From assembly GCA_010909165.1 (NCBI GenBank), contig MU008173.1:496001-560000 (forward strand): 64,000 nt of DNA. Direction: 5' to 3'. Both the position numbers and the translations under genes were made by a program. The number at the start of each line of letters is the position of its first letter. Position 1 is the first letter of the stretch. This DNA is from Anthoceros angustus. Lineage: Eukaryota > Plantae > Anthocerotophyta. A model generated the notes under the pieces. That model searched no databases. It worked only from the letters and a program-made list of their open reading frames with translations, and was not told the DNA's origin. Shown in pieces: positions 1-64,000 of this stretch.

Positions 1-82
1 ATTTCCCCTCACACTCTCACAATCCCTCCGCACTCATCTACCTTAGAACCTTTCTCTTCTAATGAACTCTCCCTCTCCTCAC

Positions 83-166
83 GGGCCACACAGACCCCTC
101 CTTGGGCCACACAGACCCCTCCTTGGGCCACACAGACCCCTCCTTGGGCCACACAGACCCCTCCTT
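83..166. repeat. 21-bp minisatellite x4 in LTR
   Basis: GGGCCACACAGACCCCTCCTT four times; a length-variable version lies at ~12342-12411 in the other LTR. Confidence 0.95.
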
Positions 167-949
167 GGAATGAACACACAGTGGCGGCGGTTGGGAAGGA
201 TCGGGAAAACCGGTCAGTGCTTGGGCGATTCGCCTTCCGGCAGTTCCGCCTCGGCCTTCCGCGGCAATTCCTACCTCTTTTCGTGGCGCTCGTCACCCAG
301 TGGAGCTTGGCCACTCCTCTCGACCATCCGAGGATCTTCCGGCCTTCTTGTGTGAGAAGGCGGTGCATCGAGCAGTTTGATCTTGATCGTCTCCAATCAA
401 CCTCGCGCATAGCTTCAACACGGAAGTTCACACACGAAATGTCATTGAGAGACTCTCAAGGGTCTCTTATACATTCATTGTGGTCCACACTCCTCTAGTG
501 TCTAGAAAATATGGCCCACTACGGCGCTCTTCAATCTGACTCGGGGTCCTCAAAACATCCTATCCCCTACCCCAAAAAGCCTCGGCCTATGACTCTCCTC
601 TCATAGCGGCCCTCGCGATTCTTTGCCTAGCCCTCCATGGGGTTCCGACTCGCTCTCACCTTGCGCCTCGATCCGGCGATTCTCCCCAAAACCTCCACCT
701 CATCACTGCTGCAGTTTCTTGCGCCTTCCATGGGCGTCGTTGTCTATAGGCCCTAGGCACATATTCCGCTCCTCATCATTTGGACACCGTGTGCTCCTCC
801 CTCCGCCACAGCTTGGCTCATTTCCTCGATCACCACTTGGGGTAGGCCCCGCTCCCGTTCGGAAGAACCAGCAGTGGCAGTGGCGTCAAGATGACCAAAT
901 GGTTTACGCCCCCTCCCTCTCCTCCGTGGACAATCACAGTGCCTTGGGA

Positions 950-2790
950 TTCGAGGATCTTCCTCCCTGCCCACTCTTGGCGGTGACTTCCCCACCTCGG
1001 TTCCTCCTTCCACGGCGGTGGCGGTTTAGCCACCGTGGTGGTAGTTTCCCCAGTGGTGGGCTCTGCGGTTCTTTGTGCTCTGCCCTTCTTGGTTTGGCCA
1101 CCTCTCTCTTGACTCGGCCCTAGCTTCATCTCTCTCGCTTGTATCTCATGACTTCTTGAATTTCTCCAAGGCGCCATTGTTTCCATTTGTTCCACAGGCT
1201 CGAGACCTCATCTTGAAGCTCTTCAATTGTGGCATCGCCCCTTGACTGATTACTAAGGCCTCTGTTGGGTGGACATGGCCTTTGCTCATGCCTTGCATAG
1301 GGCCGCCTCGCATTCCGTCTGCGCTCCTCGCCACCTTGTTCTCGCCTTCGGGCTCTCCAACTTCTCCTTGAGCAACTTCTCACACTCACTCGGTGAGCCA
1401 TGGCACAGTCGAGGAGCTGCTTCGCGAGCCATGGCGAAGTCAAATTCCAAATTGTGTCCCTTGCCCATTCCCTTCCACAACAATTCGCCGCGGTGTCACT
1501 CCTCCACCCGGTAGGTTCGGTGAAATGTCGCCAAAATGTTAGCTCGGACTTGAAACTAACCCCTCTTCTTCTAGGGGTTGGTTTGCCTCTCCTCATCCGC
1601 TCCAATCTCTAGCGGCGACTCCTCCTCGCGAGAGGCACAACTTGTCGCTTCCTTTATTTTCTCCTCCTTCACCTGCTCGCCGCCGACTGGTGACCCTAGG
1701 TGTGGGTTCCTCCGCCGCTGGCCGCCTTCCCTTCGCCGACCCCTGCTCACCGCCGCCTCCGCTTCTTGCCCTTGGAAACCTCCCCACCTTCATCCGAATC
1801 TTCTAGGATTCCCAATCCGGAATCCTTCCCAATCCTCCTTACACTCCTCCTCCTCTACCTTGAGTTCCCCGACCGGCCATGAAGGGACATGCCCAACTCC
1901 GTTAGACACGAATGCGCGAACACATGAATTAGAAAAGGTGAAATCAAGGAGGGCCGAGGGAAGGGAGAGCAAATTCGCCTCTCCTCATGTGCTCTTTCAA
2001 AGATCATCCGCCCCCAATCGATTTGTGTACCTTTAACCACCTCATGAAGAAAGACCAGAAGTGGTCCGCCATATGATCCAACTTCCTCAGAAACACAAAA
2101 TCCATTTGGCTAATCCCACCACGCAGACACGAGTTGGCGAGTCACCCATCCATTGTTCACTCTCACTTCCCCAGCTTCATGAGCCTACCGTCTGTTCTCT
2201 TTCTGGGGTCAATCACCAAGCTTCCATCCTCCGATGCTTCGCCCATACATCGCTCGAAAGAGTCCCAAATCCCGCTTTGCGGCCTCTTCCTCGCGTCTCC
2301 CTCTTGCAACTTGGTTCTCAATTGCGGGCGCACTCTTGCACCAATCTTTGTCGTAACACCATTTCTTCTCCATAAATTCCAGACCCAGCTCCCGCACCAG
2401 CCGCTCACCTTCCAAAGGTCCATGTTGGGCCACCGTGGATTTCTACCGGGCGCCATCTCCTTCTCCTTGTTCTTCAAAAGAACCCTACCCCGCAGATCCG
2501 GAAAGGAACACCACCGGCCTCCTCCGCTTCGCTCCGCCTTGCCTCGCCTCCTCCTCCTCCTCCTCCTCCTCCTCCTTCTCCTTGAGCAACTTTTCCGCTG
2601 CGCCCGATCGACGCGCTCGTCCAACCCGCTTGAACAGAGGCTCCGCGGCGTGCGCCCTTTCTCCGACGCCCGGCCGACTCTGCCGGTGGGTGTCTCTCGC
2701 TTGCCCCGACTGACTGCAGCCCCTCCGCCACTAGGGTTGTAAACTCCCTCGTCTCAGACGCCCTGCTCCACCGTGGTGGAACTGCTACCA
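950..2790 (-). pseudogene. Frameshifted accessory ORF inside the LTR (further copies ~13200-15200 and ~15400-17190)
   Basis: The same peptides recur in different frames in the three copies: AQHGPLEGERLVRELGLEFME, RDLGLFRA(M/V)YGR, VFLHEVVKGTQIDWGRMIFERAHEE, LISPFLIHVFAH, then coiled-coil-like EKLLKEKLE and IEELQDEVSSLWNKWKQW. Boundaries approximate. Confidence 0.55.
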
Positions 2791-3056
2791 CCCGCTTGAC
2801 ATCGCAATGTGTGTAGCATCCCTAACATATATAGACACTTTCTTATTTCTAAAATCACCAAAACCCAAGGACTCTATCTACCTACCTATCCGGGTCAAAA
2901 CCTAAGGTTCAAAAAAAATTATTATCCCAAGGGCCAAGGACCATTCTCGTATAAAAGACCTTACCAGCGATTCTCAAAGCACTGCTATACAAACACTCAA
3001 AACAAAAAATCGCTCATCCCGACACTTGAGAGGGTTAGAGTATGTGGTCTTCCACA

Positions 3057-3067
3057 TACTCCTTCTC
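3057..3067 (-). promoter_or_regulatory. Polypurine tract
   Basis: Minus strand GAGAAGGAGTA immediately before the LTR start TGTGGAA. Confidence 0.7.
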
Positions 3068-3088
3068 ATTTGTTGGCGCCTCGCCAAC

Positions 3089-5080
3089 TTATTGGTAATA
3101 TTTTTTTTAACCCGCCAACCGTTGACTCTAGTTGGCGGGCGATCCATTCAACTGGAGTTGAATTGATCCGTTGTCGAAAACCTCAAAACTCAAGGGGCCC
3201 CATCCACCTTGAGATGTAATTTACGGAAAATGCATGTATCGGTTATCATACAATAGAGCCAGTCCCTGGAACAACATACTCTTGGCGCGCTTATCATGCC
3301 ATTCCTTCCTTCTCTGAACATCCCGCATAACTTGAGGGCTTGTTCTCCTCTCCGTGTGTCGATTTAAACCCACCAACCTTTTCCAATGGCTTTCCTCCAC
3401 CGGCATTCGACTTGGTTTCAGATTCGAGGGTGGAAACTCTATTGGCATGACGTGAGTGTCCATAGTAAGATAATACGGGTTTGTGCGTTGTCACCTTTTC
3501 CGCGGTACGCCCAGTCAATGCCCATATCCTACCATATGCATAACCGATGTGAGTTTGGTTAGGATCTTGCACAACAAGCCATTTGCCTTTTTTGACCCAT
3601 TGGCTTTGGGTTATAGGAGTGGTCTTCCGTGATCGACATTGAAGTGGTTGGTCATGTTGAGATTACCCGATTGATTTAAATGCTTCTCAACGACTACCCA
3701 ATGGGCAGCCATATCTAGTGATGATTTGCTCAACAGAATGCCACCACGCGCCGAATCCACGGCGCTGCGCTTCTACCATCCGTGCAGAATGTGGCTACCA
3801 GATGTATTGGTTTTGGCGGGTCTTGGTTTTAATGGATGGGCGACAAAATCGATTCCCCATTTCTCGAATGGTGCGGTGCAAGTATGGGGACAAGGGGCCA
3901 TTGGGTTGTTGTTGGCTTGCCGACCCTTTGGCAAGCCACAACCACCTTGGCATCCTTGTACATTGTAGGCCACCAATAGCCGCCTCCAAAATTTTCTGCA
4001 GTGACATGCGGCATAATGACCTCCGCTCTTCTTCGTGTAAAGAGCTCAGACTGCTCCGCCAGCTGCACTCCATAACCGCCTCGCCATCCGGACCTACTCG
4101 GTATAAGTTCATGTGTGCCGTATAATGGTCTTGAGTAGTGGACAACGCTGTCTTTAAAGATGGAGGAATTTGGCCCGTGCCAAGATAATCATAAATCTCC
4201 GATATGTTGGTCAACCTCTCCAATGGCTTTCCTCCACCGGCATTCGACTTGTTTCGTACTCGAGGTGGGCAACTCTATTGGCATGACGGTGAGTGTCCAT
4301 ATGTAAGGTAATACGGGTCTGCTGTGTTGTCACCTTTTCCCCGGTATGCCCAAAGTCTTGAATGCGATTTCATATCGATCATATGCATAATGACGTGAGC
4401 TTGGTTAATCTTGCACAACAAGCCATTTGCCTTTTCCGCCCATTGGCTTTGGGTTATAGGAGTGGTCTTCCGTGATCGACATTGAAGTGATGGTCATATT
4501 AGAGATTACCCGATTGACGAAATGTGTTCCTCTATCACCAGCTCAATGGGCAGCCATATCTAGTGATGATTTGCTCAAAACAGAACTCGCCACCACGTTC
4601 GCGAATCTACCGGCGGCTGCGCCTCCACCATCCGTCTTGTGGCTACCGAATGTCTTGGTTTTGGCGGGTCTTGGTTTTGTGGATGGGCCGAAAATCGATC
4701 CCCATTTCTCGAATGGTGCGGTGCAAGTATGGGAACAAGGGGCCATTGGGTTGTGGCGGTTGGCTTGCCGACCCTTTGGCAAGGCGCTAATTCCTTGGCA
4801 TCCTTGTACATGGTAGGCCACCAATAGCCGCCTCAAAATTTTCCTGCAAGTGACATGCATAATGGCCCCCGCTTCTCCCTCGTGTAATGAGCTCGATTGC
4901 TTGCCGCTGCGCACTCCATAACCGCCTCCCGCCATCGGACCTACTCGGTATAAGTTCTGTGCCGTATAAGTGGTCTTGAGTAGTGGACGAGCCTGCTTTT
5001 TGTCTTTGGAAGATGTGAAGGGATTTGACCTGCCAAGATAATCATAAATCTCGATATGTTGGTCTTGGAACCTCTCCTCC
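3089..5080 (-). pseudogene. Retrotransposon integrase, tandemly duplicated (~3381-4218 and ~4219-5070)
   Basis: GYWWPTMYKDAK...CQRVGKP zinc-finger end, APFEKWGIDF, IITRYGCP, VMPIEF, C-terminal VNGWRVKKYYQ-stop (~3089); many frameshifts. Confidence 0.85.
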
Positions 5081-5089
5081 CTTCTCAAT

Positions 5090-7010
5090 CGATGCCGGCT
5101 CCTCCTTCCGAACTGGCTTCACCGCTTGGTTTGCAAAAAACAATGTCTCATCGGGAAAATCATCTTCTGGTTTTTCCACCTTCCTGCTTTCAATCGAGAT
5201 ATGAAGCCATTGATATGCTTCCCCTCTCTCGCTTCCACCGTGAAGGTAAACTCAAGCAAGATCCAGGCTATCCGTCCCGAAAGGTCGTTTATTCACAAGG
5301 TGTTTCAAGGCAAAGTGGTCAACATGGAACACAAATTCATATGAGAGGAGGTAGTGTCTCAATTTCGACCGAGTAAACCATTCCCAAGGCTTGGCCTCCG
5401 TGGTGGTATACTGCCCGGTCTGCTAGTTGTCTCGGCATAGTAGATCGGAAATCCTTCTTCTTCTCATCCTACCGCTAAGGACCCACCAATTGCAAATGTC
5501 AAACATCAACGAAAACGTTTCTTACTCCCCGTCCTCTTAGCGTGGGCGCCAGAGCTGTGCGCGAAGTCGAATGCTTCCTCCGTTCCATCGTCCATTCCCA
5601 CGATCCTTCCTCAACAAGCTCGTTAGTGGGGCAGCCCGCATAAATTTGGAAACGCCTATAATTCCGACCATTCCTGTGAACCCGCTGGAGTTCCTTTAGC
5701 GTTGAAGGTGCTCTAAGGGTGGCGATGACCTTTACCTTGTCCGGATCGACCTCGCTTGAAAATTCGATGCCCAATGTAATCCCTTCCGACATGCCAAAGT
5801 AGCACTTTTACGGATGCGAGCATAATTGCGTGGGCTCGACACGCCCACACTCCGAGGTGCGACAAATGGTCCTTGACAGCCCCAACACGAAGTCGCCAGA
5901 AAACTTCCATAAAGTCGCTAAGGAAGTCCTTGAAAATTTTGACGATGGTTCGCATGAAGGACCCCCTGCAAGTAAGCCAGGCGTATGTCCCCATCGGTTG
6001 TAAAAGCGGTCGAGGCCAATCGCTCTCCCTAAGGTGCGGTGATTATACCCAGTAGTACCCATCTAGGAATGAATACACCATTCGCCTGCGACTGATCCAG
6101 GATATTATCGATGAAGGGTAACGGAAGTGATCCTTCTTGGTGACCTTATTCAACCTTCTCCATCCCGATCGATTGCTTGCCGCCTCTTAGGTACTACCAC
6201 TATTGGAGCCACCCATTCGGTATTGACTATAGGATAGATCACATCCGCCTTGAGGTACATCTCCAATCGATCCTTTACCTTGAGGGAGTACTTGGATTTA
6301 ACTTGTCTTGTGGAATCCTTCGGATTGCTCCGGTTCCGTGTCAATCCTATGTTCACCCATTCTTTGGGATCCCTTCATGTCATTTCAAGGCGAAAACATC
6401 GATGAATTCCGCAAGCTGTTTCATTCCTTCCTCCAACGCCGCATCCATTGTTCTTGAGAATTTGAGCACCTTCACGGAAGAACCTCAACATCCTTGACTT
6501 CATCACCACTCCACTCAAGGCCCACCGGTGCGGTGATTATACCAGTACCCATCTAGGAATGAATACGCCATCACACTGCGACGGATCTAGGATATTATCG
6601 ATGAAGGGGCAGCGGAAGTGATCCTTCTTGGTGACCTTATTCAACCTTCTCCGATCTGACAAACCGGTTTGCCGGTCTCTTAGGTACTACCACTATTGGA
6701 GCCACCCATTCGGTATTGACTATAGGATAGATCACATCCTTGAGTACATCTCAAGCGATCCTTGAGAGTACTTGGTTAACTTGTCTTGTGGAATCCTTCT
6801 GGGATTGCTCACGGTTCCAGTCAATCCTATATTCCATTCTTTGGGATCCCTTCATGTCGGTTACCTCGGCGAACATCGATGAATTACGCAGCGGTTGCTT
6901 CATGCCTTCCTCAACGCCGCATCCATTGTTCGGAGAATTTGAGCACCTTCACGGAAGAACCTCAACATCCTTGACTTCATCTGTACCACTCGCTCCCGTG
7001 CGGTGCTAAC
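5090..7010 (-). pseudogene. Reverse transcriptase and RNase H, frameshifted (RT N-part duplicated ~6035-6527 and ~6528-7005)
   Basis: YPIVNTEWVAPIVVVPK, FLDGY-like motif, DPDKVKVIATLRAPSTLKELQ...YRRF, and LSGRIAWILLEF-like connection motif on the minus strand. Confidence 0.82.
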
Positions 7011-7419
7011 CCTTCTTCGCTCCCGCTCCTCTCTCATGCCCCATTCCCTAAACAAATCCTCCGACGCGAATAACGCCTCCTCCTTATCCGCCGCTCCTGC
7101 TCCCTCCTTCCGTTCCAGCATCCATGGTTACCTGCAATGCATTGATGGGAATATCTCATAGTCCTGCCCTCATCGACCATGAGATGTGTGCGAACGGAAC
7201 TTCTTGTTCCATCTCCGACGTGTCCTCCGCCGAGGTGTACCTTCCGCTTCGCTTGGAGTTTCACCAACATACATGTCCTTACTCCACGATAGGCACATCC
7301 TCCTCCTTGGTCTTGGGATCCCATTCCAACGGTTTAAAACCGACTTCCTTTCTTCCCCATTTGAGTGCATTGAGATCCGTACATCCATGTTCGCCACCAA
7401 TTAGACGCTATACCGGCGA

Positions 7420-7800
7420 TTTTGCCGGATGACTACATAATCCATCAAGTAGGGATGGTTCCAATGGTCGTTAGCACCCCTGTGGGCCTCCCACCGCACC
7501 ATTCTCGACATGTCGCCAGCAAAACCTTGGTAGTATGTTCAATATCCAAGCCCAATTTCCTAGCCGTTTCTCCTAATATTTACACCGACCCGTGTCGAGA
7601 GGCCCCTTTATGATGACATCCCGAAATCCACTGAGTTCGGCTGGGCCTTGATCCACCATGGATACTAAGTTCATGCAAGTGGTCCTGGGTATAGGAACAT
7701 TGCTCTTTTGGGTTGCGCCTCTTTTAATGCCCTCGATCTGCTGCCTATACTGGATTGTCTCGAGGAGTTGTCCGAATGTGATCATGAAATGTTGGTCCAT
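7420..7800 (-). pseudogene. Retropepsin aspartic protease remnant
   Basis: VIIKGPLDTG, then by frameshift GVN...ARKLGLDI, giving the D-T-G active-site motif. Confidence 0.65.
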
Positions 7801-10450
7801 GATGGCCTCAAGAAAAGGAACACCTCAGCCTCCGCCATCCAGTTTACGTTGGTTGTAGATGCCTGGCTTGTGGCTTCCGTGGGGTGGTGGACTCCCACAG
7901 GGTGGTGGAAATCGCCACCACCGCCTTCTCGCCCGCCTCCTCCCATCATATCCATAACCTCTCCGTGGAAACCCTAACTCTTTTTCGCCGAATTCCTCTA
8001 GCTTGTAAAGTGTCTTCAATTATGTCCATTCACTTTTCCGCTTTGAATTTGCACCTCGTCCATTGGAACACTCAGACGTCTCACAGACCTTCCTGCCCCA
8101 TTGGTCCATCCGCCAAGTCCGCGCCTGGGTCCGCCCAACGCTCCGGGTTTCCGCCTCGCTGGTGCCGACACTCCCTCATCCGATCCCGTGGTCGATCCGC
8201 CTCCTTTCTTCTTTTTCCCCACGCCTCTTTTAATGCCCTCGATCATTGCCTATACTGGATTGTCTCGGAGGAGTTGTCCGAATGTGATCATGAAATGTTG
8301 GTCCATGATGGCCTCAAGAAAAGGAACACCTCAGCCTCCGCCATCCAGTTTACGTTGGTTGTAGATGCCTGGCTTGTGGCTTCCGTGGGGTGGTGGACTC
8401 CCACAGGGTGGTGGAAATCGCCACCACCGCCTTCTCGCCCGCCTCCTCCCCATCATATCCATAACCTCTCCGTGGAAACCCTAACTCTTTTTCGCCGAAT
8501 TCCTCTAGCTTGTAAAGTGTCTTCAATTATGTCCATTCACTTTCCGCTTTGAATTTTGCACCTCGTCCATTGGAACACTCAGACGTCTCACAGACCTTCC
8601 TGCCCATTGGTCCATCCGCCAAGTCCGCGCCTGGGTCCGCCCAACGCTCCGGGTTTCCGCCTCGCTGGTGCCGACACTCCCTCATCCGATCCCGTGGTCG
8701 ATCCGCCTCCTTTCTTCTTTTTCCCCACGCCTCTTTTAATGCCCTCGATCATTGCCTATACTGGATTGTCTCGGAGGAGTTGTCCGAATGTGATCATGAA
8801 ATGTTGGTCCATGATGGCCTCGGCGAGATTGAAAGCCTCGCCATCCGAGTTTGGTTGGTTGGGGGTTCAACTCGTTGACTTGAGTGCGGTGGCCTTCCGG
8901 TGGGGTGGTGGACTCCCACAGGGTGGTGGAAATCGACACCCGCCTTTTCCCACCTTCTCCCCATTCTTCTTGTATCATATCCATAACCTCTTCGTCGTCG
9001 GTGGAAACCCTAACCCATCTTTTCACCTTTCGGAATCGGTAGCTTGTAAAGTGTCTTCAATTATGTCATTCTTTTCCACCTTTGAATTTTGCACTCGTCC
9101 ATTGGAACACTCTTTCACATATGGTCCTCATCCCCTGGTTGTCCACTTGTTTTTGGTCGTTCCACCTCAGCGGGTGATTTGTATTCCTCGTGGCGACACT
9201 CTCCCTCATCCGATCCCGTGGTCGTATCCACCTCCTTTCTTCTTTTTCCCCACGCCTCTTCTCCTTGCTTTTGTGCTCCTTGTTCTATGACCATGGCGGC
9301 TTCCCCATAATAATCACTATCCGTGGCATCTAAACCTCCAAGCTCCTTAGGGTTCCAATCTCGGCATCCTCCCATACCGCCAACGCCCTCAACATGCATG
9401 GCGGACCGGACTTGGTTTGGCCACCGAACCCCCTCACGGTGTGCGCGATCCTCACTGTTTCGGGTTTTGGCAGCTTCCGCCAAATGCCCTGCCGCTGTAA
9501 TCTTGACATAGTTTATCAAAATCTCCATTGCCTTGACGAGTTGGATAAGGGCAGCGCATAGTGTCCAAGGTTATAGCACAAGGCGGTGCCCATTGGATTG
9601 TTACCCCCCGTTAACCCCCACGTGGAATGAGTTGGAGGGTACATGGTCTTGGGTACACTTGGGTTGATCTGATCTGTATCTTCCACCGGACCTCTTCCGT
9701 GACGTCCGTGGAAACCCTAACTCTTTTTCGAGAATTCTGGGTAGCTTGTAAAGTGTCTTCAATTATGTCCATTCACCTTCCGCCCGCTTTGAATTTTGCA
9801 CTCGTCCATTGGAACATCACTCGTTTCCTCCTCATCGATGGCCTTCCTCCTCCGAGGAACTTTCTTCTTTTTCCACCTCAACGCCGGTTGCAAATTTGGT
9901 ATTTCCGCCAGCCGACACTCCCTCATCCGATCCCGTGGTCGATCCGCCTCCTTTCTTCTTTTTCCCCACGCCTCTTCTCCTTGCTTTTGTGCTCCTTGTT
10001 CTACCCATGGCGGCTTCCTCCCATAATAATCGCTTCCGTGGCATCTAATCCCTCCAAGCTCCTTAGGGTTCCAATCTCGGCATCCTCCCATACCGCCATC
10101 AACGTCTCAACATGCATGGCGGACAACCTGCTTGGCGCCGATCAACTCCGCTACGGTGGTCGCGATCCTCACGGTTTTTTCGGGTTTTGGCAGAGCACGC
10201 CCGCCAAATGCCCTCGCTGCAATCTTGACATAGTTTATCAAAATCTCCATTGCCTTGACGAGTTGGATAAGGGCACTGTATGCATAGTGTCCAAGGTTGC
10301 AGTAGCACAAGGCGGTGCCCATTGGATTGTTACCCGCCCACCGTTACGAACGCCTACCCCGTGGAATTACGAAGTTGGAGGGATACATGGTAGGTACACT
10401 TGGGTTGACGAATTTGGTATGTATCCTCCATGGAGTATCTTCCTCTTCCT
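7650..10450. repeat. Four imperfect tandem units (~500-700 bp) in the gag-protease linker
   Basis: Anchor TGTCTTCAATTATGTC at 8011, 8518, 9052 and 9754. Confidence 0.85.
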
Positions 10451-11717
10451 CCTCATATCCCAAAGCAGTGCACTCTTGTACAATTAGCTTTGGAGTGTCC
10501 CCGCCGCCCACACGCTGAATGTAAGAGGTTGGCTCGTGGATTCGTGATGCCGCCTCTCTCATGTTCCTTGACCGCATTAAGATGGAATTTCAATTTTGCC
10601 ATCATCTCCTCCATCTTGTTCCCTGTTGTTCTACTTTCTTGGCTGCCACCTCGCCTCCCTCCTCTTGTTCCGCTGGCCCTTTCGCACATCATCGCCTGCT
10701 TTTGCCCTTGCCTCCTTGTTGTCCTGCACGACCCTTCATTTTCTTTTTCCATTTGGCGCTCCTCATCCGATGACGCCTCCGAATCCACTGCTTCCTCCTC
10801 CGAGGAACTTTCTGTGGAATCTTCCGTGGAGCTCTTCACCGATGAACTTTCTTCCGAGGAGGATGAGGATCCTTCTTTTTTCCTCCCCGGCTTCTTCTTC
10901 TCCTTCTTAGCCTTCCTCCTCCCTTGCGGGTTGGATTCCTCATAGTTTAGCGCCGCCTTGATAGCCTTGCCCAAATTCTTCTCCGCTTGTAACCTTACGT
11001 GTCTCCCCATCTTAGAACCTGTGCCTTTAGCGAACCACCAGGTTCGCAACTCCGAGTGAGGGCCACTGATCACAGTTGTGAAACCTCTCCACATACGCGC
11101 AAGGTTCCTTCTTTCCTCTCGCATTTTTCAAGCTTGGACAACACGTATCCCTCCACGTCAAGCCCCCGAACCTCTCATGTTTTAACTCTTCATAGGTTCT
11201 TTGGAGGTGTGGTGACTTGAGGTATTCGCCTATACCACTAGGACCTCAAGAACTCCATAGAATAACACGCCTGCATCTCCCGCCTCGGTTTGCAAATGTC
11301 ACCGCTCAAAACGCTCAACAAATTCATCGGTCTTCATACCCTTCCCTCCATATGTAAGGTTACAGGTGACCACCACCTGGTGGTGGTCATGACTATCGCT
11401 GTCGATTCACCGTGGTTGGTCCAACAACGGTTCCTCGGAGTCGATTGATCTCCAGCCGCACACTTTTGGAAGAGAGGTCTGATGGAATTGGTCCGAGGTT
11501 CCTTGGTGGTACCGCCAAGTCCAGAGGTTGGGGATCTTGCTCCAACAAGATCGGACCCCGTCCCCGGTTGCTTCCTTACCTCCCTTCTCCTCCAACGCGC
11601 CTTCCTACGGATCCTCCTCAACTCGCGGTTTGCAACCCTTTTCAACCTTTCCAAAGGCTTGGCGTTGTCGCTTCTCTTGTGGCCTTCCGTCCCGACTTGA
11701 CTCAACCTCCGACTCAA
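10100..11717 (-). pseudogene. gag with zinc knuckle(s), frameshifted
   Basis: ACGRRGHSKANC knuckle in ORF 10453-11124; second partial knuckle CNLGHYAY near 10290; Ser/Glu-rich linker. Confidence 0.7.
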
Positions 11718-11800
11718 CCCGTGGCATCCATCTACCTAACTAGATACACTCCAAAACTAGACACCTAAGCTATGGTTAGTCCCCTATAACCTTGATGTAG

Positions 11801-11816
11801 CCATTCCAAAGCGCCA
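11801..11816 (-). promoter_or_regulatory. Primer-binding site (TGGCGC..., not tRNA-Met type)
   Basis: Minus strand reads LTR end CA, then TTT, then TGGCGCTTTGGAATGG. Priming tRNA not identified. Confidence 0.65.
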
Positions 11817-11819
11817 AAA

Positions 11820-14800
11820 TGTGGAATGGGTTTTGCATCCAAGACGCAAAGAGGCCACATTTACCCTCTATGTCGTTATAGTCCTAGGATTCGATCCCAA
11901 GGGAATGGTTTTGTGTCAAGGTGTGCTAAATCTATGGATTCTAGACCTACCCGTCGCTCACTACCCCACCTCTCCGCCCACTCCACCAAACCCACCACCG
12001 TGGTAGACTCGGCCACCACGGGCTTCCCCACCGTGGCGGGTCCCACCACGCCGCCGTCATGGGGTCTATTTGTCACCGGCTCCGCGCAGACCTTGGGGCT
12101 ATGGGTGACACCTATATACACCTCCCTCTACCTCTAGGAATTTCGCGATTCCACCGCACACTCCCTCCCTCCCCACCACGATTTTCCTCACACCTCACTC
12201 TACCTCTAGGAATTCTGCGATTCCACCTTCCCTCCCACTCACGATTTTCCCTCACACTCTCACAATCCCTCACACACTCTCACAATCCCTCACGGCGCTC
12301 ATCTACCTGAACCTTTCCTAATGAACTCCCCTCACCCCCACGGGCCACATGACCTCCTTGGGCCACATCCTTGGGCCACAGACCCCTCCTTGGGCCACAT
12401 GACTCTCCTTGGTGGAATGAACACACAGTGGCGGTTGGGAAGGATCGGGAAAAAACCCGGTCGGTGCTTGGGCGATTCGCCTCGCCTCCCGCCACGCCTC
12501 GCCTCCCTCTCCCCAAAACCTCCACCTCTCTTGACTCGGCCACCACTCCTCCGCACCCCAGCGTGGAGCTTGGCCACCGCCTCGACCATCCAGGATCTTC
12601 CGGCCTTCTTGTGACGAAGGCGGTGCATCGAACGAGTTTGATGCCGATCGACGCCTCCAATCAACCTCGCGCATAGCTTCAACACACGGAAGTTCACACC
12701 GAAATTGTCTCCGAGAGACTCAAGGGTCTCTTATACATTCACCGTGGATTTCCACCACTCCTAGTGTCTAGAAAATATGGCCCACTACCACGAGCGCCCT
12801 ACCAATTCAGAAACTACAACCACGGGTCCTCAAAACATCCTATCCCTACCCCAAAAGAAGCCTCGCCTATGATGTCGCTCTCCTAAAATCAGCGCGCTCT
12901 GTTGCCGCTAGCCCCGCGGGGATGGGGTTCCCGCCTCGCCTCGCCACGCCTCGATCCGAGCGATTCTCCCCAAAACCTCCACCTCACCGCCTCAGCGCCT
13001 TCCCATGGGCGCTGCGCCTATACCCTAGGCCTTATTCCGCCTCATTGGACAACCACTGCAGTGCTCCTCCTCCACGCTCGCTCGCCGCCATTTCCTCGAT
13101 CACCACTTGGGGGTAGGCCCCGCCTCCTCTCGAAGAACCATCGTAAACGCCTGGCGGTCAAGATGTGCGCCCAATAGTTTCGCCTCTCCTCCGTGGACAA
13201 TCTCGGCCGGGCTGCCTTCCATTCCGTGGGATCGTATCCCCACCGCAGCCGCCTGCTTGACTTCCCCACCTCGGTTCCTCCTTCCGCGACGGTGGCTTAG
13301 CCACCGTGGTGGTAGTTTCCACGGTGGTGGCTTCCATCATGGTTGCCGTGGCTCGCCTTCTTCTTTGGCCACCTCTCTGACTCGGCCCTAGCTTCATCTC
13401 TCTCTCGCTATATCTCTCCGCCACTTCTTGAATTTCTCCAGGCGCCATTGCTCCATTTGTTCCCGGCTCGCGAGACCTCATCTTGAAGCTCCTCGATTGT
13501 GGCATGCGCCTTGACCTCGATTCACTAAGGCCTCCTGGGTGGACATGGCCTTAGCCTCTGCCTTGCATAGGGCCGATTCCTGCCTCAAGGCCCTCGCCAC
13601 CTTGTTCTCGCCTGTGCTCTCCAACTTCTCCTTGAGCAACTTTTCCTGGCCTGCACACTCGCCTGTGTGAGAGCCATGGCGCTGATCGAGGAGATCACTG
13701 CCTCGAGCCATGGTCAAGTCAAGGCCTCGATTCTCGAATGCCCCCGTGCCCATTCCTTCCACAACAATTCTCGTGACGCGACGGTGTCACCTGCCTCCAC
13801 TTCACCGGACGGTCGGAAATGTCGCCAAAATGTTCCGAGTCTGACTTGGCTATCGAACTAACCCCTCTTCTTCTAGGGGTTGGTTTGCCACAATCTCCTC
13901 ATCCGCCTCCTCCCCTGGCGGCGACTCCTCCGTGACCGAGGGGCACAACTTGTCGCTTCCTTTATTTTCTCCTCCTTCACTGCTCGCCGCCGATTTCGAC
14001 TGGTGACCCTAGGTGTGGTGGGTTCCTCTCGCTGGCCGTCCTTCCTTCTTCGCCGACCCCTGCTCACTGCCGCCGCCCGCTTGCCTTGGAAACCTCCCAC
14101 CTTCTCCGAATCTTCTAGGGAAGCGCATTCCCAACTGGAATCCTTCCCTAATCTTCCTTACACTCCTCCTCCTCTACCTTGAGTTCCCTGACCGGTTTCC
14201 AGCTATGAAGGCGCATACGCTTCCAACTCCGCTAGACACCCTAATGCGAACACATGAATTAGAAAAGGTGAAATCAAGGAGGGCCGAGGGAAGGGAGAGC
14301 ACCGCCTCCTCATGTGCTCTTTCAAAGATCATCCGCCCCAATCGATTTGTGTACCTTTAACCACCTCATGAAGAAAGACCAGAAGTGATCCGCCATATGA
14401 TCCAACTTCCGATTCTCAGAAACACAAAATCCACTTGGCTAATCCCACCACTTGTGAACGAGTTGGCGAGTCACCCATCCATTGTTCACTCACTTCCCCA
14501 GTTTCATGAGCGCAGACAGCCCTCGTGGTCTTCTTTCTCCTGGGGTCAATTACCAAGCTTCCATCCTCCGATGCTTCTCGCCCATACATCGCCTCGAAAG
14601 AGTCCCAAATCCCGCCTCTTCCTCGCGTCTCCCTCTTGCAACTTGGTTCTCAATTGCCGCGACTCTTGCACCAATGTCATGTCAGAACACCATTTCATCT
14701 CCATAAATTCCACTCCTCGCACCAGTCCGCCTGCCTCACCTTCCAAAGGGTCCATGTTGGGCCACCGCATGGTGAAATTTCGGCCGCTCGGGCGCCATCT

Positions 14801-17464
14801 CTCTTTCTCCTTGTTTCTTCGTGAAAAGAACCCAATACTCCCGCAAACGCCGGGTCGAAAAGGGAACACCACCTCGCTGCCTCCTCCGCTTGCCACCGGG
14901 CGCCTTGCCTCGCCTCCTCTCCTCCTCCTCCTCCTCCTCTCCTCCTTCACTCTCACTTCCCCACCTCGGTTCCTCCTTCACTGCCTCCACTTCACCGGAC
15001 GGTCGAAAAGGGAACACCACCTCGCCACCGTGGTGGGCGGCTACCTCCCCACTGCAGCCCGCCCGACGCCTCGCCCACGCGGCCGGGTGTGTCCGTCTCT
15101 CGCTTGCGCCCGACCGCCGCGCTCTCCGCCACTAGGGTTGTAAACTCCCGGTCTCAGACGCCCCGCTTCTTCGCCACCGTGGTGGAACTGGCTACCTCCC
15201 CGCTTGATCTGCCAATCGGCGGTGTAGGCACCCCTAACATATATAGACACTTTCTTATTTCTAAAATCACCAAAACCCAAGGACTCTATCTCCGACCTAC
15301 CTATCCGGGGTCGAAAAACCTAAGGTTCAAAAACAAATTATTATCCCAAGGGCCAAGGACCATTCTCGTATAAAAGACCTTACCAGTTGATTCTCAAAGC
15401 ACTCGCTATATCTCTCCGCCACTTCTTGAATTTCTCCAGGCGCCATTGTTTCCATTTGTTCACAGGCTCATGAGACCTCATCTTGAAGCTCCTCGATTGT
15501 GGCATGCGCCTTGACCGATTCACTAAGGCCTCCTGGGTGGACATGGCCTTTAGCCGCCCCTGCCTTGCATAGGGCCGCCGCATTCCTGCCTCAAGGCCCT
15601 CGCCACCTTGTTCTCGCCTGTGCTCCAACTTCTCCTTGAGCAACTTTTCCTGGCTTACACACCAGTGTGAGAGCCATGGCCTCGAGGAGATCACTGCGTC
15701 GAGCCATGGCGAAGTCAAGGCCTGATTCGAATTGCCCCTGCCCATTCCTTCCACAACAATGACGCGGTGTCACTGCCTCCACTTCACCGGACGGTCGGTG
15801 AAATGTCGAGTTCTGCGGACTTGGCTATCGAACTAACCCCTCTTCTTCTAGGGGTTGGTTTGCCACAATCTCCTCATCCGCCCCAATCTCTCCTAGCGGC
15901 GACTCCTCCCGACCCGAGAGGGGCACAACTTGTCGCTTCCCTTTATTTTCTCCTCCTTCACTGCCTCGCCGGATTTCGACTGGTGACCCTAGGTGTGGTG
16001 GGTTCCTCTTCCCTTCCTTCTTCGCCGACCCCTGCTCGCCGCCGCCCGCTTGCCCTTGGAAACCTCCCACCTTCGTCCGAATCTTCTAGGGAAGCGCATT
16101 CCCAACCTGGAATCCTTCCCTAATCTTCCTTACACTCCTCCTCCTCTACCTTGAGTTCTCCCGGTTTCCAGCTATGAAGGCGCATACGCTTCCAACTCCG
16201 CTAGACACCCTAATGCGCGAACACATGAATTAGAAAAGGTGAAATCAAGGAGGGTCGAGGGAAGGGAGAGCAAATTCGCCTCCTCATGTGCTCTTTCAAA
16301 GATCATCCGCCCCAATCGATTTGAGTACCTTTAACCACCTCATGAAGAAAGACCAGGAAGTGGTCTGCCATATGATCCAACTTCCGATTCTGCAGGAAAC
16401 ACAAAATCCACTTGGCTAATCCCACCAGCTGCGCAGACACGAGTTGGCGAGTCACCCATCCATTGTTCACTCTCACTTCCCCAGGCTTCATGAGCGCAGC
16501 CGCTGCAGCTCTCAGGGTCTTCTTTCTCTGGGGGTCAATTACCAAGCTTCCATCCTCTGATGCTTCTCGCCCATACACTGCTCGAAAGAGTCCCAAATCC
16601 CAGTTTTGCGGCCTCTTCCTCGCCTCCTCTTGCAACTTGGTTCTCAATTGCGACTCTTGCACCAATGCCGGGTGAACACCATTTCATCTCCATAAATTCC
16701 ACCCAGCCTCGCACCAGTCGCCTGCCTCACCTTCCAAAGGGTCCATGTTGGGCCACCGCATGGTGGAAATTTCGGCCGCGCTGGGCGCCATCTCTCTTTC
16801 TCCTTGTTCTTCGTGAAAAGAACCCAACACTCCCGCAAACGCCGGTAAAAGGGAACACCACCTCGCTGCCTCCTCCGCTTGCGTTGGCGCTCTTGCCTCG
16901 TCTCTTTTCCTCCTTCACTGCCTCCTCCGCTTCTTGCCCTTGGAAACCTCCCACCTCGGTTCCTCCTTCCGCGACGGTGGCGGTTTAGCCACCGTGGTGG
17001 GCGGCTACCTCCCACCTCGGTTCCTCCTTCACTGCCTCCTCCGCTTGCCCTTGGAAACCTCCACCTCGCGGTCTTTGGGTGTGTCCGCCTCTTGCGCCCG
17101 ACTGCCGCCCACTCCGCCACTAGGGTTGTAAACTCCCCGGTCTCAGACGCCCCTGCTTCTTCGCCACCGTGGTGGAACTGCTACCTCCCCGCTTGATCGC
17201 GCTGTGGTGGTGTAGGCACCCCTAACATATATAGACACTTTCTTATTTCTAAAATCACCAAAACCTATCTCCGACCTACCTATCCGGGGTCGAAAAACCT
17301 AAGGTTCAAAAACAAATTATTATCCCAAGGGCCAAGGACCATTCTCGTATAAAAGACCTTACCCAGCGATTCTCAAAGCACTGCTATACAAACACTCTTA
17401 AAACAAAAAAAAATCGTGCATCCCTACACTTCAGAGAGGGCTAGAGTATATGTGGTCTTCCACA
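11820..17464 (-). repeat. 5' LTR (5.6 kb, including a ~2-kb internal tandem duplication)
   Basis: Bounded by a perfect 7-bp inverted repeat, TGTGGAA (11820-11826) and TTCCACA (17458-17464); PBS follows on the minus strand. Confidence 0.8.
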
Positions 17465-17521
17465 TAAAGTATCTTTCTCTTGGTGTTGATGCTGCCTTCT
17501 GCGCCCATGCGTGCCTCTCTC

Positions 17522-18581
17522 TGTTAACGCGAGTCATGAGTCATGAGCAAAGGACAGGGCCCGAGAGATCGATCAAGGTCCCGTGACGGACCCTAACGTG
17601 TGGTAGTGTGTGCGTGGAATAGCGACTAGGGACCCTTGCTCGTCTGCAGCAGCGCCCAATGCTGGACTAGATCGAACGCAGGAGCCGGAGGAACTCCGGG
17701 AGGGCGCGGCAGCCCTGGACGGAGAGGCGGCAGAGCGGCGGAGGAGGACGGACCACGTAGCCACCCGCGTTTTCCCAAGGACGATGAGTGTAGTGAGAGT
17801 GGTGAGAGGAACGGACTAGAGGGATGAGTGATTAACTTGAACGATACCTGACGCGAATGGGTCCTTAACGCTTGCAGCATCGCCGCCCCGCTTCGGTGAA
17901 CGCTATGGTAGTTAGGCGTAAAACGATGAATAGGTGTGTTGAGATTAACGGATACTAAGGGAGGTGAGAAACGATTGAAACGTGGCAAACGGAGCCTATC
18001 ATTCTCTTGGGAGCGGACCCCTTACTACAACGACACGGGATTGTGCGCGCCCGGCTGGCCATCAGCGAAAGTCGCGCCACAGCGGGTATGGAAAGTGGGT
18101 TTCAAACAACCCAAGGATGTGCTCCTCTTGAGTCTGCATCCATTCACATGATGAGAGAGGCACCCTTGGAAGGACAGCACCGAGCGCTGACGCTTGCGGC
18201 ACGGAGGGGGAGGCCACAAGACATACTTGGGCAGCCCAAGTAGTCTGGTCGAAGTCCTTGTGCATGTGCCCAATGTGTGTTTTCACCCCCTTATCGCCAC
18301 AGCACAACTAAGCACAAACTGGACAAGGAGTGTCCTTGAGGGTCAAAGAATTCGGAACCTGCTCTCTGCAATGGAGCGGCCCACACCTTCCCATTGCAGA
18401 GGGAAGATACTGTAGAGAGAGAACAAACGGCAGACATGAGCCTGAGAGTGTCAGGGCTGAGGAGGCACTGGTGACTGAGGACAAAGAGTCTGTGCCCTTT
18501 ACCAGACGTACAAAGTTTTAGCTCCGTATGGCGAACCCCAAGAGACTGGCAAAGAGAGAGATTTATAGTAGAATTGTAACA
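17522..18581 (-). mobile_element. LTR-like element (possible solo LTR, different family)
   Basis: Termini TGTTA (17522) and TAACA (18581); minus strand starts TGTTACAATTCTACTATAAATCTCTCTC (TATA plus CT tract). Flanks CTCTC and AAGCT do not form a TSD. Confidence 0.45.
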
Positions 18582-19128
18582 AAGCTCTAATGAAAAAGTA
18601 AAAAAAATAAAAAAGAAATAACAGATCAAAATAAAAAATTTTGTGGGAAAATGAAAAATGAAACGAGAGCTGAAAATCAATGCTACTTGTGAAAGCTCCC
18701 TATTAGCTGCATGTTGGGGACAAAGAGGTTGCATGTAAGTTCTCCTAGGAAGGAGCCTGCAATGTGTGGATGCTTAAGATCCCTGTCGCACGAGGTAAGC
18801 ACTTGAATTCATATAAGCACTTCTCCGACAAACAACCAAACAAAACAAATCTAACACGCAAATATATAGGTGCAAACCAATAACAACAGGAGGGAGTAGC
18901 TCGCACATCGTGGCACAAACACACTCTCCCTACGAGAACAACATGCAAATTCCTCACACATCGCTCTCGGAGTCATAGCTTTGGCCTCCTCACAACACCT
19001 TTGTATTGCATATCTAGAGGACAAGCTATGATCTGAGCTTGTCCTCAATGGAAGCGTCTATATGTACTAGCTCTTCACATCGGGATATTCCTAAGATATC
19101 CTATTTGCATCAGCATATGCCGGAAATA

Positions 19129-19274
19129 TCCTAAGAATACACTATAATATGCAAGGAATATGCTAAAGCATATTACTTGAGCTTATCCACTTAGCTATTG
19201 TGTCCTAAGAATACACAATAATATGCAAGGAATATGCCAAAGCATATTACTTGAGCTTATCCACTTAGCTATTG
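19129..19274. repeat. ~74-bp tandem duplication
   Basis: CCTAAGAATACAC...CTTATCCACTTAGCTATTG twice, near-identical. Confidence 0.9.
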
Positions 19275-20215
19275 CAAACCATGTTTAATTAACACTAATG
19301 AATGCTTAATTAACATAAGCACCTTACATTAATTAACACTAATTACTTATTTAAATATAAGTGATTAGATTAATTACTGCTAATCAAACACTAAACCCAA
19401 GTGCATAGATTAGTATCACACGGCATGACATCCCCGAGATAGCAGCTGCGGAGATGATGCGAACATACTAGATATGAGAGGCCGAGCTCTCAAATCTTTG
19501 ATTGCTTCTTGACACATTGCTTTAAGCATTGTGGAGGGCTAGCTTAGAGGAGAGCTAGATGAGAGCTTTGTCGTGAGTCAAGGACAATAGTTAAAAGGGT
19601 GTTGATAGCCAAACTACTATGTGAGTAAGTGAAGAAGAGCAGCACTAGAGGCTGATCTGCGACTTGTCAGAGGTCTGCAGGCTAATTGGAGGCCTAATTT
19701 TGTATCTTGTGTGAAATTGCTCTAAGAGATTGTGCATACTTTGCGTCAGGGATGAATATGTGCGATCCTAGGATGTTGAGAAGTCATCACTTGTCGCTTC
19801 TTTACTGGCTGGTAGTAAGGGGCGTTATTAGAACAGTGAATTGCTACTTAATTCTCTTCGCAAGAAGAGAAGACTCCTCGGGGGCATTAAGAAATCTTAA
19901 GCATTGTAAAAGGTACTCAGTCTTTGTTGTAGATAATGTGATGTCTGAAGCTCAGAGCACCAGCTTACCAGCCGGTTCCCTATGGAAGATTGTAAACATA
20001 TGTAGAAGTAGAATGCTTGGTATGGCTAAAGGATCATCATCTCCCCAATCAGAATAAGAATAACCAACCAGCCAGATCCTTGAACTTACAACAATCCCAT
20101 AACATAAACCATGATTACTAATACCATGAAGATACTACAAAATATCCTTAACTATTTGTCAATGATGCGTCTCATGATTACTAGCATAGCGTCTAATCGC
20201 TTTGACAACATAAGC

Positions 20216-20693
20216 TATATCCGATTACGCAGCGGTCATAACATATATCAGCAATTCCTTGCAGCCTGATTCTAAACTTTCACACAAGAGGAACTTGATG
20301 AACATCAAGCTCGTCCTTTAACAGTAGGAACAATAATTACACCAACTTCAGATAGCACAGTAGAGTACTGAAATGTCTATAGTGTTCCACATGAAACTTA
20401 TGGAGAAAATCTAAAACATAGTAATATGTCAAAAAAGCTATAGTAATCGACGGGTATATCCGATTGCGCAGCGGTCATAACATATATCAGTAATTCCTTG
20501 GAGCCTGATTCTAAACTTTCACACAAGAGGAACTTGATGAACATCAAGCTCGTCCTTTAACAGTAGGAACAATAATTACACCAACTTCAGATAGCACAGT
20601 AGAGTACTGAAATGTCTATAGTGTTCCATATGAAACTTATGGAGAAAATCTAAAACATATTAATATGTCAAAAAAGCTATAGTAATCGACGGG
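20216..20693. repeat. 239-bp tandem duplication
   Basis: 20216-20454 and 20455-20693 differ at only about 5 positions. Confidence 0.92.
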
Positions 20694-20694
20694 A

Positions 20695-21200
20695 TCGATC
20701 ATTTAAAACTTCAATACCAAGGCAATATTATAGCTCTTCAAAATTCTTCATTTCAAATGTCTCATTGTAGACACTGCTTAGTTTTCTTTAACAATGTCAA
20801 GCTATTTGAGAACTTTATAAGATCAGCAACATGGAATGCAATATAAACAAATATTGACTCCCGAGTTAGCAAATACGTACTAGAACCAACTCTATTATGC
20901 AAAAACCCTTCTACCTAAAGTAAATATGCAACAGCGAATTCCTTAAATGAGGAATTGGCTTTAAGCCATATAATGAGTTCTTTCAACGACAGACCATGCT
21001 TTCCAAGGTTCCCGGAAACAAAAGAACCCCATGGCTGCTCCATATAGACTTCATCTTCTAGTGCTCCACAAAGAATCGTCCCTCATCAATCTTAACCTCT
21101 ATATGATGAATGACCCACTTATGCCAGGCAGCTGATACGACGAGTCTAAGAATGGAATTAATTTTTGTGCTAGAAGCAAATATATCATTATAGTAACCAT
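20695..21200 (-). pseudogene. Ty1/Copia reverse transcriptase remnant
   Basis: Minus strand: SILRLVVSAAWHKWVIHHIEVK (cf. HQMDVK), EDEVYMEQP, FEMKNFEEL*YCLGIEV (cf. FEMKDLGELxYFLGIEV). Confidence 0.8.
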
Positions 21201-21600
21201 GTGGCACGAGGTAAAAACTTGCATTCGCATGAGCACTTCCTCTATGGACAACCAAACAAAACAAATCTCTGCAAATATAGGTGCAAACCAATGCGCAAAA
21301 AAGAATAGGTGAGAAAAGCTCGCCCCTCGTGGCACAAATACGAGAACATCACGCAAATCCCTCACACATTTCTCTCGAAGTCATAGCTTTGACCTCCTCA
21401 CAATACCCTTGTATTGCATATGTAAAGACAAGCTACGTTCTGAGCCTGTCCTCTATGAAGAGTTTATGTATACTAGCCGTTGACATCGGCATATTCCTAA
21501 GTTATCTTATTGGTATCAACATGTGCCACGGAGCCTAATACTTGCCACAACTATTGACTTGAAGTAAGAATCCGTCCAGGTTTGCCTTGCTACCTAACAA

Positions 21601-21770
21601 AACACTATTGTTAGAAATTCTATTTTGTGAGAACTGTCACTAACCAAAAGCTAGCTAACGAAATACTATTGTGAGAAACTCAATTTTGTGAGAACTGTCA
21701 CTAACCAAAGCTAGTTAATGAAACACTGTTGTGAGAAACTCAATTTTGTGAGAACTGTCACTAACCAAAA
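21601..21770. repeat. ~60-bp tandem repeat x3
   Basis: ATTTTGTGAGAACTGTCACTAACCAAA three times at ~60-bp period. Confidence 0.9.
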
Positions 21771-21868
21771 GTGTTATTGCATTTCGCTGAAGTTGGACCT
21801 GGGCTACTAACCTAGAGGCTGCAAGTCATCTCCTAATATGTAAACATCATAAGTCATTTAATAAAATA

Positions 21869-21964
21869 TACACCATAGAAGCCTATATATATGGTGTAGC
21901 CAAGAGACGTAGAAAAGTCATTCCACAATACATACACCATAGAAGCCTATATATGTGGTGTAGC
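21869..21964. repeat. ~64-bp-period duplication with an internal hairpin
   Basis: TACACCATAGAAGCCTATATAT(A/G)TGGTGTAGCC twice; TACACCATA/TATGGTGTA stem. Confidence 0.75.
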
Positions 21965-22198
21965 CGGAAAGGAAACTACAATGTATGGGAACTTTTAGCT
22001 GATGAGCCTTTGCAGGCGAAACTAGCTTACTTGCGAAGGCTAATCAGCTATAACTACAAGACAAATAGGGGAAAACCCAAGAAGAGAGAGGACTGGCCGC
22101 CTGGTTTCCGAGTACTGTGAACTTGTTCTCAGTCGTCTGCGGGTCCAAGTACTCTAGGTTTAGACGGGAGGCGCGGCTGGCTCTCTTCCAGCTCGGGG

Positions 22199-23947
22199 AT
22201 GATGGTCTCCATCCGGGAACTGGAGAAATCGATGGGTACACGCGAGGAGGAGGAGGCGGAGGCAGGCAAGGAGGAAAGGGAGCAGGGAAGGAGGAAAAGG
22301 AAGAGCAAAAGAGGCTCTAAGGAATCAGGGGGCGGCGAGCAACAGCCAGGGCCAGAGGTTGCCAATGGAGGGACCAATAGTAAGAAGAGGAAGTTGGAGG
22401 CAGAGGGCTTGGATGCACAGACAGTGAGCGTGGAAGGGATTATGAGTAGCACTGCATTTGATACCCTCCCCCTTTCTGAGCCGACGAAGAAGGCAATTCG
22501 TGATACGGGGTTCTCACACATGACTGAGATTCAGTCTAGGTCGATCCCGGAGTTGCTGAAAGGTCGGGATGTGTTAGGTGCAGCTAGGACGGGTTCGGGC
22601 AAAACCCTATCCTTTTTGATACCGGCAGCTGAGCTGCTGTATCATGGCCAATTCATGCCTCGGAATGGGACTGGTGTGATCATCATTTCTCCAACACGGG
22701 AGCTGTCAATGCAGATTTATGGAGTTGCCACGGACTTGCTCAAGTACCACAGCCAAACACATGGAATTGTGATGGGAGGATCTAACCGTCGAACCGAAGC
22801 GGAGAAGCTCAGCAAGGGTGTTAATCTACTTGTAGCTACTCCTGGTCGCCTGCTGGATCATCTTCAGAACACCAAGGGCTTTCTGTACAAGAATCTCAAG
22901 TGCCTCATCATTGACGAGGCTGACAGGATTCTGGAAATCGGATTTGAGGAGGATATGAAGCAGATCATAAAACTTCTCCCGAAGGATAGACAAACTGTTC
23001 TTTTCTCTGCTACTCAGACACACAAGGTTGAGGATCTTGCCCGTGTTTCTTTCAAGAACAAGCCTATTTATATCGGAGTTGATGATGGACGCTCGAAGGC
23101 AACCGTTGAAGGACTGGAACAGGGCTACTGTGTGGTGTCAAGCTCCAAGCGTTTTCTTCTCCTTTTCACCTTTCTGAAGATGAATCTGAAGAAGAAGGTG
23201 ATGGTCTTCTTTTCTTCCTGTAATTCTGTGAAGCATCACCACGATCTTCTGAATTACATTGATATTCCATGTCTCGACATTCATGGCAAGCAGAAACAGC
23301 AGAAGAGAACCACTACGTATTTTGAGTTCTGCAATGCCGAGAAGGGAATTCTTCTTTGTACTGATGTTGCTGCTCGTGGCCTGGATATTCCGGCTGTTGA
23401 CTGGATCATACAGTATGATCCACCTGACGATCCCAAGGAGTATATTCATAGAGTTGGCAGGACAGCTAGAGGCGAAGGTTCCAGAGGCAAAGCTCTGTTG
23501 TTTTTGATACCTGAAGAGCTGGGGTTTTTGAAGTATCTGAAGGGGGCGAAGGTTCCACTCAACGAGTACGACTTTCCAGCCAACAAGCTGTCCAACGTGC
23601 AGTCAGAGCTGGAAAAGTTGGTGGGTAAAAACTTTTACCTCCACCAATCAGCACGAGATGCGTACAGATCTTATCTGCTTGCCTACAACTCTCATTCTCT
23701 GAAGGATATATTCAACGTCCATCGATTAAACTTGCAGGAAGTTGCTGCGTCCTTTGGTTTCAGTTGTCCACCCAAGGTCAACCTGAATCTGGATAGCAAT
23801 GCTGCTAAGTTCAGGAAGACGGGGCATAATGGTGAGGTCGGAAGGAAAAGTAAGCCCGGAGCGAGGGGCAGCGGTCACGGATTTAGTGCCAGCAACCCTT
23901 ATGGGAAGCGATCAGAAAATGACAAACGGCAGTTCTCTCGGATTTGA
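22199..23947 (+). CDS. HAS1: DEAD-box RNA helicase, HAS1/DDX18 family, intronless
   Basis: 582-aa ORF with [41 protein letters not shown] and [12 protein letters not shown]. Start may be 22202 or 22232. Confidence 0.95.
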
Positions 23948-24331
23948 GGACGAGGGGCCCTGTCAAATTTTTGTAGTTTTCATTGTATTTTTTCAGGGTA
24001 ACGTGTTGGAGCCTAAGTTTTGCAGTGCAACAGGTATTGGAGGTTTGCAATTTTGTTGTAGTTCCTCTATGTTCGTGATAAAATGAGGGGATCACGATCC
24101 CAATTGGTGCCGACTGATCCAGCTCTACCTACCATGTTCTCTGCAAATGCTACTAATGTCAAATACTGGAGTGTCTTTCTCTTCCTGCCGTGAGTTGGAC
24201 ATGCTTACTCATCAACACTAAGACCAGAAAGCACCATGAACAATCAGACCAAAATCCATCTTGGAGGACCTCAACACCTTTTAGAAATAATGTCACTAGA
24301 CCGCAAAGAACATCTAGAAAATCTGCCTGAA

Positions 24332-27073
24332 CTACTTTAACAGAGACTCAATCGCTTCAAAGTATAACGGAGCCATCTCGGGGGATTGGGTCTTCACGGC
24401 ACACTTCACAGACAGATGCCCCACAACTGCAGTCAGCTCTACTAGGAAGGGAATGTTCGAAGGCACCTTCCCAGAAAGATAAAGGACATCTTGGCTAGTC
24501 TCCTTCAGCTGACGGCGTGCAATGAAGAATAGGTTGGAGCTTGCTAGTTTCTCCAGGGTAGCCTCCACATTTGTGATGATGGCATTTGGCAGCTCCTTAG
24601 AGACTTCATGGGAATCAGGAAGGGATTTCCAAGTCTCCAAAAACACGCTCCTCTCCATCCGACCTTCCTCAACAAAAAGTGCTTGCAAGGGAATCTTATC
24701 AGCAAAGTACCATACCGGTTGCTGATTGTTCTTTACCGCTACCTGTAAAACAGAGTTTGGTGAACCAGCTGCCACATTCTGGAACAGCACCATTGGCAAA
24801 AGGACGCTTGATGAGCTGCCAGGCTGAAGCAAAGGCACTTGAAGAGGACCTGCTGCAGCAAGACCAAAAGTGTTCTTATTAAATTGGATCATGAACCCAT
24901 CTAGTGGAAGTTGTGAGCTGTTCTCAAAATGTAGACTGTAGAAGATCTGTCCATCACGACGAACAAGTTTCCCACTGATCTGCAAACCCTGCCCGGCAGC
25001 TGCTGTCAAGAGCACTGGCAGTTGTGGCACTGGAGCAGCTGAGGTTGGCTGAGAAACTGGCACTAGCGCGCCATCCAAGCCCATCAAATCACCCAGCAAA
25101 TCTGCAACAGGAGCAGGTGGAACACTTGATTTCGGCTGCTGCGACGAACCCACAGAAGACGTGCTTGGTCTTGGTGGTTGCGGAGCATAAGCTGAAGGCC
25201 CAGCTGGTGGCACTGGGGCAGGCGTATCCGGTATGGGTGCTGAAGACTCCGATGGACCTGCATCCTGGTTGTCAAGGTAGCCCTCCTCTTCATCTGTTGG
25301 CTGGATGGCTGGTCGGGTGCGACTGACAAATGCATCTGGAGGCTTGTGATACACAGAGGCCAATGTTGCGATGTTTGCAAGCAGCTCATCAAGAAGTGAA
25401 GAATCCAAAGTATTTGAGTCATCACTCAAGGTCGGCTTCTCAGCCAAGACAACATCCTTTGCAGCTTCAGGATCTGTGGACAACAAGCGCCAGTAGACAT
25501 ATGCACGATCCCGAAGATCTGGATTATCTGTTTCTTGAGTTGCATTGTTAAGTACCACCTGAATCATCTGTTGAGGACCTTCCGTGGGCTTCTTGAGAAA
25601 CAGCTTCACAGCAGCAGTGAGAAGCTGCAGCTGCACCATGGCCGGCTCTTCTGGAAAGCTTTCTAGGAAGCTCTCTAGCAGCTCATCAGCATTGTCTATC
25701 CGCTCTGCATATTCCCCAATTATCCAGATCATTGATGCCTTTGCCTCCGGTTCGTCAAGAGTGTCCAAGCTCTCACACAGGGTAGCAATAATAGATTCGT
25801 ACATGTTTGGGTATCGACGAAAAATATCCTTGATGACAATGATAGCCTCCTGCACCACATAGTTGACCTTGATTTTGATGAGTTCAAGCAAAACATTGAT
25901 GCAGCGCTCTGCAGCTCTCTCCAGCTTAATGGCACAGCGGCCAATAGCCCTGACAGCTTTGCGGACAAAGTCAACATCGACTTCTGTTGCATACTCCTTA
26001 AACTCCAACAGGACCTGGTCAATGTTCCTGTCAGAGGCCAGCTTGATCATAATCTCCAGCTTTTCCATCTTCACATAGATGGGGTCGTTATATTTGCAGA
26101 AAAACACCTTGATCTCGTGCGCCAGAATGCTCGGTCTCCGCTGCACAATGAGATTGATATTCCGCAAAGCCACGTACTGTATCTCCGGCTCAGCGGAAAT
26201 GAGCGTCACCAGAGGCGGAGCCATTTTCTTGCACAAATTCCTGGCCACATCTGGACTGGTAATGAGTTCCATCTGCTGCAATATCACCTTCACCGCAGAC
26301 AGCACGACGGCACAATTAGCATGTTGCAGGCGAGGGGTCACCCGCTCCACGATGTTCTCGGCATCACGAGCATCATTCGCCTTGTACCTCGACAGGGCAT
26401 CCAAAATGAACACCTGACCCCATTCCGTGCACTCGTTGAGCGCAGCCAAGAGCTTGAACAGCGTGTTGTTGGTGATCTCAAATATGACCTTGCTGCTGCT
26501 CTCTTGTATCTCTGCCAACGCCGCTACCGCATTCGCCACAACCATGGGATTGCTGTCCGATATCATCTCCTTCAAGGCATCCAAAAAGCCTCTATCCTCC
26601 ACCAGCTCCGCATTGATGTCATACAGTTTGGCCACGCACACAGCTGCCGTTTTCCGCACGTAGGGATCGTCGTCCTTGATGCACCTCTGCAACGGATCGC
26701 ACAGATACTCAGTTATCTTGTCCACCCTGATGCACCCCATGGTCCTCACAGCTAGAGCCCGGATCAACGGATTCGGATCCTGCGAGTCCTTCACAAAGGT
26801 GTTGACAGCCAGAATAGCCAGATCCGGCTGGCTCTTGGCGTAGTTGATCAAATACAGATACACCAGCTTCTTCAACTCCAGATTGTCCGTCTGCATGCAG
26901 TTCACCACATCCGTGAACAACATGGACACATCCTTGCCCACCGTCATTGCCGCAATCACCTTCTTCACCGCATCCTTCTTCTTGTCCTTGTACTGCGAGT
27001 TGAGCTCCTCTTTCAGCTCGTGGATCTCACCCTTCTTGGTGGTGGTGAAGTACTTGGAGTCATGGCCGCTCAT
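24332..27073 (-). CDS. AP-1/AP-2 adaptor complex beta subunit (beta-adaptin), intronless
   Basis: ATG at 27073 gives [25 protein letters not shown]; adaptin N domain, Pro/Ser-rich hinge, appendage; 913 aa in one ORF. Confidence 0.96.
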
Positions 27074-27817
27074 GCTGTGCCGACAGCCCGCAGGCGCAGA
27101 TCCGACACAAGGCACGAAGGCGGCAAATGGAAGCAAATAAGCTCCTCGGGGCCCTACGATCTCCCCTGCCTCTCCCCCGGTCCCCTTGGGTTTTTGACTG
27201 GGCGCTGTCTTACATGCGTTTCAATCCCCTCCCTCTGTCAACGACCCTCTCGCCGTTCACAGACCTAAACTTTCTCCTTCCTGCTCTGCACCGTATCAAA
27301 ATTCGCTTTTATCGTCTTTCCAGTTTGTGGGCATTGATCGTCATCCACCATCCACCGGGAATGAGCCACTTTCTGTTAGACGCGCACCGACCTTCCAAAT
27401 GACGTGATCGTACATGTATCAAACTTGCGGAATTTGGCCTTTCGATTATCATGCACTGCATTGGACCGTCATTTTGATGCACAAGTGTGTGACATGACAG
27501 CAAGGACGATGCAGGTCTTCAGGATGCCTGGGAAGCCGCACATGTGCAGCATGAATCTGACATGGAAGACGAAAACAACGACATCGTTGCTGCATTTGCG
27601 CTTTGCTCCAGGATTGAATGAGGCTGCATCTCAAGTTGCCACCATATCCTCGAGACATGTGCCACTGACAGCATCAGCCCCTAGACCCATGCAGCTGCTT
27701 GGCATCCAGCAAAGCTCCGACCCTGGCGCATGCTTGAAGGTTGCAAATGTGGGTTCTACCACATAGCTGCATTTTTTACTCCACTCTGTGTGTCATCCGG
27801 AGACTTGACTGCCTGCC

Positions 27818-29926
27818 ATGACCGTCTTCTGCAGCGTTGGAAATGGGTTCATGGAAAGATCTCCCGCTGGCCTGACTTCAAGGGGCCCACAGTTGGTGCA
27901 CAAGCAAGTCGGGAGGTGCAGTAGCAGCTGCGTCAGGACGAGCTTGGTGAAGCAGGGTTGCTGGGTGGATGGTTCTGATACCCACAGGAGCAGGCCTGCA
28001 AGGTGGCAAGATAGAGGGGGCTGCGTGACGGCTGAGACTGTGAGCAAGCTGTGTGAGGATGGCCATCTCGCTCAGGCTGTTGAGGCTTTGGAGATTCTGG
28101 TGCACACAGGCCGATGGGTTTCCAAGTCTCTGTTTTATACTCTTGTGAGGACATGTGCAGGCAAGAAGGATCTTGTGCTGGGTAGCCGCGTGCATGTTTT
28201 GGCTGTGAGGAAGGGGTACGGGTCGGACACGTTCTTGTGCAACCACATCCTGCGGATGTATGCTTCTCATGGCAGGCTGCAGGATGCCATGCAGCTGCTC
28301 GAGGGGGTTGCCAGACCGGATGCCTTCTCCTGGTCTGCCATCATCTCTGCGCATGTCAGGCATGGTCGGGACAGGCAGGCCATAGAACTGTATCAGCGGA
28401 TGCGCAGGTCGGATGTAAAGCCAGATGGGCATGTGTTTGCGGCAGCCCTTCAGGCTTGTGCAAGGGGAGAAGACTTGAAAGCTGGGCAGCAGGTGCATGC
28501 TGATGTGCTGGCCAGCGGCGTCGAGCCTGATGTGTTTGTCTGCAGTTGTTTGGTGGACATGTACGCGAAGTGTGGCAGCTTGGAAGATGCTCAGAGAGTG
28601 TTTGATGGACTGGCCGTGAAAAATGTGGTCACTTGGACGGCCATGATAGCAGGATATGCTCAGAAGGGCATGGGGCACCGAGCTCTGCGTCTGTACAGTG
28701 CTATGCGAGAGGAAGGCATGGCTGTGCCCGATTCTGTGACATTTGTATGCCTCCTGCAGGCATGTGCTTGTGGGGGCACGTTGGCGTTACACGTGGGGAA
28801 GCAGCTTCATATGCAGATCAGAGAAGGGGGACATGAAGGTGAAGTGTTTGTGGTCAACAGTTTGGTGAGTATGTATGCAAAGTGTGGAAGGTTGGAAGAC
28901 GCTCGAAGGCTGTTTGATGGAGCTGGGCAAAGAAATTTGGCGTCGTGGAATGCCATGATAGCTGCATACTCCCAGCAGGGTATGGGCCAGGAAGCCCTTC
29001 GTCTGTACAGTGCCATGCTAGAGGACGGCACGACTACACCCGATTCCATCACATTTGTGTGCCTCCTGCAGGCATGTGCAAATGTGGCAGCTCTGTATCT
29101 GGGAAGGCAGCTGCACGGACAGATCGTGCAACAGGGGCTTCAGGCAGAGGTGCTTGTAGCTGGCAGTTTAATCAACATGTATGGAAAGTGTGGGAGCATG
29201 GTTGATGCACAACAGGTGTTTGATGAAATGCCCGAAAGGAATGTTGTTGCCTGGAGTGCGCTGATTGCAGGCTACACATGCCAAGGAGAGAGTGAAGTGG
29301 TCTTTGATTTGGTCCAGAGGATGAGGGAGGATGGCATAAAGCCAGACGGCGTCACATTCCTCAGCGTGTTGACAGTGTGCAGCCATGTAGGTCAAGTGAC
29401 GAAGGGACGGGAATACTTTGAGGCAATGCACAGACACCATGGCATTACTCCCACTGTCGACCACTACACGTGCATTGTGGATCTCCTTGGTCGTGCAGGG
29501 CAAGTGGATGAGGCAATAGCTTTGGTAAGGTCAATGCCAGTTTCACCTAATGCTGCAGTTTGGCACACCTTGTTGGGTGCTTGTCGAACATGGAGTAATG
29601 TGGAGGTGGGACTCCATGCTTTTCATGAAGCCGTGAAGCTAGACAAGGAAGATGCCACAGCTTATGCCATGATGTGGAACATATACACCAGTGCCGAGAT
29701 GTGGGAGCAGGCACAGGAGATGCAGGGAAGGAGAAAAGGACTCAGGTCATGGAAGCAGCCAGGGCAGAGCTGGTGGACAGACACGGAGGGACTGGTGCAT
29801 AGTTTTTTGGTTGGGGATGAGAAGCATCCCCAGAGCCCAGCAAGGGTGTATGCGCAGCTCGTTGCTCAGGATCTGGTGATAGCCCGTCATGCCTCTGAGA
29901 GGAGACCGTCTTACCAGCTGACCTGA
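27818..29926 (+). CDS. PLS-class pentatricopeptide repeat protein with E1-E2-E+ and no DYW deaminase; candidate organellar RNA-editing factor; intronless
   Basis: About 14 alternating L/S/P motifs ending P2-L2-S2 (HYTCIVDLLGRAG), E1 (VWHTLLGACR), E2, and PG box KQPGQSWWTD...HSFLVGDEKHPQ. Exact start uncertain. Confidence 0.93.
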   Translation: MTVFCSVGNGFMERSPAGLTSRGPQLVHKQVGRCSSSCVRTSLVKQGCWVDGSDTHRSRPARWQDRGGCVTAETVSKLCEDGHLAQAVEALEILVHTGRWVSKSLFYTLVRTCAGKKDLVLGSRVHVLAVRKGYGSDTFLCNHILRMYASHGRLQDAMQLLEGVARPDAFSWSAIISAHVRHGRDRQAIELYQRMRRSDVKPDGHVFAAALQACARGEDLKAGQQVHADVLASGVEPDVFVCSCLVDMYAKCGSLEDAQRVFDGLAVKNVVTWTAMIAGYAQKGMGHRALRLYSAMREEGMAVPDSVTFVCLLQACACGGTLALHVGKQLHMQIREGGHEGEVFVVNSLVSMYAKCGRLEDARRLFDGAGQRNLASWNAMIAAYSQQGMGQEALRLYSAMLEDGTTTPDSITFVCLLQACANVAALYLGRQLHGQIVQQGLQAEVLVAGSLINMYGKCGSMVDAQQVFDEMPERNVVAWSALIAGYTCQGESEVVFDLVQRMREDGIKPDGVTFLSVLTVCSHVGQVTKGREYFEAMHRHHGITPTVDHYTCIVDLLGRAGQVDEAIALVRSMPVSPNAAVWHTLLGACRTWSNVEVGLHAFHEAVKLDKEDATAYAMMWNIYTSAEMWEQAQEMQGRRKGLRSWKQPGQSWWTDTEGLVHSFLVGDEKHPQSPARVYAQLVAQDLVIARHASERRPSYQLT

Positions 29927-30210
29927 CCGTCAACAGACACAAAAAGACAGTGGTTATAAGCAGCAGGTTGACAAACATGTAGGCAGGTTGGAAGCTGCTC
30001 AGCGAAGCACTCTGAAACGGTTGTCGTCGAAAGTAAAACTGGGGGCATGCAGCCGAAGGGCCCTCCTGGCATGCTCTTCGGGTATGTTACCACATCGTTT
30101 GCAAGGAAGGCTGTCGAGCAATGCTTTAGGTCTTTCATCCTGCGACGCTTGGAATACAGGCAGTCAGAGGTACCAGAGCTCAGCCCAGGGGCCAACATTT
30201 TATCATTGTC

Positions 30211-30296
30211 CTGCTGCCCAGTTTTTGAGCCTGCTGTTCTTGCAAAAGCCTGAGAAAAACTTTGCAAGAACTGCGGACTCAAAAATTGGGCAGCAG
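30211..30296 (+). ncRNA. Long stem-loop, pre-miRNA-like (candidate only)
   Basis: 36-position stem: 32 Watson-Crick pairs, 2 G:U and 2 symmetric mismatches; loop ~12-14 nt. Confidence 0.4.
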
Positions 30297-30688
30297 TACT
30301 GTCGAAATGGCCTACAAAAACTTGTGAGCGGGCCTTGGATATTTCGTCCAACAATTAATTCCATCTTTTTCCCGTTCAAATTGATGGTCCAATGCAGTGA
30401 ATGATCAAAAGGCCAAATTCCGCAAGTTCGGTACCGACCACGGACTCTTATAGTCGTCAGACTAGCTCAGCGCAGGATTATACCCATACCTCCAGTCACA
30501 CCTCGCCAAAGCCAAGGGCCTTGAAGCTACCCTGAAGCCCCCCGACCTATGGCGTCCGCAATGCTGGCAGCTTGGCCAGCTACTTTGATGGCAGGTTAGC
30601 CCAGCACCCAACCTCCCATTGCTCATTCTCGGGTCTTTGTTCCCTTCGTGATTTTGTCTTCTCTTCTGGTGCACCTTGAGTCTGAGGG

Positions 30689-32769
<2,081 letters not shown>

Positions 32770-32974
32770 TTTGGTTGTCATGCAGCCAAGTGCATATGGT
32801 GCTGTGCAATGTGAGCTCGAATGTCTACAGTGTAGTACTTGGAACGAGTGCATTGTAGGTGAACAAGAGCTACTCTCTTGATCAACCCTGCGCTGGACAG
32901 AGCAATTAGCCGGACAGCTTGGTTGGGAGGCAGTCATTGATGAGTGTTGTGAGTACAGTTTGCTCAGCGCCATT

Positions 32975-35900
32975 CTAATCAGCCAACTGGCAGAGGCACG
33001 CAACCCCTTGCAGTACCCAAAAATCAGGTGTGGTTTTTGGATCAACTACAAGGCTCACTAACAGAATGAAATTGGAAGAAGCTCCCGTTGTTGTCAAAAC
33101 TCCAGCTCTCACATGTGTCTTGTAGAGTGGACACTGATATTCTTCATCGGGAGGCTTATAGTTCACAATAGGAATGAAGTGAACAACTGGCAACCTTGAG
33201 TACATCTCACCTGAAAAGCAAGCAGTGGTACAACGTGTTTCACACAACTCCGAAACAATTTACCACGGCCAGAGTATCACGTTGGCTGGCTTACCGGGAT
33301 TGGCTTCAGCCAAGCACTTGCGCCTTCGATCCCATCTGGCTCCGTCAACGTAGAGCCCACTAATGAACAGGCCATCCTCTGGAGCGAGATCGACATCTTC
33401 GTCGTTCTCCATAGGCAGGACCTTGAAACCGAAATTCAGAGTATCTATGGGTATCTTATATTTCCGGGCATGGTTCTGCAATGCACCTGTCATAAAACCC
33501 TGAAATCGAAGTAAGGGAACTTATTAGATGTCGCTTCTTGAGAATGGAGCTGCTGATTTTTGGTAGCAAGCTAGCCTTCTCACCTGAGGGAAAAAGAAGC
33601 CAGGCAACCAAAAACTCTTGGGCTCTCCTTCTTTGATCCATTTGGCGAAGAACTGCATTCGCCTATGAAAATCCTTCACCCACGACGAAAGGGGTTTTCA
33701 ATGATGGATACGCCACTGCGGTCCATAATGCAGGTAATTGGTTGTTCAGGAAGTTGTGGAACATGCTCTCCAAATCTGCTGACATGACCACCAGCCCCTT
33801 GATTGCTTTCTGGAGTTCAACAAGGGTAATCCGGATCCTATTGAGCAGCCGGTTGAACCTTTCCGATTCCTGCACTCCACAGAACAGTCATACATCTGCA
33901 AGTATGAGGGAACCTCTTTTGTTCATGAGGGAACGTCCTCGGAGCTGTACCTGAAAAAGCACAGTTGTCAAAGAGCTTACTGCTCCACTTGGCCCTATCA
34001 CGTGTGCCTGCTTTGATTCTTCGGGTCTCAGAGGGGCAGGAAGGTCTGCGAGGATCTTAGCTGCTAGTTCAGCTACAATCTCGTCTGAGCTCTTACCCCC
34101 CTTTGATGAGCTCATTCGAGGCTGCATACTCAGGACTGTGTTGATGATCTTCTGCGTTTCTTGAAGCTGAAATGTGAGATTTGCATTCTCATGCATCCCA
34201 AAAACATCAGGAGCTTCTGAGGTGGGGAGAGTCTTGATATAGTCCACATATGATGAATAGGGGCCTTCTGGAGGGGATACATATATCCCAGAGGAAGTGA
34301 AAGGATGCAGATCTTTCAAAACCTCGACGTCATAGAAATGTCGTAGGGTGCTCATGAGGCATCTCCGATCCAGATCATCTGTAACTCTTCCACCATAATT
34401 GATTTCACCTGGGTTTTCACTGCTGTGAGTACATTCTGATGTGTTTCCGATTGTGAATTGAAGTTGGATACTCTTATGTGATAAGCTTGGATGGATAGCA
34501 TGCTTGATCCTCTCTCTTGCTTACCTGTGACATACAGGAGAGCTGGCCAAGGAATTTCTGGCTGCTCCTCCAGAAACATGTGAAGAGTTTGAAGGGCACA
34601 CTCGAGATCACTACTGTTGAAGTCGTATTTCACATTCCATCCTAAAGGCCCGTATTTTCGCCTTTCCTGGATGACTGAGATGACACAAGATTTTGATATC
34701 AGGACAACAAGACGACCTTCAAAGAAGCACATGAGCGTAAAGACGATGGGCAGAAAAGAGTCATCCAAAAATCTACCTGCATGGAAAAAAGAAATGCTGA
34801 AGACCAGTTTCTTCCAAGTTGTCAGCTTGGTGCATTCCTCCAGAAACGAGACAGAAATATTCGCATATGATTGCATCAGGTTAGCTCGCACCCCTTTTGG
34901 TGGCTCGTTAGTTATCTTAATGCCATTCTGCAATATTGGAGCGGAGTGGTCAATCTTTCCAGGGTTAGAATGATCTGTACACAGACCTTCCAACCTAAAG
35001 TTCAGCAGTTTCAGCAAGACATGGGGCATGATGTGTGAATGTATGAGGTTCAACAGCTCATACCTGTAGAACTGGGATCGGAAAGTCACTCGAAGGGAAC
35101 GACGTCAACCAAAGACGAAATTCTGGATGGATATCTGCGGCCTCAGGAATAAATTTCTCGATAATCCTTTCCATGGTCGGCATCCATGATCTTGCTAGAT
35201 GACAGTTTTGAAGACAGACCCAGTCCCCTGTCTTCCTTGATTTGGAGACAAGGGTCTCTGCTATGGGCCCTTGACCCTGACCCAATGAGATCATATGCAG
35301 CTTCTCTCCAGGTTTCTTGTCCACTTTCTCTCCAAATCTTTGGAGCATTCCTGTTGGATCAGCTCCTGTTGTCAGAATGAATATTACGGGAGTAGTGTTC
35401 GTTGTGTCCTTGAAGACTTCTTCGAGCTGCAGAGGAGAGCTTCCAATGAAGTGGGGTCCTAGTTTGAACTTGATGAACTCCTCACATCCAAAAATAAACT
35501 TCTCCTCTCTCATTATCCTGAGCACTATCAACCGCTGGAATGGATCAACAGCATCCTGCCACTTAGAGGGGAGAGCCATAAGATGAGGCTCCGGAGATCT
35601 AAAGAATTCCTTCCAAGCACTAGGATGTTGGGCAAAATCTGCAGCAAGTCCTGTAAAAGTTTCAGGTGTAAGCTCCTCAAGGGCACAAATATGATTCCAA
35701 ATATGGGTGGTTATCCACTCTGGAGCTGGATTTGGGGGTCTATCATCCGGTGCCGGCATGCCCGCTGTCCCCACAAGGAAGAAACCCCATTCAGATTGCC
35801 GGATCTCACCAGCTGCCCTTAGTATAGCTGAGCACATTAGAAAAGCAAAAGTGATTTTATGCTGCTCGAAAAGGCCTCTGCTGACACTCGAGTACAGGAA

Positions 35901-38900
35901 CTCAGTTATACACACTATCATGTTATTTAGCCTGGTTGCCAAATCATCTGATCGCTCACTTATGTCAATGCAGTGATTGAAAAGTTGGCTGAAGAAAGTT
36001 AGGGAATACTGATACATAGGATCCACGAGAGCCAGGTCTGAAATGACAAAATACAAAATGGACCCACGATATGCAACAATCCTGTACAACTCTCGAGCTG
36101 CTGTTATCTCTTTCTCAGTTATTTCTGCCTGCTTCACTCTTGCTGAGATGACAGTTGAGGTAGTTTTAGAGTTGTTCAGTGTGTTGATCAGCACTTCATC
36201 ATCCAAAATGTTGCCTTCACTTTCTTTCAGAAGTTTCAAAATCTTGTCTTCCAGATCCTTGAGTTGCTTCTTGTCACTACTTATGCTCACCACAAGCCTA
36301 TCATTTTGTTCTTCAAGATCAGCTCTCTCTTTCCTGACGACATCCCCCAAAAGCTGGTCCTCTAGGCCCTTGGCCGTTACAGTGAAGTTAACTAAAGTCA
36401 CCTTGATGCAAACCTCTGGTAGGTAATGTGGATTCGACATCTTACTTGTCATATATAATTTGAAGTTCATGTCATAATCAACATCCGTGTCACCTAGACG
36501 TATCAGCCAACGGCCCTTCTTTTCAAATACCTGCACAAGGTAAGAAAAAGAATGAATGATGTGACAACTAAACCGGACGCAATATACACGTATGCATCGG
36601 TTGATGGATGTTCTAACCTGTTTCTGAAGAATGGGTTCCAAAGCAGGGTCCAGAGCATCCCCAATCTCTTCCAAGAGAACTGGATTTCCAATTCGAATGC
36701 TGCTCTCCAGCGTCCTCAGAAGGTTACCATCTGTAAGTCTGACTACCCGTAGGCCATTTTTGGATTCCATGGCCTTGATCCAACTATTTGCCTGTCCTTG
36801 GGGGTCTATCATCAAAGGCCACCTCTTTCCACGGGTAACCAGGATGCCATTGTCTACAGATACGTCATCAACTGGGAGGCCCCATATGCTCCACTCACGG
36901 ACCTCGACTGGTGATGCCAAGATTCCCCTCAAGCTACAATTATCTGAAACAGGAATGGCCTGTGCCTAAAATTTTGAAGTTTGACACCTCGGTTATTAGA
37001 AATGAACTCCTAATGTACCGTGGCAGCAACTGTGATACAGAGGTGATGGAATAGCAGAGAAGTTTCAAGAAAACTTTACCTTACACTCTGCAATCCAACC
37101 ATCCAAGAGGACTTTGCGATATGGTCCAGAGAAAGCACCGTAGTATGATATACATGCAGCACACAGGAAAACATCTCCCACAAGCAACAATTTGTGTTCA
37201 CCAATCTCCTTTGCCGTTGATTTCCACCGTACCTGTTGCACGTCAAGTGGGGCTCTTTATTCTGGCATTGTCTTGGAGGACTTCATTTGGAAGGTTGTGA
37301 GACATTCAACTGTCACGCAAAAAATGGGACAAGACGCACGGATTCATCTCCAAGGGCTGAGGTCAGTTTTCCGGCCCGAATAAGACGATTTTCAGTGAGT
37401 TGAGCTTGCTGCTGAAGACTGCGTTGATCAGCTTCCACCACCTCCAGGTTCTTCTTCAGTTTCTCAACCTTTTCCTCCACTGCCCGAAGTTGCTCCTGCT
37501 TCGTAGCAAGATTTTCTGATGCTGCTTTTAAGGCCGCTTCTGCCTTTCTCAATACCTGTCCCATCCCCAAATGTATGATACCACTGCAGTCAAATAACAA
37601 ACTGCAAGAGGGAGAGCACGAAGGACGAATTGAGATGACAGTCCTGCAATACCCATAGTCTCTTTCTAACGCATGATTTCATTAGACAGCTTCACATGTA
37701 TCGAAATTGAGGTAAACAGTGAGCAAATAGGAACCTCTTTCTTAGGTGCAACAATTTTGTTGACATTTGCGTACACATCCATGGCTCGGACCCACATACA
37801 GAGACTGGTGGCAGCAGCACTCTGCTTTTGAACGATCTCTGGCAAAAAACTGGGATCCATAATATACTTTTGAAGCTTCTTCTGAATGAGTGGAGTAATC
37901 GAGTCTTTGTCATAGTCCACAAGACGCTTGATAAACGACACATCTCCCATAATCTGCAAACATATACTGATTCTTAGAATCCAGAACTAACGAGTTGTGA
38001 CTGTCACAACTCCACATAAAGTAAAATGCCAGCTACCGGACCTTTTTTGCAGCATCCCATTCAGGTTTCTCTCCCAGGAGCACACAAACAGCCTCCATTG
38101 TCATGAGTACGAGGCCTGGTGGAGTCTTGAAAGACTTGACTTCTGTGATATCACTCTTGCTCAATGAATTTAGCGCTTCCACAGCAGCATTCAAAGCAGG
38201 CATGGCTAGTTCAAGGTCTTTAAGTGCATCATCCTTAATAAGCTGTGTGTTGGCTGCCTGCACTTTAACCTGTGCCTCTTCTATTTCTACAGTGTTTTTC
38301 ACCTGCACAGACAGAAGAAGTATGACTGAGCTCACAAGCCCCTAGTTGTCGGCATCATTATTGAATGGCAAAAGCCAGAAGTTGTTGGAGTATACACCTT
38401 CTCAGCAGCTTCTTGGTCGCTTGCAACTTGTGCAACAAGTTTGTCAGTTATCTCTCCTTTCTCTTTCAGTATTGGCTGTAGCTTGCCTAGTTCAATCTGT
38501 ACACAAGGACAAACTGGGTGATCAGTATTCTGTGCAAAAGCTACTACTAGGATTTGTATCCAAGATGGCGAACTGTTGGATCTTGAAATGGAGCGCTCTC
38601 ACAATATTAAACCGTACCTTCATGCTATCAATCAATACGTTGGTTTCCTTTAATTTCTGCAATCCATTCATAAAGCGATCTTGCGCCATGTCCATCTCCT
38701 TTCGCTTTTCTTCTAGCAATTGGATGTATAGATTTACGCAATCAAGATAAGACTTAGGAGTGATGTAATACTTTCTGCGAAGTTCCATGTAGAACTTGTC
38801 AGCAGCCAGGCCAACAGATGTGTGAATTCCTACACACATCTTTGCTATCTTCTTCTTCACCTGCACAGCCCACAAGAACAGTTTCAGTTAAAGATCAAGC

Positions 38901-41900
38901 CAGACTGCAGGCAGGAAGGTTACATAAAGCCTTAGGTTAATGCAGATAAGTGGAGGAACCTGATCGGAACCAAGATCTAGAGGAGCGAGGAAGTGGTTGC
39001 TGACAGAAAGCAAAGCCTCCTCTGGCCATTCATTGAACCAGTCTATCGTGCAACATGATATCAAGGAGGGGAATTGGCGGCACCGGGAACGGAATGCTTC
39101 TCCCACAGGACTCATACAAATGACAACATGCACATTTTCTCTGGCCCTGTTTATGAAGGTTGAGTATAAGACATCTTTAGTTTCTAGGTAACCAAGACTT
39201 CTTGCGTACTCCCGCACTGCCTGCCCTATTCGTTCCTTTTCATCCTGAGCAAACAGTCCTGGTATCTCCCCGGAATTCAACAGGTTATTGATGTCTTCCA
39301 CAAAGCCCTCGTTCACTATTTGAGTATCCGTGAACAGGAATGTAATCGGTTTGCCATCCACTCCTACATGTATCCTCAAAGGTAAGATCAGAAAAAAGTC
39401 AAAAAAGTAGGCGCTGTGGCCACCTAACAATATTTTGAAGTCATAGTATCCTAGAGAAATTTGAGAATTCCGTGACAACTGAAGAAACGTCTCACCTGCA
39501 ACTTGATATACTTTCTTCAAGTCCTCTCTGAATTCGTTGTTGCTATAGCCTTTAGTCAGCTCAATTTGAAAGCATTTGTACTCAGATAGAGAGCAAGCAA
39601 ACCGGGTAAGACTTTGCTTGCCTGACCCACCGACTCCTACTAACATTGCGTTGCCACGTGGTTGACGCAATATTCGCGTGATTCGTGATACATGATCTAT
39701 GGCATCTTTAAAGAACACCAACCTCATTGCTTGTGTGGTGCTCATATTGTAGTCCTCCAAATAGTCTTTGAAAAGTAGAGGAAGTTTTGATGCATCTTGT
39801 ACCTACAAGAGTTTGACCGTACACCTGAGAAATCCGAGCCTTACAGCAGTTTTTAAAGAGATTGCTCAAACATGTCCAGATGGAAAAGCTATTGCTAGAA
39901 TCGAAAACCTGTTCATATCGACGGTCTTCAGCTGCATACCCAGGTCGAAGGTAATCTGCAAACATGATCACAGAATCCTCAAACACCTCTTGGAATGATG
40001 ATATTTCCTCAAAACTCCTTTTCAACAGTTCGTGTAACATGCCCATAAAGTAACGCCTGTCTTCGTCATTAACTAGACGATCATGGAACACCCTCATACA
40101 CTCGTGGATCCATAGTGTCCGAAGTATCCTCTTTGTGTTGCAATCCATTGGCTTCACCATGAGAATTCCCTGAGAAACATTTTTGGGGGATGAGGAGGCC
40201 AGCATGGCACATTCCATGTCGTTGAGGGCTTGTTTTTACGCGTGACCAACCTGAAACACCTTTGAAACATCTCGGAGATTGAAAGTGTAATGCGACTTCG
40301 TCGGGGTGGGAAGAAGTTCTTGACTTATTCTCATATATATCTCAATGCTGCTGTCCACAATAGGCTTCAGAAACGATTTACATTCTTGGGCAAACAACTG
40401 GAGGAATCCCCCTAGAATACCCCCAAATATTGTGCGCAAGGCAGTTTCAGATGGTGGTTGCACGCATATCATGCTAAAATGCCGGAAAAATCGGGCCGTC
40501 ACCTGGCATGAGAGGTGCAAGAAATTTACATCTGAAGGACCTTCAACCTTGCCCAAGGTCCTCTACTATAATACGTAGCAAGGAATCTTTATTCATGTTA
40601 CCATGCACAAACCTCATTACGGCCACCACCAGGGGGTGCACAAGCTGAAATAAGGGTCATGTCCTCAATGTCCTTCCATATAAGCAGCTGTCGATCATAG
40701 AACCCCTTGAAATCTAGAAACTGACGCAGCAGTTCTATTGGGGGTTGTGCGAAGTATTTCTCCCGCTGTGGCATGTTCACATCATCAACAAAGCAAGCAA
40801 TCTTTTTACCAATGGGGGCTCCGTACCGTGTCTTCCGCTTCTTCTCCAGTTTGCTCTCAATGGCTTCCTGCGTGCCAGTTCCAAAGTTAAGAAAGATTGA
40901 ACCAGAGCGCACATAAAATTTCAGATGTTAGATGGCTAACTTTCACTTTTCTGGTCAAGGGGCAACCTGTGTTGCTATACTGGTTGTCTGGGCACTAAAA
41001 TTCAACACAATTGGCATGTATTTGTCTTTCAGCCGAGCTAAAGTGTCCATCACAATTGCACTTTTCCCTACTCCAGAAACACCCTGATATAAAACTGGCC
41101 GGTCAACTTCGAGATTGATTTCCAACAGAAAACTCAACCTCGTTGTATCCAAGGTCGGAACAATGAGGGAAAAGAAGGGAACTCCCACTTTGTACGTGAA
41201 AGCGGGTATTACGTCTTCCCATGGTGACAGAAGCTGATCTTTGAAGTTAACATAGAACTCAAACACTGTGTCCCCGCCTGGAAAAGCTGCCACTGTTTCC
41301 AGCTCACCTCGAAAGAAAGAATCAAACTTGTCAATACTTGGTTGGTCAATGTTGCCCCCAATTGACCATATGTATGCAAAGGCAAACACTCTGTTAACTA
41401 CAGGGGCCATAACTTCGAGTTCAGTTTCTAGGCCTTTAGCCTGCCACACGAGACCCCTGTGAGGCTGAAAAAGGGCTCCCATGTACTGGCAAAGTGATGT
41501 GACGATATTGATATTCATCGATGGTATGTTTTCCTTGCAATTTACTCGTAGAAATTTTAAACCCACATCAACGTAAGTGTCAAAAAGAGTATATATGTGA
41601 GACTCAACAACTGTTGTAAAGGACAGCTCCACTTTCAGCCTTTGCAGCCAGGACTGAACATAGGGCCGCCATCCTAGCTCTTCTGGTGGAACGTACACCA
41701 TTCCACATCGACTTACAGTGGCAGGAGATGCAACTGCTAGATCTGCCACCTCAAAGAGCATCCTCATTGTCATAGGGTTGAGTTTAATACGTTCCCCATT
41801 AGGCAAACAGAGAATACAGTTGTCATCAAGGACAGTGTTCAAGTTCTCAATCCAAATTGCATCTACTGGGCCGTCAAAAACTACCCATTTTCTATCCATA

Positions 41901-44900
41901 GCAGTGTCAGCTACACATTGTCGAATTATTGTACTTCCAAGTCCATCGGTCCACTCATTTGTAAGCAGGTTGTATTCGCCATACAGCTCACCCATCTTGA
42001 TCGACTTTGGATTCAAAACATACGTATGAACTACTTGGAACTGTTGATTCTTATGACCTACCTGGCGAAGCTTTGTCATGGCTGCCCGAAGCATTTGATA
42101 GCAGGTTGTTTTCCCACCTCCTGTTGGCCCTACCAACATAACTCCAAACCTTACATTCATTGTTTCGAAGAGCTGGATGACCTTGATGACATATGCCGAA
42201 ACTGGCTGCAAGCCCACAGCCAAAAGGCATTCCTGTATAGCTACCATTAACTCTCCAAAATCTTGTGCTGGGATTTCAACACCTGGGAAAAGGTCTGCTA
42301 TGATGGCAAGGAAAAGACTAACATCCTGCGCCAGAAACTTTGGCAGGTTACTGTCTTTAAAAGCGCGAATCAACACAACATCTTCATTGAGATCTGGATT
42401 TGCCCTTTTCAGAGCACCAGCCATCACAAGTACAGATTTCACGGCTCTCATCCCAAAATCATAGTGGTCCTGTTGACTTAGTTGCTCACTAGAAAGTTTG
42501 TATAGCTTCACCATTTTCCTTGAGAGTATCTTGGCATTTGCAAAACCCTCTGAAAAGAGCATCACCTCTGCTACCAAAGCGTAATCTGGGATCATCATAG
42601 ATACAGACCTGAAGAGGACCTTAAGATTATCTGGAAGCTCAGTCCGGCCAGCATAGCCCGGATTCATGGTGATAAACACACCACACGTCGGAAGAAGCTT
42701 AATCTCCCTCCCTTCAAACATAAATTTGCTCACCCGACTTTTCAGAGCGTTCTGTATCGTAAGCAGTTGTTGAGCAACCACAGAAAGGACTTCAATATCA
42801 ATCCTATTAAATTCGTCAAAACAAGCCCATGCACCACATTGTGCCAGGCCGGCAAAAAATTTCCCCATGAACTGGTCGCCAATTTACAAGTAGGGTATTA
42901 GAAGACTGTAGTAGATCTGAAGTACATACAGCATATTGTCATCCATTCCTATCATACGTATGATGTAGACTTACTTTCAAAAAATGGGTGACTTGCCCGT
43001 AAATACCTTGTAGTCCAGATTATCACCACAGTTGAAGACCACACACTGAATGCCTAAAGCTTTCCCAAGGTCCTTTGTAGTTTCTGTCTTTCCTGTTCCT
43101 GCAGGACCTGCAGGAGCCCCTCCAAGCTTCATGTGTAGAGCCCCGGTCAAGGTCATGTAGCAACGGTCTGTCAAGGGTGTGATCACAAGGCGGGGCTGAG
43201 CTCCTAGGTATTCATATGCATAGGTGAAACGGGCATTGGTTTGGCGAACGACACAATCGTCCAGCTCATCATCCCAGTAATACCTTAGCTGCATTTGCCA
43301 GCCAAACTCTGTGGACTTGAAAATTTTATCTCTGAGACCAGAGTAGACATCTATCAGAAATTATTCATCAGAAAAAGGACGAACCGTTTTATCACTACTT
43401 CCACTCCATGACAAACTGCATGGTGCAGTAAAAGCCAATGTTGTCACACCTGACCTACCTCACCATGGTTTCAACAATGTCTCTTGCATGGACATCAATA
43501 GTAATCAGGGCAGTCAAAATTTTCCGTTCTAATGCAAGAAGGTCCATTCGCACCAATACGGACAAGTCTGCGAGCTGACTGATACAAAGTTCCCTGAACT
43601 TTACAAGCGCTGCTTCAACATCAGCACTCGCAAGAGCTGCCTCAACTGCATCCGACCAGTACACCTGACTGATCAGCACTACAATTTGTGCAGCGTGCTT
43701 AAGCACCCATTCTTTCCTTGCCCGTTTTGCATAATCAATATGTGCCGCCTTTGACAACCTGCCGCAAAACTGCTGAGAGTTGTTAATGCTTGTCAAGCAG
43801 TGAAGTGTTGATACATGGACGGGAAAGGTGGTAGCAAGACTGGGCAAGCTGAGTGCCTGAGAATCCACAATCACTGTCAAAGTCAGCATACCTTCTCATG
43901 CTAGCCACCATGGCCTGCTCAACAGATGTCAGCCAGTTTTCTACATTGCCTCGAGCCTTGAGATTCTTGCCCAAGGATATCCTCTCCCCTTCCCCAGAAA
44001 CCATCCCGTAGATATCTATACTTTTAGGGTCCTCTCCAAAGTCCAGCCTCCTGATCCCGTCTGCCGTGCACCACAAAGCCTCACCACCATCAACAAACTA
44101 CACATAAATACACCTAGGATGCCTCCAGTGCTTCGTGGAAAGTAGTATAACATAATTACCGAAGCATTTTGACATATGAGGCTGGACTGCTTGGACATTT
44201 CTCGTTTGAGCCAAGATCTCCAATAGCTCATCATTTGATAGAAAATAGAAGCGAGGAAAAGCCATACGCTTTGTCTCCAGGTAGTCCTCCAAATTCTTCT
44301 GAATCTGCTCCAGAGTTTCATTACTTCGTTGGAAAGCTTCCAACCAACCAGGAGTTGTGCCAGCCTGCAACGCATTTGCCCTGAAAACGTGGCCAAGGAT
44401 GGTCAGGAATAAGCACTTGGACAATACTTGTGGCGTTGTCTCGGCAAGCCAGACAACACCGCAACATACCATCCAGCTTACTAGACAGGATTGACAGCTG
44501 CAATGACGTGCCTATCATGTGTACGTTTCATTATGTCTTTGAATTGTTTGTCAACAGCGTTAAAAGCTTTGCTTTCATTGGGCAGTTGTCTCTGGATATC
44601 TGGGGCACTGAAAATACTCTCCAAGTACATCCACTGCTTTTGGCATTCCAGCCACTGATCCAAAACTTTACCAAAATGTTTCAATTGATTTTCCATCTTT
44701 TCCACCTCGTTCCGGATTCCACCGACATATCTGGTTAGAGAGGCCGTTCAAAATGTTCACAAAACCTGAATACGAATTCACAAGCACCATAAGTGTGATG
44801 GTGTTACTTAAGGCTATACCTTGATGAGGTGACTGTATTCATTGTCACCATAGAATCTTCCAGGGCAACTATTACATCATCAACACCTCCCAGCACATAG

Positions 44901-47900
44901 GTATCTTTGAAGTCCTTGTATTGCTTGACAACAAACTCAATGGTCTGCCACTGTTTTCAGAAAAGGAGACCCAGACAATTTTTATCGCCCACAATAATTT
45001 GGATGTTAACAAACACAGCACATTGCCTTATTAACACCCTTCCAGGACTAAGGGCTGCACTCTTACCTTATCTTGAACTTTGTTAAGCAGCTCTTCCAGA
45101 GCTTCTTCCTGTGTCGCCTCATTTGATATATTGCTGATGCCGCTCTGGAAATCCATCACTTTGTACTCCAGAAGCTTACCCAGAGTCAAAGGCTGGGTCT
45201 TGTCAAACTGTTCATGTCAATCATACACAAATCAAAAGACTGCTTCATCAGCGAACACCTGTAATAAAAGGGAAGTTCAGACCCATTCTGGGGCAGTGGT
45301 GAAACTGATGAGATGTCACTGCCAGGTCTCGGCATCTACCAGAAGAAAAGAAGATTACCTTTCGACCAATTTCAGCTTCGATTTTCTTCCAGTGCCTTTC
45401 TTTCAAGGCTCTATTTCGAAGGCTCTGAATTGCAGGTAGGGTACGCCGGAAGTCATCGACCATCTTCCTCAAGCGCTGAACCAGGGGGTTTGGAAGGATG
45501 CCTCTTTCTAGCTTCACAGCAAGCTTCGCATACCTGCACAATGGCAATGCCTATATGATCTGCACTGTCATTCAGGCTTCCACCTGGTATTCTATATAAA
45601 GGCAGGCGTGGAAGGAGAAGTACTTTGTGATGGTCTCTTCGACTTCTTCAATTTCCAGTTTCTCAAATAGCATATTTGACCAGTTGGCTGACTTTTCGAT
45701 CAGATCTTCTAAACCGAACCACAGGGAATATCTCATGTCGACCTCATCTGCAGCTTGGGCTAAGTCGTCCAATCTTGACTCCTCAACCTACAAAAGAAAT
45801 GCAGTACACAATAGTTGAGCACCTGCAGCAGCAGCACTTGATATAGACCCCACAAAATGTAGGCAAGGTCACCTGAAATAGTAACTGATACTGATGAATA
45901 CGGTTGGCTGCTGCTTTCTGAACCGCTATGTCCTGAGAAAGTTTCTTGACGTACGCCAACACAGTTTCCTTGTCAGCAATTGCTGCAGAAGTGCAGAACT
46001 GGAATCAGACGCTGTGCTATGTGACTTTTACAGAACACAAGCAACATAGATCGAGCTGTTTTAAAACAATGGAACCGAATGTATACTGTCATCAAGAATC
46101 ATTTTGTGCTGAGCTGCCTGTCGAATATCTGCAACCTGGTTCCGTAACAAGACCACCTCCTTCGCAAGATCAGCACTGAAATTTTTTATGTGATCAGCTT
46201 TTCCCAGCTCTGCAGCCTCCATTGCTGCCTTCATTGAGTTGAAGTCAGCGTTCATCATCTGGTAGGACGCATACTGATAGTCTGGCACGGGGATTTTGAA
46301 CTCATTCATAACCATATATATTTCCACGATGTCATTGTACTGCTGTGTGTGGTCATCTTTCTTGTCATGCATTGTCTGTAAATCCAGCACCCATGATTAA
46401 GAGAGCACAAGGCAAAATAACCGACATAGTTTAAAAAGATGTTTACAGAGATTCAAAAGAGTTTGGTTGAGATGCATCAAGAAACCTGAAGAAAATCAGC
46501 GATTGCTACAAATTCCTCCACTTTTGTCGGTTTGACCGTCAATCTTTTCTCAGCGTCGTGAACCTCATCTATGAACACCTGGTTCGAACTAATCCCTCAG
46601 CATCCAGCTCATTGACCATGAAATAGGTGACTCATTTGCACATTTAGAGGTTTTGCACTGACACAATCTGAGAGGACACAACAGCCCGCGTAAATTCACA
46701 AGACATTGAACCTGATAGCTCTGGGCACCCATTTGTGGAAGCAATGTATGAATGGCCTGAAGACACTTTTGAGGAAATGGAAGAAGCGTAGCCTTCAACT
46801 GCACACTACTAAGATGCAGGATGCCCTGGGCCAGTCATCTCATACTTCAGAGGCAGAACCAAACCTCTATCTCTCATACATAGGTAGCTGTCCTGGATTT
46901 ATTTTGCTGCTTACCACGTCATTGCTGAAAGGCAAAGCATTGATATCCTCAATCTGCTTCAAGAGGCGAGTCATATCTTCCCTAAAGTGGTCCAGTGTTC
47001 TTGTCCCAGCTTTGACCTGTTAAAGAAGGATTGCTGGTGTGAACTCATGGAGCTGCTGGTACTCAGCAAGTTTGGAGAAAGAGTCACATGATAAGCAGCA
47101 GTTGCCTTCTTCCACAAACGCACATCTGACATTTTTTGCTAACCTCTTGCTCCAAGGATTCAAATGTCATGCCTCGGTTTGCAATACACAACTCTACATA
47201 GGGCATAAAAATGGCTTTCACCACTTCGGAATCCTAATTTGTGACAGCAGCTGGGCTCAGCATGCCATCAAACCGAAAAGGAACCAGCAGATTGCAGGAT
47301 GTAGCATACATCTAAGTAAGAACCAGACTCCATGAACATGGTCTGACAAAAAAACGAAGAGAAATCCAAGCTTACCTTGAACGCGAGTGCAAGCGATCCC
47401 TTAATCGAGGAGTTCAGCGCACCTAGCTGAGTTTCACCAATCAAATCTGTGTATGGTGCTAGATTTTCTACGTCTGCATCTCCCTTATCCACTACTCCAT
47501 CCAGTTGAGGGTGAAACAGAAGTCTTTGCAATGACCTTAACAGGTCAATCATTCCCTTCAAAAGCAACTCCAACTGCAAGAAGGCTCAACCAAATCAGGT
47601 GCCGTAGAATGCCAAGGAAGTCTGCAATGCTGAGGTCAAGAGCATCAACTGACCTTCTTCTCGATTTCCAAGTATGAGGGAGCAATCACCAACTGATCAT
47701 TTTCCAGGACAAGAGCCAGCTCAAAAAACTGTTCCAGAACTGCTTCCTTGCCTTTGTCTGTCAACTTAGGCAGGACACTTGGGCGGATTCTGCTTGAACT
47801 TCTCTTTGATGCATCTTTCTTGGGTGCTTCTTTGACAGCGGGCGCTGCCTTCTTTTTCACTGACTCCCTCTTCTTCGTGTCTTTAGCTGGAATGGATAGC

Positions 47901-50227
47901 CTCCCCGTCAAAGGCTTTTCAACAGCTGGAACGGACTTCCTCACAGAGTGATGTGCCACTTTCCGAAGCAAGTCAGTCAAGGAGCTGGTGAGGATCTGGC
48001 GAAGAGTGTCAGCAATGAGGTAGTCTGCAACTCTCACAAAGTTGACTAGCCTGGTTTGTTCAGACCTCTTGGCAGCAGCAATCAAGTAAGCAAATGTCTC
48101 CTGATTCTCTTTTGCCTCAAGTGCCCTTTCCTTATCCCTCTTCCATTTGGCAGCAACACTCGCCATTTTCATGCCATCATTGTCCTTGTGGATGGACTGG
48201 GCAATTAGTTCAACCTTGGGAGAACCACTAGACATGGCATCCTTCTGGTTCTGGCCCATAATCTCCTGTTCTAGCAAAGCAAGGTCTCTTATACAAGCTT
48301 CCCTCATTGCTGCAACAGATCCAGTCGTCAGCTGCAATGTAAAGGCCACCTCTTATCATCAAGGTTCAGCACAAGATTGCTTGTACCAAACAACCACATA
48401 GTCATAAGGTCCAGCCTGATAAAGAAGGAGAACAAGAACCTGAAGAAGCTGTGAGACACACTCCTCCTTTTTGGCATCTTGGACCTCAAGGAACTTTTCC
48501 AGCGTGTATACAACCCCCGCTTCAAGCTTGAGAAATCGCAGCACTAACAAATTTTCACAAATCTGAACACAAGTTAAGAGACTCCTTCTGAACACTGAAG
48601 ACACGAAGGACGGAATGCAAGCACAGCAAGCACACTTCATCCTGAGCTAACACATTCTACTCTCTGAGGCTTCAGAGGAAAATGAGCGGAAGATGGTGAA
48701 ATACCCCTCGAATCTGCAGGAGGACCTTCTGGAAGACGGGATTAAGAGTGAAAAGCAGCTTCTGCAGAGACTTGCTTGCTATAATCTTTTTCTTCCTTCG
48801 TACAAAATGCTTCCAAACAGCAAAAGACTTCCACTCCTTGTACTGCAGGTGCAAGCCGAGAGAAGTCAATAACCTCGCGAAAAAAGGAGGGTGGGGTGAC
48901 AACTCTCAACCTCTTGCTTTCAAGAGCAGCTGACGGTGTGGGAAGGGGAAGGCAGGGGGTAACGGTGGGCACCTGAAAGAAAACGTTGAGCTTGATTATG
49001 CACTTGTAGAAATGATAATCACTCTCCCACTGATCTAAAGTCACGAACTCTGCATGCCGAAAATATTCCTTTCAACATCACTACCGCTGCTGCTCCTGCT
49101 GGCTGAGGTTTGAGTGAAAGACTTCTAACCTGCATCATTGTCTCGGAACAACGTGACACCTACGGCACTCATGGTGTAGAAAAACGGACTGTCCAGCTCG
49201 CTGTGCAGCACAATATCAAGGTCATAAGGGTCGAATTGCGGAGACTTGGTCTTTGCAGGTTGCAGGTATATGAAGTCCCTATTGTCAGGGTTTTGCCTGA
49301 GATGATCTGGCATCCCCCAGCGTTAACGCAACAAAGCTGACTCCGTCGCACGGCAAGCCTTGCAAGCATACTACACATTCTACCAAACCAATTCTCTTTT
49401 CCAGGATACACATAAACTCCATCCAGGTGTAACGCCTGTCCTTCTCCCCCAACCCGGGCTTATCAAATTTCCTGGTCCTCCAGGCCATGAGCGGGTGACT
49501 CCCCTTCACCACATGCTCCTTGCTGGGCGAGCAGGTCCTGGCATGCGACACCCTCACCCGGAGCGGGCTCCCGGCCCGCTTCTCCCCGACGCTGGGCCCA
49601 GCCTTGGCGGCATCCACGGCCGCAGCAGCAGCACCAGAAGCCGCAGCAGCAGGCGCCTCTGCCGCGGCAGCTACAGACGTGGATGCCCCGGCTCCCGCAG
49701 GAGCCCGCCTGGGGGGCATCGGAGAGCTCCCGGGCGTGGCCGGCACGGTGACCCCGATCTCCGGCGGGGCCGCCCTCGTCTGCCCCACCTTCTGGAAGAT
49801 GGCATTGTTCTGCCGCGACACCCCGGGCGTATCCAGCACGAAGCTGTGGCTCCGCAGCCGCTCCCCCGTCGCCGACCTGCTGGGCAGGCCCCCACCCGTC
49901 ACACTCGCCTTGCGGAAGCTCAGGGACGTCTTCCGCACCACGCTGCAAAGAACCCACCCATCCCCCAACGCGTCAGTCAGAGGGCGGCAGTGCCCGCGCA
50001 ATGCAACGGGCCGTACAACGCGCATGCAATCCACGGGATGTAGTACCTTGTGGAGCGGGAGGTGCGGCGGGAGGGCACCTTGGGCGCCGCGTCCTCCTCC
50101 GCCGGCGCCCACAGTCGGATCCTTTGCCCCCGCCGTGCTGCTGCTGCGTGAGAAAGAGGCGGTTCTTGAAGCTGGGCGCCGGCGACGGGGAGGCGGGCAG
50201 GCTGATGTCCATGGCGCTGGGATCCAT
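32975..50227 (-). CDS. Axonemal inner-arm dynein heavy chain, DNAH6-like, many short introns; 5' end approximate
   Basis: P-loops GPAGTGKT (~43100), GPTGGGKT (~42120), GVSGVGKS (~41070), GVGGSGKQ (~39625); [14 protein letters not shown]; [23 protein letters not shown]; C-terminus CPLYKT...LCQLAD* (stop 32975-32977). Confidence 0.95.
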
Positions 50228-51899
50228 GCCGGCCGAATCCCAACCCAGAAGCAGAAGCGATCACGCCACGGCCAGTGCGCCTGCCTCTCCGTCCTGGCAG
50301 TTGAATCCCCGTTCATGCATTCCTCGTCTCGCTTTCCCACACCCCGGACACATCATCTCCATAATATACCTACCTCCATAACACTACTTAATCCTTAGTA
50401 CGAGTGAGTTTAATACCTATAGACTATATACTAGTTCTATATATTTAGATACATAGATCGCTACATATCTATCTATATCTTATCTTCGAGGAGGTACCAA
50501 GGGCTAGAATAATCATGGGTGGGAGGTATTCCATCCCATCCCAGTAGGAATGTAGGGGAATGCGGAAAGGAGGGATGGTGGGAGAGAACCGTTGCGGAAG
50601 TATGCGAAAGGGAGTGATGGTGATTGCGGGAGGATGTAGGAGGAAACGATGGTGCATGCAGAGTAGGCGAATAGGTAATAGTGTTGGTGCCAAAATATTA
50701 GTGATCAATGAGCGGATATAGGTCCATGTGGATGAAAAAATTGAAGTGCTAGTTTGGAAGTGTTGAAAATTTTAGAGACTTGTGTTCCTTTTCTCATTGT
50801 AGTCATATTCAATATTCCTACCATTGACATTTAGACCTAGTTGTTTCTGTTTTATTTTTTTTAGCATCACATAATATCTTTTTAAATTCTTTAATTATTT
50901 TAGTCTTAATTTATATATAATTCTACAACATAGAATAAGCTTTCTCGACCCTTTTTCTCTTACTTGTAATCTTTTTCTTCTAGATCTTTTTTCTCTACAT
51001 AATTTAGGAGGCTATATTCCGGCAGACTTTTGTGGATGCTTGGGCGTTGCGTCAGGTCCCCCTAGATTTTGGATTTGAATAAGTGTCTAAGTTAGGAATC
51101 TTCAAGTGGGCTCACATTGTTAAACATGACTCTCCGTTTACAACCATTCACAGAAGAAGAAGAAGAATTTCACAGGCCATCAACCTTACAATGCCTGGCA
51201 CAAGGGGAAAATTAATATTATTAATTCAAAAAAACTCTCTTTATAAAATGGTAAATCTTATTTACAACTAATCCTATGGCTAATATTTTACAAAAGAGGG
51301 TACAACACATTTTACTTGTAATTATTTAATCTCAACAAAAGGTATAGTAAGTCAGACCACAATATTTACAGTACCTCGTCCGGTTATCGCGCTTAAAATG
51401 TAGGTTACAATGTAATTTATTACGATAATTTATTCCATGGTAATCGATTGTAAATTAGGGAATTTATAAGGTAATTTTCTGGTAATTTATTATTTCTAGT
51501 AAACTACATCCTTGTACTTACAACACACGCGATTTGCAACAACGTGTATAAGGGCGAAAAATGATGATGTTGTAAAACGGGCTTCAGCCGCAACAACGGT
51601 CCCCAACGAAGCAAATTAACAACATGGGAGTACAACGGAATTCCAGAATAATAAATTGAAAAGAAAACCGAACCTCTTATATGATTTAGCTACCTTTGTA
51701 ATAAGGTATAGCCACGTTGTAAAGTTTGGGTTTTTTAACCAAAACATTTTCCAAATGAGCCCGTTATAAACCTCGTTTGGGCCCAATTTGAGAATAACTC
51801 TTGGATTTGATGTTTATAAAAGCACCTCTATTCTTGGAGTGATCTGACAATCTATTCGTGGGTCCTACTATGGGGAACAGGCTCTGATGCCATTCCCTC

Positions 51900-52650
51900 C
51901 GGGCCTCAGATCGTTTTCCGGGCTCTCAGCTTGCAATTCCCAAGCTGCACACATTGTACACTCGGGGGATTCATTTGCCTGCCCCCTCTGCCTCTCTGAC
52001 ATTGGATAGCTCGATGCACCACCTTCCCACATTTAAAACATTGACCTTGGAATGTCCGTGCACTACCTATCTCCGCGGGGACTGCTTCTGATTGATTCGC
52101 TGGTCCCGTTCTGACATGCCGATTTTCTTGGGTCTTGGCTCCTTCTCCTAGAGGCCGAGTCAATTTGTTGCTAGAGAATCGGTAACAGTTAGCATCAAAC
52201 CGATCTACAACTCACATTTCTTCCTGCAAGGATAGCATGTTGGTTTTAGTCTCAACCTCTTTAGCAATTTCTCGCCGAAACCCCCTCAGGTATCGGTCAA
52301 TCTTCTCATCCTTAGTGATCCTGGGGATGCCCATTACCAACTTCATAAACTCGGTACTATAAGCCACTACAGATGTCCTCTGAACCAGTCTTGCCAACTT
52401 ATCCCGAGCATTTCGACTTGACATTCATGGTAGGAACTATTGTCTCAACTCAACTAGCAGGGCTTCAAACGTCATTAGTTCAGAAGCTGCTTCCTGGCTT
52501 TGAGAAACCTTCACTGTTGCCACCAAAGCAAAGCAGAATCCTCAAGAAAAGAAACTGCCTCATCAACGTGCATGGGCTGTGGTACCTGATTGATGCGGAG
52601 GAACTGCTCCATCTTGAAGGCCCAATTTTCTTGCATTGATGGCTCTCTTC
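51900..52650 (-). pseudogene. Ty3/Gypsy gag remnant
   Basis: WAFKMEQFLRINQVPQPMHVDEAVSFLEDSALLWWQ, ARDKLARLVQRTSVVAYSTEF, and knuckle CFKCGKVVHRAIQC; contains stops. Confidence 0.8.
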
Positions 52651-54273
52651 CTCCCAAAAGTGGCTTGGGCCTCTGTAACTTAATGGCCCCAAGAAGGTGG
52701 GGAGTTGTCTGTTCCTACTACTAGGAAAAGTATACTTTTACTAAGTACAGTTTTACAAAAAGGGTATGTTTTACTATGGTAGCTCATTTTACTACACAAT
52801 TGAAAGGCAATGTTTTATGTCCATGTATTATTTTCAAGGGTAGCTAGGAATTTATAATGGTTCATTTGAAATTTACTGCAGGGCTTATTTTGCCAAAGGT
52901 TTTAACGATGACTTAGCACATCACAATGCGCTTTACTACGGGGGTACTCGAACGAGGAGGCCAGGTTTCACAAGCAGAAGTGCAGGCGATATTTGGACGG
53001 GGAGTCAGATGACGATGACCGCGGGAGGACGTGTCTCACAGCTCCTACTAATGCGGACTTGGCATGCTCGGGTTCAGAAGGGCGAGCAACATTTGTCAAA
53101 CAGATGTCCTCCAACAGCGAGGTCGATGAGGAAAGTCATGTGAAGGTGAGGGTTAACACTATGGCCCCAAACATAGGGCGCTACGGACGATGTCTCATAG
53201 CTCTTGGCTTAGGGTTTGGCGCACAGGATGTGAGCACCCAAGACTTAATCGGCGTGACTCTGGCGGCTAATCATGACGCGCTAGTTGTAGAAGGGGAAGA
53301 GAATGTGTCCGCACTGCAGTGCCCTCAAGAGAAGGGGAGGCAGCCAGTTGAGTTCACGAGTGTGCCTAACAGTCAGGAGCGCACATTATTGCGGAGAAAA
53401 TTTGTCCAGCGTGTGAAGAATGTGCCCAAAGTGCAACAAGACGCTGGTCATGTACCGGCAACCCTCGTTCTGACTAAAAGGACACCTTTGCCTCAAACCC
53501 TTGCAGATGATGAGCATGCCAGCAACGTTTTGTTGAAGCCGATCATCATCCTGGAGAATTTGATGTTGGGGAGAAGGCGCCACCAGATGCGCAACATCAG
53601 CCCCATCAGGCGGATGCACCACAGTCCTCAGATGCACCACATCAGCCAAATCAGCATGATGCGCCTCAGGTTCCTCTTGAAGAATTGGATGACGATGATG
53701 AACAGTTCATTCTTGGAGAATGTCGTGTTATAGACAAGAGGGGCCCAAGGGGTCCCAAGCAGAAACAGAACCCAGATCTTGAACACGAGGTGCTTTCAGA
53801 ACATCTCCATCCGGCATGTAAGATTTCAAATTTGCTTTGTGGTTTGAAGGGAACTAACCCACATGCGTTCAAGCCTTATTCACATTCTGGGCCTGGATTC
53901 AAGCCCAGAATCCACCTTGGATATTTCAGGAGTGGATATTTCAGACCATGCATATATCAGGCAATCCAAGCCTAAATATTTCACGCCATCCAAGCATGAA
54001 ATATCCAAGCCCTGCAGGCTTGAATATAGTTGGTCATTCAGGCATGGTCTGTTCTGGCTTGGGATTTCCTTTGACCATGTCGCTGGTGTTTGCAAGATTT
54101 ATTTCTCGGGTATCCCCCAGCTTTTTAGCCATGTAGGATAGGGTGCATTTTACCATCCGATGGCTTTGCAACCCTCTTATTAGTGTATTCTAGAATCAGA
54201 TTGAAGTGACAGTGGTTCACGTAGAACAATGCAACAAGTAGACGATTTCAGTCCTTGATTTTTTGATGCCATT

Positions 54274-54996
54274 ATGTTGCAGTTTTTTGGCACTAATCTG
54301 AAGCCTTGGTGGAACAATGTCAAGAAGGAAGCCCGTAAGTTCTTGGAAGGTCAAAACAGAAATCCTAGTTTTGTTCCAAAGAGTATTAAGTCGGAGCATT
54401 GGGAGGTGTTTTTAAGGGAGAAGGAGAAGATGGACGGCGTTGTAGCCCCTAGCCAGCAAAAACTTGTAGCCATCAATAGGATGAAGAATAAGGGTAGCAA
54501 TTCTACGCATGCTTTAGGGATGGGGGGCAGCGTGGGTTTTTGGACAGGTTTAAAGGCACGTTTGGGAGGGGAGCCAACAGTGGATGAGATCCGAGCTGTT
54601 GGCACCAATCACAGAAACTGGTTGGTGAAGCTGCGAGCGTTTTGGATGAATTCCAAAATAGCAGGTCCTGCTTTGGGTCCGCAGGTTAACTCAAAAGGGG
54701 GGATTGACAAGGCTATTAACATGTGGAACCTATTGATTGAGGCAAGTTATCCAACCAATGAATGCGATGGCAAGGCCATGGATGCCATCCTCAAAAACAA
54801 TGTTTTAGACCACGGGTGGATGGTGGGGCACTACCTTCCTCGTAAAGTAGCCAAGGATGCAGAGGAAGCCTCAGCACGATTGAGGCTAGAGGCTGATGTT
54901 GTTGTTGTCATCATTTTCATATTCCATGGGCAGTTTGAAATTTCTTGTTTCATGAACTGGTTTTTTGGATGCTTGAATTTCCTGTGGGAGGCCTAG
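54274..54996 (+). CDS. CACTA TNP1/Ptta (Transposase_24)-like ORF fragment
   Basis: HWEVFL...NRMKNKGSNSTHALGMGG...LGGEPTVDEI resembles the W..NR..H..G...EPT pattern of this family, from recall, not searched. An upstream Asp/Glu-rich segment with RGPRGP (~53000-53820) is probably part of the same gene. Confidence 0.5.
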   Translation: MLQFFGTNLKPWWNNVKKEARKFLEGQNRNPSFVPKSIKSEHWEVFLREKEKMDGVVAPSQQKLVAINRMKNKGSNSTHALGMGGSVGFWTGLKARLGGEPTVDEIRAVGTNHRNWLVKLRAFWMNSKIAGPALGPQVNSKGGIDKAINMWNLLIEASYPTNECDGKAMDAILKNNVLDHGWMVGHYLPRKVAKDAEEASARLRLEADVVVVIIFIFHGQFEISCFMNWFFGCLNFLWEA

Positions 54997-55534
54997 TTTT
55001 CCACGGGCAATGCCATGGAGTTTGTGGGGTTGGCTGGAGAAAACTGCTTTTGTGTACTGAATAGACTGTAGGGGTGGAGTTGCGGGTGTAATACATTGTA
55101 GGATGTAGCTTGGGTCTGCAAACACTGGTTTTTTAGAATCATACTCTCCCCCTTCCCCACACCTTCCCCCTCCCCATGCGAAAACCCCAAGGATTTACTA
55201 CACTCTTAATACTTTTACAACACCAGTTTGAATCTGAGTACACTTTTCAAGCAAATATTTACTACGTACCTTTTACTACGTATCGTTTACGATGGAACTT
55301 TCACTACGTACTTTATACTACAGAATTTTTACAACAGTATTTTTTTTACAATGCAGAACTTTACAACCTACGAACTTTACAATGGATTTTAGGGTTATTT
55401 AACCATGGTTAATTAATTGTAGTTAATATATGGTTTACAAAACCCATTCTAAACCATAGTTGATGTACTAGAGTTTATTAGCCTCAGTCAACTAACCATT
55501 ATATTTTAACGTTAATTAAGCCTGTGATAAATTC

Positions 55535-55609
55535 TATGGTTGTTCAATATAGTAAATTATATGGTTGTTCAATGTAGTAAATTATATGTTTGTTCAATAT
55601 AGTAAATTC
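55535..55609. repeat. 25-bp tandem repeat x3 (CACTA subterminal region)
   Basis: TATGGTTGTTCAATATAGTAAATTA with minor variants. Confidence 0.9.
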
Positions 55610-57485
55610 TACGATAAAGGTAACTATAGTTTAGAGAGTAACAATATATGGTAGACTTGGTTAAAGTACTTCATACGTTTTTTACGTATACGATACGGAG
55701 TATAGCTAATGCATACGGTGTGCTGTACTTTACCACAGGCACTAATGCTATGTGTTTACTACTAGTATTTTACTATGGAAGTAGAAATATCCGTCGTAAA
55801 AAATATAGTACTGTCCATATAGAAAAAGTGCTCTTTTCCTAGTCGTTTCCCCTTGTCAGTCTGCTTTTAGGTGGTTCATTCGGTATGTGTGCTCCCCCAA
55901 CAATTGAACTATCTTCAAGAAGGGTACCCTGCCGGCCTGAAGTTCATCCATCCGCACCCTTTGTTCTTTGATCATCCTTCTGAGCTGTTCGGTGTTCTGC
56001 TGTACTAACCGTTCGTTTGTTGGTATTTGCTGGCATGTGTATTCGATGTTACTCTTCGCTCGCGAAACCCATGGCTACTGTTGCAAGTTCAAGCCCACCA
56101 AATCAACTATCAGCTGCAGGAGCTTACCTCTAGCTTCTACTTGTGTGCTAACGCCTTTGTGCCTGTACTTCCCTCCGATGACAACTGTTGATCTGAGACC
56201 TCACTATTCCACTTGTTTTTTCCACGAGCTCTCACTCCTCGCTTGTCGTTGTGCCTAGTAAGCTATGGGTTGAAACAATAGCTGCTTGAACCTGAATAGT
56301 CGTGGTATTGCTGAGTCTTAAGGTGCATATGGAGGCGACTAGCGCTCCGCCCTTCTCAAGATAATTCTCAAGGTATCTTCAAAGTCAGCTACCACCAACC
56401 TCCAAGCTGCTTCTTCTGCTGTTAACCAATGACTAGACGATTTGAAACAATTTGTGACACAGGATCTCTACAACTAAGCCGGCCCATTGTGGTCGCCAAT
56501 GGATAACACCTACGATTAAAGCTAACAAAGCTTCCAGCTCCTCGGGTCAAGGGGAAACCGTGACACAACCCACTAAAAAAAGCCACACTATTCTATTAGC
56601 ATCTGATGGGGGGAATATCATCATAAATTCGTCTCAAGGCTTGGGTATTCCTCATAATCCACTTGAGCAATCCCATTCATTTCCATGCACCAGGGTTAGG
56701 AACAGCTTCTGGGTAGAAAGGGGTTTCTCTGGCAAAAAAGGGTTGGGCTATAATCCCATTTTTCTTTGGCGAAAATGTGCATTAGCTTTTTTTTTTTTTT
56801 GGCATTTTTTTAGGTTGTTTGCTTATTGAAATGTGTTATTCAAACCTGAAGTGCCACGCCATGCATGTGCATTTGGTCACACTGTGCCGCATCCATAACT
56901 GGACACCTTGATTTTGGAGGGGTGAAGGGTGAAGATAATCAAAATCGTCAGTTACACGCTCTTTCCGCATTTCCGTCGTTCATCCCATGTACGCATGTAT
57001 TAGAGAACGGACGGACTGAGATGAATACACAGATAAGTTTTCGCACCCAACGTGGTATTGCGCAAGCTCGTTTAAGCACGAATTGAGCAAGAAGACCCAG
57101 GTGCGCAAACATATGTTTGCGCACCTAGGAACAAGAGGGCCTGGGGATGCGCACACTTGTGCACGCACCTAGGCACAAGAAGGCCTATGTGTGTGTACTT
57201 GGTCATGCATGACATGATTTATCTCCACTTCTGGGCATGTCTGAACCTCACATCATCGTTTGTTCCAAACGGCCGGCCCATGAGCTGTCAGTATCCATCG
57301 TGCTGAGTCCCGCTAGAACTAGCAAGTTCATGGCCCTGCCCCTCCGCTGCTTCAACATACAGACGATTGCGGCCCTTGTTATCAAAACACACATCACACC
57401 AGGCTTCCATTTCCTCTTCGAAGTCCTCACTAGCCAATCCTAGAGCTTGTTCCAACTCGGCACACAATATCTTCTAGGCTCCTTG

Positions 57486-57497
57486 TTCTGATACTAA
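57486..57497 (-). promoter_or_regulatory. tRNA-iMet-type PBS-like motif
   Basis: GTTCTGATACTA versus canonical GCTCTGATACCA (2 mismatches), followed by TGACAAGG at 57502. A second PBS-like motif GCTCTGATGCCA lies at 51881-51892. Confidence 0.35.
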
Positions 57498-58822
57498 CCA
57501 CTGACAAGGAGGACTCTAATCACTCTGAGGGTCAGAATAAAGGACACTATATCCCACCCCTAGATCTCGCTTCTATATAACAAACCAAGACGCAACATCT
57601 TTCTCAGATACTTACTAGTGCACTGATTGAGGCCACTAGTCAGTGTGCAAAACCAAATTTAATGCCTATGACGTACCCCAGGTTGCGGTGTAGAGGTCAA
57701 TTGGAGTGCCAAAGATTGCACTTTCTTCCTAATTTCATCAACCAACATTTCAGAGGACCGGAGTGGGTAACCTGGAAAATGTGCGATGTGCCACTATCAT
57801 CACCTGGTCGGCATGAACACATTCATCACTATTTTCCTAATGACAAACTTCAATTACCCAACAGTGCTGACATTGCTTTTATACCAAATGAAAGGGTCCT
57901 CAAATATTGTTCTCCTCATTCAGTCTGAACAGTATTTAACAAGCAGCATCCCGAGTGGCGGTGCACTTCTCTGCAGTAAACTGGGGTTCTAACTTCAACT
58001 ATGATTCATGAAACTTATTTGTACCATGAGACCTATGCATTGCCAACCGTCCCGTTCCATTGCTCCTTTCTATGGCGCCATTTCGTCATCCCGTCCTTGT
58101 TTCATTGCTTCTACATTTTGCCATTACAGGTGGTAAATAGGCCCTTCCTTATTCAAGACTATGATATCTTGGGAGAATTACTACAATATTTTAAGCTCCG
58201 GTGAAAAATAGGCCCTTCTTGCCTCCGGATTATAACATCTTGGGAGTGATAATAGTTTGAGGATAGACAATCGGAGGCTAGTCATAGGCAAAGGGGCTTA
58301 GTCCCCTTGGCTTGGGCCGTGTTGTTTCCATCGCCCCGGTGTAGATGGGACTTCTCTTCTCTTTTGCGTATTTATAAAGTCTCCACGCTGTCATATGTAC
58401 GTATGTAAAGATGTTCCCTCGTCACTTTCGTATTGAATCCGGGCAGGTCCGGTAACTGACCCAGCGGCGCTCTCAACCCGAGGAGCAGGTTAGATGAACG
58501 GGAAGCTTGAACCAGGGCACGGGCCAGGCTACCTTTTACAGTATTACATACTTGAATCGAGGAACGTGTGTTTCCTTGAGCTCCAGTGTTAGTGTATTAT
58601 GCATTGCATATGCAGGGAGGTGCGCTGAAAGGAAACGGGAGGGAGCGGGGGTAAAAAGGGCAAACATGCGCCCACGCACTCGGCATTGCCTTTGCCACGC
58701 TCGCAGGAGCAGCAGCAGGAGCAGCAGGACCAGAGGAGTCGGGCGTGAAGGCGATCTGATGTGAGCGGAGGCGGCGAGAGGGCGAGCGAGCGAGGGAGGA
58801 AGCCAGCTGGCCGGCGGCTGTT

Positions 58823-58824
<2 letters not shown>

Positions 58825-58854
<30 letters not shown>
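58825..58854 (+). repeat. (CAG)10 microsatellite upstream of the COPA start
   Basis: Perfect trinucleotide run ~50-80 bp before ATG 58902. Confidence 0.95.
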
Positions 58855-58857
<3 letters not shown>

Positions 58858-58901
58858 CGGGAGGGAGTAGTGGGCCAGATCTCCGGCCTCGGGGAGCAAC
58901 C

Positions 58902-61900
58902 ATGTTGACCAAATTCGAGACCAAGAGCAACCGGGTGAAGGGGCTGAGCTTCCACCCCCGGCGGCCCTGGATCTTGGCCAGCTTGCACAGCGGGGTCATC
59001 CAGCTATGGGACTACCGGATGGGCACGCTCATCGATCGCTTCGACGAGCATGACGGCCCCGTGCGAGGCGTGCACTTCCATAAGTCGCAGCCGCTTTTCG
59101 TGTCGGGAGGTACTGGCTTCTGCGTAGCTGCATTATGGTGTGCCGGATCTGGTTGGATCTGGGCTTGTGGTTGTGGTGCGGGTGGTGAGAAGCTTGGGTC
59201 TTGAGTGGTTTAGCTTGGGGTGAGCAGGGTAGCGGATCTGTTGGGGCTTGGTGTGATGTTTGTGGCTTGGGTTGGGCTTGTTGTCAGCGGGTCTCATACT
59301 GTGGGCTTTGGAACAGGGGATGACTACAAGATCAAGGTGTGGAACTACAAGATGCGCCGCTGCCTCTTCACGCTGCTGGGCCACCTGGATTACATCCGGA
59401 CTGTGCAGTTTCACCAGGAGTACCCTTGGATTGTGAGCGCCAGTGATGACCAGACTATCCGGATATGGAATTGGCAGTCTCGGACATGCATATCTGTGCT
59501 CACGGGGCACAATCACTACGTCATGTGTGCTTCCTTTCACATCAAAGAGGATTTGGTGGTGTCTGCGTCCTTGGACCAGACTGTGCGGGTGTGGGATATC
59601 GGTGCTCTCCGCAAGAAGACCGTGGCTCCAGCGGAGGATATTTTGAGGCTGAGTCAGATGAATACGGATCTCTTCGGTGGGGGAGATGCCGTGGTGAAGT
59701 ATGTTCTGGAAGGGCATGATCGAGGTGTCAACTGGGCTGCGTTTCATCCCACCTTGCCTTTGATTGTGTCTGGAGCTGATGATCGACAGGTGAAGTTGTG
59801 GCGGATGAATGGTAAGCGTTCTAAGTCCACTGTCTGCGTGTCGTGTTTTTCGTCTCTTGTGTCCTACCTCTGGCAGACAAACTGCCCCACACCTTACTTG
59901 TGTTCATGCTTTCGTGATCTGCAGATAAAACGGCTTGGGAGGTGGACACACTGCGTGGTCATGTCAACAACGTCTCTTCCGTGATTTTCCATGCTCGTCA
60001 GGATATCATTGTTTCGAACTCAGAAGACAAGTCGATCAGAGTGTGGGACATGAGTAAGCGCATTGGGGTGCAGACATTCAGGCGGGAACATGACAGATTC
60101 TGGATACTTGCAGCGCATCCAGATATGAATCTGCTTGCGGCAGGGCATGATAGTGGCATGATAGTGTTCAAACTGGAAAGGGAGCGGCCTTCGTATGCAG
60201 TGCATGGAGGCATTCTCTACTATGTTAAGGAGCGTTATCTCAGAACTTACGAGTTTGCAACCGGAAAGGACAACCCGCTGATTTCCATCCGGAGAGCTGG
60301 TTCAGCTGGAATGAATCAGGGCCCTAGATCTCTATCCTACAACCCAGCAGAGAATGCGGTTCTAATATGCTCTGATGTGGAAGGTGGCTCTTATGAGCTT
60401 TACATTATTCCCAAAGAAGCCTCTGGAAAGAGTGAGACAGTGGAACCAAAGCGAGGTGCTGGAGCATCTGCTGTGTTTGTTGCTCGCAACCGGTTTGCAG
60501 TCTTAGATAAGAACCAGAACCAGGTGTCTATTAAAAACTTGAGAAACGAGGTGACAAAGAGGGTGGCCCTGCCTTTTGCAACAACAGATGCTATTTTCTA
60601 TGCGGGCACAGGGAATCTGCTCTGCAGATCTGAGGATAAGGTGATATTGTTTGATGTCCAGCAGAGAAACACTTTGGGGGAGCTGAGCACCCCCTTCGTG
60701 AAGTATGTTGTCTGGTCGTCTGACATGGAGTTTGTTGCTTTGATCAGCAAGCATGCAATTATTATTGCAACCAAGAAGCTAGTCAATCAGTGCACTGTGC
60801 ACGAGACCATCCGCATCAAGAGTGGTGCTTGGGATGAAAATGGTGTGTTCATGTACACAACTCTCAATCATATCAAGTACTGCCTGCCGAATGGTGACAG
60901 TGGTATAATCAGGACATTGGATGTTCCTGTGTACATCACCAAAGTTTCTGGAAGCTCTGTTCACTGTTTGGACCGTGATGGGAAGAGCCGGACCATACAG
61001 ATTGATCCCACAGAGTACATGTTCAAACTCTCTCTCATTCAAAAGAAGTATGACCAGGTTCTGGCCATGATCAGAAACTCACAGCTGTGTGGACAGTCTA
61101 TCATTGCATACCTCCAGCAGAAGGGATTTCCTGAGGTGGCCTTGCATTTTGTCAAGGATGAGAGGACCCGGTTCAATCTCGCAGTGGAGTGTGGGAACAT
61201 AGAGGTGGCAGTTGCATCTGCGAAAGAGATAGATGAGAAGGACTACTGGTCGAGGCTGGGGGCAGAGGCGCTGCGGCAAGGGAATCACGAAATTGTTGAG
61301 TACTCCTTGCAGAAGACAAAGAACTTTGAACGCCTGTCCTTCTTGTATCTCATTACTGGAAACTTGGAGAAGCTTTCAAAGATGCTCAAGATTGCAGAGA
61401 TGCGCAATGATGTGATGGGCGCCTTTCACAATGCACTGTATCTTGGGGATGTCAAAGAAAGAATCAAAATACTGGAGGAGTCTGGGCATATACCTCTGGC
61501 ATATGCAACTGCTACGGTCCATGGGCTGACTGACATAGCAGAGAGGCTGGCTGCTGATCTCGGTGACAATGTACCAACTCTCCCCCCGAAAGAGAAGGCT
61601 GCCTTGCTCTTGCCGCCAACTCCAATTTTGCGAGAGGACAACTGGCCACTTTTGTCAGTTAGCAAAGGCTTCTTTGAAGGTGCTTTTGGAGATGCGGCTG
61701 CTGGAGCCGAACTGGAGGATGAAGGTGCTACAGCAGCGGCTTGGGGTGAGGAGCTGGATATTCTTGAGGCGGTTGAAGTCAGAGCTAATGGTGAGCTTTT
61801 TGGTGCTGAAGATGAAGAGAAAGCTGGAGAGGATGAGGAGGCAGGTTGGGAGATGGAGGACTTGGAACTTCCTGCAGATGTGAGCACAAATGATGCTGTT

Positions 61901-62875
61901 GGAGGAGGGGCCGAACCAGCTTACTTTGTTGTGCCTACACCTGGTGTGCCAGTCAGCCAGATCTGGATCCAAAGGTCTTCTCTTGCTGGGGAACATGTGG
62001 CGGCGGGTGCCTTTGACACAGCGATGCGCTTGCTGAATAGGCAGCTTGGGATTCGTAACTTTGCTCCCCTGAAGTCAGCTTTCTTGGATCTTCATCTGGC
62101 ATCCCACACATCTCTACCAGGCCTTGTTTCCTTGCCAGTATTGCCACTGGCCCTTGAGAAGGGATGGACTGAAAACGCAAGTCCAAATGTTAGGAACGCA
62201 CCAGCCCTCATCTGGAAGCTCTCCACGTTGGAAGAGAAGTTGAAAGCAGGTTATAAGGCGGTTACGGAGGGCAAGTTCACGGAGGCCTTGAGACTGTTCC
62301 TCACCATTTTGCACACTATTCCCCTGCTCGTCGTGGACAGCAGGAAAGAAGTGGATGAGGTGAAAGAACTGGTGTCACTATCAAAGGACTATGTCCTTGC
62401 GATGAGGATTGAACTGAGGCGGAAGGAATTGAAGGATGACTTGGTCCGACAATCAGAGCTTGCTGCATACTTCACTCACTGCAACCTCCAGCCAACGCAT
62501 CTGAGACTCAGCTTGCAGTCTGCCATGAACACCAACTTCAAAGCCAAGAACTTCAATGCAACAGCGTCTTTCTGCCAGCGGCTGTTGCAATTGAATATTC
62601 CTCCAGCAACAGCAACTAAGGTCCGGCAAGCATTACAAGCTTGCGAGAGGTCTCCCAGAGACGAGCTCCCCATCAACTATGATCCCCGAAATCCATTTGT
62701 GGTCTGCGGAGCCACTTTGACGCCCATATATCGTGGGAGCAGAGATATTTCTTGCCCGTACTGCACAGCTAAATTTGTGCCAGAAACAAGTGGGCAGGTC
62801 TGTCCTATTTGTGAGCTGGCTACTATTGGAGCAGATGCATCAGGATTATATTGCTCAACCACTCAATCCCGGTAG
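58902..62875 (+). CDS. COPA: Coatomer subunit alpha, 3 exons (58902-59109, 59317-59811, 59925-62875)
   Basis: [21 protein letters not shown]40 repeats, [26 protein letters not shown]-terminal CPYC...CPIC. GT-AG introns restore VSGG|DDYK and MN|DKTAWEVD. Confidence 0.97.
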
Positions 62876-64000
62876 CATCACTGCCTTAGTGTCTCTTTGA
62901 CCTGGCTGGATTGTCACACTTCGTGTTGGCAGATTGCGGCATCAGTTCACCTTTCGAGGGTTGGCAAGAGTGTAGAGAACATTTTAGGAGTCGGGGGACA
63001 AGCAGGAAAGGGATCTTCAGCAGGCTTATGGGGATGTTCGCATGCTGTTGAGTTTTTTCGGTTTTGCTCGTGTTGTGGCTCGTGTTTTGTCAAGCATTCA
63101 TGCAGGGATATTGATTCACATCTAGTGGAGACACGTAGTTCAGAGGCATGGTCTTAGTCAACACAGCACAACTGTTGTAGGTATAGGCCAACAATGTAGT
63201 TTTGCACATGACTTAGGAATGTGCATGTATACTCCAAACATTGTTGGAGTTGAGTAAACTGAGATACAGCAAATTGGAATTCTAATGTGCCTCTCGCAAC
63301 CAAAATGTGCCTCTCAATACCTCCCTTTCGCAGTCAGTTCTCCTGTCCCCTCGGGGAGATAAACCAGATACAGGCAATGCAGTTGCTCGTGGCCCGCCGC
63401 TCTGCCTCGAACCAAATGGCAGGAAGAACAGCTAGTAAACTCAACCGTCGTCCATTCATCAAATGGCAGGAAGAACAGCTAGCAAAGTCGTCCATTAATC
63501 AATAAACAGTTTGCAGAATGGGATATATCGTGTTCGTCCTTTCAGTATCGTGATCAGGGCTTCTTCAGCTCATCCAAAAATCATTGTCAGTCACAATTTC
63601 CCCTTCGACACCCGTGACATACCACATCTCGGTAAACATTTTCAACAGATGCTCTGTGAGATCATGCAGCCCCTGGGGAGTAAGGCTCGTGGGAGGGCTG
63701 AACTGTTGAAGCTGAATACGCTTCCATCTAGAAATGACATGTGAAACGGAATAGCCATCACCTGGGGCAGCAGGAGGAAGCAGCAGGTTGTCCGAGAACA
63801 CCCCTGTGTGGTGCACCCTGCGCGGAGGGAGATGTATCAATAGCCGCAGATCTGCGCTGCAATGCAAGGCGTCGCACAAGCATGGAAAGGCCTCGACATG
63901 TTGGAGATCACATCAGGTGGTCTGCAGGATTTATCTTGGGAGAAGACAATGGATGAAAATGGTTGAAAGACACTTTACTCTGCCTTCAACCAAATTATGC

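Follow-up and report, generated by a model that had tools for sequence, protein, structure and literature searches.

The PPR family of hornworts numbers more than a thousand genes, and the route of its expansion is an open question. At the locus described here, a PPR gene lies between two inverted repeats of roughly 70 bases each, an arrangement that raises the question of whether the gene was carried to its place by a DNA transposon or whether the repeats arose in some other way. All comparisons of the locus with its surroundings refer to the window, by which we mean the whole 64-kb stretch of DNA that was analysed. The two arms, the gene between them and the genes on either side are as follows.

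27403-27477, no strand assigned: left arm of the inverted repeat, 75 nt, with its perfect core at 27422-27442
30376-30442, no strand assigned: right arm of the inverted repeat, 67 nt, with its perfect core at 30408-30428
27818-29926, plus strand: intact intronless PLS-class PPR gene encoding 702 aa, with an E motif and a PG-box stub and lacking a DYW deaminase
24332-27073, minus strand: left neighbour, a beta-adaptin gene (Pfam Adaptin_N, 2.8e-169), with its N-terminus from the ATG at 27073
30815-32769 (partial extent), plus strand: right neighbour, a spliced gene for an FGGY-family carbohydrate kinase (Pfam FGGY_C in the ORF at 32032-32769)

The arms are reverse complements of one another, with the PPR gene between them, and their similarity is far above chance. 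Sixty of 67 aligned bases are identical (K2P 0.11), so that the arms differ by 7 substitutions and two indels over about 70 nt. The pair is recovered by blastn within the window at E 2e-13, and its local alignment score of 92 compares with 27.4 +/- 6.1 (maximum 57) in 200 shuffles. The 21-nt core matches perfectly between 27422-27442 on the plus strand and 30408-30428 on the minus strand, whereas 0 such matches are expected in shuffles. The preliminary description had placed inverted arms around the gene, with a perfect stretch of 21 bp and, over 56 nt, 4 mismatches and a 3-nt indel; we find the arms in the same place and recover these counts exactly across 27422-27477. The weaker outward extension that it mentioned is also real, consisting of 8 nt with 1 mismatch beyond a 5-nt indel.

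This similarity is discrete, in that no alignment was obtained inside or outside the arms in either orientation. A search for a second, reciprocal inverted duplication and for the decayed remains of a larger palindrome revealed no further similarity between any pair of flank pieces, and no further copies of the arms occur within the 64-kb window. An exact scan of metagenome contigs with the 21-nt core gave no match, in a collection that is irrelevant to copy number in a plant genome. The GC content of the left arm is 43%, compared with 53–57% around it; for the two arms the values are 43–46%, compared with 55–57% in the surrounding intergenic DNA. Several possible identities for the arms were considered and rejected. 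Comparison with the PPR coding sequence revealed no relation that would derive the arms from it. The arms have no Rfam match and contain no tRNA, which argues against a small RNA or a tRNA-derived SINE. They are not a coding exon, since the outer 5-nt indel breaks the frame and a start codon is present in one arm only, and Pfam searches of the arm reading frames returned nothing. One frame is nevertheless open in both arms, the inner indel being 3 nt. An MY..CG match to PPR sequence within the left arm is no better than chance (tblastn E 7.8).

Both neighbours begin close to the arms. The left arm lies 330–404 nt upstream of the beta-adaptin ATG (27073), and the right arm 373–439 nt upstream of the ATG (about 30815) of the exon that carries the FGGY motif, where an N-terminal motif of the type G-x-D-x-G-T-S-G follows in frame. 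The beta-adaptin open frame spans 24332-27136 on the minus strand and is transcribed away from the PPR gene. Without the arm-bounded interval, the start codons of the neighbours would be only about 700 bp apart. Synteny was sought in 80 beta-adaptin loci from metagenomes, and none had similarity to the flanks; these were mostly short, cDNA-like contigs without neighbours. Other repeats occur in the window, copies of an LTR element among them.

The gene within the interval appears to be an ordinary, old and functional member of its family. As had been described, a single-exon PLS-class PPR gene stands between the arms, with an uninterrupted 702-aa ORF that includes an E motif. The protein matches the Pfam models PPR_2 (8.8e-69), PPR (4e-61) and PPR_1 (1.4e-43), and the E_motif model at residues 592–652 (9.9e-8), after which a PG-box-like stretch follows. 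The Eplus_motif model did not match the 702-aa protein. No DYW domain was matched by Pfam in the protein, and the 3′ flank contains no remnant of one further than about 10 codons after the stop. An internal triplet repeat occupies 28528-29225. The exact protein is absent from the protein collection searched, in which neither Anthoceros angustus nor its close kin are represented; in that collection the best fragment match is 53% identical. The best full-length relative (P0048) is 52% identical and has both the leader and the DYW-less end in common with the protein. This degree of divergence, together with the same leader and DYW-less end, indicates that the lineage is old, and thus does not suggest recently amplified cargo. 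Its product is a DYW-less PLS-E PPR protein and a putative editing factor, which would need a deaminase in trans.

The interval is not a clean cassette. Between the arms, each flank of the gene contains a degraded antisense copy of one and the same PPR L-S stretch, and one copy has been folded back into a very stable hairpin.

27554-27757, minus strand: 5′ remnant, a degraded antisense copy of PPR L-S motifs, in the flank inward of the left arm, with a DNA-level core at 27625-27740
30061-30253, minus strand: 3′ remnant, a degraded antisense copy of PPR L-S-P motifs, in the flank inward of the right arm (tblastn E 8e-4)
30196-30309, no strand assigned: fold-back hairpin from the L-motif end of the 3′ remnant, with arms at 30208-30246 and 30261-30299

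The 5′ remnant is detected by tblastn with the PPR gene's own protein (E 6e-5), and 211 matches from 121 PPR queries converge at this single spot. At the DNA level, it aligns to CDS nt 629–773 with 72% identity (score 49, compared with 26.5 +/- 3.3), while Pfam searches of its short ORFs gave no match. The 3′ remnant aligns to CDS nt 632–836 with 68% identity (score 80, compared with 25.6 +/- 3.2), and blastn pairs 30210-30253 with 28450-28493 at 79.5%. A PG-box-like antisense match to the left of the left arm (tblastn E 0.045) was too weak to be accepted. The arms of the hairpin are complementary at 34 of 39 positions, and its RNA fold of -64.5 kcal/mol (z -11.1) was equalled in stability by 0 of 200 shuffles. 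Rfam returned only miRNA-precursor-like matches, all far below threshold, and the best 21-mers from the hairpin have 4 mismatches to the CDS of the PPR gene itself. The divergence between the two halves of this fold-back is roughly similar to that between the inverted arms. The presence of a second fold-back within the interval indicates that inverted copying has occurred at this locus without any transposon signature.

What, then, produced the arms? A transposon origin would make them the TIRs of an old, non-autonomous Pack-type DNA transposon, carrying a whole PPR gene together with PPR fragments, that inserted into a short bidirectional promoter between the beta-adaptin and FGGY kinase genes. 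The anatomy has much in common with such an element: paired inverted ends of 67–75 nt with sharp outer borders, arms that are AT-richer than their surroundings, a total length of 3.04 kb that is typical of Pack elements, and an interior of host-gene material with some fragments in opposite orientation. Cut-and-paste elements often insert close to gene 5′ ends, and here the interval parts two start codons that would otherwise be only about 700 bp from each other. Nonetheless, a TSD of 5–11 bp is absent at and near the arm ends, although one of 8–10 bp should remain visible at about 10% divergence. The lack of a TSD at the arm ends had been noted from the start, and a sliding-border search bears it out: no direct repeat of at least 5 nt stands in register with the arm ends, and only 2 nt (GA/GA) agree at the ends of the alignment, a TSD of 2–4 bp being too short for statistical judgement. 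A single candidate emerged, a 9-mer with 1 mismatch, but it is out of register, one copy being 10 nt beyond the left arm and the other within the right arm, and it was set aside as a chance match (probability about 0.2). The arm ends, in direct reading, start with CGTG(A/G)TCG, without a CACTA, TA or TWA terminus, and match none of the typical superfamily ends compared (CACTA, TA-flanked Tc1/mariner, TWA-flanked PIF, and hAT- or MULE-type starts). The window contains neither a further copy nor a transposase, and no transposase-like ORF was found near the arms. Pack elements usually carry fragments rather than intact genes, but the cargo here would be an intact 2.1-kb gene, and every captured piece is related to PPR sequence, which is what local rearrangement of PPR on PPR would produce. 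The inverted repeat itself is thus the sole evidence for TIR-bounded cargo, and we consider that origin unlikely, leaning against it because a rearrangement scar accounts for the same anatomy without the features that are absent. It is slightly less probable still that the interval is a Pack-type cut-and-paste element with a complete, working PLS-class editing-factor gene as its cargo; if it were, DNA transposons would have helped to spread hornwort editing factors, beside retroposition and tandem duplication.

Two further explanations dispense with transposition of the gene. The arms could be separate fragments or copies of a single dispersed repeat family, a MITE or part of some larger element, which landed on the two sides of the gene in opposite orientations and might later have let the segment flip by ectopic recombination. 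Short inverted pairs in plant genomes commonly arise in this way, the window does contain other repeats, including the LTR-element copies, and the AT-richness of the arms would fit; but neither arm has a TSD or terminal inverted ends of its own, 67–75 nt is very short for a complete MITE, a third copy is absent from the 64 kb, and there is no Rfam or tRNA-like match to point to a SINE. We regard this origin as doubtful, though with a real chance of being correct. A retained function seems highly improbable, whether the arms are taken as a cis-regulatory module common to the 5′ regions of both neighbours or as sequences that pair across a long PPR transcript, one at its 5′ end and the other at its 3′ end. 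The perfect conservation of the 21-nt core and the 3-nt length of the inner indel are in its favour, as is the position of each arm, which lies 330–440 nt upstream of the ATG of a neighbour and is oriented alike with respect to it. This geometry, however, is automatic for any inverted pair between divergent genes and so counts against the functional reading, while arms of about 70 nt that differ by 7 substitutions and two indels reveal no clear constraint, and no known RNA family matches. We tentatively favour the view that the arms are the scar of a small rearrangement, an inverted micro-duplication of local DNA that was formerly unique, and would give it somewhat less than an even chance. 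Such a scar would consist of non-repetitive sequence duplicated in inverted orientation at the borders of the segment, without a TSD; the inverted pair and the lack of a TSD are observed, and within the 64-kb window the arms are non-repetitive. In size, identity and the missing TSD, the arms fit the inverted duplications known from staggered-break inversions and from fold-back repair. On the other side, the AT-richness of the arms is slightly more in keeping with transposon ends than with host DNA that was copied, and the reciprocal duplication from the other breakpoint is absent.

Under the rearrangement model, the event would have involved the roughly 3-kb segment that bears the PPR gene. 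The most probable event would be an inversion via a staggered break at one border, followed by fill-in and end joining; fold-back or template-switch repair could have left the same scar. We infer inversion or fold-back as the origin of the arms, one of which would be the original intergenic stretch and the other a copy at the far border. The arms would need no function of their own, although as inverted homology they could permit the segment to flip again.

Comparison with known systems places the locus between several precedents. Like Pack-MULEs and other Pack-type elements, it has inverted ends around about 3 kb of host-gene material near gene 5′ ends. Unlike Pack-MULEs, it has no TSD, of 9–11 bp or otherwise, and its arms are shorter than typical MULE TIRs; unlike Pack-type elements in general, it would carry a whole gene that appears functional instead of fragments, and the window contains no family members and no autonomous partner. 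Young miRNA and siRNA hairpins arise by inverted duplication of target genes, as with the PPR-targeting MIR161. The hairpin in the 3′ flank is similarly an inverted duplication of a coding piece, from a PPR L motif, with a very stable fold. It differs in that it is known here from sequence alone, its 21-mers are 4 mismatches away from the CDS and its Rfam matches are far below threshold.

A close parallel for the arms comes from Drosophila, in which duplications at staggered-break inversions span 46 bp to 1.9 kb with an identity of 88 +/- 5.4%, and in 12 of 18 cases the duplication involved only one breakpoint (Ranz et al. 2007, PMC1885836). The arms, at 67–75 nt and about 90% aligned identity, fall inside this range, and as in those cases a segment is bracketed, without a TSD, by a short stretch that appears non-repetitive and is present as two inverted copies. 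Those inversions are large, however, and their orientation was established by species comparison, whereas the present segment is about 3 kb and was read in one hornwort genome. Transposed plant genes with flanking repeats have also been described, with stress on direct repeats, movement demonstrated through a sister species, and an Arabidopsis Pack-MULE with long TIRs and a 10-bp TSD among the examples (Woodhouse et al. 2010, PMC2869330). In common with those genes, a single member of a mobile-prone family is bracketed here by short repeats, and the two antisense PPR remnants resemble their gene-derived flanking repeats in forming an old direct pair around the gene. In contrast, the well-preserved repeat here is inverted, and only one genome was read.

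If DNA transposons moved whole editing-factor genes, this would be a new route of PPR family expansion. The present locus shows only a PPR gene in rearrangement-prone surroundings, with an inverted micro-duplication, antisense debris and a fold-back hairpin. Such surroundings are useful background for understanding turnover in the family but come as no surprise. Of greater potential importance is the PPR-derived hairpin, should it give rise to small RNAs directed at PPR transcripts.

On local evidence, a transposon is the less likely explanation for the pair of inverted arms that bracket the intronless PPR gene. This gene lies in a stretch of closely packed genes:

22199-23947, + strand: DEAD-box helicase, 582 aa
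24332-27136, - strand: beta-adaptin, single 934-aa ORF; the true ATG at 27073 gives 24332-27073, 913 codons
27818-29926, + strand: PPR gene
start ~30815, + strand: FGGY-family kinase
33888-42868, - strand: axonemal-type dynein heavy chain with long exons (AAA_6, AAA_7, AAA_8, AAA_9 and D6 domains)

The best protein matches come from seedless plants, and such a dynein is expected where sperm are flagellate; both agree with a hornwort. Beta-adaptin, the DEAD-box helicase and, elsewhere in the window, most of alpha-COP (59942-62875, + strand, 977-aa ORF) each occupy an uninterrupted single ORF, unusually few introns for housekeeping genes of a land plant. The window also has three related copies of ~2 kb (900-2990, 13200-15400 and 15400-17400; blocks 65-100% identical, spacings ~12.3 kb and ~2.0 kb), which resemble the LTRs of a Gypsy-type element with one additional LTR in tandem. 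There are also three tandem duplications, the latter two at 18-22 kb, where GC is low (37-43%):

7762-8821: 506-nt units, nearly identical
20216-20693: two 239-nt units, 98% identical
21586-21766: three 60-nt units

The PPR gene itself bears out the preliminary description. It is intronless and encodes 702 aa, with strong PPR family matches, an E motif and, after it, a PG-box stub. No DYW domain was found in the protein, nor any remnant of one downstream of the gene. Across the whole length the product is 52% identical to P0048, a Logan-derived protein that shares its unusual N-terminal leader, has one extra PLS triplet and, likewise without a DYW domain, stops at the same position past the PG box. 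Both the lineage and its deaminase-less state are therefore old. The protein collection, fragments included, held no closer relative, and the species itself is evidently absent from it. As a DYW-less PLS-E protein, the product would presumably be an RNA site-recognition factor needing a deaminase in trans, as predicted from its family.

A repeat search found the arms as a pair of adjacent inverted blocks (27416-27449 with 30401-30434, and 27448-27477 with 30376-30405), which gapped local alignment joined and extended to 27403-27477 versus 30376-30442. Identity is 60/67 aligned positions, and two indels (5 and 3 nt) separate the copies; the alignment scores 92 against 27.4 +/- 6.1 in shuffles, and blastn inside the window gives E 2e-13. 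Over the 21-nt core the two copies agree perfectly, and no shuffle matches it. Every earlier count for the arms holds (21 perfect positions; over 56 nt, 4 mismatches and one 3-nt indel; and an outer 8-mer). The arms do not resemble the PPR coding sequence (CDS), and similarity between the two flanks is restricted to them.

Several features suit the earlier proposal that the gene is the cargo of a Pack-type element: inverted ends, a length like that of such elements, an interior of host-gene material and arms slightly richer in AT than their surroundings; the original spacer between the neighbours' start codons would then have been ~700 bp. We nevertheless consider this unlikely. The lack of a target-site duplication (TSD), already remarked on, was borne out: no direct repeat of 3-11 nt stands in register outside the arm ends, even with each border slid by ~20 nt, and only 2 nt agree at the ends of the alignment. 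At ~10% divergence a TSD of 8-10 bp should still be visible. One 9-mer with 1 mismatch was rejected: its left copy is 10 nt beyond the left arm, its right copy falls within the right arm, and ~0.2 such matches are expected by chance in this search. The arms start CGTG(A/G)TCG, to our knowledge the terminus of no known transposon superfamily. Nor is there any sign of a family: the 64-kb window contains no further copy of either arm, whether up to 3 mismatches are allowed or blastn is run at a word size of 7 nt, and no transposase-like ORF. The 21-nt core was not found in a metagenome contig collection, which is unlikely to contain this plant; the beta-adaptin loci in metagenomes sit on short contigs that lack introns, resemble cDNA and carry no neighbour genes. 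Cargo status would also require an intact 2.1-kb gene as load, which is unusual. An Arabidopsis Pack-MULE among transposed genes has long TIRs and a 10-bp TSD (PMC2869330). It is somewhat less doubtful that the arms are two fragments of a dispersed repeat, although neither arm carries its own termini or duplication, and an entire element of 70 nt would be very short. That the arms serve a function seems highly improbable: each does sit 330-440 nt upstream of a neighbour's ATG, with the same orientation relative to that gene, but this geometry is inherent to any inverted pair between divergent genes. Known kinds cover the phenomenon under every reading.

We tentatively favor a model in which the arms are the scar of a staggered-break inversion or of fold-back/template-switch repair. 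An inversion with a staggered break at one border, followed by fill-in and end joining, leaves a short, discrete, TSD-less inverted duplication around a segment of a few kb, the anatomy seen here; repair by fold-back or template switching would look no different. Duplications at Drosophila inversion breakpoints span 46 bp to 1.9 kb with an average identity of 88 +/- 5%, and derive from one breakpoint only in 12/18 cases (PMC1885836). Since no outgroup shows the segment ever in the opposite orientation, we infer such a scar rather than observe it.

Finally, the interval between the arms is not a clean cassette:

27554-27757, - strand: decayed antisense PPR L-S motif pair in the 5' flank (left arm to start codon), E 6e-5 with the gene's own protein
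30061-30253, - strand: second decayed antisense PPR remnant, in the 3' flank, aligning to CDS nt 632-836
30196-30309: near-perfect hairpin, stem ~45 bp, 270 nt past the PPR stop codon

At the 5' remnant, 121 PPR queries gave 211 hits, all stacked at one spot, and its DNA (27625-27740) aligns to CDS nt 629-773 with a score of 49 versus 26.5 +/- 3.3 and 72% identity; the 3' remnant scores 80 versus 25.6 +/- 3.2, with 68% identity. Both best match one CDS stretch (nt ~630-836), forming an old direct pair around the gene, and no other flank piece shows any CDS likeness. The pair may go back to a long target duplication of old date or be the leftovers of an older minus-strand PPR gene. The hairpin (arms 30208-30246 and 30261-30299, 34/39 complementary) formed later by back-copying of the L-motif end of the 3' remnant, which left a coding fragment of a PPR L motif duplicated in inverted orientation. 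It shows that inverted copying took place at this locus without transposon features, in keeping with the favored model. The locus therefore has two layers: an older one, the antisense PPR debris flanking the gene (divergence from the CDS ~30%), and a younger one of two inverted duplications, namely the arms and the hairpin, at roughly 10-19%. The fold of 30190-30315 reaches -64.5 kcal/mol (z -11), a stability that no shuffle equals; Rfam returned only sub-threshold miRNA-precursor matches for the hairpin, and its best 21-mers match the gene's own CDS, at 28471-28499, with 4 mismatches. This PPR-derived hairpin behind the gene is the most interesting by-product of the analysis, as a candidate source of small RNAs against PPR transcripts.
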